Of a stretch of 64,000 bases of DNA, positions 1 to 64,000 are shown piece by piece. Numbering within the stretch: the first letter of the stretch is position 1; the number at the start of each line of letters is the position of its first letter. The notes beneath the pieces were generated by a model that searched no databases, was not told the origin of the DNA, and saw nothing but the letters and a program-made list of their open reading frames with translations. A program made the translations under genes and the position numbers. The DNA lies in the NCBI GenBank assembly GCA_965645245.1, contig OZ287067.1:1674001-1738000 (forward strand), given 5' to 3'. Source of the stretch: Massalongia carnosa (lineage: Eukaryota).

Positions 1-793
1 TGATACCGCTGCCTTCTGAATGGATGGAAGAGGAAGGCGCTTACGGCACCAGGAGTGCAAAGTCGATAGTCGCTTTGGCAAATTTCGCACTTCATGAGTG
101 TCTAGCAATTGCAAAACTTCGAGCAGGCCATCATAGGTGCGTCGCTTGATGCCTTCTTTATCACACCAGAGACCGAGAGCCAGGCAGAAATCCGATATTT
201 CTCCTCGTACTGGGCGGGAGGGCACCCGGATCTCATCATCAATCGTGCTTTCAGAAGTAGAAGGGGCAAACTCGTTGAAAGACTCAGCGGTGTCTGTGCT
301 TTCTATATCAAAGTCCGCAAGCTGATTGGATGGCAATTTCATGATAGCATTTGAAGAAATTAAGCTGACAGCAAAGGCCGATGTATCAGCTATTGAAGCA
401 GGCCGAGTATGAGCGTTTTGAAACTCTTCATCAGTTTCCCGCTCATAATCACTATTTTATCGAATCAGTTTCCCGCTCATAATCACTATTTTTTTTATCG
501 AATGCCGTCTCTATATCGGCTGGCAAATTGTCTTAAACGTGTTGTTCAGGAACTTGGTTAGACGATGGTTGGATTTTATTGAGATTCTCTATGGTTCGCT
601 TCTTATGCGCCATTGTCATTCGTTCTGAACTCTGGGTCTGCTTTTGCTTCTCATGAATATGTACAGAATTGTGTTGATATGAAGAACCGGCTTGCGTAGA
701 CCCATGGCCAGGGGAGTCTATCGGTTGACTTTTGGAAGGCAGTGGGTTGGCCCGTGGGACACTGCTCTGAACAGTGGATGCTGGAACAATCAA
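1..793 (-). pseudogene. 5' part of a disrupted ORF running off the left edge; possibly a fungal DNA-transposon (CMC/Plavaka-like) transposase N-terminus
   Basis: Minus-strand frame from ATG at 343 is open to base 1 (MKLPSNQ...SDFCLALGLWCDKEGIKRRTYDGLLEVLQLL...LPKRLSTLHSWCRKRLPLP). The upstream ORF 533-793 is separated from it by a stop and the 430-501 duplication. Family assignment is from recalled motif resemblance only. Confidence 0.35.
430..501. repeat. Tandem duplication of ~34 bp (ATCAGTTTCCCGCTCATAATCACTATTTT..ATCGA x2)
   Basis: Two adjacent copies differing only in T-run length. Confidence 0.9.
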
Positions 794-1174
794 TGCCTTT
801 TCCTCAAGAGGAGGACCCTGAAAACTGAAATCATCAAGGTCGGGTTTATTCAGACTGATATGAAGAAGGCTTACTGCTGGAACGGTTGAAGCAGTGTCAA
901 TGGTTTATGCTTTCTTCTCTTTCTCAAAACATGACCTTCGTCGAGCATCATATTCTCCGTCGCATCATCCTGATATACCCAACGAGGTATCTTGTCTCAT
1001 AACTGAGTTTAATTCTGTGCGCAGGTGAGGTATTCTCATGAAGAATCACTTGTGCGTTGATATTTTAGTTCTTAGGGCTTTAGCACACTATTTCAGAACA
1101 TTAGCATTCGTCTTTACTGCTTCGCGCTTTCTTCCGATTGCACTATCATTAATGCTGATATCACAAATACAATC

Positions 1175-2086
1175 ATGAACGTATCACCGTCAAATGAAGA
1201 GGTCCTTGAACCTTTAACGCAAGCCGAAACACAATTAGGATCAATAGCGGCAGAAATATCAACCAAAAGGACGCGGAGAAGACAGGCCATTACCTCCGAA
1301 TGGAAATAAATAGCCATGCGAATGGAGGCTTCTTTGCGGCCATTTGCGCTGCGTTATGGCAAGCTGGACGCAGATCAAATAGCGCACATCGTTCGAAATG
1401 CAATAATAGAAGACGTAGATGAGGAAGACATATATTTCAGGAAGGGAGTCACCAAGGCGCAATCCAACGTTTCAACGTGGGAACATCGCTCTCTAGAGTG
1501 TATGAAAGTATGTAGCTTGCTATTAGCGTTTATACTCGACTTCTAACTGTTTTTAGAACTACATACAGTCTGCTATCATGAGAGACAACCTAGGGCTGCT
1601 GGAATCCGAGCATGACTCGAGCAGGCTATTCAAAGCCTTTGCACAGCAATATGATCATCATGATGCTGAGACAGTGTTTCCACGAGAAGCCAAAACTTTG
1701 ATGTTCCACGAGGCTTCAAAGAAGGGTGCAATGCCTCGAGGGCCCTATTGGATTAAAGGTAAGTGACAAGGCACACGAGAACTGATGGAATTTACATATT
1801 GATATGAAACAAGTATATTTTTTAAATCTCGCTGTCAAGACGAAATTGTACTCAGACGCACCTAGAGCCGAAGGCACAGATCGAACCTCTTTTTTAGAGT
1901 TTTACGATACATTTCCTCAAATGGCAAAACATTAAGCCACATCATTTCAAATTGAAACCAGCTCGGGCAAAATGCCTAAGAAAGGAATCGTCAAATAATC
2001 CAGAGATGGAGGAATTTGGCGCTGTCATGGATGAGATGGAGGTCACCGAGGCCGAGGACGAAGATGAGGACGGTTTTAGTTCCTGA
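1175..2086 (+). pseudogene. Degenerate intron-containing gene of unknown function
   Basis: ATG 1175 is in frame with ORF 1316-1546 but has an in-frame TAA at 1307. GTATGT..CTAAC..TAG intron at 1508-1557, GTAAGT donor at 1759, acidic tail near 2040-2070. Confidence 0.35.
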
Positions 2087-2636
2087 ATATTTGCTAGTAT
2101 GAAGAAAAGATGTTTTACTTAGAGTTGTTGGTGCAGCCACATTTAGCCTCAGGTTTGTTCTAGATAGCTGATAGCTTGATCGAAGAAAATGTTTTATTTG
2201 CACTCGGCTCTAACACAAATAAAAACTTGAGATCATGTCGACCAAATATAACCCTGTCACCCTGTTTAAAGCACTCCTGACTGACTCAGAAGAATCTTGA
2301 GCTAGTCTGATAAAAATCTTCAAACCATGATCGTCTTGTTAAAATAAAATATCTGTTTGCTTTCTTGACTGACGTAGTCACTTAGTAGATAGACTATGAC
2401 AAGAACGTTCTAGTGGATAATATCCATGTCCGAATACCCAACTCAGCTTCGTAACTCCGTACTCTGTCCGTCCCTATCTTAGACTTCACGATAGAGTGTC
2501 TTCCCGCCCCATCCCATCAACCTCGCAGACAACCACACCAACACCAACACCACCTTCTTTAGCCAATATACATACAGTAATCTACACACACCCCCTCCCT
2601 CCCCCCTTTGCTTCCCCAGAGAAAAGAAGAAAAAGC

Positions 2637-3268
2637 ATGGCGAACGGGTCAGTCCCCCCTCTCCCCGCAAAAATGCCTCCAGAGTCCAGAACCCAAACCC
2701 CCGAACCCAGAAGCTGACCCAGACCAAAACCCGGGAACTCAGCGCAAGTATCGTCATCGGCCTCGTGTTCGTGGTTGTCGCCTCGCTGCTCGCGTACTTC
2801 TTTGCACCCAAGGGGGAGAATCAAACGTGCGTGCTTCTGTCTGCATTATGGATCAACCTCCCCCAAAGCCAAACCCGGGGGGATGCATATAAATGCTGCT
2901 GGGGCGCTCCATTTTCTATGTCCCTGTCCTGCTTTATGCACACAACAACTACAACAAACGAAAAACTGGTTGGCTGGTTGGCTGGTTGGTGGTTTTTGGC
3001 TAACCAACTGGTGTGTATATGGCATCTTAGTGTCTGGCGCAGCTCCCTGATCCTGAGCTTTGCGAGTTGCTATATCATGTGGGGTTTGTTTAAGTCCTTT
3101 CCTTTCCTTTAGAGTCATTGCATGCATGCAAACTCCCAAAAAAAACACCCCAATTTGCTGACAGGATGGCTACCACGTGGCTCTAATTTAGCAATCACCT
3201 TTCTTGCGCAATGGCATCCTCTCATCAAGCCCCAAAACTCGTTTCTGCGGCCACAATACATCGACTAG
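2637..3268 (+). CDS. VMA9: V-type proton ATPase subunit e
   Basis: Exons 2637-2647, 2743-2826, 3031-3083, 3192-3268 with GT-AG introns splice to MANGASIVIGLVFVVVASLLAYFFAPKGENQTVWRSSLILSFASCYIMWAITFLAQWHPLIKPQNSFLRPQYID*, which has the subunit e motifs PKGENQT and MWAITFLAQxHPL. Confidence 0.93.
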
Positions 3269-3855
3269 GGAAGGGTTCACGCTTGGGGCGGTTGGGTGGG
3301 TGTGTATTCTAGAAGAGGGGGGGGGAAGAGAGAAGAGGGAGCACTATTCTTGGTGGTCTTGAGGGATTGTTCGGTGTAGGATTTTGACAGTTGAGAAATG
3401 AAGCGGAGTTTTGTGGTTTGCGAAGGTGTTCAGTAGTATGGAGTTCATCCTGGTTTTGCACCGTTTTTAGACTATAGGCGTCTCAAATGGTGGCTTCCTC
3501 TTCTTGGTCAATAATACAGCCTACAGCGAGCGGTTCTCATTGGTAGACGTGAGAAAATTTCAAAGCATCTAGGCTATACAGCGAATGAATCGTACAAAAA
3601 GCCATTCCGGGTAGAGATTTGGGAATTGTGGTAGCTATTAGTCGCATCTTGAGCGCCAGCGCAAGGAGGGTGGACACATTGATTGATGCACCTGACAATC
3701 TCTAAACTAAATCACCGCCTCAAGCTCTAAGAGCATGGGGGAAAAAACGTACATGACCGATCATGAAGCCATCCTTGCATCCATTCGTAACAAGGCCAAC
3801 ATAAAATTATGGTTATGGGGAGCGAATCCTGAGAAGTATATGTGAAAGATCGATA

Positions 3856-6661
3856 TCATGAAGATGGTGTTGTCTGGGAACTGGTTTTCTCATCCACACC
3901 CTGGCCTCTGCAAAGCGGGCATGAGTTGCGTCCGGTTGTCAACCACTGAGGATTCAAACATCAGCCACAAAGACAGACTTGCGGCTTTTTCAAAATAACG
4001 TACCTCATCAATGCACTCTTTATGGAAAATATGGGTGCAGTTGTTAAGCTGTCGTACTTGCTCGTCGTTCTCGTATTCGGAAAGACAGACAAGACAGCGC
4101 TCCCCAGGGACTATCCGAATCTGAGCCCCACCATCAAGAGCTGCGGCAACAATACTGCCCGGGCGTTTTTGCACCCGGTGGACTCCAAGAGCCGATGCAA
4201 CGTCTTCCGGGCTGGCTACAGGAGGTTTTGCGGGGCCCAGAAGCGATGACAAAAGTAACATATCCTCGTACGTAGGATTCTGTCAGTCAGACTCATTAGC
4301 GGAAATATTTGAGTCTGCAAAAATATTACATACATCAGTAAATAAACTCGGGGTAGCAAAAGCAGGATGATCCTCTGATAAATTGGTTCCAACCACATAG
4401 ATGAGCCAGCTGCGACTTCCATGAGACGGGGGATCACCAGGCTCCGCATCATCTGGCTCAACGACACCGTTTCGTCTTGCGGCGCCGGCTCCCAAATCCC
4501 GATGACGGGCAAACTCCGAGTCGCTACGGCGCCGCTGTTGCACCAACCGGCTGGGTTGGTCGCTAGGGGCTAATATCCCAGCTTCACGTAAATGCTGGGT
4601 AGCAATATCACGAGGTGGTAAAGGGGCGTGATGAACTGCCGAGGCAGACGACGGTCGGCGGTTTGGTGTTGTTGTTCCAGAAGAGTATGCAGATAACCCA
4701 GGGTCTGCTGGTGTAGATGGTGGAGGGTGTGGTCCTGGGGGCGATTCTGAGAGAGCTATAGGTAAGGCCGCCGTCCTAATTGATGCTGCATCTATGGAGC
4801 CTTGACGGCTAGTGCTCAGCATTCGCTGATGTCGTTGGCTGTCGTAATTGGCCGGAAACGTATTCACACCCCCCATCGATGCCCGCCGACGGTGTGGAAA
4901 CCTTGATCTCCCGTCAGCATGTCTCAAAAACCCTCCCGCACCGCTTCTCGCGATGTTGTTAGAGGGAGCCAAAGGTAATCGAAGTAGTGCATCAAGACTG
5001 GGGTCCGCCACTGTTGCTTCTTCATGCCCTACATGTTCCGAGGGTACAGATCGGACGCCCACCACTACCAATGTTACAGTTCTCCCATCAGTAGGGTCAG
5101 CCGTGTCTTCGTTGGTAGCCGGCTGAGCCAAGTGGTCTTCGTTTCTACTTCTTGAAGGTGCGCTGCTATCGGAATTTTGGTTGACAAACCGAAACACGCG
5201 CAAAAAGTTTAAAGGGGGGAGCGTTCCGTGCACCCGAGTGGTGTCACCTCCACCTTCAGACGTGCGTCCATCGCCCGCTGATGTTGTTGCGTGCTGCAGA
5301 GATCGGAAAAGAGCATTCAAACTGCCATCAAGACCATCAACACCTACAGCTTGCATATTTGTTATAGCTTGATCTGGGGTTCCTGAAAGTTGTGCTGCAA
5401 TTGCTGCAGCCGCTAGATGTAGAATGCGAGGCAAAGGACCTTCGTCATCGCGTCTAATCAACCTGCTTGACCTCCCTCGTAGCATATTCGGCATTCTTCT
5501 AGCTTCTCGCCTTCCTGCAGACCCACGCTCCGTCCAGCGTTCGGTCCAGCTTGGACTCTCTGTCCAAGGTGGAGAGTGGTCTCGAGCCTCTGCCACGGTG
5601 GGGAATCTGTGCATCCTCTGGTCTCTATTGACTGACCCCGCTACTTCGGGTGTCGAGTAATTTAGGTCTATGCTTGGATCCGTAGAAGTCAAAGGTGGAA
5701 GTAAGAAACTAGGACCGTCTTGGGCTGGGCCTCTTGACGGCCGTCGTGGCGGAATCGGGATCTCACGTGTTTGTGTAATATGAAATCGAGATGTAGAGAA
5801 GAGGCTTTCAAGCGGGATAGAGAGAGATCGGCGCACTCTTGATATGCGGGAGCTTCGGGGGGACAAGTGGGTGAATCCAGGTTCGGGGTCTCGCACAGCA
5901 GCTGATTGGCTGGCTTCAGGTGATGACAACGCTTGTAATGAAGACATTGTGAAACTGGGAGATGGTATAGATCCGTCTACTATCAAAGGAAAGGGTCTTG
6001 ATATGGGTGCGAGATCTCGCCCTCGCCTTGAGCGGGATGAAGCTGATGGGCCGGGTGCAAGAGTTCCGATGAGCTGAAGTTGATGATGGCCCAATGTTTC
6101 TGAGACATCTGACGACCGGGAAGGAAATCTGTTAGAGAGCCTTCTACGAATCGCCGGGCCTTCGCCGTATCCATCCTGATCGGTTCCTAAGGAACCCGAG
6201 GAACCCGAGGTTGAATGTCTCGGCAATAGCCTTGAACTAATTCTTGCGATAACAGATTGTCGTCTTGGCATCGGGGACGCAGTTATATGTGTGATGGGAG
6301 CATTTCGCATACCAAGATCCTCCATATGAACCAGAGGGCGAATTTCCTGCTGCTCATAAAATATCTCGTCATGGGTTGAGGTATCGCTGTTGATTGCTAA
6401 GCTTCCCCGCACAGGGATTGACTGAGCAGATATCTGTCGGCTAAAAGTCGCGAACGGCTGTGTAGGCTGAAGATCTTGTTGATGAGAAGTCCGTGCCGAC
6501 AACGTAGACGGTGTTTGATCTGCCTGTCTCTGTCTTGGTCTTTGAGATCCCATCTGGGCAACTCCGGTGCCTTCCCTGTCTTGGACCAATTGCGAGAAAC
6601 GTCGTGAGTCGCGGTGAAGGAATGCGTCGCGATCACGCTGGGACGAGGCGCTTTGGCCCAT
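3856..6661 (-). CDS. RING-H2 finger protein (probable E3 ubiquitin ligase)
   Basis: Exons 6661-4334, 4279-4004, 3945-3856. Spliced C-terminus [32 protein letters not shown] is a C3H2C3 RING, preceded by NPTYEDMLLLSSLLGPAKPP. Confidence 0.88.
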
Positions 6662-7583
6662 GGTTGGTATTGGTAATGGATATGTTGATAGTACAAGCTC
6701 TAGCCCCGAATGGACTAATCACTTCATAAGAGGCATTCTGAAATACTCTGCATGCCAAGTTGAAAGCGTTGAGAGATGTTTTCGGACTTGTTTGACAAAC
6801 TTCGTAGGAATACTGGTGCGCGTTGGGAAGGGTACCAGAGGTTTTCGTGATGCTTTCTCCGAGGAAGACGTCCTCGTACACAACGGTGATATTTCTTAAG
6901 TTTATGGCCTAAGGTTGAGGGTTGGGACACTCTTCCAACGCATGGAAATTAGCTGATTGTTGACAACGAAAGTAGAAACCTCATAGCTTCTTGCAGACTT
7001 GTGGTCTTGCGGTCTTGCAGTCTTGCAGTCTTGGACGATAACACGGATGAAATGATGGAATAGAAGTTCTAGAGAACAAGTTGCCCTCAGAGGTGTGGCT
7101 ACCAGCGAAACCGGGGGGCTTTTGAAAGATGAACTGACGCCAACAGTGCAGAAGACGGTGCGGTTTGGGTGTTTGATGAGACTTGGTAAGGGTTAAAGCA
7201 TTCTTGCATAAGTAAGCCATTAGTAGCCAATCGAGCCAGGTATCGGTCATGTATGTTAACTCGACGCGCTAAAAGCGGATGACTGGTAGACGCTACTCGT
7301 ACCCTGTCACGCCGGTATCTGGACTCTGTATCTGTACGTACACAACTTGGGATTACTATATAATAAGAGACGCCACGAAACGTGATCGGCTATTTTGATA
7401 CGTATTCGTTAGATACTCGGTACTGTACGGAGTACAGAGTACTCCGCATGTCTGTCTTGTTTAACGCTGCCTACGGAGTAGATACCAGAGTGTTTATCGC
7501 ATCGATCGAGTCTACGCCGGATGTTGAGTGTTTTCCACCGAGTATAGCACAAAGTACTCAAATCTTCGATTGTTCCAACATTC

Positions 7584-8723
7584 ATGCCTTTCGCCTACTT
7601 ATTCTTGCCTACATTCAACAAGTCCGTGCCCCCAAATAACAATCCTTCGGCGTCTCGTGGTTCCTCCAGGAAACGAAAGAGAGGAGATCCCGGCTCAATT
7701 GACGTCCTTGATAATCATGACAACAAGCTGGAGAGCAGTATCCGATCAAGGCAGTCCCCAGCTAATATTAAAACATTCGCAGTCGTTGGAAGCCAGCCTC
7801 AGTGGGTTGAACAACTGTTGGATCAAGGTTTATTTGGAAAAAATTATCCTCATAGGAGGCAAAGCTGCAACGTAGCTATTGCTGTATCGAAGCTTCTCGA
7901 CGAAAATCAAAATATTCTTGAAGAAGTACCGCCGTTGACACCAAAAGGAAGGAGGCCTGATAGAGACATATCCGCGTCTGATGCACCAAAAACGTTTGGT
8001 TTTCGCTACCAACATCTGGCGGCTTTGACAACGATATTACACAGGTGTATTTCAGAAGGGGACTACCTTCGGGCCGGAAGAGCCTGGGGGATACTTCTTC
8101 GAGCTCAAGTGAATGGACATGATTTGAATCTAAGAAATGATGGTCGGTGGGGAATTGGTGCTGAGATTTTGTGCCAGCGGCACCCACAAAAAACGGGGGA
8201 ATCTTCGGCACATCAAGAAGGAAGCGTAATCACCAAGAAAATCAATGACCAGGAACCAAACTTGGTAAGACACATGAGGACATACACTAGAGAAGGGCTC
8301 GACGAGGCTCGGAATTACTACGAGAGAATCATACTGCAATACCCCTATCATAAAGCATTTCCTAACGCTGTGGGTGCTATGAATTTCTATCCGGCCATGT
8401 TTGGTCTTTGGATATACTCTAAGCAGGAAGAATATGAAGCATCAATAGCAAAAACCCCAAAGTCGGCTATGGATAGTGACCAGTATCGTCGGAGAACCCT
8501 TGATACCAGTAAGGGGGATCACTCACCCATCCCCTCACCCAAAGGTCACCCAAAACTAGCAGAGGCGCGGAAGGCCCTTTTGAACGCTGGAGAGCAAATA
8601 GCAGATCGCCTAGATAAACTTTTAGTCTCTCCACCATTCTCGGATGATCCCAGACTTTTGAATTTACGAGAAATGGTAGCTCGGTGGGTTGAGAATCTTG
8701 CGGTCGCTGTCATTTCTCCGTAG
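7584..8723 (+). CDS. RRN11: RNA polymerase I-specific initiation factor Rrn11-like protein
   Basis: 379-aa ORF with HLAALTTILHRCISEGDYLRAGRAWGILLR..RWGIGAEIL and ARNYYERIILQYPY, which I recognise from fungal Rrn11-family proteins. Confidence 0.65.
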   Translation: MPFAYLFLPTFNKSVPPNNNPSASRGSSRKRKRGDPGSIDVLDNHDNKLESSIRSRQSPANIKTFAVVGSQPQWVEQLLDQGLFGKNYPHRRQSCNVAIAVSKLLDENQNILEEVPPLTPKGRRPDRDISASDAPKTFGFRYQHLAALTTILHRCISEGDYLRAGRAWGILLRAQVNGHDLNLRNDGRWGIGAEILCQRHPQKTGESSAHQEGSVITKKINDQEPNLVRHMRTYTREGLDEARNYYERIILQYPYHKAFPNAVGAMNFYPAMFGLWIYSKQEEYEASIAKTPKSAMDSDQYRRRTLDTSKGDHSPIPSPKGHPKLAEARKALLNAGEQIADRLDKLLVSPPFSDDPRLLNLREMVARWVENLAVAVISP

Positions 8724-9354
8724 TTAGGTCTAGATTCCGTATCCCGGGAAGACGAAAGCAATATGCGTTCTTTGAGTTCCTGGGATAGCGGGGTTGAAGC
8801 AATCGTGAAAGGAATGGGGGCTGTTATAGAAAAGCGATAGAACAGGAAATGCACGTGAAATATAGATGATCAGGAGAGAAATCGACAGGTTCATAAACCC
8901 GGGAATCGGGTAGTTTGTGGAAGAAAGGAATCAGATGCCAGAGCCGTTGATTGATCTCTATAACTATGCCTGGTGTACAGAGTACAAGTCACTGGTCCTG
9001 TTGTGCTGCTCATGAGCCGAAGATGACTTCGCTTTCTGTGATGTCTGTAGTCGGGTTAGCAGTCGGAAACCGGCACTTCTCCTTGTCCGTCCCTCTGTGA
9101 GTAGGTATGTACGTCACTAATCTAACGCATGTGTGGACGCCAATCAATCTTGCCCCCAAGCACAAAGTTACCTACGAACATTGGTATCTTTGTGCTGAGC
9201 CTTCCTACCTGCACTTTATCTTCATATTTGATTACACCTCATGTACAGACTATCTGTAGAGTAGCTATAGCGTAGCTATTCACTCGTTCGGCCCACTTCA
9301 CCCTGTCCAACTCACCAGCAGGAGGGTTTAAACCTCAGGCTGTTTGGAGGTCTT

Positions 9355-12300
9355 ATGGCCACACTACAACCCCCTGTTGAACCCACTGAGGTTAATGTGA
9401 AGAAGCGAAAAAGGCCAACGAGAGCTCCAGAAAAGGTACAGAATGGAGAGTACGAATCCAATACTGCTACCACAGTATTGCCAACAAAATCCTCAGATGG
9501 CGGAAAGAAGCCCGTTCAACTACGTATATCGAAGAAGGCGCCCTCCAACAACACGAAGCCGCCTCTGCTGCGTCGAGATTCTTCTACCTTCGTTGAATCC
9601 GCCATCAAGTGGCCCGAGCATTTCGTCAAGCTTCAACAGACGTATCGCGCGCTCAATCTCGTCTATACCTTTTGCTGTACTCGTAAACACTTCGCTACCA
9701 CGTTCGAGAACATCAAAACGGCAGTTGAGGGCCATATCGAGCGCGAGCTGGCTATAGAGGATATTACACAGATCAAAGCATTAATGCCAAGAGCGATCAA
9801 CTTTGCCTATGTAGACGAGGCCTCCTTGCAAGTCGCAATTACAGGCGAAGAAGATGGAATGAGAAGCGGAAAAACCAAAAAATTCTCGGAGCTTGATCTA
9901 GCAGGGAAGGACCACGAAGCAGCAAACGCGAAGAGCAAAGACTTTCTGTTATTTGAGTTTATTGATGGAGATTTAAAACGGCAAGTCACCGACGGTAAAA
10001 CAGGCGAGCCGACAAACGCTTTTCGTAAACTGAGGGATGAAGACTTGAAGATACCTGTCTATAGCCAAAAACAAATGTTGAAACTAATTGAGAAAAGAAA
10101 CACCAAGTTCGCTTCTGCTGTGAATGGGCTCCTCAATCAGGCCGACATCGAATGCGCTGACCCTGTGATACATCTGGGCAGAGTGGCAGAAGGCTACTTT
10201 CCCATTCCCTTGGAAAGTGCCGGCAACAAGCCAACCCCAAAGCTAGCAAAGCCTCCGCCCACGATACCTGTTGAGCGTCAATCTGTTGCTCAAATCATTG
10301 CGGAGATCAAGAGTATGGATTGGTATACCAGTCAGATTGTTCCTGATGGACATAGAGTTTTTGATCCTCAGCATGCAATATATGGTGACTTAAATTTTCA
10401 GCTATCGCAGAACCTGGTCAATGCACTTTATAACACAAAAAACATTACTCGATTGTACTCCCATCAAGCAGAGGCAATCAATAATCTGTATGAGGGATTC
10501 AACGTGATAGTTTCTACGTCTACAAGTTCAGGGAAGTCCTTGATCTACCAAATCCCAATGCTGCATGAACTTGAACTCGACCCCAATAGCCGAGGAATGT
10601 ATATATTTCCCACCAAAGCACTTGCACAGGATCAGAAACGGAGCATGAAGGAGCTCGTACGATTTATGCCTGAACTTGAGGATGTATTGATCGACACCTT
10701 TGATGGCGATACGCCGATGTCTGACCGGAATTTGATCCGCGATCAAGGTAAGATTGTCTTCACGAACCCGGATATTTTGCATATTACAATCCTCCCTCAA
10801 GAAGATAAGTGGCGAAAATTTCTCCAAAACTTGAAATTTGTTGTGGTTGATGAACTCCACGTTTACAATGGCCTGTTCGGCTCTCATGTTGCATTTATCA
10901 TGCGGCGATTGAGGAGAATATGCGCTGCTGTAGGAAATCGCCATGTGAAATTTGTTTCTTGTTCTGCTACTGTTGCAAACCCAGAGGAGCATATGAGAAC
11001 CATATTTGGCATCGAAAAAATTCGTTTGACGGACTTTGACGGATCCCCTTCCGGACGAAAGGAGTTTCTATGTTGGAACACCCCTTTCAAAGATCCCAAG
11101 GACCCCTCGTCGGGCAGAGGGGATACTTTGGCCGAAGCAGCCAGACTCTTTTGCCAGTTCGTTTTGCGGGGAATTAGAGTGATAGCTTTCTGCCTTGTGA
11201 GAAAGCAATGTGAGGGGCTCATTACCGCAGTACGAAACGAGGCTACAAATCTGGAACGACCTGACCTGGCAGCACGGGTAATGGGCTATCGAGGCGGATA
11301 TGCTCCACAGGATAGGCGAAAGATTGAGAGAGAGATGTTTGATGGGAAATTAATGGGCATCGTCGCCACAAATGCCTTGGAGCTGGGCGTTGATATAGGG
11401 TCTTTAGACGCGGTGATCACTGTAGGATTTCCGTACACCATTGCTAATCTTAGGCAGCAAAGTGGCCGGGCTGGTCGAAGGAACAAAGACTCCTTATCTG
11501 TCTTGGTGGGCGATAGCTTCGCTACAGATCAGTATTATATGGATAATCCCAACGAGATTTTCACAAAACCAAACTGTGAACTGCAGGTTGATCTGCAGAA
11601 CATTTTGGTTTTAGAAGGCCACATCCAATGCGCAGCATTTGAGATGCCCATCCGCCCCGAGGAGGATAAGATCTACTTTGGAAAGCAACTGTCTGAGATC
11701 GCAGAAGAACGAATGGTTAAAGACCCCTTGGGTTTCTATCATTGTAATGAGCGATTCCGCCCCCATCCTTCCAAATGTGTTGCTATCCGTGATACCGAAG
11801 AAGGACATTTCGCTGTGATTGATGTCACGAACGGCCGAAATGTCGTGCTGGAAGAAGTTGAGCCATCACGCGCCTCTTTCACCATCTATGAAGGCGGCAT
11901 CTTCCTCCACCAAGGCTACACTTATCTTGTCAAGGAGTTTTCTCCGGAGCTCAAGTTGGCCAAAGTATCTCTGGTCAAGGTGGACTGGACCACACAGCAG
12001 CGCGATTATACCGACATTGATCCGATTGAGACGGAAGCAATTCGCCGAATACCAAACTCACTCTCTCGTGCTTTTTATGGCGCAATTAAGATTCGCGCGG
12101 TTATATTCGGGTTTTTCAAAGTCGACAAAAAACGGCGAATTCTCGATGCCGTCCAGGTCGATAACCCCCCCATTGAGATATTAAGCAAAGGGATGTGGCT
12201 GGACATCCCGAAAGCAGCCCTTGAACTCCTTAACAGTCGACGTCTGAACGTTGCAGGGGCAATTCATGCAGCAGAACATGCCATTCTAAGCCTCATGCCT

Positions 12301-12554
12301 CACTTCGTCGTAAGTATGCCGGGAGACGTGCGCACCGAGTGTAAAAATGCGACCAAAGAATTTGCAAAGAAGGAGACATCACGGAAAAGACCTGCGCGGC
12401 TAACCTTCTACGACGCAAAGGGTGGAGCCAGCGGCTCTGGCATATCGACCAAAGCGTTTGAGTTTATCGATCTGCTTCTTGTACGCGCTTGCGACCGAGT
12501 TGGAAATTGCCACTGTCTTGAGGGTTGCCTTGAATGTGTATGCAGCGAACGGTG
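9355..12554 (+). CDS. HRQ1: ATP-dependent DNA helicase Hrq1 (RecQ4 family), 3' end lost in the assembly gap
   Basis: Motifs TSTSSGKS, PTKALAQDQ, VVDELH, CSAT, ATNALELGVDIG, QQSGRAGRR, and the Zn-binding C-terminal domain (HAAEHA..C-C-EGC-EC). ORF runs into Ns; probable GT donor at 12552. Confidence 0.92.
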
Positions 12555-12754
12555 NNNNNNNNNNNNNNNNNNNNNNNNNNNNNNNNNNNNNNNNNNNNNN
12601 NNNNNNNNNNNNNNNNNNNNNNNNNNNNNNNNNNNNNNNNNNNNNNNNNNNNNNNNNNNNNNNNNNNNNNNNNNNNNNNNNNNNNNNNNNNNNNNNNNNN
12701 NNNNNNNNNNNNNNNNNNNNNNNNNNNNNNNNNNNNNNNNNNNNNNNNNNNNNN
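12555..12754. other. Assembly gap (200 N)
   Basis: Run of n. Confidence 1.
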
Positions 12755-14051
12755 TATCAAGTCTTTTTCCCTGACTTTCCCGCGCCCCACAGGTCTCCGG
12801 AGCCATTCACAGAAGCTATGTACTACATACCTTCGAATTGCCGGAAACGCCGTCCAAAGCCAAAGTGCATGTATAACTGGTAGAGGGGCCTGTTCTACCT
12901 ATCTATATCCCATATCCAGGGTCTGTCTACACGTTATCACCACAAAGAGAAAATATCGCGACTTTCTCCAATCTTGCTTCTTGTCTCTTCACCCCCCTAT
13001 CTATTTATTTCGGAAGGAAGAGAGATGGGGGAGATTGAGAGATGAAAGAAATGTAGAAAAGTAAGAGGCCCCCTTCAACTCTGAACGAGAATGATGATTG
13101 ATTTTTTTATTCTAACCGCCTCATTCTCTTCCTCCGCTTTTACTTTTGTCATCTTCTTTTATTTATCATTTCCCTCTCTCTCTCTTTTTGTAATCTAATC
13201 TAATCTTCTCAAGTCCAGCCAGTTAGTTGGTCGATTCATTACTTAGTCGATTGTCTTTCTTGCTAGCCTAGTTGACTCGATAGATAATTGATTGATTAAC
13301 TGATCGTTTCTCTCGTTCTCCCGTTCTGTCTGCCTAGTCAAAGTATCCATCAGTCATTCACCCGTTGTATCTTTTCTTTACGTTTAACCGACTTCTTTTA
13401 TTTTTTATTTCTCTCTTTCTATTCTCTTCCTACTCTGTTTTAACTCTTCATTTCCTCAACAATTGCTCATATCATTTCATCTTGATATTTCCTAATTTAT
13501 TCAATTCTCCTCTCCTTATACATTCTGTCACGGACAAGGTCCAGATAGGGAGATATGCAAGAGTTACTATTAGAAAGCTAGGTCTAGGGATAGTATACAA
13601 GACGTCCGACGAAGAGCTCCAAACACCTGAGAAACCACATAGGTTTTATAGCCATGGCTTCCAACTCCCCTATTCTTGACTTGCCCTCATCTCTGTTCCT
13701 GTTCTAATTTCCTAACCATGATCGCTTTGACCTGTTCCGCCTTTCTCCATGCCGAAGCAATCTCTCTCTGCTGGGCAATCCCAGTCGTAGGCTTGGATAG
13801 TGGAGACGTTGAGATTGGATTCGGGATATAGGAGTTTGGGAGTGCACTGAAGGCAGCGGAAGAACGTCTGAACACATGGGGTGAGGTTTCAGGATAGTTC
13901 GGAATAACGGGCCACGGTTCCATTCAACATGCAGGGCAGGTTTCACGGCAAGAGAGCCTGTTAAATACTAACCCGATCAGGAAACGTGGGAGGGTGCGAG
14001 GTAATTCCATGACAGTAGGTCCCTCTTCAAGGCGGAGCTCCTGCGATGCTA

Positions 14052-17000
14052 CTATTCCTGGCAGCGGCAACGGGGTAGATTGCAAGGGGTGTGATGTGGT
14101 CCGGCAGCTGTGGGGTAAGCCTGATGATATTCGTTTAGAGCTTGCTGACAGTTGGTTAGGAAATTGAAAGGTTCCCATGTGGGATTGTGACCTTCCCAAT
14201 TAACGAAATATTGAAGGAGTGGAGGTTGAAATCGTCGGTCGTATTTGAAGTTCAATACGCTGTTCACATACCATTCTCGCTGTCCGTCTTCTGCTTCGAC
14301 GGGTTCACGAGGGGCGGGATGCTGGCCAGGAAGGGGGTCATCTGCTTCATGCTGCAGAAGGTTTGCATGGAAAACTGGGTGGATCTTGACACCAGGAGGA
14401 AGCTCCAATTGTATCACTAGAGGGTTTGAGAAAACTCGACTGACCGCATAGGGTCCGATGTTTCGATCGTCTAACTTGACGGTGGGTCTCGCTGTTTGAA
14501 GATTCTTTGTGTTTAACCATACCATATCACCCACTTTATAGCGGGGGCATGGTCGGCGGTTTGCATTGGCAGTGGATTCATAGATGGCTTGAGCGATTAA
14601 CATTTCATCATGAAGATGAGTTTCTAAGTCTCTCATCCTGTCCGCGAACTTATTAGCTGCGATCAGATTATTTCGACTTTGAGCGGTAATGTCCGTCGGG
14701 AGAGGCTCGGAGGGTTCGAATCCTATACGGGGGTGTTGACCAGAATTTGCTAGAAATTGCGAAGCAAGATTTGTGGAAGAGTCCGTATTACTAGCCGCGA
14801 ATTCAGCGCCTGGTAGCCACTTGGCCCAATCATCCTGCATATGGTTGACATAGGCTCTAAGGTAATACTCCATGGAGGCGTTGGCTCGTTCTGTCTGGCC
14901 ATCGGTTTCCGGGTGGTATCCGGTGGACAACCGTGTGTCGATTTTTAGCCGCTTACACAGCAATTCCCATAGTTCCGATACGAACTGCGAACCTCGATCT
15001 GATACGAGAACATCAGGTAGGCCATGATGCTTCCATACATTCTGATAGAAGGCATCTACGGCTTCTTCGACTTCCATGGATGTGACTGGAGCCAGATGGC
15101 GCATCTTGGTTAGGCGATCTATGAAAACTAGAATGTACCGATAGGTGATTCCCATGAAGGTGCTGGCCGAGAGGGGTCCGACATAATCCATAGCAACATC
15201 GCGCCAGCGACGCTCAGGTGGAGGTAAGGGCCTAAGCCACCCTTGATAACGTTCACGGGAGGGTTTGGCTCTTTTGCAGACATGGCAGTTTCTGACGAAT
15301 CTTTGCACCGTTTTGTGCATGCTAGGCCACCAATAGGAGCGACTGATGAGTTCATAACATTTGGCACGGCCTGGGTGTCCACCTGCGACACTATTGTGAG
15401 CGAGTTGTAGGATTCTTAGGCGAAGGCTATCTGATTTGGGTACGTATTGTCGATTTCTGAAGTACAAAATCCCATTTCTGTCTTCGCACTCTGCTAGTTG
15501 TATACCGCTATGATATCTCGATCCGTTTCGAAGCATTTCTAGAACACGGGTTGAAAACTTATCTCTATCCAGGGCTCGGTTCCAAAGGTCCTGAGTGGCC
15601 ACGTCCATTGGGTCATCGTCGGGGTTTAGCTGATCAGTAACTAAATCTAGTTGGGGTTCTTCATGATCCGTCTCTGTGTCATCATCCTCGTCAAGATCTT
15701 GTTCTTGATCAAGAATAGCAGGAGCGAGCACTATGGGGTATGGGGAGGTTCCAACCATGGTTGAATTGAAGCTCTCGGCTACTCCGTCGTCTAGGTTATG
15801 CGTTTTCAGTATCGTCTGATGCTGAAATGAGTTCCGCTCATCGGTTTCATCCCCTTCTTCAGGGAGGTCTCCTGACCGTCGAGTTAGGGCATCCGGTTTA
15901 CCGCCGGCTCTCCCAGGTCGGTAGACTATCTTATAGTCGAAGCGAGATAGAAACTCACTCCATCGGGCCTGGCGCCGACTCAAAAGCTTGGTAGAGGTGA
16001 AATATTCCAGGTTCTTATGGTCTGAAATAACATCGATGGGTTGAGCGGAGCCTTCTAGTTCAGGTCTCCATTCCTCGAAAGCTCGAACTATGGCCATGAG
16101 TTCTTTGTCATAGATCTCATAGTTACACTCGGCAGGGTTATGCTTTTTCGAGAAGTATGCGACGGGACGCAAGATATCTTTTTCATCATATTGCGATAGG
16201 ATACCCGCCGATACAAAGTCGGAGGCGTCCGTTTCGACCACGATTTTCTTGTCTGGATCAAAGTGTATGAGAATAAGATCGGAGGTAAATGCTTTTTTCA
16301 TCGTATTGAAGGCTTGTTGACAATCGCTAGTCCAGGAGAATTTCGTTCCCTTCTTGGTTAGGTTCGTCAACGGCGAGGCTATTTTACTGAACCCCAATAC
16401 GAAACGCCTGTAGAAATTGGCGAATCCTAGAAAGCTTTGAACATCCCTAACGTTAACGGGCGCAGGCCAATTGATGACGGTATCGATCTTGGCAGGATCC
16501 ATCTTGACTCCCTTAGTAGTGACGATGAGACCCAAATAGGGGACCTCGGTGACTCCGAAGGCGCACTTGGTGATGTCCGCTTGGAGTCCGGCCTCTCTGA
16601 GTTTGACAAGGACTTGTTTTACATGTAGGTCATGTTCGATTTCGTCATCACTATAGATGAGGATGTCATCTAGATACGCGGTGCAGAATCTATCTAAGTA
16701 TTCCCTCAGGGTGTCATTGATATAATGTTGAAACGAGGCAGGTCCGTTACACAGACCGAAAGGCATGACAAGATATTCGTAGAGACCGAAACGAGTCCGG
16801 AAAGCAGTAAGTTCTTCGTCTCCCTCTTTGATTCTTAGGCGATTGAATGCTGATATAATATCCAACTTGGTAAATATCTTGGCTTTGCACAAACGGTTGA
16901 GGGTCTCGGTGATTAGAGGTATTGGATAACGATTTTTTATGGTGACAGCGTTTAGTCCTCGGTAGTCGACGCAGAATCGAAGTCCTCCGCCGGGCTTCTT

Positions 17001-18437
17001 AACAAACATAACCGGGGAGGCTGCATGTGAGCGGCTAGATCGAATGAATCCTTTTGTTAGATTCTCATCTAGATAACGACGAAGTTCCTGGATCTCATCA
17101 CGACTCATCCCGTAAAGAGCTTGATTAGGTGGTTGAAAACCTTCTTTTAAGACGATGGCGTGACCATAGGAGCGGTGTTCCGGTAGTTTATCGGACTCCT
17201 TTCTGGAAAAGACATCTAGGTAGTCGTGGTATTGCTTTGGAAGCAGAGGTGCCGGGTCAACGTTCTTTTGCTGCCGAGCGTGCTCAAGTTCTTCTTGAGT
17301 GACGGAGGTTTCTAGGGTGAGTTCATTGTGCATTCTGCAAATGGCTAGGTGCATGTCCTTATCACTTGGACAGGCCTTAGTGTTAAATGGGGGGAAAACT
17401 TGGGTTGCTATTAACTTAATAGATGACCTGGAGCTAGGGCTAGGGGGTTTTAAAGGCGATTCTATACCTAAGAACCGGTCTATTTCTTGGAGGGAGATAC
17501 TGAATATCTCGTGGTCCTTCTGTCTTGCGAGGCGGTCAAATGTGCCGGCGCTCACCTCACTGACTCGAAGCTGGGCTAGGTAGGTTGGTGCGGATTCAAC
17601 CGCGGTTAGTTTACTGAGCAGGGGGTTTGAGGTATGTAGGCGAGGTGCTAAACGAACGTAGCTCCCGGACCGGTATCGGATCCTAGGGGAGACGCCTTTT
17701 TGCATGGCAGTTAGGATTCGACTGGGACCGTCTTCAGCCTGAAAGTCAAATTTCGATGGTTCTGTTTGACAAGATTGCAGAATGGTTTCTTGATCTTTAG
17801 TCTCCCATACCTTCTGACTTTCGGCAGGCATAAGGAACTGTTCTTCCTCGGCGGTGGTTGAATGAACCATTACGGGGCCGGGACAGCAATGTGCTAGGCA
17901 AAATGGGGAGGATAATGACAGGGTATTATTGGCGAAGTTAGTGATAGCGCCATGTCGACGCAGCCATGGGTGTCCTAGGACGATGGGGTAATGTCTTAAT
18001 CCGGTCACATATAGGAACAGTTTCTCTATGTGTCCATTGAGATCCATGGTTACTTCTGCCACATGGGTGATGTTTCCGGTCAGAGCAGGCTGACCATCGA
18101 AACCTAGGAGTCGGCGAGGGTATTTAAGGGGGTGAAGGGGGAATTGATGAAGGTGCGCGAATTCTTTATCGATGAATAAGTAACCTGATGCACCACAGTC
18201 CACGAGAAGTAAAGCTCTTATCCTTGCTTGCAGACGACGTAATATACATGAGACAACCATATGGCTGTCTTTGAAAGTTTCATCGTTTTCAAACAAGGTC
18301 AAAGCGGACGCTGCAGAAAAACGAGCGTTGGACATTAGGGGGGGTGAAAATGATGCAGAAAGGAGACATGCAGAAATCAATAAATCAGACTTTCGAAGCC
18401 CTCGTATGCGACTGAATACGGGGCTCAGGCTTTTCCC
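14052..18437 (-). CDS. pol: Gypsy Pol: protease, RT, RNase H, integrase, chromodomain
   Basis: [28 protein letters not shown] zinc finger, DDE (SDRG..ER), GPY, chromodomain (YFVNWEG..PTWEP). Frame is open back to the GGGAAAA slippery site. Confidence 0.95.
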   Translation of the reverse strand, partial: GKSLSPVFSRIRGLRKSDLLISACLLSASFSPPLMSNARFSAASALTLFENDETFKDSHMVVSCILRRLQARIRALLLVDCGASGYLFIDKEFAHLHQFPLHPLKYPRRLLGFDGQPALTGNITHVAEVTMDLNGHIEKLFLYVTGLRHYPIVLGHPWLRRHGAITNFANNTLSLSSPFCLAHCCPGPVMVHSTTAEEEQFLMPAESQKVWETKDQETILQSCQTEPSKFDFQAEDGPSRILTAMQKGVSPRIRYRSGSYVRLAPRLHTSNPLLSKLTAVESAPTYLAQLRVSEVSAGTFDRLARQKDHEIFSISLQEIDRFLGIESPLKPPSPSSRSSIKLIATQVFPPFNTKACPSDKDMHLAICRMHNELTLETSVTQEELEHARQQKNVDPAPLLPKQYHDYLDVFSRKESDKLPEHRSYGHAIVLKEGFQPPNQALYGMSRDEIQELRRYLDENLTKGFIRSSRSHAASPVMFVKKPGGGLRFCVDYRGLNAVTIKNRYPIPLITETLNRLCKAKIFTKLDIISAFNRLRIKEGDEELTAFRTRFGLYEYLVMPFGLCNGPASFQHYINDTLREYLDRFCTAYLDDILIYSDDEIEHDLHVKQVLVKLREAGLQADITKCAFGVTEVPYLGLIVTTKGVKMDPAKIDTVINWPAPVNVRDVQSFLGFANFYRRFVLGFSKIASPLTNLTKKGTKFSWTSDCQQAFNTMKKAFTSDLILIHFDPDKKIVVETDASDFVSAGILSQYDEKDILRPVAYFSKKHNPAECNYEIYDKELMAIVRAFEEWRPELEGSAQPIDVISDHKNLEYFTSTKLLSRRQARWSEFLSRFDYKIVYRPGRAGGKPDALTRRSGDLPEEGDETDERNSFQHQTILKTHNLDDGVAESFNSTMVGTSPYPIVLAPAILDQEQDLDEDDDTETDHEEPQLDLVTDQLNPDDDPMDVATQDLWNRALDRDKFSTRVLEMLRNGSRYHSGIQLAECEDRNGILYFRNRQYVPKSDSLRLRILQLAHNSVAGGHPGRAKCYELISRSYWWPSMHKTVQRFVRNCHVCKRAKPSRERYQGWLRPLPPPERRWRDVAMDYVGPLSASTFMGITYRYILVFIDRLTKMRHLAPVTSMEVEEAVDAFYQNVWKHHGLPDVLVSDRGSQFVSELWELLCKRLKIDTRLSTGYHPETDGQTERANASMEYYLRAYVNHMQDDWAKWLPGAEFAASNTDSSTNLASQFLANSGQHPRIGFEPSEPLPTDITAQSRNNLIAANKFADRMRDLETHLHDEMLIAQAIYESTANANRRPCPRYKVGDMVWLNTKNLQTARPTVKLDDRNIGPYAVSRVFSNPLVIQLELPPGVKIHPVFHANLLQHEADDPLPGQHPAPREPVEAEDGQREWYVNSVLNFKYDRRFQPPLLQYFVNWEGHNPTWEPFNFLTNCQQALNEYHQAYPTAAGPHHTPCNLPRCRCQE

Positions 18438-19638
18438 GCTGCATCGTCAGAGGCGTCGGAGTCGTTGTAAAGGACAAGAGACCGAATAGTAGACGGGGCC
18501 TTCTTGTTGGGACAGTCGATTGCGGTCTTCCCAGGGTGCGATTGCTTACAGTAGAAGCATAGTCTCCATTGCTCGCAGATTTCCTTGACTCCGGGGACTT
18601 TCAGGCTTTGGCCTTTCACAGCGGCCATGGCGGAGCTGAGGTCCATCGGATCCCCTGCGGGAAGAGAAGGAATCGCAGCAGGGGTGACGGCTGGAGCGAC
18701 GACGATGGTGGAGGAGCGGGGGGCAGGACTCCTGACAACGGCAGTGGTGGTGGCGACGGATGCCCCCTTTTTAGTTGAGGAGTTGCTAATTGATGCTCCA
18801 GAGGTTTGGCGTGGCGAGATATGCCTGATTTGACGAATTTTTCGATCCGTTTGGGCCCACATTGCAACATGTTCGTCGAAGGTGACGGGCTCCTGATTGG
18901 TTCCGGGGACTCGATAATGGATGGCCGCTGTTTGGGTGGAATAGTTGATGTTGGCCTTCATCGCATCGATGAGGGAGGCGTCTTCCATTCTAGATCGTTC
19001 CTTCTTCTGAGAGAAAGGTTGTAATATTCCTCAAAAGTTAGGTTACCCTGTTTCAGGGTGTCTCGCAAATATTTACGGGCATCCTCTTGCTCGAAGGGGT
19101 TACCACAGGCCAGACGAAGTTTCGCTCTCCAGTCCGAAAAAGAGGTTAGGCGGCATAAGCCATCTATCCGGTAGGGAGTCATGAGCAGATGGGCTCGCTT
19201 GCTGATGGTGAGTCTACTCTCCGCATAAGCTATCTTGGCCTCATCGGAAAAGTATCGGTCATGGTTAATGTGCATTTTTTGAATTAGATTCTGTTCCCAA
19301 GCATCGAGTTTGTCCTCGTCACCGTCATACTCCGGTATGTCAGGAAGTTTCTCGGACCTGGGCGGAAACGCTGGTCGTTTCATTAGCTGTTCTATAATGG
19401 CGGCCAGCTGGGAGCTCGGAACGGAAGAAGAAGGAGTTGATGACGGGGTTGCTAATAATGGGTTAGGAGACGTTTGATTAATGGCTGGAGGAACCGCGTT
19501 TCGAATCTCAGCTAATTGTCGTTCCAGGTCTCGATAGGCGGCGATGAACTCGTCCGGGTTATTGCTGACATGTTCTCGCTCCTTTTGGGCTAACTCAGGT
19601 TCCTGAGGCAGATTTGCGGTTTCTTCTTGAAAAGACAT
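18425..19638 (-). CDS. gag: Gypsy Gag, split by a 1-bp deletion near 19015
   Basis: ORFs 18958-19647 and 18425-18988. The paralog at 45140 reads AACCTTTTCTCTCAG versus AACCTTTCTCTCAG here. PMDLS motif and Cys knuckle present. Confidence 0.9.
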
Positions 19639-21010
19639 GATTAACAATCGTTATAGGGGAAAGAGAAAACAAAGAAACACTTGAATGTAGGTCGGACGTA
19701 ATGTCACGGACAAGGTCCAGATAGGGAGATATGCAAGAGTTACTATTAGAAAGCTAGGTCTAGGGATAGTATACAAGACGTCCGACGAATAGCTCCAAAC
19801 ACCGGAGAAACCACATAGGTTTTATAGCCATGGCTTCCAACTCCCCTATTCTTGACTTGCCCTTATCTCTGTTCCTGTTCTAATTTCCTAACCATGATCG
19901 CTTTGACCTGTTCCGCCTTTCTCCATGCCGAAGCAATCTCTCTCTGCTGGGCAATCCCAGTCGTAGGCTTGGATAGTAGAGACGTTGAGATTGGATTCGG
20001 GATATAGGAGTTTGGGAGTGCACTGAAGGCAGCGGAAGAACGTCTGAACACATGGGGTGAGGTTTCAGGATAGTTCGGAATAACGGGCCACGGTTCCATT
20101 CAACATGCAGGGTAGGTTTCACGGCAAGAGAGCCTGTTAAATACTAACCCGATCAGGAAACGTGGGAGGGTGCGAGGTAATTCCATGACACATTCTTCTT
20201 TCCTCTTCTCTCTTTTACAACATTCCTTTATTCATCTTATATCTTAAGCGTCAACTTTTTAAATCTCATTTAAATATTTGATGATTTGTTAATCTCGTTC
20301 TCTTTCTCTCTCTCTATATTACAAAAAGAATGTTCCGAATCCCCTTGTATATATCAACACAAGAGAAAACGATACTCGCGCGCGTACAGGAGTAAAAAAT
20401 CTCGACTTTTGTAAGAAGAAAAAAAAATAAAATCAATTCAAAATACGAAAATTTCTGTTAATACTCAATCAACTTCGTGAGCACGGGAAATTGATAAAAA
20501 GGAGAAGAGATAAAGAAGATAGAAGAGAAAGATTGATAGATTGATAGATTCCACAACTTTTAACGGATACACACATTGCATTTAAAGATGAGAAATAATA
20601 ATATAACTTGATTATGATAAATAAATAAATAAATGAACAAGGAACGAGAGATAATAATCGTACGAGATAAATAAAATAGATATTTTGGTAGACAATAGAT
20701 ACATATCTGCATATCCTATCTATTCATCTAAGCTTCTCCTCGTCTTAATGCGTCAACTCCTCCAACAATCAGTTATCTTATTCAATCAATCAATCACCTA
20801 TCATTTACAGCAATAGTTTAGTTTGCTCAATAATATACGTTAAAAGTACTCAATCTATGTATTTATCTACTTATCTTCTACTCTCTTTTTGAAAAAAAAA
20901 CAAAAAAAGGAGCCTGTCCTATCCTGAGAAAGGGAGGCCAATAAACCACGGTTTTTCTGCTGGAAGTTTAGGTATGTAGGCAAGATAGAAAAAGGGGGGG
21001 GGAGTGCTTG

Positions 21011-21073
21011 GCGAGGCGAGGCGAGGCGAGATGAGATGAGATGAGATGAGATGAGGTGAGGTGGGGGGGGGGG
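21011..21073. repeat. Compound pentanucleotide microsatellite (GAGGC)n(GAGAT)n plus G run
   Basis: Direct reading. Confidence 0.9.
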
Positions 21074-21443
21074 GTTTTGTAGAGAGTAGAGAGTAGAGAA
21101 TAAAGAGAAGAATGGTTTTTAGGATCGATAGAGAAGTAGAGCAGAGCAAAGCAGAGCAGAGCAGACTTCACCTTCGCTACCCATGAACTCTCCGGCAATG
21201 ATCCCTGACGACTGCAGAACTCGAGAAATTGGCCAGATCCTTTGGGTTCTTGTAATCAGTATTGGATAGCGCATATGAACGAACTACAAAGTGGGCCTGT
21301 GGGGCTGCCACGAGGGGTTTCCAAGAGGGAATGGCGTATGTAGGTTCAATTCAACCTTCCGGTACCGAGGAACAACAGGATTTACGCTTGTGAGATCAAG
21401 TTATCAATTCGTAATTCAGGGAGTTTCCTATATGGCGTGTGTT

Positions 21444-23479
21444 CTATAGGGCCTGCTGCAGCCTCCGAACTTCTCGGTACAAGGTCTTACTCTCTCCTTC
21501 GTCACCCAACTATATGGGGTTAAGTCAACGGAAAACCGTGCAAGCAAAGTTTTCAGAGACATGGGCTTACCTTGATAAGATACGGAGTGGGCTTTCCGTC
21601 CTCAATAACAGCAAAGGATAGTGACTTCCCCGAAGGCTCGTTGCCCTTGCTGTCGCCAATTTTCATTTGTTTGAATACTGGAGCGTTGAGCAACACCCGA
21701 TACGTCTGATGAGCGCGCATGATAAACCGACCTGTCTTGTGTGTATCGTTTGCGTCGTCGAGCTTGCGTGTAGGCACATTGAGCTTGAAAGTGCCCCGTC
21801 CTCCTTCTCTCCAAGCCGTTCCATTCCAAGAGTATAGGTTGACCCGAGGCGACGAGAAGACCGATTCCTCCCCGTCTTCTCCAGTATCGACTACTTCGGC
21901 TTAGACATTGATGTGTAAAGGACAAGATGAGACTTACCGTTCTGTGGCTGAAATCTTTCGTTCCCTTCCTCGCTTTCCTGCTCTTTGATACCCTGCCCCT
22001 GAACTTCCTCGTCGCTCTCGCTGCATTCGTTCTCTTCCTCATCCTTCGCTGGAGCCCCGAACGATGTAGCTGTTCCGCTTCCGTCGTACCATTTTGCATC
22101 TCCCTTGGGTGCTGCAAAGCTGCCGAGCTTGGCTCCTTCACTGAAGATCTTTCCAAACCCGCTGCCGAATGGTACTGCTGCAAAGGCACTGGGGGTAGAT
22201 GCGCTGGACGATGTGAAGGCTGAGGCTCCAAGTGCGCCGAAACTCAGCGACGCTGGGGGGTTAAGTAAGCTAGAGCCATCGCTTTGCGGGTGATTTAGTT
22301 TCTTTGTTGAAGACGTCTCGAGGGGTGAGACCGTTGGCTTTGTTGATGCGAGTACGGATCCAAAGGAGTTAAGAGTAGTAGATCCCGTCGCCGTAGCACT
22401 TAGAGTGCCAAATGGTGATAGTGGTGACCCAGAAAATTTTGCAAAACTAGAAGCTGCAAAAGCGGATATGGAGGTCTGTGATTGGTGGTCCCCCGGGGTC
22501 AGAGAAGGGCCAGCCTGACTTTCATTAGGGCCAACTTCTGCCAATGATCCTGTAGATGAAACGACAAATGGATTTACAGAAGCTCCAGCTCCAGGTTGCT
22601 ATTTTTGAGTCAGCTTCAAGCTGCCATGAATAGCTTATACAAGGGACATACATCTGAGGCTACAAGACCATCATCACTATTTCTTAGTCCGTCTGGTGCA
22701 TTGGGGTATCCGTTTACAGCTTCTGCTGAGATAACATCATTTTCCAAGCTATGTGTATGTAGATCCCGTTCATGCTCCTCTGAACTCCTCTGCGCCTTGG
22801 CTTCCTCGGTTGCGGGGATTTTCTGTTCTCGATACATCTCGGGGTCCAATTGATCTCTGCTACGCTTTTTCTTGGGGCTGAGAGTCGAGTCTTGCATCTC
22901 CTGATCAACACCATCTTGGTCCACGAGATGCAAGGCACTCTGAGAGACTGGCATGAGATGCTTGGGATCAATTTCAACCATCTCTTTGTCGTTGAGGTTA
23001 TGCTCCTCTACTTCTTGTAGAGGTATTTCCGTGGGAGTCTTTGGTCGGTTTACTCCTTCGAGACCTCCCCCCACAAGCACATCCCTAGATCGTTTCCTTA
23101 CATGCCTATTTAACGCGGTAACTTTTAGATCAATGTTGCTATCTTCTGTCCCTTCTAACTCGTCCAAAGACCGTTTCCTCAACGACCTTCCGCGAGAAAT
23201 ACTATCTGTGTCGGTGGAACCTTTGATCGATGGTGCTTCGTTCCCCGCCTCGGCACTATTATGAGCCGGAGAGCCAACAACGCTGTTTTTGGGTATAGAT
23301 GCAATAGATGTTTTCTTGAGTTTCTCACGCACAGGTCTTTCGCCCGCGTCATTGTCGCTTGCTGAATCTGTAGTTGGGTTCAGAAACGAAGCATTAGTCT
23401 TCGAGTTGCTTGATATGTCTTCACAACGAAGGTGTCCGCTGTTTTGGGCAGAATCTTCCCCATCGGACCCCAGTGTCAT
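21444..23479 (-). CDS. Ran-binding-domain protein (Yrb2/RanBP3-like, FG-rich)
   Basis: Exons 23479-22652, 22598-21938, 21890-21571, 21509-21444. FG/FxS-rich middle and C-terminal RanBD (VDTGEDGEESVF..WREGGRGTFKLNV..RFIMRAHQTYRVLLN). Confidence 0.82.
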
Positions 23480-24542
23480 GGCTTTTTGACAGTTCACCGA
23501 GGGGTTTCAAAGAAAGATCCGTGAAACAACAACTCGAAAGTGGATGGTAGAAGCGGTCGAGGGTTGCGCTGTCAGTAAGGCATGCAGGCAGCCGAATTCA
23601 TGGCCTATATGTAATGTTGTCTTCGAGATCTGACCTCTTCTAATGCGATATGACGCCCAGGTGGAAAGTAGGCAAGAAGGCGACAGGTGCAAGTAGCCGA
23701 GACGAGACGATGAATCGCAGAGGGAGGGACGTCAGCGCTCCTTCGCGATATGATCTGCAGATTGATTTCTCGCCTTATCGAGATAATGTGCCTTGTGCTT
23801 GGACTAGAATCAAGAGTCGAATGAACTCCACCATTATCAGAGAGGGTCGGTAACTGGTTTAAGGAATGTTTCAGTTAGACAAATATTCGTTGAGACGTGT
23901 TACAGGTGACGATGATGCAATCAGGGCACAACATAATGGCTCGAGTATTCTATCGACTAGAGAGAGGCCAAAGATCTTATGGTAAGACGTTGAACTATCT
24001 TTACAGCATTGATAGGGACGTGACGGGCACCGCTTTGGTTGCAAAATCTAAGTCTTGGTGAATTACCCATTCTCAATGTCTAAATAAGTATACAGAGTAT
24101 ACGTGTATTCGACCAACCCCTCCCTCCACGCCTCACATGTGCATGCCACAATCCGTCAGACCGGAACATTAGGGTCGTCATTACTATGGCGGTTTGCAGC
24201 TCAATCCCTAACTGGTCGGATTGATTGAGATATTCGGTTGTGCTACTTTACACTATAATGGCTTGAGATTGTTACAGGACAGCTATCTACCTTGCTCTCG
24301 TTAACTGGTTCTGATACAACAATTAAATCCCTAACCTTCCCTATCCGTAGAATGTTTCAATCTTAGCCTATCATGCTCCTATGTCGAGTCTCGACGCTCA
24401 ACGTGCGTCGGCTCGTCCAATATGATGTTCGGCCTTTCTGTATCACAAGAAGTCTATTGAGCTGTCAACTACTTTGCCTCTGACCATTGAGCAAGATCGC
24501 GTCTTGGAGCAACAGCGGGCTGATTCTTCCGAGGTCTTCTTT

Positions 24543-25593
24543 CTAGCTAATAAAGCACAAGCATCCGAGTCCAACGTAGAAAACAAACAAAGGGTACACC
24601 GCTATGCCAACGCGATTCTTAAGCACTCCCGAACCACCAAGAATGCTGATTCCCGCCGCTAAAGACCAGGCAATGAGAACCAGATATATTGGTATTCGAG
24701 CGATTGCTGGTAGCTTGAGAGCACTGAGCAGCGCAGCGATGACGAGCGGAAACAGTGTGTACCCGATGATGCAAACCGATTGGAAGAAGGAGCTGAAAAT
24801 CAAGTTAGAAGAGAAGCAACGCATATGGTAAGGCAACACTGACATATTACCCCCCAGCAGCTTGATCTGCATCGTTACTACCGCCTCACCTACCCAAACC
24901 AAAGCAAAGACACCTGAAAAGACGACTGTTTTCTGCTCGCTTGAAGCCGTCAAGGATAGCAGCAAGCTCAAAAGTAAACAGAATATAAGTGGTCCCCTTA
25001 AGCGATAATTCAGACATAAGTAGTGGACGCTGGGGCCGCGAAACTCACCATAAATCCCAGTCTCGCAGACCCTCGCTCATTCCACCTTGCAACACCACGT
25101 CTGCATCAGGCCACCTTCCAGCACCACCCCTGAGACCACCTGCAAAGCCTTCCCCTTCACCTCTTTCGGCGCCTCCAATGCCGCCCCCTCTTTGCAGTAG
25201 GCCACCCAGCAAATACTTCGGCCAAAGTACTTGCCGCATCTTCTCCCATACAGCTAATAAATCCCTCGATAGAGTATCCAACACGGACTCGTCAATGGTA
25301 TTGGTCGGAGCCCGTCGATCTTCGCCTGGGATGGAGGAATTCAGATAGGATTGCGAAAGTGGATTCCGAGCTGAGGATGAGGAAGATTGGATGTTGCCTG
25401 TTAACGGCGTACGATCTGAATGCGATTGTACGGGGTCATTGAGATCATTGATGCTAGCTAAAATTGGGCCGTTTAGCATACGTCAAGTAAGAAGGGAGAT
25501 GGGTGTTTCACCGTCATCGGGATCTATTAAGTCTTCTTCAATCTCAGTCGCATGGTAATTGTCATATGGATTTCCCGACGATGCGCTTGCCAT
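24543..25593 (-). CDS. YIP4: Yip1-domain Golgi membrane protein (Yip4/YIPF6-like)
   Basis: Multi-exon gene. Motifs TIDESVLDTLSRDL, RDWDLWGPL, KLLGGNISFFQSVCIIGYTLFPL, AVYPLFVFY. Confidence 0.85.
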
Positions 25594-26257
25594 CATAGCC
25601 ATGAGCACACTCAAGGAAGACCAAGCGTATAGAAAGGTGGTGAAATGAAGCAAGTGCAGTTCTGTAGGTTTGCATACAGCTGTCCGCAACAAGGAACTTC
25701 CTTTTGTTAATCAAGCAGGCATAGTGGGTTATGTGGATATCTTCAGTATACTTTTAGACGACTAACTCTGAAACCATGCTTTTCTTCAAGGCGGGCATAA
25801 GCTGTAGTAGAATAATCGGTAGCCCTCCAACCTTAAGTCAGATGCCTACGAATATCGACGATTGGGTACGTGCTCCGTATTCTGTACAATGGATTGGGTA
25901 TCGCTTCTAGTCACATGATCTGTATTAAAGAAACAAATTTTCACTTAGAAGTTTCTTTCTTACTCGTCAATACTAAGTACACAATTCAGATCAATAGAGT
26001 ATATAATCGAGTATTAATCCTCCGATTTCAATGATCAAGCAAAATTACGTATGATATTATGATGCACGATGTCAATGTTCAAGTCACAGTTTAAGTTCAT
26101 CCAACCGTCTTGTCTTCCTTGATGTTTTAATGCTCAAGTAATACGTTATCTTTACTGTCTTCCTTCGGTTATACTTTACATCCATTGATACTTGACATTG
26201 AAACTGGTTCTTCGTTAAGCAGACTTCGATCGATTTGTGAGAAGAAAATATAGAGAA

Positions 26258-27964
26258 ATGTCGCATCTGAGAGCATTTCTTGGATCCCGGGACATTCCAA
26301 TGCAATCAGCGGTAATATCTGATCCGCCGCGGCCACAGCCTACTCTTCTTAATGAGAGGGTCCAAGCGAAAATGCAAGAAATGGGTATCTCCAATGTTCC
26401 CGATGCATTTCCCTTCCAAGGCGACGGTTATAACAATTCCACGTCACAACGCCCCACCGAAGCTGATCAGAATCCGGGCTTAACACAACAACTAAAGCTT
26501 CATCGTCATACTTCTGCATCCTGGAGTAGAAATAAACGATGGCACGGCAACAGTCTCAAAAGTGCGTCAACACCTAATCTGAAGGATGACATGCAATATG
26601 AGAGGGGGTATGTAGGTGTTTCAAACGATCATGATCTTTTCGATACTGACATTGAGAACGTTGACTCTACTGTTTCTTTGAGCGATATTGGTAATGCTGG
26701 TGTTGGCCAGGAGTTCAGCCCATTCGAAAAGGCTTCTGGTAACGCTTTAGATCAAACTAAACACCATGATTACTATGGAGTCGGGAGCTTTCAATCCATT
26801 GGTAGAAAAGGTGACCGTGGACATCACATTGCATTTGATGCACCCGCAAATAATGGTTTCACCAATAACATTGAGGAGGGCCTTTTGGAGGGAGTTGAGT
26901 ACGAAAGAAACAACGAGACATCGCCTAGACTGGAAGGTCTTAATGGGGTTGGAATATCGTATGGATTAGCCGAAGACTCTGATCATGATGGTAGTCTTAC
27001 TCGATCGAAGGAGTCTCAACAAATCCAAGTAGCGGAGAGGGCACCCTCCATGGATCACCCCATCAAGGAAAAAAAGAAAGCCTTCGGAAAGTCTATTCAA
27101 TTCGTGTCCGATAGAAACAAATCTACTAGCAAGTATTCTCAAGTTGACCCTATTAGCGTTGCGGACCGTAATCTTAAGCATCAAAAAATGAATACGGGGC
27201 TCGGCGAGCATCCTGAACACGGTAGCCTAGATAATAACATCATTCCGCCAGGGGCAAGGAAAACGAATGAGAAGGGGGTCGTTATTAACCTGCAACATAG
27301 ATCGCAGACACACCAAGGCCAGAGCTCTGTCGCGGCTGTCACGGACCGTCTAGTGCATAAAGGCAGCGAGGGTGCCAAAGAAGAATATGACGTTTCGGCT
27401 ATACAACCTTCAGGTCCTATCGACCCACCAACAATCAACGAATCCGGAATCGGCAACCGAAGCCAAGTCTCAACTGTTCATGGAGATCGTGATATTGCAT
27501 CATACATACCCAGCCATAAGCACCGCATAGATCTAGATTACAATCCGGTGCAGCTTCGCGAAATGAAATATGACCGGTTAAGTCATGAAGACTTTGACCA
27601 CTTCCCGCAAGCGACGAACAGCAGTTCGTTGCAAAGTATGGCTGATCTTGGGCTATCAACAAGGCTTCAAAATCTCTATGAACTCAAGGATTGCCCCGAT
27701 CTCTTACTGCAACGCAAAGCTTTCTTCTCCAACCTGAAGATCGATCAGTATGAGGAGTGTGGTGATCTCATTGTTGAAAAGTTTAGCGACATGATGTCGC
27801 AATATAAAAATGTGAGGCAACAAAAGCGCCTAATAGCAAGAACATTTGAATCAGAGATTGCCACCTGGGAGGAGCGAGTGCAAGCCAAGAAGAAGGGCGT
27901 TGACCAAGATTTGGGGCGGCTAAGGCAGGCTGGTGAAAACATTGTCAAAGGGAAAAGGGCTTGA
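26258..27964 (+). CDS. Ecm11 C-terminal-domain protein
   Basis: Long ORF. The C-terminal LDY..L..M.Y..L..EDFD..FFSNLKIDQYEECGDLIVEKF..FESEI..EE coiled-coil is typical of fungal ECM11-domain proteins. Confidence 0.7.
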   Translation: MSHLRAFLGSRDIPMQSAVISDPPRPQPTLLNERVQAKMQEMGISNVPDAFPFQGDGYNNSTSQRPTEADQNPGLTQQLKLHRHTSASWSRNKRWHGNSLKSASTPNLKDDMQYERGYVGVSNDHDLFDTDIENVDSTVSLSDIGNAGVGQEFSPFEKASGNALDQTKHHDYYGVGSFQSIGRKGDRGHHIAFDAPANNGFTNNIEEGLLEGVEYERNNETSPRLEGLNGVGISYGLAEDSDHDGSLTRSKESQQIQVAERAPSMDHPIKEKKKAFGKSIQFVSDRNKSTSKYSQVDPISVADRNLKHQKMNTGLGEHPEHGSLDNNIIPPGARKTNEKGVVINLQHRSQTHQGQSSVAAVTDRLVHKGSEGAKEEYDVSAIQPSGPIDPPTINESGIGNRSQVSTVHGDRDIASYIPSHKHRIDLDYNPVQLREMKYDRLSHEDFDHFPQATNSSSLQSMADLGLSTRLQNLYELKDCPDLLLQRKAFFSNLKIDQYEECGDLIVEKFSDMMSQYKNVRQQKRLIARTFESEIATWEERVQAKKKGVDQDLGRLRQAGENIVKGKRA

Positions 27965-28213
27965 GTCTCTAAAACGCAGATATCTTCCCCGGAAACGGAG
28001 AGTCGACTATGGAATATTTTGACGATGCTACCTTTTCCTTTGACTAGAATGAGGAGGTGTTGTGCTGCAATGTTACATAGCTCTGCTTGCGAATGTGCCA
28101 GTCATCTTTTAACTCAGCGCCGAAGAAGTAAGAATGATTTGAAGCAGCAGGTAGCAATGTCGATGAGTTATATGACTTGGTGGTTCCACCCCACCAACAG
28201 GATCCTCACGCTG

Positions 28214-30070
28214 TCAACAGGTAATGACAGCCTGGATCCACCAATCCAGCAAACCCTGCGCCGTAGGATAGTTTCCCCACCATCGGGATGTGGTCCCGTC
28301 ATCATGCGTGCCCCCAATCCCCTGAACACCGACCATCCCCTCGCGCTTCCTCCACTCCCGCTCTGCGGCCTCCCCTGCACGTTTGGTCATATCAAATTCA
28401 TCCTCTGCTCTGTATAGATCACAATTTCCACAGTCAACGCACGCACCCCCAGCGGGTCTGAAATGTTGGCAAAAGTGTCGATAGCCTTCTCCAGGTCTGG
28501 TATCTAGTCCTTCCCGGCACACATAACACATCATGTAGCCGCACACACAGGTCAACTTGTTGCATCCACTCTCCTTGATGAAACTCACCCCACAGCGAGG
28601 ACATGTCCGCTTCAGCGCGGCGGTGCGCGCCATCTCGATCGTGGTACGAAGAGATAGCGCAGCAGACTCATAACAGGTGTGAGGATCCTGCCACGCTTTC
28701 AAACAGATCATACAAGACCGCAAAGCGCAACGAGGTGATTGGCAATGGAAGCGCCGTGGGAGATATTTGGAACGGCAGAGCCGAGCAAGGGAATTCGAGA
28801 TTTGAACATCAGGATCTGGAACAGCATGGAAAGGTATCACACGACATAAAACAAAACATATCCATATTATGGGAAGAAGAACAAGGGCGGAAAGAATGAT
28901 AAGTATAACGAGCAGCGGGTTGCATGAGGCATTGAAACGATACTTAATCTTAGTCGGCGGAAGGTAGAGATCGTCAACTTCTGCGTAAGTGCAAAAGGGG
29001 CATCGAATCAGGGGCAATTGAGATTTGCGAAGAGCTTCCTCCGCCAGTTTGGACTCAAGCTGGATGAGTTGTTCCCGCCCGCCTTTGACTTGAGACATAG
29101 CTCGCCGCGTTACATCGTGCGCGATCGAGCCATCGCAAACGGCCCCTAACAACGGAGCGAGACATTTAATTTGGCCACTTTTCTCATCAATGTTTTGGTT
29201 CCCACCTTGACCGAATATTACCTCTCCAACTGCCCGACTCAAACAGTTAAAGCATATAACATGCCCATCTGCGCCACAAGTTGCCATTTGCTCCAGAGTG
29301 ATATCCGCGAAGCAACACTCACACTCGTGTAAAGCATCCGCGTTTCTTGCTTCCGTTTCGTTGATTTCCATCGCGAATGCCCAATCTTTGGCCACTCGCT
29401 CCGTCTCAAGCCGCTGCTTGATCGGCACAATAAGGCTCTGGTTCAACTCCTCATCGAGCTCCTCATCTCCCGATTTCCTCAGTTCGGGGGGCTTCGTTGG
29501 CTCCTCTTCGTCGCACGAGGAGCACCCACGAAGCATGTAGTGAGAATCTAGCGCACTCAAATCTGGCCTTCTCCATTTCGAAAAAAATCTGCGTATGTTG
29601 CATCTCCAGCTCTTGGATGCTATCTCCCGCAGCGAAAACCTGGACGGTGCGTAGGAAAAGTTGTGTTCCGCCAACACGGCAGCAATGGTACTCTTACGCA
29701 AAGCTTTAAACTCTTGAGAAAGCGCACTTTGGACGGCGTGCTTATAACCTTCCCGCCTGAAGCGTTCCGCGACAGGAACTACAGCGAGGTTTGTTTCATG
29801 GATATCTCCAGCCGTAACGTCGCCATGGCTGGGCAACTTCCATCGGCCGAGAACCCATTTGTCCTCATAGCTGAGCAGTTGCTCTACGATAACGTCGAGA
29901 CTGCTTTCGCCAGTGAAGATAGTCAACATCTCGCGAAATACCTCCGGACGGATCCGTGGAAAGACGTTGACGAGGACCGTCAGTGCTTTATTAGCGTCTG
30001 TGAAGCTGAACTGTTCATCACTGGCGCTTTTTAGATCTTGATGGTTTTCGGATTTGAAGAATCCTTCCAT
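28214..30070 (-). CDS. RBR (RING-between-RING) E3 ubiquitin ligase, RNF216/TRIAD3-like
   Basis: CUE-like N-terminus (VFPRIRPEVFREML), RING1 ECECCFAD..C..GHVICFNC, IBR CPFC..C..C..C..C..H.C, RING2 CPRC..IKESGCNKLTCVCGYMMCYVC. Confidence 0.88.
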   Translation of the reverse strand: MEGFFKSENHQDLKSASDEQFSFTDANKALTVLVNVFPRIRPEVFREMLTIFTGESSLDVIVEQLLSYEDKWVLGRWKLPSHGDVTAGDIHETNLAVVPVAERFRREGYKHAVQSALSQEFKALRKSTIAAVLAEHNFSYAPSRFSLREIASKSWRCNIRRFFSKWRRPDLSALDSHYMLRGCSSCDEEEPTKPPELRKSGDEELDEELNQSLIVPIKQRLETERVAKDWAFAMEINETEARNADALHECECCFADITLEQMATCGADGHVICFNCLSRAVGEVIFGQGGNQNIDEKSGQIKCLAPLLGAVCDGSIAHDVTRRAMSQVKGGREQLIQLESKLAEEALRKSQLPLIRCPFCTYAEVDDLYLPPTKIKYRFNASCNPLLVILIILSALVLLPIIWICFVLCRVIPFHAVPDPDVQISNSLARLCRSKYLPRRFHCQSPRCALRSCMICLKAWQDPHTCYESAALSLRTTIEMARTAALKRTCPRCGVSFIKESGCNKLTCVCGYMMCYVCREGLDTRPGEGYRHFCQHFRPAGGACVDCGNCDLYRAEDEFDMTKRAGEAAEREWRKREGMVGVQGIGGTHDDGTTSRWWGNYPTAQGLLDWWIQAVITC

Positions 30071-30728
30071 AAGGAACCGAAGAAATGCGTAATCAATATC
30101 GGTTCTAAATCTTTCATCCGCAAATGATAGGTATACACATTCCGCATAACTTCAGAAAATATTTTACGAATAGAATACGATGAAACGAAACCCGTTACAT
30201 TTGCTGAAGTACGGAGGTCTGAGTCAAAAGTAATCGGAGACGCTAAATATTAGCCCCAGAGCTAGCTGTTTAATACGTGTTAGTTATTTTTAGCGTGAAA
30301 ATATAGTCATAGTAGAGAAAAAATTTTATATGCAGAGGATATCATAGATTATCAAACGTACAATCACTACAAACATGGCAGGCAAGACGTATAATCTTTC
30401 GCAACGCGTACAAGCCCTTACATTCCTTGGTATGGGGATGAGAATTGAAGATATTAGTCGAATCACAGGCTTTTCGCGTAGTGCACTCTATGACTTAAAG
30501 AAAAGGGCTATCGAACGTGGATATGACACTACAGTAACGTCGGTTTGTTGAATGTTCAACTTCTACCAGCATTGCCTAGCCGATAGATTAGATAAGATCA
30601 GATCTAATCTAATCGCATAGAGGCTCGGATAAACTATTATCATCTCGCTTAGCAGAGGTGACCAACATAAAAGGAACAGATTGCTCTGCACTCCGTAGCA
30701 ACTCTGCATCCTTAACATCATGGTCATA

Positions 30729-32640
30729 CAGGCCCACAGCGGGTGTCAAAAGTTTTTACCTAATGAGGGTAGGATTTTTAAGCGAAAATCCCCCATGTGC
30801 ATGAAATTGTTTTTAGATTTCCTCCCCCAATCAACCATGGCACCATCTACTCCACCACCACAGGCAAAAAATCCCCTAATGCTGATACCATCAGAAAAAC
30901 CCGCTTTTTTCATGCTATTGATCATCGGCCGGAAAATGTCACCATCAAAGATGTCTGCGAGCAGGAGAGCATCAAGCTCGATCGAGGGAAATATTGGCTG
31001 AAGCAACGCCAGCGTCTTGAAGACGTCGCCTATCGACGACGTTCTCGTAGCGGTCAACCTAAAAAGGTGAGCACTCAGTTGATAAATCAGATGCTGAATC
31101 CACATACAAATGGCGTTCGCGATCAGCCGTACACCGTACAATTGGAGCACTTTCATATAGATGCAACGCGACGTACACTGCAAAGAGCATTCAGTGCTCG
31201 CAAACCTCGTGCCGCTCGATTTAAAAAAGCGAAGGTGAAAACGCTCAGTCAGAAAAACGAGCGACTACGAGTTCTATATGGGAAAGAGCATGAAAATCAT
31301 ACTATTGAGAATTTCTGGCAGTACGTTCATTTCACGGATGAGGCTCATTTCGACCCGGATCAAACGTACCAAAAGCGAGTTCTTCGAGAGGAAGGCACTA
31401 GATACGAGTCAGAAAACATGCAAAAGATGCCGGACATGAAGGGGATAAAACTGCATGTGGCCGCTTCTATTTCGTGGCATCATAAGGGCCGCTGGCGTTT
31501 TACAATGACGAGCACGACGCGCCTGAAATTCAGGTTCATGTAATAGCGCGGCAATACAGGACTGCGCTAGCTCCTGGGATGACTCACCCAAGAAGACCGG
31601 GTGACTGATATTCCGGATGCTTAGTCATGATAAGGCGGATAGCAATACTAAGCCATCAGCAATCAGACTTACCAGTTTGTTAGGCAGCAACTGAAGCTAT
31701 TCAGATAAGCCTCGATCTCATGGGAGGCCTGGGACGCCTAGGAGACCTCAGCTGAGGGCAACAAGGCTATCTGCTAGACCTCAGCTGAAGGCAACAAGGT
31801 TATCTGCTAGACCTCAGCTGAAGGCAGCAAGGCTATCTACTAGACCTCAGCTGAAGGCAACAAGGCAGACAGGTAACCAGACAAGTAGTTAGTAAATAGG
31901 ACCCCAAGGGGTATATAGAAAGCTCGATTCCCATCTTCAGGAAATCAGCTTTTAGCTTTAGCACCTACCAATCTATTAGCAGTCACACTGAGCATTATAA
32001 CCCATAAGGACTAGTGTCTACTGTCCCTCTTATAGTTCACAAGCCCAGAAAATCACGCAAGTCCAAGTATGAAACGGAGCATGATCATCGTCGGCGAATA
32101 GCTGAATGGGAGGCGTCTCTACCTCACGATTTAGAGATTAAATCAAAAGGCAATAGCATGACTCAAGCTTATTATACGGAGCGTCTGCTTCCCGGCTATA
32201 TGACTGAAATTCATGAATGTCGTGTTTTTCATGATCGGTTTTGCATCTTTCAAGAAGATAACGATCCTAGCCACGCCACACGATCTACAGACAATATCGT
32301 ACGTAGATTCAAGGCAGCTAGCTGGATTGAAACGTTGAATCATCCTCCGCAATCCCCTGATCTCAATCCAACGGAAGGGTTATGGAATATTCTGAAACAG
32401 CGAGTTAGACGGCGACGGTGCAGCAATATGAGAGAGTTAAAACGGGTGATTCTAGATGAATGGGACAAAATATCTATAGATGAAATTCGGGCCCGAATTA
32501 AGGAGATGCCTGATCGATGTAAGAGATTAATAGCGATGGAGGGCAAAGCAATAAAATCCGATCTATGGTAAATTCTGATGATTTTGGTGAGGGGCCCTGA
32601 CCCCAATTAGGTAAAAACTTTTGACACCCACGTGGGCCCC
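30729..32640 (+). mobile_element. Tc1/mariner (DD34E-type) DNA transposon with TIRs, interrupted by a solo LTR
   Basis: ~36-bp imperfect TIRs (..GGGTGTCAAAAGTTTTTACCTAAT) flanked by TA. Transposase ORFs 30797-31543 (FTDE) and ~32040-32571 (QEDND..HPPQSPDLNPTE). Confidence 0.9.
31539..32034 (+). mobile_element. Solo LTR (496 bp) with internal 33-bp tandem repeats
   Basis: TGTAAT..CTTATA ends, TSD GTTCA. Near-identical inverted copy at 58415-58910. Confidence 0.9.
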
Positions 32641-33595
32641 TATCTTTACATAGTCTTATAGCCATAGTCATAGACCTATTCAACAACATGTTAAAGATAT
32701 AAAAAAAAGTGGACGACAAGGTATTAGCTTGGAAAATCAACAAGAAATTATTGCAAAAGTCACCACAGATCGACATGGAAGAGAAAAATCAACCCTTGAG
32801 ATAGCTGCGGAAGTAAAGGTATCTCAAAGTTTAGTAGCTCGCATACTAAATAAGTATGGATATAAAAAAGTAAAACCAATATAGAAGCCAGATCTTACTC
32901 CCGCTATGAAGAAATCCCGCCTAGAATTCGCAATCAAGTACAAAGATTAGACAATGGAGGATTGGTAACGTGTAATTTGGACAGATAAGACTAGTATAGT
33001 ATTGAGACGTTGTAATAGGGTAGGCCTAGTATGCGTTCGTTAAACGTAAGACTGGCCTATATGGCTATGTAGGATATGTATGTCACGGAATCGCTTCGCA
33101 CCCTCCCGCTTGTCCTGATCGGGTTAGTATTTAACAGGGCCCATTGCTGTGAAACCTCACCCATCGTGCTCAGGCGTTCTTCTGCCGCCCTCAGCGCACT
33201 ATCAATCTCCTACAATCCGTATTCCAATCTCAACGTCTCCACTATCCAGGCTTATGAGTGAGAGTGCTTCAGCACAGATAAAGGCGGGATAGGTCAAAGC
33301 AATCATGTTAAAGAAATTAGTATAGGAACAGAGATGGGGCAAGTCGAGAATAGGAGAGTTGAAAGCCATGGCTATAAAGTCTATGTGGTTTCCCAGGTGT
33401 TTAGAGCTCTTCATCGGACGTCTTGTGTATTATTCTCACCTTCTAGTTTTAGCATATCTAGATATCCGTTCTGCAAGATAGAGTCTTGTATCTCTCCAGC
33501 CCTCCCCTGACATTACGTCCGATCCATATTTTTTGTGTTTTTCAAAGCACTATTCTTCCTTTCCCTTTTCATTTTTTGCCTATAGATAATCAGTC

Positions 33596-34833
33596 ATGTC
33601 AAACCAAGATCAAGGACAACCTATGCCCGAGCAGCCCATTGAAAGCACAGATGCACAGCTTGCCTACGTGCAGGCCAACCCCCTTCCATTCCTTCAAGAA
33701 ATGGAGAGATTGCAAAACCAAATAGCAAAATTGGAACAGGAAGCCCAAGCACGACAAGCCTCCACCATCGTTACACCACCTTCCACGTCTTCCCCTTCTT
33801 CCTCTCTCAGTCCCGAGTTCCTTACTTCGATCGTGGCCGCCGTAACAGCTGCTATGTCCAAGAACCTCTCCACAGACAAACCGGCCAAGTCAGAAAAGCT
33901 GCCGGACATTGCCGAATACGACGGCAACATGGACAATCTCGATTCATGGGAACAGAGTCTGATACAGAGGATGCATGTGAACCATGACCGCTATCCTACA
34001 GAGAACGAAAAGATAACTTATGCCGAATCCCGACTTACCATCGGAAAAAAGCACACAACTTGATGAACAGGTATAGAACGGATGGCTTGTGCGCGCTGAC
34101 AAGTCTAAAAGATTGGCGAATGAAATTGCGCCAGGCATGTGGCAATCGCTTTGAAGAAGAAGACGCACGCACCTATCTTCGTGACACCCTCAAACAGGGT
34201 ACGCTAAGTTTCGAAGAATACTATAACCTCTTCACACAGAAGAAAGAACGATCGGGAATGGAAGATGCCTCTCTAATCGACGCCATGCGATCAAATGTCA
34301 ACTACGCCACACAGGCAGCCGCAATCTCGTGGCGAAAAACAGATGGGTCCAGGCCCGTTACGTTTGACGATCATGTGCAGATGTGGTCCGACACCGACTG
34401 GGACCTGAGGCAGTTAAAACATCGCCATTCTCGCACCACCCCTGCTGCCAATGCCAGCAATTCTCCGACCACTAGACGAGGAAACGCACCTGCCACGACC
34501 AGCACCTCCAACACGACCACACGCATCACCCCGGCCGTCACCACACCTGCTGCCCCTGTCGCCGCTGCCGGCGGCGATCCCATGGATCTGAGTTCAGCAA
34601 TGGCCGCCGTTCGAGGCCATAAGTTGACGGATCCAGGAGTCCGTAAGATCTGTGATGACTGGAAGCTATGCTTCTATTGTCGACGTCAACATCCGGGTAC
34701 CATTGGTGACTGCCCGATTCGAAAGACAACCGCGGTTCGCTCCCTTGTCCTATATGAGGGATCATCAAATGCACAATCAACGCCGATATCAACGTCACAG
34801 ATATCGAAGGTCCAGGAGGTGGAAAAAGCTTAG
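33596..34833 (+). CDS. gag: Gypsy Gag (family B), split by a 1-bp deletion in an A run near 34045
   Basis: ORFs 33596-34063 and 34060-34833 are homologous to family A Gag (KLPDI.EYDG, YAESRLTI, PMDLSSAM). Confidence 0.9.
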
Positions 34834-37800
34834 TCTCTGCGCATAGTCGCGCGCAGAGACAACCAGATTTCTTGATTTCTTCTTGCCTGCTGTCCACATC
34901 GTTTACACCGCCGCTCATGTCTAGCAATCGTTTTTCGGCGGCGTCTGCTCTTACTCTTTTTGAAACTGATGAGACATTTAGAGATAGTCATATGGTTATC
35001 TCTTGTATATTACGTCGTTTTCAAAACAGAATAAAAGCTTTGATTCTTGTGGACAGTGGTGCATCTGGATATTCCTTTATTGATCAAGATTTCGCGCGTT
35101 TTCATAACTTCCCCTTACACCAATTGAAATATCCTAGACGACTTTCCGGCTTCGATGGCCAGCCAGCATTGACTGGCAACATAACTCACATCGCCGAAGT
35201 TACCATGGACCTAAATGGGCATGTAGAAAAGCTCTTTCTTTATGTAACAGGATTAAGACATTACCCCATTGTTTTGGGCCACCCATGGCTTCGCAGACAC
35301 GGAGTCATTACAAACTTTTCCAACAACACCTTGTCCCTATCGTCCCCCTTTTGCCTTGCACACTGCTGTCCTTCACCTGTAATGGTGCAATCAGCCACCA
35401 CGAAAGAAGAAGAATTCCTTATGCCTGCCGAAAGTCAGAAGGTATGGCAATCAGAAGAAACAGCTCTGCAGACCAGTCAACCCGAGCTCTCCATCTTTGA
35501 ATATCAAAAAGAAGATGGCCCAAGCCGAATACTCACCGCCATTCAGAGAGGCACAACTCCGAAAATCAGACCACGATCACAAAGCTATGTACGTGTCAGA
35601 CCCCAATCAGTTCGGACACTCAGTCCAATCCAGAAACCCAATCAGACTCAGATATCCAGCTCAGTTCAGACAATCAACTCAACTCAGACATCCTGCAGCA
35701 ATTCGTCACAAATTTGCGAAGTCAGCGCAGTAACTTTCGATCGCCTTGCTAGAAAGAAAAATCACGAGATATTTAGTATCTCACTTCATGAAATCGATCG
35801 CTTTTTAGGAATAAAAGCACATCCCAGTCCCAGTCCCAGTCATTCCGACCCTAGCTCATCCATTAGCCTAATAGCGATGCAGGCCTTTCCACCATTGAAT
35901 CCGAAGGCCTGCCCTAGCGATAAGGATATGCATATGACCATCTGCAAAATGAATAAGGAGCTAACCTTAGAAACATCCGTAACTCAAGAAGAGCTTGAAG
36001 CCATTCGGGAACGAAAGAACGTTGACCCGAGCACCATCTTACCGAAACAATATCACGAATTCCTAGACGTTTTTTCTAGAAAAGAATCTGAAGTGCTTCC
36101 AGAACGCCGGCCCTACGACCATGCCATCAATTTGAAAGATGGCTTCCAACCTCCAAATCAAGCGTTATACGGCATGAGCCGCGACGAAATAGAAGAACTC
36201 CGTCGGTATTTAGACGATAATTTGGCCAAGGGGTTCATTCGTGCCAGCCGTTCGCATGCGACGTCTCCTGTCATGTTCGTGAAAAAGCCCGGAGGGGGCC
36301 TTCGCTTCTGTGTTGATTACAGAGGCCTGAATGCCGTCACCATCAAGAATAGATATCCGTTGCCATTGATAGCCGAGACCTTGAATCGCTTGTCCAGAGC
36401 TAAAATATTTACTAAATTAGATATAATAGCAGCCTTTAATCGCCTACGCATAAAGGAAGGCGACGAAGAACTCACCGCATTCCGCACAAGATTTGGTCTA
36501 TTTGAGTACCTGGTAATGCCTTTCGGGATGTGTAATGGACCCGCCTCTTTTCAGCACTTTATCAACGATACTCTGCGAGAGTATCTGGACGACTTTTGCA
36601 CCGCATATTTGGATGACATTCTGATATACAGTGACGTTGAATCAGAGCACGAGATTCACATCAAAAGAATTCTGATCAAACTGCGTGAGGCAGGCCTTCA
36701 AGCAGACATCACTAAATGCGCTTTTCATGTGAAAGAAGTTTCATATCTAGGTCTAATCGTGACTACAGAGGGGATAAAAATGGACCCTGCCAAAGTCGAA
36801 ACTGTTATTAATTGGCCCACTCCCCAAAACGTGAAAGACGTACAGAGCTTCTTAGGGTTTGCGAACTTTTACAGACGATTCATTCTGAGGTTTAGCATGA
36901 TTGCTGGCCCATTAACCAACCTCACACGAAAAGACGTGAAATTTTTATGGACTGATAAATGTCAGCAAGCTTTCGACACTATGAAGAGAACCTTCACCTC
37001 AGACGTAGTCTTATTGCACTTCGATCCAGACAAGCCAATTATCGTGGAGACAGACGCCTCTGATTATATATCCGCAGGAATTCTTTCGCAATATGACAAG
37101 AACAGTGTTCTAAGACCTATTGCTTACTTTTCCAAGAAACACAATCCGGCGGAATGTAATTATGAAATCTATGATAAGGAGTTAATGGCAATCGTTCGGG
37201 CTTTCGAAGAATGGAGACCCGAATTGGAGGGTTCCGCTCACCCAATCAATGTAATCACGGATCACAAAAATCTAGAATATTTCACGTCTTCCAAGCAATT
37301 GAGCCGCCGTCAAGCCCGCTGGAGCGAGTTCTTATCCCGATTTGATTATAAAATAATCTATCGCCCTGGAAAAGCAGGTGGGAAACCAGACGCCCTAACA
37401 AGGAGATCAGGAGATCTCCCTAAAGAAGGAGATGAAACAGACGAACGCCGACAATTTCAACATCAAACTGTCATCAAATCGCATAATATAAATGAAGGAG
37501 TTGCCCGAGACCTGAATTTATGCCCTGCTATAAGATTAGCACCCGCTTTCCTAGAACAAGAAGTCATAAGGCTAGCACCTGCGTTTTTAGAACAGGAACA
37601 CGAACTCGATGAATCCGAAAATCTAGGCAACGAAGATGATAATCATACTGACGAACCTCAACTCGATCCAGATTCAGATCAGATTGCCTCTGACAATGAC
37701 CCGATGGATATCCCTACCGACGAGCTTTGGAATCAAGCCATTCAAAGAGATCACTTTGCCCCGAAAATTCTAATAATGCTGCAAAACGGAACCAGATATC

Positions 37801-39266
37801 ACAGCGGAATTCAGTTGGCTGAATGCGAAGAGAGGGATGGTGTTCTTTACTTCCGAAATCGACGATATGTACCAAAATCAGACAGATTGAGACTCACGAT
37901 TCTGCAATTAGCCCACGATAGTGTGGTAGGTGGCCATCCAGGACGTGCGAAATGCTTCGAGATTATCGGCCGCTCCTATTGGTGGCCCAGTATGCATAAG
38001 ACCATTCAGCAATTCGTACGAAACTGCCATGTGTGTAAACGGTCTAAACCATCGCGGGAAAGATATCAAGGATGGTTGCGACCGTTGCCTCCGCCAGAAC
38101 GCCGCTGGCGGGACGTATCCATGGATTATGTCGGTCCTCTCCCCGTAAGTACCTTTATGGGAGTCACCTATCGCTACATTCTTGTATTCGTGGATCGATT
38201 ATCCAAACAAAAGCATTACGCACCTACCATAACGATGGAAGTCGAAGAAGCCGCAACAGCTTTCTATTGGTATGTATGGAAACACCATGGCCTGCCTGAT
38301 GTTCTAGTTTCTGATCGTGGATCCCAATTCGTATCGGACTTCTGGCAAACATTGTGCAAACGACTAAAGATTGATGCTCGTTTATCAACCAGTTATCATC
38401 CTGAAACAGATTGTCAAACGGAAAGAGCAAATGCGTCAATGGAGCATTACCTTAGGGCTTATGTGAATTATATGCAGGATGATTGGGTCGAATTTCTTCC
38501 TGGCGCTGAATTCGCTGCCAATAACATTGATTCATCTAGCACTCTGGCATCGCCATTTTTAGCAAATTCAGGGCAACACCCCCGCATGGGCTTTGAACCT
38601 GCAGAACCTCTACCGGAAAATATATCGACCCAGGCCCGGGCAAATCTGATTGCTGCTGATAAATTCGCTAACAGGATGCAGAAATTAGATTCTCACCTGC
38701 GTGACGAAATGCTAATTGCCCAAGCCATATATGAATCCAACGTCAACGCAAATCGTCGTCCCTGCCCTCGTTATTCTGTCGGAGATATGGTCTGGTTAAA
38801 CACAAAGAATATCCAGACTGCCAGACCTACGGTGAAATTGGACGACAGAAATATAGGACCATATCGGGTGAATCGTGTCTTCCCAAACAATCCTTTAATC
38901 GTACAGTTGGAACTCCCAGAGACTGTCAAGATTCATCCTGTTTTCCATGTCAATCTCTTGCAACACGACCCTGCCGACCCTTTGCCCGGTCACCACCCAG
39001 CACCGCGTGATCCTGTTATCGCAGAAGACGGGCAACGGGAATGGTATGTAAACAGCATTCTGAACTCAAAATACGATCGCCGTTATCAGCCGCCTCTGTT
39101 GCAGTATTTCGTTAATTGGGAAGGACATACCCCCTACTTGGGAACCATTCAACTTCCTAACTAATTGTCAGCAAGCCTTAGACGACTTTCATTCTGCTTA
39201 CCCTGCCGCCGCCGGACCACACATCACCCCATGTACAACTCCCTGCTGTCGTTGCCAAGAAATTTA
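34821..39266 (+). CDS. pol: Gypsy Pol (family B) with chromodomain; +1 insertion near 39130
   Basis: LVDSGA, YLDD, ETDASD, HHCC, DDE, GPY, chromodomain. The tail TWEPFNFLTNC..CRCQEI* continues in the other frame. Confidence 0.94.
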
Positions 39267-40278
39267 GTCAACTCGCAGGAGCTCGTTCTTGAAGAGGGGA
39301 GCTACAGTCACGGAATCGCTTCGCACCCTCCCGCTTATCCTGATCGGGTTAGTATTTAACAGGGCCTATTGCTGTGAAACTTCACCCATCGTGCTCAGGC
39401 GTTCTTCTGCCGCCCTCAGCGCACTATTAATCTCCTATAATCCGTATTCCAATCTCAACGTCTCCACTATCCAGGCTTATGAGTGAGAGTGCTTCAGCAC
39501 AGATAAAGGCGGGATAGGTCAAAGCAACCATGTTAAGGAAATTAGTATAGGAACAGAGATAGGGCAAGTCGAGAATAGGAGAGTTGAAAGCCATGGCTAT
39601 AAAGTCTATGTGGTTTCCCAGGTGTTTAGAGCTCTTCATCGGACGTCTTGTGTATTATTCTCACCTTCTAGTTTTAGCATATCTAGATATCCGTTCTGCA
39701 AGATAGAGTCTTGTATCTCTCCAGCCCTCCCCTGACAATGTAAAGCCAAAACAACTACTAAGATAATAAGGTCCCGCCTAACCCAGTTAGGCATAGTGTA
39801 GGGACTTAACTTATTATAGTGGTATTCTTCTAGTACGATTGATGACGCTGAAAGTCCTTGCTAGCGTACATGAGACGTGTATTAGTGTTTATCAGCTTAT
39901 AAGGGGAATACAATACTAAAATAGTCTAGAAAATCTCGAATTGCTTCTGTTCTCTTTGTCAAAAAGACAGTACTACTATATCTGATATTCAGTAGAAGGT
40001 ATTAATTATCATCATTATCATGCCTAATATACAGAGCAATAGTCTCACGATTACACAAAGAATACAGGCTTAGCGCTTATAGAATACGGAATTGCGGCGA
40101 AAACTGTGCAAGCAGTAACTGGAGCCTCCACAAGATCGATTTCAGCTCTCAAAATCAAAGCACGATAGCGTGGATATGATCTAGCTGTATCTCTTGTTTT
40201 AGAAGTAGAATCGTTCAGGACGACCTAAAAAGGCTACACCGGAGGTAGAGTAAGCTATATTGAATAATGTAGTATAAG

Positions 40279-40430
40279 TACGCCGCGTAACGGGTCGGGT
40301 TTCTCTACTGAAAACCTAACCCGTTTGTGGCGAACCCTACGATTTTTGGTGTCCGGGTTGAGTTTTGAAAGAAAAACCTGGTGGTGAAAAAGCAATTTTG
40401 TGGCTTAAACCCAACCCGTTGCGCGGCGTA
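40279..40430. mobile_element. 152-bp MITE, hAT-like
   Basis: 24-bp imperfect TIRs TACGCCGCGTAACGGGTCGGGTTT / AAACCCAACCCGTTGCGCGGCGTA, flanked by 8-mers AGTATAAG / AGTGCAAG. Confidence 0.75.
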
Positions 40431-40482
40431 AGTGCAAGATCGAAATAGCAGAGAAAAATTATCAGCTATTATTGGCTTTGAT

Positions 40483-41341
40483 GATGATATATTCATATTC
40501 CGATATGATACCGGCCGTAGGCCGGCCCATGCGGGCAAAGCTATATTAGTTATGTTACATGGAAAAGCTTTCACAGGAGTAAAAACTATATCCCTTTGTT
40601 ATAATCTACCTAGAGACAAGTCATAGGGACACTAGAAACGAATACAATAAAGATGAAAAAGAAAAAAGACTATCGACAACCAGAACCTGCTCCTATATAT
40701 GCTCTACTACGCTAGTACCCATATAGTATAGTCATCATAGAATCTTCTAGTAGCTGCGGGAACGAAATCGAAAGTGCCTGCATGTTCCATCTACTATTAC
40801 CCTAGGCGGTGCCGAGTGCCGAGGTCGTGCCGTGTAGAATCGTGACACCCTTGATACCCATCCGATGTGACTACGGGTCGACGTCGGGCGGGAGACGCAG
40901 TGCAAAAGACGTGTAGGAACCCTAAAGCCTTGTGAAAAGAAAAGAAAGAAAGAAATATTCAACTATTGTTGATTTTACAATAATGTTAATTCTAGTGAGA
41001 ATTGATTCAATAAGCCTGTTTTCATTAGCCAAGCAGTTAGTATCTTCAGAGTTTTTGATGTTTGGTCAGCTGCTGATAGTCGCTCGTGCCGGCGGCGCGA
41101 AACATCTGTTCTCTATTGTCAATAAGTCTGCAGAACATGATTACATGTTCTGGAGTTTGTCTATGCCAGCCACATAAGCAGGCCGGTGAGGTGACGAAGG
41201 GTACCCGTCGCTTGAAGGAAGTCAGCTAACCCGATCTTGCCAGTGCGGATTTGAGTTGTTAGAGCGCTTTCTGCCTTTTTAACTGCGTGTGTATTTTCAG
41301 CCGTTTTTTGCTCAGTAGGACTGATTTTGCTATGGAAAGTG
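40483..41341 (-). mobile_element. 5'-truncated non-LTR retrotransposon (Tad1-type LINE 3' end)
   Basis: 12-bp TSD ATTGGCTTTGAT (40471-40482, 41342-41353). Minus strand encodes TQIRTGKIGL..ACLCGWHRQTPEHVIMFC (ORF2 CCHC knuckle)..WLMKTGLLNQFSL, then 3' hairpins and an (ATC)n tail. Confidence 0.88.
40597..40847. mobile_element. Solo LTR (251 bp) inside the LINE 3' UTR
   Basis: TG..CA ends, TSD CCCTT. Related copy at 53612-53854. Confidence 0.85.
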
Positions 41342-42726
41342 ATTGGCTTTGATCATAAACTCTCCTCCACTACTATACTTCTACGCTTAAACAGAACGGG
41401 TTTCACCCCTGTAAAAGCACGAAAAAGCCAGGTCTAGACTCGATTATAAAAGAGGCTGGTCTGCAATTTTGTTTGCGATATCAGTACTGGACTATTGACG
41501 ATTAGAAAAACGTTATATAGACTGACGAAATAAGCATTAAATTAGGTTCTAGACGTGGAAGAAGACTTCAGTGGCGTACCTCGAAAGAAATGTATGCTAA
41601 AACGTGTATTCGACGTAGATAGAAAAGATGCTCTGAGTTTTTGTTTTAGGGCTGTTTTTCGTACGATAAGAAAAGACCTTTTCATATCTGGAAAAAAGAG
41701 ACTGCAAAAGAGAAAAGAGAGGCCCAAATTGAGTTAAATAAACTCAATAAGACTTTAGAATCAGAAGCTAAAGAGAATTGGTAGTTAGAAACTAGCATGA
41801 GACGAATAAAGCTACGTAATCTAGGAGATTGAAAACCTATCTGGAAATGGGATAAAACATACGGTAAAGTCGTTCGAGATGGCAAGGGAGGTGTAGACTA
41901 CTATCGTTATCAAAAACTCGTCTTAAGTCCTAAGCTTCTTCCGTTTGCAAATAAATGTATGATAGATCGACCAAATACTATCGTACAGGAAGACAAGGCC
42001 CCCAGTCACGTATCCAAAAATCAAAATCTGATCTTTATAGATTTTAACGTCATGCGTCTATTATGGCCTGGAAACTCTCCTGATCTGAACATAATCGAGC
42101 CTTGTTGGTTCTAGATGCAGCCGAAGAACCACTCGATTAGATGCTCCGCGGACTCGTATTGAGGCTGAAAAGGCTTGGACAAAGTGCTGGACGGAGTAGT
42201 TGACGCAGAAAAGAATTCAGTCCTGGATTGAACTTATAAAGCGACATGTTGACGAGGTGATATTGTTGGACGGAGGTAACGAGTATAGAGAAGGTAGAGA
42301 GATCGGAGTCGTACGACCGTATAATAAAGAAGATCGCCGTGTTCGATATCATCGCGCTCATCTCAAACGAGAAAGTACTGACAGCGATAAATATGAGTGA
42401 TAAAGATGATAGAGATAGTAATTCTAAATACCTTCCTGCGATTATTCGATGGATTAATATTAAATAAATATCAATCTATACAAATATACCCATGTAAAGT
42501 GGCCTTTTTAGCTGCATATTTAGCGTTAGTAAGGACTTTTAGCGTCATATTTCGTACACGAAGTATTCCCTCGCCTCGCCTTACCTACCCTAGCTCGCCT
42601 GTCTAGTCTCATCTACCCAAGTATTTCGGTAACCGAAGTAATTCGGTGACCGAAAATACCGGGTAACCGTGCGACCGAGGTAAATCCGATAGACCGCACC
42701 CGGAGCTAAGCTCCAGGTACGGCTTA

Positions 42727-42857
42727 CCTCTATAGCGCTATCATCTCTATGACCCTATCATCTCTATGACGCTATCACCTCCATGCCGCTATTATCTCTA
42801 TGACGCTATCATCTCTATGACGCTATTATCTCAATGACGTTATTATCTCTATGACGC
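42727..42857. repeat. 17-bp subterminal tandem repeat (CTCTATGACGCTATCAT, ~7 copies)
   Basis: Direct reading. Confidence 0.85.
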
Positions 42858-45155
42858 ATTTCTCAACCTATTTACATTATATCTATTGATTGACCCTTTC
42901 AAAATAAAGCTATTCAAAATCAAAGGCTGAAATTTATCTATCCAGCTTTCGGCCTTTTTATGTACCAAGCCAAACCGTTTAGCTATCGCTTTTCTATAGA
43001 GAAATATTTTCTTTTGTCTAGCCGTCTCAGCACGCTTTTAACGACCCTCCTCCCTTTCCATCTCTTCTTGGGTACGATGTAGGTGATTGTGTCTTATATC
43101 TCGAACGGTAACGATTCCTCCCTTCTAAACAACGGTACCAGTAAGCTTTTTCGGGGCCCTTTTAGCTAATGCAGCTATGTGTGTTGCTTGCAATTCGCGT
43201 TGCGTCAATTCTAGTAAATTAGCGTTTGCAACCGACCCTTTGATAAAACGTCGCATTCTTCCTAGAGTAATTTCATTATTATCATTCATTTGCTGAATAA
43301 TGTTTTTCCCTTCCTTAGTAACGTCTTTGGACATTCTGGGGGTATGAGGTAGGATTATTGTCTCCGAAGATAATATTGGTAGTAGTAGTAATGCCGGATT
43401 TAAAGCAGGAATTTTGGTCAAGACTACCTCCGGATTGTAAGTTATCAACACAGTTTTTCCCAGGCTGATTTAATAGAAGATAATTTGAATGCATTCGTAC
43501 AAAATTAATTAAATGCAGCTAGAAAATCTAGACAATTGAAGTCAACGTCACCCAACCGAATAGCGTTGTCAACCGCTTCAGCATAATAATATTTTATTAG
43601 CTGAAAAACACTAACGTCCAATGGCAGCGTCAAATTTGTTGAACAGGGGGGGGTAATCTGAATAAACAGATCTTATTTTCTTTCGAATATTCCCAAAATT
43701 AATACTTTAATAAGATCTATATCCATCCAACAAAAGAAGCCTAATCGCTCCTTTTGAACATTTTTTGAATGAGCATTAAAATGCTTTAACTATTCTAATG
43801 CTAGACAATCATTCGAATAGTCGCTATCGCTTATAGTCAACGAGATATCATCTTTCAAATTATTTAGTAAGGCCCATTTGTGAAGTATGATGACCCCTTT
43901 TAAAATCAAAAAAGATGGAACGCTTCCGCCAACTCTATTGATACAATCGACCGAAGTTATATAGTCTCGATTTGTCATGGAATTACCTCGCACCTCCTAC
44001 GTTTCCCGATCGGGTTAGTATTTAGCAGGCTCTCTTGCCGTGAAACCTGCCCCGCATATTGAATGGAACCGTGGCCCGTTATTCCGAACTATCCTGAAAC
44101 CTCACCCCATGTGTTCAGACGTTCTTCCGCTGCCGTCAGTGCACTCCCAAACTCCTATATCCCGAATCCAATCTCAACGTCTCTACTATCCAGGCCTACG
44201 ACTGGGATTGCCCAGCAGAGAGAGATTGCTTCGGCATAGGGAAAGGCGGAACAGGTCAAAGCGATCATGGTTAGGAAATTAGAACAGGAACAGAGATAAG
44301 GGCAAGTCAAGTATAGGGGAGTTGGAAGCCATGGCTATAAAACCTATGTGGTTTCTCAGGTGTTTGGAGCTCTTCGTCGGACGTCTTGTATACAATCCCT
44401 AGACCTAGCTTTCTAAATAGTAACTCTTGCATATCTCCCTATCCGGACCTTGTCCGTGACATTACGTCCGACCTACATTCAAGTGTTTCTTTGTTTTCTC
44501 TTTCCCCTATAACGATTGTTAATCATGTCTTTTCAAGAAGAAACCGCAAATCTGCCTCAGGAACCTGAGTTAGCCCAAAAGGAGCGAGAACATGTCAGCA
44601 ATAACCCGGACGAGTTCATCGCTGCCTATCGAGACCTGGAATGACAATTAGCTGAGATTCGAAACGCGGTTCCTCTAGCTATTAATCAAACGTCTCCTAA
44701 CCCATTATTAGCAACCCCGTCATCAACTCCTTCTTCTTCCGTTCCGAGCTCCCAGCTGGCCGCCAGTATAGAACAGCTAATGAGATGACCAGCGTTTCCG
44801 CCCAGGTCCGAGAAACTTCCTGACATACCGGAGTATGACGGTGACGAGGACAAACTCGATGCTTGGGAACAGAATCTAATTCAAAAAATACACATTAACC
44901 ATGACCGATACTTTTCCGATGAGGCCAAGATAGCTTATGCGGAGAGTAGACTCACCATCAGCAAGCGAGCTCATCTGCTCATGACTCCCTACCGGATAGA
45001 TGGCTTATGCCGCCTAACCTCTTTTTCGGACTGGAGAGCGAATCTTCGTCTGGCCTGTGGTAACCCCTTCGAGCAAGAGGATGCCCGTAAATATTTGCGA
45101 GACACCCTGAAACAGGGTAACCTAATCTTTGAGGAATATTATAACCTTTTCTCTC

Positions 45156-45698
45156 AGTCATGAAACGGCTTCGAACCAAAAGGACCTCGGCCTTATCCCT
45201 AGTTGCCCCTCTATCCTGTCCCTACCTACCGTACCGCAGGTTCATTGGAGCTGCCGCGGATTCATTGGACCTAACGCAGGTTCATTGGACCTAACGCAGG
45301 TTTATTGGACCTAACGCAGGTTCATTGGAACTACCGCGGGTTCACTGGACCTACCGCAGGTTCATTAGACCTACCACAGCTTTATTGGTCAGTACGCGCT
45401 GTTCCAACCTTTCTCGATGCGGTTAGATCGAGTACGGCTCCGCCTCCGATCTTCGAAACCATAATTACCCGGTCCCAATTAGGTGTCTTCGTATTAACTT
45501 AGGAAAAGGAGATAAATAGGAGAAATCGAAGATTAAGGAAACAAAGGGGTAAGGAGGTAAGGAACAGATATAAAAGAAGGGGTCGAGTCTCGAAAGTTCT
45601 GGCTCCTTGTCCGACGTCTTGAATAGCCAATCTAGCCTAGCTGTAGCTATAGACTCAGTTAATTATTAAGCTTGACAATCCAATCCAGTCCCTTGACA
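45156..45698 (+). mobile_element. Solo LTR in gag, with a 20-bp tandem array (CGCAGGTTCATTGGACCTAA, ~7 copies)
   Basis: AGTCA..TGACA ends, TSD CTCTC/CTCTT. Removing it restores gag. Confidence 0.85.
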
Positions 45699-48600
45699 CT
45701 CTTAGAAGAAGGAATGATCTAAAATGGAAGACGCCTCCCTTATCGATGCGATAAAGGCCAACATCAACTATTCCACCCAAACAGCGGCCATCAATTATCG
45801 AGTCCCCGGAACCAATCAGGAGCCTGTCACCTTCGACGAACATGTTGCAATGTGGGCCCAAACGGATTAAAAAATTCGTCAAATCAGGCATATCTCGCCA
45901 CGCAAAGCCTCTGGAGCCTCAATTAGCAACTCCTCAACTAAAAAGGGGGCATCCGTCGCCACCACTACTGCCGTTGTCAGAAGTCCTGCCCCCCGCTCCT
46001 CCACCATCGTCGTCGCTCCAGCCGTCACCCCTGCTGCGGTTCCTTCGCTTCCCGTAGGGGATCCGATGGACCTCAGCTCCGCCATAGCCGCTGTGAAAGG
46101 CCAAAGCCTGAAAGTCCCCGGAGTCAAGGAAATCTGCAAGCAATGGAGACAATGCTTCTACTGTAAGCAATCGCACCCTGGGAAGACCGCAATCGACTTT
46201 CCCAACAAGAAGGACCCGTCTACTATTCGGTCTCGTGTCCTTTACAACGACTCCGACGCCTCTAACGATGCAGCGGGAAAAGCCTGAGCCCCGTATTCAG
46301 TCGCATACGAGGGCTTCGAAAGCCTGATTTATTGATTTCTGCATGTCTTTTTTCTGCATCATTTTCACCCCCCCTAATGTCCAACGCTCGTTTTTCTGCA
46401 GCGTCCGCTTTGACCTTGTTTGAAAACAATGAAACTTTCAAAGATAGCCATATTGTTGTCTCATGTATATTACGTCGTCTGCAAGCAAGGATAAGAGCTT
46501 TAATTCTCATTGACTCTGGTGCATCAGGTTACTTATTGATCTATAAAGAATTCGCGCACCTTCATCAATTCCCCCTTCACCCCCTTAAATACCCTCGCCG
46601 ACTCCTAGGTTTCGATGGTCAGCCTGCTCTGACCGGAAACATCACCCATGTGGCAGAAGTAACCATGGATCTCAATAGACACATAGAGAAACTGTTCCTA
46701 TATGTGACCGGATTAAGACATTACCCCATCGTCCTAGGACACCCATGGCTGCGTCGACATGGCGCTATCACTAACTTCACCAATAATACCCTGTCATTAT
46801 CTTCCCTATTTTGCCTAGCACATTGCTGTCCCGGCCCCGTTATGGTTCATTCAACTATCGCCGAGGAAGAACAGTTCCTTATACCTGCCGAAAGTCAGAA
46901 GGTATGGTAGACTAAAGATCAAGAAACAATTCTGCAATCTAGTCAAACAGAACCATCGAAATTTGACTTTCAGGTTGAAGACAGGCCCAGTCGAATCCTA
47001 ACCGCCATGCAAAAAGGCGTCTCCCCTAGGATCCGATATCGGTCCGGGAGCTACGTTCGTTTAGCACCCCGCCTACATACCTCAAACCCCCTGCTCAGTA
47101 AACTAACCGCGGTTGAATCCGCACCAACCAACTCAGCCTAGCTTCGAGTCAGTAAGGTGAGCGCCGGCACGTTCGACCGCCTCGCAAGACAGAAGGACCA
47201 CGAGATATTCAGTATCTCCCTCCAAGAAATAGACCGGTTCTTAGGTATATAATCGCCTTTAAAACCCCCTAGCCCTAGCTCCAGGTCATCTATTAAGTTA
47301 ATAGCAACCCACGTTTTCCCCCCATTTAACACTAAGGCCTGTCTAAGTGATAAGGACACGCACCTAGCCATTTGCAGAATGCACAATGAACTTTCTCTAG
47401 AAACCTCCGTCACTCAAGAAGAACTTGAGCACGCTCGGCAGCAAAAGAACGTTGACCCGGCACCTCTGCTTCCAAAGCAATACCACGACTACCTAGATGT
47501 CTTTTCCAGAAAGGAGTCCGATAAACTACCGGAACACCGCTCCCATGATCACGCCATCGTCTTAAAAGAAGGTTTTCAACCACTTAATTAAGCTCTTCAC
47601 GGGATGAGACGTGATGAGATCCAGGAACTTCGTCGTTATCTGATGAGAATCTAACAAAAGGATTCAGTCGATCTAGCCGCTCACATACAGCCTCCCCGGT
47701 TATGTTTGTTAAGAAGCCCGGCGAAGGACTTCGATTCTGCGTCGACTACCGAGGACTAAACGCTGTCACCATAAAAGTTCTTTATCAAATACCTCTAATC
47801 ACCGAGACTCTCAACCGTTTTTGTAAAGCCAAGATATTTACCAAGTTGGATATTATATCAGCATTCAATCGCCTGAGAATCAAAGAGGGAGACGAAGAAC
47901 TTACTGCTTTCCGGACTCGTTTCGGTCTCTACGAATATCTTCTCATGCCTTTCGGTCTGTGCAACGGACCTGCCTCATTTTAACATTTTATCAATAACAT
48001 CCTAAGGGAATACCTAGATAGATTCTGCACCGCGTATCTAGATGACATCCTTATCTATAGTGATGACGAAATCGAACATGACCTATATATAAAATAAGTC
48101 CTTGTCAAACTCAGAGAGGCCGAACTCCAAGCGGACATCACCAAGTGCGCCTTCGGAGTCACCGAGGTCCCCTATTTGGGTCTCATCGTCACTACTAAGG
48201 GAGTCAAGATGGATCCTGCCAAGATCGATACCGTCATCAATTGGCCTACTCCCGTTAATATTGGGGATGTTCAAAGCTTTCTAGGATTCGCCAATTTCTA
48301 CAGGCGTTTCGTATTGGGGTTCAGTAAAATAGCCTCGCCGTTGACGAACCTAACCAAGAAGGGAACGAAATTCTCCTGGACTAGCGATTGTCAACAAGCC
48401 TTCAATACGATGAAAAAAGCAATTACCTCCGATCTTATTCTCATGCACTTTGATCCAGACAAGAAAATCGTAGTCGAGACGGACGCCTCCGACTTTGTAT
48501 CGGCGGGTATCCTATCGCAATATGATGAAAAAGATATCTTGCGTCCCGTCGCACACTTCTCAAAAAAGCATAACTCTGCCGAGTGTAACTATGAGATCTA

Positions 48601-49619
48601 TGACAAAGAACTCATGTCCATAGTTCGAGCTTTCGAGGAATGGAGACCTGAACTAGAAGGCTCCGCTCAACCAATCGATGTTATTTCAGACCATAAGAAC
48701 CTGGAATATTTCACCTATACCAAGCTTTTGAGTCGGCGCCAGACCCGATGGAGTAAGTTTCTATCTCGATTCGATTATAAGATAGTCTACCGACCTGGGA
48801 AAGCCGGCGGTACACCGGATGCACTAACTCGACGGTCAGGAAACCTCCCTGAAGAAGGGGATGAAACCGATGAGCGGAACTCATTTCATTATCAGACGAT
48901 ACTGAAAACGCATAACCTAGACGACGGAGTAGCCGAGAGCTTCAATTCAACAGTGGTTGGAACCTCCCCAGACCCCATAGTGCTCGCTCCTGCTATTCTT
49001 AATCAAGAACAAGATCTTGACGAGGATGATGACACAGAGACGGATCATGAAGAACCCCAACTAGATTTAGTTACTGATCAGCTAAACCCCGACGATGACC
49101 CAATTGGCGTGGCCACTCAGGACCTTTGGAACCGGGCCCTGGATAGGGATAAGTTTTCACCCCGTGTTCTAGAAATACTTCGAAACGGATCGAGATATTA
49201 TAGCGGCATCAACAAGCAGAGTGCGAAAGACAAAAATAGGATTTTGTACTTCAGAAATCGACAATATGTATCCAAATCAGATAGCCTTCGCCTAAGAATC
49301 CTACAACTCGCTCACAATAGTCTCGCAGGTAGACACCTAGGCCGTGCCAAATGTTATGAACTCATCAGTCGCTCCTATTGGTGGCCTAGCATGCACAAAA
49401 CGGTACAAAGATTCGTCAGAAACTGCTATGTCTGCAAAAGAGCCGAACCCTCCCGTGAACGTTATCAGGGGTGGCTTAGGCCCTTATCTTCACCTGAGCG
49501 ACGCTGGCGCGATGTCGCTATAGATTATGTCGTACCCCTCTCGGCCAGCACCTTCATGGGAATCACCTATTAGTACTTTCTAGTTTTCATAGATCGCCTA
49601 ACCAAGATACGCCATCTGG

Positions 49620-49888
49620 TATAGCACGTCGACATAGATAGAAATCTAATAGGGACTATGTACGAAAACTGGTAAGGTGAAGAAAGAAAGCTATGTATAG
49701 ATCGTCGGTTAATAAACACTTATACCCGTGCTAAGCCTATTGTAGGTTTTCATCACCGTCGTTGAACTGCTCATACCACGCGTGTTAAAAATGTCGCTAC
49801 AAGCACTGCTAAATCCGTTTTCGGTTAGATAAGGTGAATAGCACTACGTCATGTGTTCCCTGAGGTTAGAGCGTTGTAATCCGTGACA
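49620..49888. mobile_element. Solo LTR (269 bp) in the integrase
   Basis: TSD TCTGG, TATAG..TGACA ends. Removing it restores RHLAPV. Confidence 0.85.
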
Positions 49889-51976
49889 TCTGGCTCCAGT
49901 CATATCCATGGAAGTCGAAGAAGCCGTAGATGCCTTCTATCAGAATGTATGGAAGCATCATGGCCTACCTGATATTCTCGTATCAGATCGAGGTTCGCAG
50001 TTCCTATCGGAACTATGGGAATTGCTGTGTAAGCGGCTAAAAATCGACACACGGTTGTCCACCGGATACCACCCGGAAACCATTGGCCAGACAGAACGAG
50101 CCAACGCCTCCATGGAGTATTACCTTAGAGCCTATGTCAACCATATGCAGGATGATTGGGCCAAGTGGCTACCAGGCGCTGAATTCGCGGCTAATAATAC
50201 GGACTCTTCCACAAATCATGCTTCGCAATTTCTAGCAAATTCTGGTCAACACCCCCGTATAGAATTCGAACCCTCCGAGCCTCTCCCGACGGACATTACC
50301 GCTCAAAGTCGAAATAATCTGATCGCAGCTAATAAGTTCGCGGACGGGATGAGAGACTTAGAAACTCATCTTCATGATAAAATGTTAATCGCTCAAGCCA
50401 TCTATGAATCCACTGCCAATGCAAACCGCCGACCATGCCCCCGCTATAAAGTGGGTGATATAGTATGGTTAAACACAAAGAATCGTCAAACAGCGAGACC
50501 CACCGTCAAGTTAGACAATCGAAAAATCGGACCCTATGCGGTCAGTCGAATTTTCTCAAACCCTCTAGTGATACAATTTGAGCTTCCTCCTGGTGTCAAG
50601 ATCCACCCAGTTTTTCATGCAAACCTTCTTCAGCATGAAGCAGATGACCCCCTTCCTGGCCAGCATCCCGCCCCTCGTGAACCCGTCGAAGCAGAAGACG
50701 GACAGCGAGAATGGTATGTGAACAGCATATTGAACTTCAAATACGACCGACGATTTCAACCTCCACTCCTTCAATATTTCGTTAACTGGGAAGGTCATAA
50801 TCCTACATGGGAACTTTTCAATTTCCTAACCAACTGTCAGCAAGCTCTAAACGAATATTATCAGGCTTACCACACAGCTACCTGACCATATCACACCCCT
50901 TGCAATCTACCCCGTTGCCGCTGCCAGGAATAGTAGCATCGCAGGAGCTCCGCCTTGAAGAGGGACCTACTGTTATGTAATTACCTAGCACCCTCCCACG
51001 TTTCCTGATCGGGGTAGTATTTAACAGGCTCTCCTGCCGTGAAACATGCCCTGCATGTTGAATGGAACCGTGGCCCGTTATTCCGAACTATCCTGAAACC
51101 TCGCCCCATGTGTTCAGACGTTTTTACGCTGCCTTCAGTGCACTCCCAAACTCCTATATCCCGAATCCAATCTCAACGTCTCTACTATCCAAGCCTACGA
51201 CTGGGATTGCCCAGCAGAGAGAGATTGCTTCGGTATGGAGAAAGGCGGAACAGGTCAAAGCGATCATGGTTAGGAAATTAGAACAGGAACAGAGATGAGG
51301 GCAAGTCAAGAATAGGGGAGTTGGAAGCCATGGCTATAAAACCTATGTGGTTTCTCAGGTGTTTGGAGCTCTTCGTCGGGCGTCTTGTATAATATCCCTA
51401 GACCTAGCTTTCTAAATAGTAACTCTTGTATATCTCCCTATCTGGATCTTGTCCGTTACACGATTATCTGGATCAGCGATCATAATTCGTTTATGTGATA
51501 ATAGTATCACCACCAAATGGGTTAGCCCACAGCTAACTCGAAAGCCTATCTCATCTATATTCAATATATGATTTGGAGTCATACCAAGAAGGGCTACAGT
51601 CGATTGAAAAAAAGGGAAATAAGTTTGAATATCAGTAAAATTGTGAGCGTTTTTCCTTTCGACTGCTAATGGCTTGCCCTTTTGCATGAAAAATTAGGGA
51701 TTTCTTTTCACGAATCGTCCAGTCCAGCATTTTCCTACGCGGGTGAGAGAAGATGAAGACGAGGAAGGATGTTGGCAATTGCAACAAATAATCAGCTATA
51801 CCGCGAATCAATGACAATCTCATTGATAATTTAATATGATAAAGAAATTCAATATACCCCTTCAGGGCTAGTTCTAGTGAAGCAGATAGCCTCATATTGA
51901 CTGCTTATCGCTTGTTATATCTATGTAGTCTTCTTTGAAATAGACAAAGTAAAATATCGAATTCTTTGGCAAAGGC

Positions 51977-52146
51977 TTTAACGGTTCGACCAAGCTTAGT
52001 GCGGACGGCAGGATCTACAGCGAATATAGCAGGAGTCCCAGTCATAGTAGAATATAGCTTAGTCTGCGGACTAGGTATTGTGCATTTTGGTCGAGAGGAC
52101 AGGTGGCGCAATGGTAGAAATCTATTTATTATCTCGCTTCATCACA
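51977..52146 (+). mobile_element. Solo LTR of the TRIM family
   Basis: Reverse-complement match to the 171-bp LTRs at 60022-62196. Confidence 0.85.
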
Positions 52147-52759
52147 TAAGCTGCGGCTGATTTGTATATGTTCTTTGCAAATGCATCTAAGGCCTTTACA
52201 ATATTTACCTCTCATTTCTTGTACGAATAAGACATGATTTGGTTTAATATAAACTGTTAATGATAGATATAGAACTTTTTTAAAAATGCGTTATAGAGAT
52301 GATAACGTCATGGAAGTAAGCCGCACCCCGAGCTCTGCTCGGGGTGCGCTCATCGGATTTACCTCGGTCACACGGTTAGTATAGAAAAGATATGAAAGAA
52401 GAGCTTATGTAGTACATTATCCTGCCCTATATAGATCAATAATCAAGCACTTCAAAAGGGTAGCATTTAGTCTACCCTTTTACCCGACCCTACCTATTGG
52501 TACTTTTATTGTGACAATCACGTTATATAACCCCTGTGAATCCCGTCTTCCAGTAGTGAATGCATGCTAGGAGAAGGTATCCCCGCTTCAGATATCGTCG
52601 GGGAAATAATCGAATATAGAGGACAGCACAGGAGGGACAAGAATCAGTAAATTTTACTATACGAGAGAGATATACTGTGGTATCCGGCAAGTTTTTTATT
52701 AGCGCGGTTCATACAGGGATGTAGAAACGCCACGTTTTTAGTCAATTTTACATGCATCT

Positions 52760-53990
52760 ACTAATCAAACTCATTCAGTATTTAGTATATTTCCCATCTG
52801 TATCTATCGCTGCTTAATAACGATCAGATATAGAAGAAACCAACACGTTTAATTGCTCTGCTGTAAGGGTATCCCAAGCTTCTCTTACTGCTTTTCTCAG
52901 ATTATCGTACGATAGTTAGTCCTGATCACTAATTGCATTTGAATCCAGTCTTTTATAATATTCCAAACGTGCTCGATCGGATTCAAATCGGGTGAAAAGG
53001 GTAGTTATTCGATGAATGAAATTCGTCGATATTCAAACTACTCTTGATTTAATCGCGCTTCATGACCAGGAACATTGTATTATACAAAATGAAGTCCTGG
53101 ATTGAGTTTTATCCAGTTTTCAAATATAGGTAAAATATGCTCACAATATGACTGTTGATTAATGCTGCCCCAGTTCTTTTACCAAAACAAATAAGGTCTC
53201 TTTTTGTTAGCCGAAAAACACCTCCAAAACATCTATTCTCTCTTGCTCGGAAGACGAGGAATCATACAGGTTGGATGTAGTTCTTCAACTGCTCGTCTCG
53301 TCACCCAAATACGTCGATGGCGGGTGCTATTTACCCGTGTTTTATCACTCCATAATATAGATTCCCACTGCTCTTTGCTCCAACTCAAATGCTCTCGAGC
53401 CCATTCAAGACGGTTAACACGACTGATTTCGGAAATGATAGGCTTTCGACGTGCTAGTCTTCGAGAAAACACTCTTGTTTCAGAGCTTTTCGTATGCCAT
53501 TCTCTGAAACATTCCATCCAAGTTTCCAGGCAATTTGACAGTAAGGCATACGGCGATTTTCTGATGAAGCGAAAACGAATTCAATCAATATTTGTCGAGA
53601 AGCTTTATTAATGTTATGATCTACATAGAGAATAGTTATAAGGGCACTAGAAACGAATACAATAAAGATAAAAAAGGAAATAAACAATCGACAACCAGAA
53701 CCTGCTCCTATATATCCTCTGCTACGCTAGTACCCATGTGGTATAGTCGTCATGGAATCTTCTAGTAGCTGCGGAAACGAAATCGAAAGTCCCTCGTGTT
53801 CTATCTACGATTGCCTTAGGCGGTGCCAAGGTCGTGCCGAGTAGAATCGTGACAATCAATTTAAGATATAGGTCCGCATCGAAATTTCTTTTGTGGAATG
53901 AATCGACCATCGGTGCACGCATACTGGACCTGACGAATGGTGATTTGTAAACGCTCAACAATTTGTGTATAACTCTATCACTTATCGGGC
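52760..53990 (-). mobile_element. Tc1/mariner-like transposase relic
   Basis: RLEWAREHLSWSKEQWESILWSDKT..PFSPDLNPIEHVW with stops; interrupted by the solo LTR 53612-53854. Confidence 0.75.
53612..53854. mobile_element. Solo LTR (same family as 40597-40847)
   Basis: TG..CA ends, TSD ATTAA/ATCAA. Confidence 0.82.
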
Positions 53991-54018
53991 AAAGTGAAAG
54001 CTTAAAGACGTTGATCTC

Positions 54019-54233
54019 TGTCAGGACTCGGGTATAGGGAGCGCTAAATCCAACGGCTTTTTCCGACCAAAGCTTCGGAGATAAGCTTCTAGAGCCGGAT
54101 AGAAACTTCGAGAAGAAGGGTAAACGGGATATATAGATTTCACATTCTTCTTTGTAGATAGATTTCTCTTTTTCATACTTAGTCTCTTAGGTAGCTGACT
54201 ACTATTCGTGTTCCCTGGATAGTTGTTCTTACA
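54019..54233. mobile_element. Solo LTR (215 bp)
   Basis: TGTCA..TTACA ends, TSD ATCTC. Confidence 0.7.
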
Positions 54234-54449
54234 ATCTCTAGATAAATTACATTGTTTTTTAGGAGTAGCAGGCTCTATAGTTGACGATAATTAAATATAA
54301 TGCTAATGCTGATACTCTGAGCTCGTTAGTAGAAATATTAGCGTGTTTTTACCCCTGTTTATACTGCGCTAACTAAAAACCCCTCTGAGACAACAGTAAA
54401 GGATTTACTGAGTTTATGTTCTGGGGTTGTCTTTCTTATGACTGTAAAG

Positions 54450-55648
54450 TGTAACGGTTCGACCATGCGTAGTGTGGACGGCAGGACCTACAGCGAATAC
54501 AACAGGAGTCCCAGTTATAGTAGAATAGAGCTTAGTCTGCAGACTAAATTGTACCTTTTGGTCTGGAGGACAGGTGGCGCATATAATACGGATAGCGCTA
54601 GAAGGATACGTGATCGCCTACGGCGGTTGCGGAATTAACTAGCATGAGCCAGGCCGTAGTACTTATTCGCATAGCCGTCGAGGCTGACATGACGCCACCT
54701 TGCTACACAACTCCGAACTAGTTGTTACTACGTTCTAGACTGCTTACAGATTAAACACCTGTCGAGGCCGTGGTGGTAGATTGCTATAGAGTGAGGCGAA
54801 CTCATGTGGACAAGCCGTGAACTCTATATGGAATCTACTGGCCTACTCGGAGCTACTCGATCTCTTGTTGGATCAAGAGTTGTAGCAGGAGGCACGGCTA
54901 GCTGGACGCAGCTTGAGCTCGGCCTCCCCGGTGTAAACTTCAGCTTCAACCTTTATTGCTACGTTCGTAGTGATGTCGGCTGAATGAACCTTTATGACCT
55001 TGTGGTCTAGACCTTGTGTCTAGAGGCAGGTCCGCAGTGTAGATAGAGATTCAGTCGGACGTAACCTTCCATCGCTACGTTAGTAGTGGTGACGGCGAAA
55101 TGAAGCTACATAGCCTCGGCGTGTAGACTTTATGTTTAGAGGCAGGCTAGCAATATAGTGAGGGATCTAGCCGGAGGTAGAAGTGTTCTACCTTGCAAGG
55201 GAAGGTCTAGAAGGCTGCTCGAGGCTGACTAGATAATCCAGCGAATGCCGAGTTCGTAGATGGATCCTGAGGGATAGTTAGATATAAGGCGATAAGGTCA
55301 GAAGTAGGTTGCAAGGCTCCTAAGGTTCCAAGGCTCCAAAGGCTATAGGCTTGGGGTGAGTAGGATAAATAACAGAACGAATCCTGTAGTATTCGTTAGC
55401 AATTAGTCTTTATTCTATGAACAACCTACGTTTGGGTCTCGGACGAGATCTCTTGGTCTGCGCACTTCCACATCCATTAGTTCTTTGGATCACATATACT
55501 CTCGGAGACCAGCACGTAGTAGCTATCTTCCACCTCTTACGCTGAGCATTTCCCCTTTCGAGATCAGTGTCGCTCGTGATTAGCTTCTGGTCTCGTAGCC
55601 TATTACAGAGCAATGGTAGAAATATATTCACTATCTCGTTTCGTCACA
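54450..55648 (+). mobile_element. TRIM-family solo LTR split by a 1-kb LTR
   Basis: Halves 54450-54581 and 55613-55648, TSD TAAAG. Confidence 0.85.
54582..55607. mobile_element. Solo LTR (~1026 bp)
   Basis: TATAAT..ATTACA ends, TSD GCGCA/GAGCA, internal diverged ~118-bp duplication. Confidence 0.75.
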
Positions 55649-55653
55649 TAAAG

Positions 55654-56215
55654 GGCCACATCACTGCTGGGAATTGGAAACTACAAAGGAGACAAAAATT
55701 TGCCGAGAATTATATTAAAGACCTGAATTATAGACTAGAGCCTGCCGCAAGACAAGAGTGGGAATTAAATCAAGATACTAGCCGGTTGGGGATTCGAGGT
55801 ATTGGTAGTCCAAAGCAAAAATAGAGATTTAAATGAGCAACAGGAGCGTATGTTCGTAAAAAAAGATGTAAAGGAATTGATTAGTAGCGATATCAAACAG
55901 TCATTTTAGAGCTTTTACTAATTCCTTTTGCAAAGAGATGTAACCTGGACCAGCTCTTAACAAGTAAACTCCCCTTACTAGATTAAGAAGACAGAGCCCC
56001 CGCGCATGCATCTAAATATCAAGATAAATTATTTCGGTTACACGATATTATGCGACTTTTATGGCCGGGAAATTCTCCGGACGGGAATATGATTGAGCCG
56101 TATTGGCCATGGATAAAACGGACAACAACTAAAAAAGTTGCTACTCGAACTCGAAGAGATGCCAAGGAACGTTAGAAAACAGCTTGGGATAACCTATCGC
56201 AGAAACTCAATTAAA
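55654..56215 (+). mobile_element. Tc1/mariner transposase C-terminal relic
   Basis: EDRAPAHASK..LLWPGNSPDGNMIEPYWPWIKR. Confidence 0.7.
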
Positions 56216-57315
56216 AATTTGCGAGCAAAACTCCTTGGTGGTCTTGTAAAAGAGGGAGACCGCACACCTATCGAAAAACAAGTACCGCAACTTTTGATAC
56301 TCTATAACTTTAAAAGTCAATTGAGCCTCTATTTCTCAGTCATTTGAGCTCCTCTAGAGCAAAAACGCCCTCAGATTGAGTGTAGGAGAGCTCTAGCAAA
56401 GCTCCAGCAGAGTTTTTCTACTGGTCGCACGCGACCGACGTGATAAAGCGCGCTCTAGAAGTTGGAAAAAACAACAAATACCCACAACATCACTAAAAAT
56501 CGCTCTTTTTTCTTGTTCTCTTCTGTTCTATTGTTGCAAGACCTTCAATTACTACTATAAGAATTATCTAAAAAAAATATCTTCTCTCGCGGTACTGTAC
56601 AACAACTGTCGCGACGTCAAAGTCTTCCAAAGTTTATTCCTCATTTAAGGTTACGGGAACTTCCGCAAGCATAAATTTTCACAGTCACGCGGGGGACTAA
56701 AAAAAACCACACCAAAATTTAACCGGGCTTAACTCCCCACCAAAACACAATTAATTTACATACGATTTGATGGGATAATTATTATTATTATAAATTATAA
56801 ACATATCGAGACTCCTACCAAAGCTAAAATTTAGGGAGCCGTGGAATTTTGCGAAAAGCAAGGCATTTCTTATCACAAAGAGGATGTTTTTCGCACATTT
56901 GATGTGGAACTTACGAGGGGCTATATATACATGCGTAAAGGAGCCTTATCACGCCGTTATCATAATAATTCCGATTTTTTATTTTATTTATTCATTAAGC
57001 GTATGCATCCTTAGGATATGACGCTGTGACTGCTATTTATATACATAAACAACAGTCCGGAAGTGGAAAACTGGCCCCCAGGGTAAAACCACTCCCTTTT
57101 ATTCCATATTGAACGCAACGAGATCGTTCTTCTACCACGCGGTGCATACACCCAGATATTCAAGCGCTAGGAATCCTATAGACCCGATGAACTAGACAGT
57201 GTATCTCCACACGTTCGACGAACATTCTCTCTCTTTAACCGTTTTGGCTCAATAGATGATAGACTGGCCATGATCGAGGGCAGATCGTGGTGTCGTATAA
57301 ATGAAGATGTGAAAA

Positions 57316-57637
57316 TGTGGCCATTCCGAATGAATGGGCTTTTTCGATGAGGTGAGAGGCTTCCGCCTGGGGGGTGTGGCCATTCCGACTGAATAGACTT
57401 TTTCGATGAGGTGAAAGGCTTCCGCCTGGGGGGTGTGGCCATTCCGACTGAATGGGCTTTTTCGATGAGGTGAAAGGCTTCCGCCTGGGGGGTGTGGCCA
57501 TTCCGACTGAATGGGCTTTTTCGATGAGGTGAAAGGCTTCCGCCTGGGGGGTGTGGCCATTCCGACTGAATAGACTTTTTCGATGAGGTAAAAGGCTTCC
57601 GCCTGAGGGGTGTGGCCATTCCGAATGAATGGGCTTT
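57316..57637. repeat. 59-bp tandem array (~5.4 copies)
   Basis: Units start at 57316, 57375, 57434, 57493, 57552, 57611. Confidence 0.95.
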
Positions 57638-57718
57638 GTATGCCTTCGAAGTGATGAATGATCAGTAGAGACGTTGATCATTCAAACGGCCACCGAGGTG
57701 GGCTTCAGCGTTGGCGAT

Positions 57719-57790
57719 GATCAGATATTGGCCACCTCCGAGGAGGTGTTGATAGCCTGCACCACGTAGAGGTTTCTGACCTAGCAGGCC
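57719..57790 (-). ncRNA. HDV-like self-cleaving ribozyme (predicted)
   Basis: GGCCUGC-UA-GGUCAGAA-ACC-UCUACGU-GGU-GCAGGCU-AU-CAA-CACCUC-CUCG-GAGGUG-GCCAA-UAUCUGAUC maps onto P1, P2, P3, L3, P4 and J4/2 of the nested double pseudoknot. Confidence 0.8.
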
Positions 57791-57963
57791 ATAATAAGTC
57801 CGATGTTTCTGAAGCTCGTAGGCGTCACAAAATTGTTACGCCTAAATTGATTAGAGAAATAGAACGGTTATTGGAAGAAGGTATGGAGGCACGCGCTCTT
57901 ACATGGGAGCAATTGGGCTTCGAAGTAGGCTTAGACTGCAGTGGCAAAACCATTCAACGAATC

Positions 57964-58979
57964 TGTAAGAGTCAGACCTGGCAATTATCAGACACCAGGC
58001 ATAGGGATATGTGACAATGTGAAGACACTAATGATTTGCTATACTAATATACTAAAAGAAGTATATATGGAAAGCGGAAGACTAATCGTTGAAGATTGCA
58101 TCTCCCTCGAGCAGCCTCCTTATATACCCGGACCGAAGCCCTTGACCCTTTGGGCCCTTGATACTGTAACTATCTTGACCGCCTATTACTCCTAACGGAT
58201 AAGCCGGCTAAACACTCTGCTGACTGCATCGTAGATACTGTGCTCACTGTATCGTAGACACTCTGCTGACTGTATCGTGGACACTGTGCTGACTGTATCG
58301 TACCATCCGCTCACTAATCGTACGAGCATCCTCGTATATCTCGATCGCTCGTACTATACTCTCGGTAGTAGATACCAGCCGCGTAACGCAGACCAACTGC
58401 TTTCCATATGACTATATAAGAGGGACAGTAGACACTAGTCCTTATGGGTTATAATGCTCAGTGTGACTGCTAATAGATTGGTAGGTGCTAAAGCTAAAAG
58501 CTGATTCCCTGAAGATGGGAATCGAGCTTTCTATATACCCCTTGGGGTCCTATTTACTAACTACTTGTCTGGTTACCTGTCTGCCTTGTTGCCTTCAGCT
58601 GAGGTCTAGTAGATAGCCTTGCTGCCTTCAGCTGAGGTCTAGCAGATAACCTTGTTGCCTTCAGCTGAGGTCTAGCAGATAGCCTTGTTGCCTTCAGCTG
58701 AGGTCTCCTAGGCGTCCCAGGCCTCCCATGAGATCGAGGCTTATCTGAATAGATTCAGTTGCTGCCTAACAAACTGGTAAGGCTGATTGCTGATGGCTTA
58801 GTATTGCTATCCGCCTTATCATGACTAAGCATCCGGATTATCAGTCACCCGGTCTTCTTGGGTGAGTCATCCCAGGAGCTAGCGCAGTCCTGTATTGCCG
58901 GGCTATTACAGACTAAGCCTAGCCGTAGAACTAAGCCCCGCTTAGTTAGCTTAGCCCTTATTCCTTCTATGCCCTGACA
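57964..58979. mobile_element. Solo LTR with 23-bp tandem repeats, split by another solo LTR
   Basis: TGTAAG..CTGACA ends, TSD GAATC. Confidence 0.85.
58415..58910 (-). mobile_element. Solo LTR (inverted copy of 31539-32034)
   Basis: TSD GACTA; near-identical to the 31539 copy. Confidence 0.9.
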
Positions 58980-60021
58980 GAATCATGGGTACCATGGATT
59001 ATTACAAATGCATTGCGTGCAGAAAGGGATGGGTGAACGAGAAGACAAGAAATCTTCGTATGAAGTAGTCAGATGCTATGCTTTCTAGATATCCAAATGC
59101 AGAAGACTAGATACAAGTTCGATTTAGCGACGAATTGCACTTTAGATGGGGACCTCAGGGCAAAGTATGCATCATACGAAGATTAGGTGAACGTTATTGT
59201 TATGATTGTATTCAAGAAGTAGATGAACCAGACGAGGCCGTCAAGAAGAGACATTATTGTTGGGCTGCTGCAGGTCATGACTTCAAGTCCGATATCTACT
59301 TTTACAAAGTTCCAGGAAACTTCAATGGAAAGATAAGTCAACGAGTCTATATCGACTCTATATTGGAGCCTATTGTAAAGCCCTAGATTGAAGCAAAACA
59401 CGATTTCGTCTTAGAAGAAGACGGTAATTCTGGATATAGACTAGGCAAATCAAACATTGTACGTGCTTGGAAGCAGAACAACGATCTGAAGCACTATTCA
59501 ACTGTCAATATTTACCTGATTTGGCCCCCATAGAAAATTTCTGGCAGGCCCCGAAGCAATATTTAAAAGAATATCCTCATTGGTATGACGATACGACCAA
59601 GGGGCTAGTTATGAGGGGTAGGCGAACGTTTCCCAGGCATTTATTAATGAACGGGTGTCTACTACGCCACATAGATTTAGAGCTGTTTTGGATTGTGAGG
59701 GTAAAATGACTGGTGATTGAGAAGATTGAATGAATTTGATGACTGGTTGTTGAAATAGTGATTATCCTATCATAATTGTATGGAAATTGCTTGTGTTTTG
59801 GTGGGGGGTTGAACCCGGTTAAATTTGGGTGTAGGTTTTTTTTGTCCCCCGCGTGACAGTATATTTCACGTATAATTTTTGCACATTCCATTTTTGGCTT
59901 TATCGATCTTCGTTGAAGGGCCGGTCAACAGATCATTGAAAAGAAGGGGAAAAACGTCTGGAATAGGATAATACCAAAGGTCCTGTTTCAGATTAATCAG
60001 AATAGGAAGTCTCGTATTATC

Positions 60022-60592
60022 TTTGACGAAGCTAGATAGTGAATAGATTTTTACTATTACGCCACCTGTCCTTCCCGACCAAAAGGCACAATACTTAGTA
60101 CGCAGACCAATCTCTATTCTACTATAACTGAGACTCCTGCTATGTTCGCTGTAGGTCCTGCCGTCCGCACTATGCTTGGTAGAACCGTTACACTACCGCC
60201 CGTCTAGCTGCGGCTAGCTCCTAGCCGCTTCCAGTTATAGTTAGCCCCGAAGAATGGGCTCTTCTTAGCGTACGGCCCTCGCCGATCCAACTTAGAAAGT
60301 TTTCATCCAACACTTTCCCGTTTCGTCTTAACTTCAGTCCGTCGAAGTAAGGCGAAAAAGCGAGGAACTCAGGTCAGGAATCGAACTCACGACTAGTACA
60401 CCGATTGATGACTAAGTATTCTGTGACGAAGCGAGATAGTGAATAGATTTCTACTATTGCGCCAACTGTCCTTCCCGACCAAACGGCACAATACTTAGTC
60501 CGCAGACTAAGCTCTATTCTACTATAACTGGGACTCCTGCTATATTCGCTGTAGGTCCTGCCGTCCGCACCACGCTTGGTCGAACCGTTACA
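60022..60592 (-). mobile_element. TRIM (miniature LTR retrotransposon), older copy
   Basis: 171-bp LTRs 60022-60192 and 60422-60592, 229-bp non-coding interior, TSD TTATC. Confidence 0.92.
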
Positions 60593-61625
60593 TTATCTTA
60601 CATTGCATTAAATCTATTTTTATTGAAAAAAGCAAATATTTTTATTATTATTTTCACCCATTGTAGTATCTGGTAAAGGGTTAAATCAGACTTACTGCCT
60701 TAGCGAGGAATGGTCTATTTTAACCCGATTAGGATTTATTTGACGCGTTATAGTCAAATAAATAGGGATAGGAAAGAAAGAGTCATTTGACCCGTAAACA
60801 GGTGTAAATTCTATTCTGACTATTACGTTCGTGGAACGTCAGAATAAATTATTTGGTGGCGATAAAAGGGATATTGTAAAGGAAAAAAACACTATGCTCA
60901 ATCTAAGGTTTAACCCGATAGGTCATAGACCAAATCGATTGATACCAATAACTCCCCCCCCAGGCCCCCCTCCGAAACATGTATGGGTCCCCCCTACTAC
61001 GCATCCGGGCCCCCCCCCCGAACCGACTCACCCGCGCCATCTTCAGTAGCGATAATTGGGAGCACCCCCCTAACAGTAGAGTCCACGGAGGCCATGGACT
61101 AAACGCGAGAATTTTCGTCCGCACCGTCTACACCCACCCCAAAAGCAAAATCTTTTGTCGCGTAATCTGGTAAATTCAGTACTAATCTGCCCATGCCATT
61201 ATTGAATTATGATATTCGACTTAGTCTACTAATTAAACGCAACAAAAGACGAATATTTGACGAACATACGATTGAAATTCAAGAAGTCATCAATCGAACA
61301 AAAATCGATTCAACTATTGAATACGGCAAAAAATGCATTATTGGAGTCATTCATACTAGATCAAAACCCCGAAACGGCTATATTTATTGATCACGTCATT
61401 TCTCTACTGGCAAAGAAATCGATCAAGCCTTAAGCAACGTTAGAAATGATTGATTGGAAATTGAATAGGGTGCTAGTACGTCGCGGAATAGGTTGGGTTG
61501 GGTTCGAGTTGGGTTATTGTTGGGTTGGGTTGGGTTCGGGTTGGGTTTTCATTGGGTTACCCAAATCACATGCTTAGTAATGGTAATCAATAACCTTGAC
61601 TTATCAACGTGGCGATCGGCGTTAG

Positions 61626-62196
61626 TGTGACGAAGCGAGATAGTGAATAGATTTCTACCATTGCGCCACCTGTCCTTCCCGACCAAAAGGCACAATACTT
61701 AGTCCGCAGACCAAGCTCTATTCTACTATAACTGGGTCTCCTGCTATGTTTGCTGTAGGTCCTGCCGTCCGCACCACGCTTGGTCGAACCGTTACACTAC
61801 CGCCCGTCTAGCTGCGGCTAGCCCCTAGCCGCTTCCAGTTATAGTTAGCCCCGAAGAATGGGCTCTTCATAGCGTACCGCCCTCGCTGATCCGACTTAGA
61901 GAGTTTTCATCCAACGCTTTCCCGTTTCGTCCTAGCTTCAGTCCGTCGAAGCAAGGCGAAAAAGCGAGGAACTCAGGTCAGGAATCGAACTCACGACTAG
62001 TACACCGATTGATGACTAAGTATTCTGTGACGAAGCGAGATAGTGAATAGATTTCTACCATTGCGCCACCTGTCCTTCCCGACCAAAAGGCACAATACTT
62101 AGTCCGCAGACCAAGCTCTATTCTACTATAACTGGGTCTCCTGCTATGTTTGCTGTAGGTCCTGCCGTCCGCACCACGCTTGGTCGAACCGTTACA
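61626..62196 (-). mobile_element. TRIM, young copy
   Basis: Apparently identical 171-bp LTRs 61626-61796 and 62026-62196, TSD GTTAG, PPT AGACGGGCGGTAG on the minus strand. Confidence 0.95.
61959..62075 (-). ncRNA. tRNA-like Pol III unit spanning the TRIM U5/PBS junction (predicted)
   Basis: A-box TGGCGCAATGG (62068-62058), B-box GAGTTCGATTCC (61992-61981), T5 (61963-61959); same layout in the 60022 copy. Confidence 0.5.
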
Positions 62197-62629
62197 GTTA
62201 GTATTTTATGTATTCTCAACTATACCATCTACTTACCACCAGGTATGCTCTTCCTGGTGGTTGGTTTTCTTATCGCACCAGTTCTGGCACCTGGTCCGGG
62301 TATTCTGTCGAGTGTTCGGTTTGGAATTCGCGTAGGTTTGCGCGTACGCTTGCGCGGAGTCTTCGGTGCCATACCTAAAAGCAAACAGGCAAGCAGACAG
62401 GTTATCAGTGGTCGCGCGTGGCAACTAGGTTAGGTTGGGTATGATTAGGTTCAGTATGACTAGGTTGGGTTGGCTAGTTTAGGGAGAATATGTATGCATG
62501 CGTTGGATTTAACTGAGTTTTTAGAACGTAAACGTAGTTATTAATGCTTTATCGCAGCATAATCTAGTCAATGAAGTTATATTCCTACAGCTATATCCTA
62601 TATATATATTCCAATATATACAATCCTCG

Positions 62630-64000
62630 TCATTCGCAACAATAAGCAGCTCGCAGATGATAGATTCAGAGATATACGATCTTCCAGTTAGAATTCAACG
62701 ACGAAAGGCTACTAATATCGGTGAAATTGTATATACCGACATTGCTGGCGGGGGGACATACCTCAGACAATTGGAGGAGCCATGTATGCTGCCTCCTTCG
62801 TTGACGATTTTACTGACTGAACTGTGATTTACCTTCTGAAGAAAAAATCCGAAATAAAGGAGGTCCTAAAGGACTATTTAGCATGGATAAAGACACAAGG
62901 ACACCCGGTCAAACTTATGCGCAGTGACAACGGAGGTGAGTATGCTGGCCATCAGACCTTACAAATTTTGAAGGACAATAGCATCGAGTGGGATGCGACA
63001 GCACCACACAATCCGAAGCAGAAAGGGGTAGCCGAGAGGTGCCTTCGCACCCTCTTCGAGCGAACCCGTGCGATTCTTAGTGATAGTAGAATGCCTTCTA
63101 ATCAATAGGGGGAGGCTATTTCCTACGTTACTTACCTGAAAAACAGGAGTCCAAGGCATGGTGATAAATCACCCTTCGAACTGATATATGGCAGATAGCC
63201 AGACTTGTCGGGTGCTCGTATCTTCGGGTGCGTAGCATACTCTTACAATGTTGACCCTCAGAAGAAGAAGCTAGACGACAGAAGCATCAAATGCAGATTT
63301 CTTAGCCTTCAAGGCAACAACAAGTATCGCATTTGGGACCTCACCTCCAAGAAACTCATCATTTCGGCACACGTGCTATGGGACGAGACCGCATCCCTTT
63401 CGGTTGAAGAATCGGGGGATGGTGGCGACGACGACTATGGCTTCTTACAATTCTTCTACCGAAATAGTGACGACGAGGTGGACACACCAGGAGTGATAAT
63501 TTATGCCAATGAAGATGAGGAACTCGTTAATGAGGAACCCCCTAAATAGCCTTTAGAACCGGAATTGGCAGATGAAGGAACCGGGAGAGAGGACGATGAT
63601 AAATCAGAAAGTTCAGAAAATTTCGAGGACTCACAAGTAGCCGACCTGACCTCTGGGTCATCGACTGCTCCTTTTACAGGCCAATTTGCCAGTAATTCCG
63701 AGCAGTCGATCAAATCCGTACCAGGACAGGTATCTCAGGAACCTAGACTACCACCTCCACCAATAGCATCATCCCGACCATCCCGAAACACCTCTCGACC
63801 CGATTATGCTTAATTAGCTGATCCATGGTCTAAGAAAGGAGGTAACAAGGGATTCGCATTGAGAGCTCTTAATGCCTCCTTAAACGACCTTACCGTCCCC
63901 AGTACCTACAAGGAGGCCATTCAGTCTTCAGAGGCTACCGAATGAATCCGAGCATCAGAGGAGGAGGTTGAATCTCATTCCATCAACGGGACCTGGGACC
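62630..64000 (+). mobile_element. Ty1/Copia retrotransposon relic (integrase to start of RT), runs off the window
   Basis: FVDDFT..MRSDNGGEY..TAPHNPKQKGVAER..RIFGCVAY..KKLDDRS..PSTYKEAI..NGTWD with integrase before RT; internal stops. Confidence 0.88.

Follow-up and report, generated by a model that had tools for sequence, protein, structure and literature searches.

HDV-like ribozymes release the RNAs of the R2 and L1Tc retrotransposons, and RTE and baggins elements are also associated with such ribozymes (PMC6765202). NARTc, which is non-coding, 263 nt long and a partner of L1Tc, cleaves at +1 (PMC3185411; PMC3383444), and the SIDERs bear the same ribozyme hallmark (PMC4035085). In NARTc, RIME and SIDER elements the first ~77 nt constitute an HDV-like ribozyme that cuts 5′ of +1, and the trypanosomatid sequence, Pr77, also acts as a promoter. 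The Drosophila R2 SIDEs combine a 5′ ribozyme with a 3′ end, the latter being that of a LINE, and they are moved in trans; in R2/R1 hybrid SIDEs the ribozyme module is joined to the tail of another element, and the target-site duplications (TSDs) are 14 bp long (PMC3414825). From fungi, 230 variant HDV ribozymes in 26 species and 11 canonical ones have been described, with two shown to cleave (PMC5640933); the main text of that report notes “widely variable gene associations” and contains no words beginning with “transpos” or “repetitive”.

Here we report an 815 bp element, located on the minus strand at 56976-57790 of the window (the whole 64,000-nucleotide stretch of DNA that was analysed), which we consider likely to belong to a high-copy family of non-coding, non-autonomous non-LTR retroposons in an ascomycete, probably a lichen-forming one; its RNA would be released by a ribozyme at its head and mobilised by a LINE. 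The element is inserted in a repeated, putatively Tc1-like transposon and is laid out as follows.

56835..56975, plus strand: host ORF piece upstream of the insertion, ending ...SRRYHNNSD, in a degenerate repeated Tc1/IS630-like transposon (ORF list, contigs, Atlas)
56962..56975, minus strand: 3′ TSD copy, ATCGGAATTATTAT, one mismatch (sequence inspection and 14-mer search)
56976..56997, minus strand: A-rich tail, 22 nt, TAATGAATAAATAAAATAAAAA, just after the terminal hairpin
56998..57315, minus strand: unique 3′ region, with three hairpins in its last ~100 nt, the terminal one at 57025-56998
57316..57637, minus strand: tandem array with a 59-bp unit, 5.5 copies at 95% matches
57638..57718, minus strand: 81-nt linker, polymorphic among copies (contig alignment; some contigs lack it or carry other sequence in its place, starting exactly at 57719)
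57719..57790, minus strand: predicted HDV-like ribozyme of 72 nt, expected to cut 5′ of G1 (57790) (RF02682, 31.4 bits; model R1, 50 bits; pair check)
57791..57804, minus strand: 5′ TSD copy, ATCGGACTTATTAT (sequence inspection and 14-mer search)
57790..58011, plus strand: host ORF piece downstream of the insertion, HNKSDVSEARRRHKIV... (ORF list, contigs, Atlas)

The boundaries of the element are defined by its target-site duplication. Read on the minus strand, ATCGGACTTATTAT (57804-57791) lies immediately 5′ of GGCCTGC..., so that G1 (57790) abuts the duplication as the original prediction had stated, while at the other end the tail ...AATAAATAAAATAAAAA finishes at 56976 and is followed by ATCGGAATTATTAT (56975-56962). 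In the whole 64 kb, these two flanking sites are the only matches to the 14-mer at up to one mismatch, against 0.01 expected (100 shuffles). The duplication that had been described as 14 bp does flank the element, with its copies 13/14 identical; a G is also present right after the 3′ copy, so the TSD of this copy could equally be 15 bp and G1 could derive from the target. We assign G1 to the element because of the ends of contigs across the family, which are described below. The second hallmark that had been noted, a 3′ hairpin followed by an A-rich tail, was found in the form of the terminal hairpin at 57025-56998 and the 22 nt at 56976-56997, and the element thus combines a TSD and an A-rich 3′ end with the lack of a reverse transcriptase or endonuclease ORF (ORF translations and Pfam), as in the non-autonomous non-LTR retroposons of the NARTc, SIDER and R2 SIDE kind. 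BLAST found no second copy of the element in the 64-kb window and matched just the internal tandem array.

The surrounding reading frame gives a second view of the insertion. On the plus strand the host ORF stops at ...SRRYHNNSD (56975), and reading past the insertion continues with HNKSDVSEARRR..., so that removal of the element together with one TSD copy restores a single host frame. Insertion-free copies of the host repeat exist in sequencing runs X1, X4 and X5, in which contigs carry ...CACGCCGTCAT fused straight to 57790 onward. The original prediction held that excision restores the frame of a transposase; the continuity of the frame stands, while the identity of the protein is hinted at by a DDE_3 match in the downstream host sequence (59440-59706; Pfam E = 0.048 at a loose setting) and by Atlas leads for the host ORF to IS630/Tc1 HTH transposases at 0.90-0.92, with no Pfam match to the host ORF pieces at 0.01. 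The host repeat may therefore be of Tc1/IS630 type. In content the window is fungal: HRQ1, ECM11 and Rrn11 are among its domains, and Ty3/Gypsy pol regions occur three times; all reverse transcriptases within the 64 kb are Ty3/Gypsy, and none is of the LINE or other non-LTR kind.

Between its head and its tail the element appears to be non-coding. All three sense frames are open throughout the 59-bp array, and the ORFs so produced, which gave sub-threshold similarity to DUF5588 (E 0.001-0.005 versus a 30-bit cut-off), were treated as repeat artefacts. The last 125 nt of the element fold into three hairpins at -38.7 kcal/mol (z = -4.25), a value equalled by none of 200 shuffles. In being short, non-coding, non-autonomous, rich in A at its 3′ end and present in many copies, it resembles NARTc, RIME and SIDER (PMC3185411; PMC4035085; PMC3383444), and the HDV-like ribozyme known at the head of those elements is here predicted from the 72-nt sequence. 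Unlike these elements of protozoan hosts, it resides in a fungus, has a longer body (815 bp) and contains the 59-bp tandem array. With the R2 SIDEs (PMC3414825) it shares a 5′ HDV-like ribozyme and the lack of an ORF; however, R2 SIDEs are site-specific for rDNA and rare, whereas the fungal family is dispersed and abundant.

The family can be followed in public data, as 18 of 20 sequencing runs contain at least part of the element; the 20 include three organisms and lichen metagenomes, and none is recorded as RNA. Contigs from four runs were aligned to 57638-58190 (771 from X1, 54 from X4, 113 from X5 and 8 from X6); X1 could be the sample that the window itself comes from, and the other three come from other studies. 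Counted among the best-supported 21 of 108 end rows from these assembled contigs, matching stops just beyond 57790, that is at G1, in at least 36 contigs (15, 5, 13 and 3 in X1, X4, X5 and X6, respectively) and just beyond 57791 in at least 15 (5, 4 and 6), the latter count being close to the one quarter that would match at one extra base by chance. Within the same best 21 of 108 rows, 3 contigs have other ends inside the element (57778 and 57788). Flank agreement beyond 57790 is low (0.39-0.59), indicating mostly unlike flanks. In X1, X4 and X5 the ribozyme reached 4.8-13 times the summed depth of the host flank, which is all but missing from X6; relative to the 76 nt that follow, its depth was 1.4-4.2 times as high. 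Such summed contig depths are not copy numbers. The element is therefore shown to be a high-copy family, with G1 as the common 5′ end in four runs. The original prediction had proposed examining whether copies start at G1, and in this comparison extension 5′ beyond G1 is not the rule for the family.

This common end bears directly on the view that the 72 nt merely look like an HDV ribozyme and that the element is an ordinary retroposon or the tail of a 5′-truncated LINE. The ends of at least 51 contigs, spread over four runs, fall at G1 or at the adjoining flank base, which excludes random truncation. Two points speak for a chance resemblance, namely that the whole-window E-value of the best Rfam match is just 0.063 and that, by our estimate, the topology alone is easily found in random sequence. 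Against them, the match covers the entire Rfam model (1-74 of 74) and begins on the very base that abuts the TSD, and the core 13-mer, the AUCAAC junction and the GGCYAA motif equal those of the covarying class of metagenome ribozymes described below. We regard this explanation as highly improbable, and return to the reading of the 72 nt as an HDV-like ribozyme, whose predicted parts are the following.

57790-57784 with 57760-57754, minus strand: P1
57781-57775 with 57725-57719, minus strand: P2
57773-57771 with 57763-57761, minus strand: P3
57770-57764, minus strand: L3, UCUACGU
57753-57749, minus strand: J1/4, AUCAA
57748-57733, minus strand: P4
57732-57726, minus strand: J4/2
57731, minus strand: C60, the candidate catalytic cytosine, aligned with the C in GGCuAA, a consensus motif of both Rfam HDV models

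The hand fold given in the original prediction was borne out in every helix when pairing was checked by script: P1 is paired at 7/7 positions (G1-C7 with G31-U37, including the G1-U37 wobble), P2 at 7/7 (G10-A16 with U66-C72), P3 at 3/3 (A18-C20 with G28-U30) and P4 at 6/6 (C43-C48 with G53-G58). The helices form the nested double pseudoknot of the HDV type, with P1 around P3 and P2 across P4; the nested P1, P3 and P4 were aligned by cmscan and cmsearch, and this nested part has a folding energy of -26 kcal/mol (z = -2.4). It had also been foreseen that P1.1 would be a single U-A pair, and U23-A38 alone does pair (1/2 pairs by script), leaving C22 and U39 unpaired. In HDV itself P1.1 consists of two pairs, and in other HDV-like ribozymes a P1.1 of one pair can slow cleavage; the catalytic C of HDV ribozymes acts as the general acid. 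The catalytic C that the prediction placed in J4/2 has a candidate in C60, as GGC60-C-A-A aligns with GGCuAA of RF02682 and RF00094, and L3 UCUACGU holds U21 and G26, matching the conserved U and G of the L3 reverse wobble, and is the same as the RF02682 consensus L3, UCUaCGU. Both the catalytic role of the J4/2 cytosine and the importance of the L3 guanine are documented for HDV-like ribozymes (PMC3774820).

Searching with Infernal and HDV-like models, as had been suggested, gave matches that begin and end with the proposed ribozyme. RF02682 (HDV-F-prausnitzii) aligned over its full length, positions 1-74 of 74, to exactly 57790-57719 with 31.4 bits (E = 0.00099 in a 1-kb search and 0.063 in the whole-window search), and RF00094 (HDV) matched at the same place with 26.6 bits. 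Both scores fall under the gathering scores of 44 and 50, respectively, and Rfam run at gathering score over the whole window returned no matches. No match to CPEB3 was found in Rfam at E up to 10, and HDV-F-prausnitzii is the closest Rfam model. The window ribozyme agrees with the RF02682 consensus in its P3/L3 core, ACCUCUACGUGGU, and differs from it in having AU where the consensus has AGG. Like the ascomycete variants (PMC5640933), the window ribozyme has an extra nucleotide between P2 and P3, here A17; however, those variants are described as carrying C-G where cleavage takes place and as having a loop E within P4, whereas the window ribozyme has a G-U pair and an unbroken 6-bp P4. By these features it appears to fall outside the fungal variant class of Li and Breaker 2017, with which it shares the extra nucleotide alone.

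Relatives of the unusual junction were sought in metagenome contigs using a pattern in which P3/L3, CAAC and GGCNAA were fixed, with no constraint on P1, P2, P4 or the two bases preceding CAAC. The exact 23-nt core was found at 0 loci, and the element family was thus not found in that collection, while the relaxed pattern gave 43 matches at 41 loci. P1 was paired at 7/7 positions in 23 of these matches, at 6/7 in 6 and at 5/7 or fewer in 14. One of the last group (L037) was later recovered by the covariance model; most of the remaining matches with P1 at 5/7 or fewer look like chance matches in coding DNA, and probably are. As MAFFT put P1 out of place in 11 of 21 sequences, covariance model R1 was built from 12 well-aligned metagenome sequences, with the window excluded and P2 outside the model. 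R1 matched the window at full length, again at exactly 57790-57719, with 50 bits (E 5.2e-10), the next best match scoring 10.7 bits; this score is partly circular because the pattern was derived from the window ribozyme, and it is the Rfam match that is independent.

Re-aligning the window and the metagenome loci by R1 gave 30 rows, 26 of them distinct and none dropped (alignment A3), in which P2 of the window is one column out of register and was therefore checked by script. Pairing was found in 93.5% of cells versus 30-46% with the partners slid, and the covariation score was 0.782 versus 0.197 in shuffled alignments (0/500 as high). Both-sided changes occur in 6/7 pairs of P1, in 5/5 counted pairs of P2 and in 5/5 counted pairs of P4; the covariation comes from unrelated metagenome sequences and none of it from copies of the element, in whose family the ribozyme is nearly invariant. 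The junction AUCAAC occurs in 27 of the 30 rows, namely the window and 26 metagenome matches, and since these matches share the junction and their helices covary, we take the AUCAAC form to be a natural, structurally constrained ribozyme subclass, which eases the concern over a single U-A pair in P1.1. The same relatives put the Rfam scores into perspective: among the 11 RF02682 matches listed for them scores range from 35.1 to 44.8 bits, and 10 of these 11 (35.1-43.6 bits) lie under the gathering score of 44, so clear covarying ribozymes also score low on this model and the sub-threshold score of the window is no evidence against membership.

Five of the AUCAAC metagenome ribozymes sit exactly at tRNA 3′ ends, starting one base after the tRNA, in tRNA arrays. 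These tRNA-adjoining ribozymes share the core and AUCAAC with the window ribozyme; they differ from it in that they appear to be bacterial or phage and to process mRNA or tRNA, and are not retroposon heads. Theta ribozymes also adjoin tRNAs (PMC10879173), although the published ones are minimal and lack P4, which the window ribozyme has. Two other metagenome ribozymes have no adjoining tRNA: no long ORF lies downstream of the first (L008) on the ribozyme strand, and L038 is the second.

These comparisons also bear on the idea of a relic, in which the 72 nt would be a true HDV-like descendant rendered inactive by its weak P1.1, with the 5′ end inherited from a few master copies. The single pair of P1.1 and the two Rfam scores below gathering can be read this way, as can the near identity of the ribozymes within the family, which recent amplification from a single master would likewise give. 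However, AUCAAC is retained in the 26 covarying metagenome matches, five of them at exactly the tRNA ends where cleavage would be useful, the adjoining body is split into common variants while the ribozyme is not, and an exact common 5′ end in copies made by target-primed reverse transcription (TPRT) requires an RNA that starts there. We consider a relic improbable. Taken by fold and core, the 72 nt are supported as an HDV-like ribozyme, for which we infer self-cleavage.

Conservation within the family separates the ribozyme from what follows it. There are variant sites at 2 of its 72 positions, both at ~1% or less in X1, and one of them (U37 to C) retains the pair; the 81 nt that follow vary at 10 sites, of which four reach 41-79% (Fisher p = 0.035 versus the ribozyme). 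The ribozyme is therefore shown to be more conserved than the adjoining 81 nt. In the contig alignments, the body is replaced or deleted starting exactly at 57719, the last base of the ribozyme, in four X4 contigs and at two joints in X1; the joints run from 57663 and 57679 to 57719, and loose contig ends also occur before 57719.

In a further alternative, an internal promoter at +1, like Pr77, would mainly set the 5′ end, with the ribozyme only trimming read-through RNAs or separating tandem copies. This has a precedent in L1Tc and NARTc, whose first 77 nt are internal promoter and ribozyme alike (PMC3383444), and as the flanks 5′ of G1 are unrelated among copies, any promoter of the family must lie inside the element. 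However, a +1 promoter makes the strong conservation of the ribozyme harder to explain, and the expected signals are lacking: no A box was found in the sense strand, the search for a B box gave just one B-box-like word, with 2 mismatches and inside the ribozyme, ARAGORN found 0 tRNAs in the element, and Rfam gave no match to a tRNA, 5S, 7SL or other small-RNA head at E up to 10. On balance we think it unlikely that a promoter mainly sets the 5′ end. The same searches agree with the original prediction that the element has no tRNA or 5S head, and qualify the name of SINE that it was given: the element is indeed non-coding and non-autonomous, but without a pol III head the term is used loosely, and “non-autonomous non-LTR retroposon”, of the NARTc or SIDE type, fits better. 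In origin the element may be an internally deleted LINE (a SIDE) or a composite.

We therefore return to ribozyme release as the favoured account of the element, for which we infer catalysis, read-through transcription and a LINE partner. A genomic copy would be transcribed inside a longer RNA from any promoter upstream, and its first 72 nt, a canonical-type HDV-like ribozyme as predicted here, would fold into the nested double pseudoknot and cut the bond 5′ of G1, leaving a product RNA that begins exactly at G1 with a 5′-OH. The reverse transcriptase of a LINE would then use the 3′ hairpins and the A-rich tail for target-primed reverse transcription, with a staggered nick giving rise to the 14-15 bp duplication, and a full-length cDNA would bring the ribozyme to the new site, making the copy releasable again wherever it lands. 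Judged from its sequence and position, the ribozyme thus probably trims the element's RNA precisely to G1 ahead of its conversion into DNA.

The evidence supports a mechanism already known elsewhere, now in a host group new to it, the fungi, and would extend the strategy of ribozyme-released retroposons from insects and trypanosomatids to these organisms. No fungal retroposon that begins with an HDV-like ribozyme was found in the literature searched, which lacks most subscription journals. A fungal HDV-like ribozyme is here given a defined place, base 1 of an abundant retroposon, together with a proposed job, which suggests that the fungal HDV ribozyme catalogue (PMC5640933) is worth re-examining for retroposon heads. 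For genome annotation, the analysis defines a family of transposable elements that tRNA-based SINE finders would miss.

A broader and decidedly tentative proposal, which we hold to be possible though doubtful, is that the 72-nt ribozyme serves as a portable module at the 5′ end of several unrelated retroposon bodies in these probably lichen-forming fungi, including an autonomous LINE. If so, there would be a class of “SINEs” that live from pol II read-through and need no promoter of their own, and the inconsistent gene association of fungal HDV ribozymes could be explained. The core and one-pair P1.1 would also be common to bacterial or phage trimmers of tRNA 3′ ends, the same minimal solution then occurring in two domains.

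In some of the metagenome loci (L numbers) retrieved by a pattern scan fixing P3/L3, CAAC and GGCNAA, HDV-like ribozymes with the junction AUCAAC and a one-pair P1.1, as in the ribozyme of the element, lie at the 3′ ends of tRNAs:

L002:4982-5062, plus strand, AUCAAC-type ribozyme at a tRNA 3′ end
L012:3196-3271, minus strand, the same
L030:4991-5066 and 7699-7774, minus strand, the same, two copies
L035:561-634, minus strand, the same

In all five cases the ribozyme starts exactly 1 base past the tRNA 3′ end, as placed by the Rfam tRNA match, and the host contigs carry dense tRNA arrays. These ribozymes resemble the published theta ribozymes of phages; however, theta ribozymes are minimal and lack P4, whereas those reported here are full-size and carry it. 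A second AUCAAC-type group consists of near-identical ribozymes repeated across many contigs with no adjoining tRNA (L008, L009, L016, L017, L023-L025, L029, L032, L034, L036, L037 and L041), with P1 formed by CCUGAAC/GUUCAGG and variants, in surroundings that look prokaryotic.

The element itself sits among clustered, degenerate fragments of Tc1-like DNA transposons, in a region with these intervals:

55987-56175, plus strand, Tc1-like piece (DDE_3, E 4e-6)
58212-58302 and 58583-58706, further stretches of this region
59111-59706, plus strand, Tc1-like piece

The host transposon copy also contains tandem arrays, of 23 bp and 33 bp. The host sequence flanking the element at 56946-56975 (plus strand) differs at 4 of 30 bases from insertion-free copies (loose-end consensus of contigs from X4 and X5, sequencing runs from other studies). 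At three of these positions the window copy shows a C-to-T or G-to-A change, a pattern that would fit RIP-like decay of the host repeat.

Within the element, one ATG-started frame begins 38 nt past the ribozyme and crosses the 59-bp tandem array:

57235-57681, minus strand, open frame of 148 codons

All three sense frames are open across the array. Because no Pfam family was found for the 148-codon frame, it is probably an artefact of the stop-free repeat unit.

Elsewhere in the window, 13009-13192 (plus strand) matches the plant MIR2118 precursor of Rfam at 36.8 bits (E 0.0018), below the gathering score of 85, and this match is most likely spurious. Three Ty3/Gypsy pol copies are present, the two uninterrupted frames lying in opposite orientation and each encoding RT, RNase H and integrase:

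14052-18446, minus strand, uninterrupted pol frame, 1464 codons
34758-39164, plus strand, uninterrupted pol frame, 1468 codons
48098-50885, plus strand, third pol copy, split

Follow-up and report, generated by a model that had tools for sequence, protein, structure and literature searches.

A miniature LTR element and its copies in the window

The window, which is the whole stretch of 64,000 nucleotides analysed here, carries on its minus strand a non-coding element of 571 bp at 61626..62196, composed of a 5' LTR, a 229-nt internal region and a 3' LTR. The initial annotation called a TRIM at this locus, and its coordinates enclose exactly one such element. The published description of TRIMs (PMC6934838) sets a length below 1000 bp and terminal repeats of 100-250 bp, and both the total length (571 bp) and the 171-bp LTRs lie within these limits. 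No stop-to-stop frame of at least 150 aa overlaps the element. Its 5' LTR (62026..62196, TGTAAC...GTCACA) and 3' LTR (61626..61796), both on the minus strand and 171 bp long, are identical at 171 of 171 positions (100%), and the TSD CTAAC is found upstream at 62197..62201 and again downstream at 61621..61625. A polypurine-rich tract, AGACGGGCGGTAG (61797..61809, minus strand), adjoins the 3' LTR, as it does in the second copy of the family. Within the 5' LTR, U3 is placed at 62196..62105 (minus strand), with the U3/R border deduced from a self-complementary segment, and a TATA-like TATAGTA (62130..62124, minus strand) stands 26 nt before the putative RNA start. The internal region contains an invariant leader of 86 nt (61940..62025, minus strand), which includes the primer-binding site (PBS), small hairpins, a B-box-like string and a T5 run.

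The second TRIM copy (60022..60592, minus strand) shows 95% identity to the first, with LTRs that are about 91.5% alike and the TSD GATAA. Two solo LTRs of the same family lie on the plus strand. One of them (51977..52146) has about 90% identity and a mutated primer segment (ACTAGGTATT), and the other (54450..55648), flanked by the TSD TAAAG, is broken in two by an insert of 1028 bp (54582-55609) that lies within its A-box-like string. A BLAST search of the window with the TRIM as query (word size 7, E<=1) returned only its own copies and these solo LTRs.

An empty site provides evidence on the age of the first copy. Contigs of two public runs, two in X1 and one of 397 nt in X3, join position 61620 directly to 62197, thereby skipping 576 bases, which corresponds to the 571 bp of the element plus 5. 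Because this empty site is seen in contigs, the insertion of copy 1 is recent. The TRIM family has a high copy number and has been active recently in its host, which is probably a fungus associated with a lichen, and an abundant family with empty-site polymorphism could serve as a marker system.

Putative primer and primer-binding site

The PBS, AATACTTAGTC (62014..62024, minus strand), begins one base past the LTR end and is the exact reverse complement, at 11 of 11 nucleotides, of the LTR segment GACTAAGTATT (62094..62104, minus strand). This segment, the putative self-primer, is assumed to make up nt 1-11 of the element's RNA, where R would start. Among 20000 dinucleotide-shuffled LTRs, 4 attained an 11-nt complement to the PBS. 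The site lacks the TGG start that is typical of PBSs matching tRNA 3' ends and is complementary instead to the element's own LTR; the window holds 0 tRNA genes. Variation was assessed in run X1, from which 4266 contig pieces were placed on the window; the figures come from assembled contigs, which lose rare variants, and refer to variants at >=5% of depth. At this cut-off, no variants occur in the primer (0 of 11 positions) or in the PBS (0 of 11).

Predicted MFE folds close the primer:PBS duplex in a 91-nt RNA (62104..62014) as well as in a 170-nt RNA from 62104, and the predicted pair probabilities in RNAs starting at 62104 range from 0.76 to 0.95. The MFE fold of 62111..61955, which has 7 extra bases at the 5' side, does not contain this duplex and is no more stable than shuffled sequences (z = -0.80). 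The duplex is predicted only where the RNA begins at the primer. The MFE folds also contain a U5 hairpin of 12 bp (62034..62067, minus strand) between primer and PBS, and the A-box-like TGGCGCAATGG (62068..62058) forms the 5' arm of this predicted hairpin. Tf1 needs a U5-IR-like stem-loop between its primer and its PBS. Two variants in the hairpin, at 62059 (G.U to A-U) and at 62045 (G-C to G.U), keep its pairing. They were considered as covariation and rejected as weak, since transitions often preserve G.U/A-U pairing, and no covariation was found for the TRIM's own primer:PBS duplex or for its U5 hairpin.

Three Ty3/gypsy elements lie in the same window. Element A (13526..20190, minus strand) has 489-bp LTRs that are 99% alike and the TSD GAATG, element B (33081..39737, plus strand) has 431-bp LTRs and the TSD ATGTA, and element C (43973..51460, plus strand), a member of the family of A, has the TSD CGATT. 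The Ty3/gypsy elements of the window encode RT, RNase H and integrase together with Tf2-1-type SH3 domains. A self-priming layout and 5-bp TSDs are present in all three. In element A, GTCGGACGT in the LTR corresponds to TT-ACGTCCGAC after the LTR, and the primer/PBS pair of element B is ATCGGACGT/ACGTCCGAT. At the end of the duplex, one pair has changed in a compensatory way between the two families, being G..C in A/C and A..T in B. The LTR tips of the TRIM (TGTAACGG) and of the gypsy elements (TGTCACGG/TGTCATGG) are alike, and BLAST (word size 7, E<=1) detected no longer similarity between the TRIM and these three elements. Most likely, to judge from these sequence features, the 571-base gene-less element uses the end of its own transcript to start reverse transcription, like Tf1 of yeast.

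Box-like strings at the LTR border and the tRNA question

The initial annotation assigned to this locus a tRNA-like Pol III unit, possibly tRNA-derived, that is divided between LTR and leader, and the individual strings on which this view was built are indeed present on the minus strand. The A-box-like string GGACAGG-TGGCGCAATGG-TAG lies at 62075..62055 in U5, with its 11-mer at 62068..62058. The B-box-like string GTCGT-GAGTTCGATTCC-TGACC follows at 61997..61976, 65 nt past the A-box-like string and 34 nt outside the LTR, with GAGTTCGATTCC itself at 61981..61992 in the leader. After a further 17 nt comes the T5 run (61963..61959). Between the box-like strings, the LTR end at 62026 has TATTC (62049..62045) on one side and GAATA (62025..62021) on the other, and the arm TAGTCATC..GGTG.ACTAG follows. 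The split described in the initial annotation is likewise observed: the strings straddle the border between LTR and internal region, and both occur only in the 5' LTR plus leader. U5 additionally contains a T4 run at 62088..62085.

Measured against what we take to be the consensus forms, TRGCNNAGTGG and GGTTCGANTCC, the order of A box, B box and T run is present at the string level only, with one mismatch in each box; the B-box-like string is an exact match to the core GTTCGANTC. The statement that this layout is kept in copy 2 holds for the B-box-like string and T5, both of which are identical there. It does not hold for the A-box-like string, which is altered to two consensus mismatches and reads TTGGCGCAATAG in the 5' LTR and GGCGTAATAG in the 3' LTR, with AATAG in both. 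At one mismatch or fewer in each box, the A+B unit is therefore confined to copy 1, and the presence of AATAG in both LTRs of copy 2 is as expected if a source with AATAG still transposed. The real window contains 26 A-like and 6 B-like strings, and 2 of these 6 are the TRIM copies. An A-like and a B-like string (<=1 mismatch each, 20-100 nt apart) arose in 13 of 20000 dinucleotide-shuffled TRIMs and in 10 of 300 shuffled windows, and the unit that also includes T5 arose in 1 of 300 shuffled windows. The full unit is rare for one window, yet it is expected many times across a scan of many windows.

The comparison of the boxes with their flanks, proposed in the initial annotation as a check, leans against a tRNA-derived Pol III unit. 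The A-box-like string carries the variant at 62059, which reaches 10.8% of depth in X1 and by which a consensus G is lost. The B-box-like string is invariant, and so are the 74 other leader bases around it; it is thus no better conserved than its leader. At >=5% of depth in X1, variants occur at 0 of the 86 leader positions (62025..61940), compared with 4 of 143 in the remaining internal region. Between copies 1 and 2, the first 73 nt of the leader are identical, and 10 differences fall in the other 156 nt of the internal region. The T5 run is T4 in the sole covering X6 contig and in one X1 contig.

Descent from a tRNA finds no support in the searches, since the rough cloverleaf suggested for this region (62075..61968) is recognised by no tRNA model or finder (ARAGORN, Rfam). 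ARAGORN reported 0 tRNAs in the window, and the count stayed at 0 when introns were permitted at its default threshold. Rfam matched no tRNA, 5S or other relevant family in 59800-62500 at E<=10, and at the same threshold the 171 bases of 61940-62110 gave 0 matches to any family, including partial tRNA or SINE matches. The cloverleaf surfaces only when introns are combined with an 80% ARAGORN threshold, as 1 of 6 calls in 2.7 kb. Relaxed settings of this kind were rejected as evidence, with 6 calls (-ps80, introns), 10 calls (-ps70, no introns) and 20 calls (-ps60, introns) in the same 2.7 kb. Given the TRIM alone, ARAGORN took the primer:PBS duplex for an anticodon stem carrying a 66-nt "intron". 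By eye, 1 of 4 positions pairs in the D stem; of 5 positions in the T stem, 1 is Watson-Crick and 2 are G.U; and of 7 in the acceptor stem, 4 are Watson-Crick and 1 is G.U. Common descent of the split unit from a tRNA appears unlikely because the stretch between the boxes consists of the LTR end and the priming site, and a tRNA or SINE insertion would break this border. The tRNA-promoter look of the element is probably incidental.

The idea of the initial annotation amounts to a working promoter, with the A-box-like string of U5 and the B-box-like string of the leader acting as a split type-2 Pol III promoter or TFIIIC site that would yield an RNA of about 117 nt or a chromatin boundary. The proximity of both strings to consensus (<=1 mismatch each), their spacing of 65-66 nt, the T5 run behind them, the low frequency of such units in shuffled sequences and the lack of variation in the B-box-like string and the T5 run, both between the two copies and, at the stated cut-off, among X1 contigs, all argue for it, and TRIMs of the Pol III type, Cassandra and Helenus, are described (PMC10886601). 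Against this stand the missing tRNA-like fold and family match, the common A-box-like variant that removes a consensus G and is shared by the LTR pair of copy 2, the equal conservation of the 74 leader bases surrounding the B-box-like string, and the T4 in the sole covering X6 contig. The gap between the strings also exceeds the usual A-box to B-box spacing of 30-60 nt. Pol III terminates at T runs, and a transcript begun close to the A-box-like string would stop at T5, about 117 nt on and short of the 3' LTR. Such a short RNA would lack R and the primer and therefore could not be a transposition template. Taken together, the promoter reading is very improbable, and it is equally doubtful that full-length copies carry a TFIIIC/Pol III site split at the LTR border that solo LTRs do not have. 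Were such a site real, full copies would either nucleate boundaries bound by TFIIIC or give rise to a transcript of about 117 nt covering U5, PBS and leader, and this transcript could compete with the self-priming of the element or have a regulatory effect on it.

A passive origin of the strings is somewhat easier to accept, though still unlikely: the B-box-like string, the next bases and T5 would be what decay has left of the 3' part of a tRNA gene or tRNA-derived SINE that the parent element's leader had captured, a relic with no present promoter role, and the A-box-like string would be a coincidence. With GTTCGATTC taken for the T loop, T5 starts 7 nt past the tRNA 3' end, and in real tRNA genes a T run does occur soon after this end. 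The poor T stem is, however, not restored by simple transitions, Rfam at E<=10 returned no partial tRNA or SINE match in the 171 bases searched, and one B-like string in 571 bases is too common to call for a special origin, with 4 others in the window. The priming step itself could also be explained differently, if 62024..62014 paired with a host tRNA, or a fragment of one, that served as primer, in which case the match to the LTR would be accidental. Most fungal Helenus families are described as having PBSs complementary to tRNA anticodon loops (PMC10886601). Many fungal Helenus and copia elements are primed through the tRNA anticodon region. This idea must contend with the rarity of an 11-nt LTR complement by chance (4 in 20000), with the self-priming layout in 3 of 3 gypsy neighbours, including its compensatory change, and with a PBS that has no TGG start, and it is very improbable. 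The reading that best accommodates these observations, and that can be regarded as fairly probable, is that the TRIM replicates by Tf1-type self-priming and that its leader RNA contains the tRNA-promoter-like strings only incidentally.

Known systems and a proposed replication route

The closest parallel to the layout is found in Tf1, in which the RNA's initial 11 bases pair with the PBS and RNase H cuts between bases 11 and 12 (PMC7175516); Tj1 is a further self-priming element available for comparison (PMC4600332). As in the Tf1 type, the PBS of the TRIM is complementary to a segment of its own LTR, over 11 nt as in Tf1 itself (PMC7175516, PMC4600332), it adjoins the LTR end, and a predicted U5 stem-loop lies between primer and PBS. 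The 5-bp TSDs and the fungal host are also shared. Unlike these elements, the TRIM measures 571 bp and has neither gag nor pol, and its RNA start at 62104 is a predicted one. The TRIM would be a dependent derivative or parasite of the Tf1-type Ty3/gypsy group and not an autonomous member of it. It resembles other TRIMs in being non-coding and in having TSDs and solo LTRs. For TRIMs, self-priming has been raised as a possibility, in the account of bivalve TRIMs (PMC6934838).

The general idea behind the initial annotation, presented there as not known to have been described, has a precedent, because Helenus/TRIMp3 elements are TRIMs with tRNA-derived LTR sequence and include fungal members (PMC10886601). 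In Helenus, Ajax and Cassandra, as described there, the entire small-RNA-derived sequence with both boxes lies within the LTR, and these families were found by tRNA, SINE or 5S similarity (PMC10886601). Reports of fungal Helenus elements come from Pucciniales and from a few Agaricomycetes, and these elements are linked to copia helpers (PMC10886601). The present TRIM is similar to Helenus and Cassandra as a small non-autonomous LTR element with Pol III box-like strings, and fungal Helenus also has 5-bp TSDs (PMC10886601). In contrast to both, its LTR does not include the B-box-like string, and Rfam at E<=10 detects no similarity to tRNA or 5S. It differs from Helenus further in the T5 run after the B-box-like string, which would keep Pol III from producing a complete template, and in its affiliation: Helenus is copia-linked, whereas the neighbours and the priming type of the TRIM point to Ty3/gypsy. 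The element does not show the defining features of Helenus (Kojima 2024).

On the self-priming reading, transcription by Pol II would start in the 5' LTR near G62104, with TATAGTA 26 nt upstream. The first 11 nt of the RNA would then fold back on the complementary 11 nt beginning one base past U5, as the sequence and the predicted folds suggest. Having no gag or pol, the TRIM must borrow RT/RNase H and integrase. By analogy with Tf1, the RNase H of a Ty3/gypsy helper may cut after nucleotide 11, and its reverse transcriptase may extend the primer. The plus strand would be primed by the polypurine tract, and the 5-bp duplication would be made by the helper integrase. In this scheme, the A-box-like string would serve as an arm of the U5 hairpin, at the place where Tf1 requires its U5-IR-like stem-loop. 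The 86-nt leader is probably kept as a cis requirement for packaging, dimerisation or priming. Element A is a possible helper, and its choice is a guess because the gypsy elements and the TRIM share LTR tips only and no parent was found.

If self-priming is true, tRNA-independent priming is not confined to full-size Tf1-like elements, and their miniature parasites would inherit it too. TRIM finders that require a tRNA PBS would overlook such families. With about 400 unique bases, the TRIM could be a natural minimal substrate for mapping the needs of self-priming and packaging. A caution also follows for sequence annotation, as box-like strings in a constrained retroelement leader can mimic a promoter without tRNA descent.

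Searches of the window and of contigs revealed no parent element with the LTR of the TRIM, and searches for more copies or a parent, with two patterns each, gave 0 matches in metagenome, prokaryote genome and viral contigs. A contig of run X7 (1774 nt) matches 61626-61934 and then continues into unlike sequence; it may be a longer relative or the parent.

Structure, copies and mobility of the TRIM

Sequence reading identifies copy 1 as a complete miniature LTR retrotransposon on the minus strand (62196..61626). Its LTRs, 171 bp each (TGTAAC...GTCACA), are identical at 171/171 positions and enclose an internal region of 229 nt, the 3' end of which is the purine-rich AGACGGGCGGTAG. CTAAC, a 5-bp duplication, is present at both flanks, and no stop-to-stop frame of at least 150 aa overlaps the element, confirming the coordinates and the TRIM assignment of the initial annotation. 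Copy 1 fits the TRIM definition, the tRNA PBS excepted. The related copy 2 (60592..60022; TSD GATAA) is 95% identical to it, with LTRs of its own that are about 91.5% alike. On the plus strand, a solo LTR is located at 51977-52146, and another, with TSD TAAAG, is split into 54450-54581 and 55610-55648. The 1028-bp insert between these parts (54582-55609) interrupts the LTR exactly within the string that resembles an A-box (TGGCGCAATGG in copy 1, U5, 62068..62058, minus strand), with an apparent 3-bp duplication, GCA; no terminal repeats were seen in it, and no further copies within the window. Just upstream of the copy 1 polypurine tract lies a near-perfect palindrome, GCGGCTAGGGGCTAGCCGC (61819-61837, minus strand), retained in copy 2 with one central change. 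Degenerate (GGGTT)n-like runs occur on either side of copy 1 (61491-61565 and 62428-62459).

The window is partly matched by 13 of the 17 public sequencing runs listed, with one sample labelled 'lichen metagenome', and contigs from four of these runs (X1, X3, X6 and X7) were mapped to 61500-62320. X1 provided 4266 contig pieces there, with element coverage far above flank coverage, and contig loose ends at the LTR borders lead into many differing A/T-rich flanks. Position 61620 is joined straight to 62197 in two contigs of X1 and one of X3, the latter being 397 nt long with 102 and 124 bases either side. The 576 bases left out correspond to the element (571 bp) and a single TSD of 5 bp, so these contigs represent an empty site; in combination with the identical LTRs, this shows that copy 1 inserted recently. 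The element is a real, abundant and recently mobile TRIM. In X7, which derives from another organism, a 1774-nt contig matches 61626-61934, corresponding to the 3' LTR and 138 nt of the internal region, and then continues into unlike sequence. This contig may represent a longer relative or parent of the TRIM, and its break at about 61934/61935 may mark the junction of the TRIM leader and tail.

Probable self-priming in the TRIM and in neighbouring Ty3/gypsy elements

A TGG-type tRNA PBS, sought downstream of the copy 1 5' LTR, is absent. The 11-base PBS AATACTTAGTC (62024..62014) begins one base past the LTR and is the exact reverse complement of the intra-LTR GACTAAGTATT (62104..62094), the putative primer and RNA start. 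A complement as long at that place arose in only 4 of 20000 dinucleotide-shuffled LTRs, and 62104 itself is preceded, at a distance of 26 nt, by a TATA-like TATAGTA. The 11-bp duplex is closed in the predicted fold of the 91-nt RNA from 62104 to 62014 (minimum energy -28.5 kcal/mol) and likewise in that of a 170-nt RNA reaching 61935 (pair probabilities 0.76-0.95); when the fold is begun 7 bases further upstream, the duplex is absent and stability is unremarkable (z = -0.80). Between primer and PBS, a 12-bp hairpin (62067..62034) is predicted, with the A-box-like string as its 5' arm.

This arrangement, a PBS complementary to a segment of the element's own LTR, is that of Tf1, and most likely the TRIM self-primes in the same manner. 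Apart from lacking any coding capacity, copy 1 agrees with Tf1-type priming. Tf1 reportedly requires a U5-IR-like stem-loop between primer and PBS, as Lin and Levin are said to have found in 1998. For bivalve TRIMs, self-priming is raised merely as a possibility in the available part of PMC6934838.

The Ty3/gypsy elements of the window, A (13526-20190), B (33081-39737) and C (43973-51460), belong to two families about 71% alike. They contain RT, RNase H, integrase and a Tf2-1-type SH3 domain, with long pol frames of 1464 and 1468 aa, LTR pairs that are 94-99% alike and 5-bp TSDs; Pfam at E<=0.001 detected no chromodomain in them. Elements A and C carry GTCGGACGT within the LTR and TT-ACGTCCGAC following it. 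Element B shares only about 71% identity with A, and its primer/PBS pair, ATCGGACGT / ACGTCCGAT, differs from that of A and C by a compensatory change at the duplex end. All three share the Tf1-like layout of copy 1, which suggests that self-priming is the local rule. They are possible helpers of the TRIM, with which they have only similar LTR tips in common (TGTAACGG in the TRIM vs TGTCACGG/TGTCATGG).

Box-like strings and the Pol III reading

The initial annotation had proposed a split tRNA-like Pol III unit, and every string quoted for it is indeed present. The B-box-like GAGTTCGATTCC (61992..61981, minus strand) lies in the internal region, 34 nt beyond the LTR end, and T5 occupies 61963..61959 (minus strand). 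A scan of both window strands with the consensus forms TRGCNNAGTGG (A) and GGTTCGANTCC (B), at most 1 mismatch each, yielded 26 A-like strings, 6 B-like strings and exactly one A-then-B unit 20-100 nt apart, that of copy 1. The layout was said to be kept in copy 2. This holds for the first 73 internal bases, which are identical, all 10 differences being in the other 156, but not for the A-box-like string, which in the 5' LTR reads TTGGCGCAATAG, outside the mismatch limit, so that the scan missed this copy. By chance, an A+B unit arose in 13/20000 shuffled TRIMs and 10/300 shuffled windows, and an A+B+T5 unit in 1/300 shuffled windows; such co-occurrence is uncommon per window, yet many cases are expected across a large scan. 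An exact GGTTCGAATCC is found at 14713 (+), antisense within the pol region of element A, and a one-mismatch form at the corresponding place in element C (50272, -), indicating that B-box-like strings arise by chance in the window.

Regarding tRNA likeness, ARAGORN reported 0 tRNAs in the window and 0 in 59800-62500 with introns up to 120 nt. Rfam at E<=10 gave just three weak snoRNA-type chance matches, all outside the region in question, and no match of any kind on 61940-62110. At 80% of its threshold, ARAGORN did call the cloverleaf of the initial annotation (62075..61968), among a total of 6 such calls over 2.7 kb; on the TRIM alone, it interpreted the primer:PBS duplex as an 'anticodon stem' having an intron of 66 nt. 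Read manually, the cloverleaf pairs 1/4 in the D stem, 1 Watson-Crick plus 2 G.U of 5 in the T stem, and 4 Watson-Crick plus 1 G.U of 7 in the acceptor stem. The rough cloverleaf described earlier is thus poorly paired and unrecognised by Rfam or by ARAGORN at its default threshold. The GAATA of its TATTC/GAATA stem and its 'TAGT-CATC' arm both overlap the PBS, and the B-box-like string sits in the leader, behind the PBS.

Conservation was examined in X1 contigs with the two LTRs merged, a position being variable when another letter or an indel reached at least 5% of depth. Variable positions numbered 12/171 in the whole LTR (8/92 in U3, 4/79 in R-U5), 0/11 in the primer and 1/11 in the A-box-like string. 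The leader (62025..61940), containing the PBS, B-box-like string and T5, had 0/86, and the remaining internal region 4/143. At the overall 16/400, about 3.4 variable sites are expected in the leader (Poisson chance of zero about 0.03); just 0.5 are expected in the 12-nt B-box-like string, and the lack of variation there is uninformative by itself. In the comparison with neighbouring bases that the initial annotation had set as a test, the boxes are no better conserved; the whole leader is conserved, in line with the differences between copies 1 and 2. The A-box-like variant at 62059 (10.8% of depth) is a G-to-A change (element strand) that gives AATAG, a form common to both copy 2 LTRs. Transposition by a source RNA already carrying AATAG would be expected to leave this pattern; parallel mutation of the two repeats is a possible alternative. 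In the predicted hairpin, a G.U pair becomes A-U through the change at 62059 and a G-C pair becomes G.U through that at 62045; pairing is retained in both cases, which lends the hairpin slight support. T5 is T4 in the sole X6 contig covering the site, and a 40-base LTR deletion that takes out the A-box-like string is seen in a single X1 contig and a single X3 contig.

A tRNA-type Pol III function of the split boxes, either producing a short RNA or binding TFIIIC, is very improbable. We infer that the U5/PBS border could not have stayed functional had a tRNA gene or SINE been inserted across it, which favours chance or convergence over descent as the origin of the split layout. If Pol III initiated near the A-box-like string, its transcript would end at T5 after about 117 nt and, lacking the primer and R, would be neither copyable nor mobile. 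A tRNA-derived Pol III unit in the TRIM is not supported. The initial annotation was aware of no earlier description, but TRIMs with tRNA-derived LTR sequence are on record: PMC10886601 names them Helenus, unites them with Cassandra and Ajax under TRIMp3, and reports them from Pucciniales, a few Agaricomycetes, animals and Selaginella. The TRIM described here lacks the defining features of Helenus: it has no detectable tRNA similarity, its B-box-like string lies beyond the LTR end, and its T run would block a full Pol III template.

Other features of the window

Between the two solo LTRs lies a decayed Tc1/mariner-type transposase remnant (53233-53580, minus strand; HTH_Tnp_Tc3_2, E 3.5e-05, below the Pfam cut-off), to which a 250-bp stretch at 40597-40847 is related (86% identical). 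Three tandem repeats (23 bp at 58209-58300, 33 bp at 58584-58706 and about 59 bp at 57316-57637) are located at the right end of the window, which is rich in TEs. A 496-bp inverted duplicate, 99% alike, is present at 31539-32034 and 58415-58910. An assembly gap of 200 N (12555-12754) falls within the frame scanned as an HRQ1-type helicase (9271-12774).
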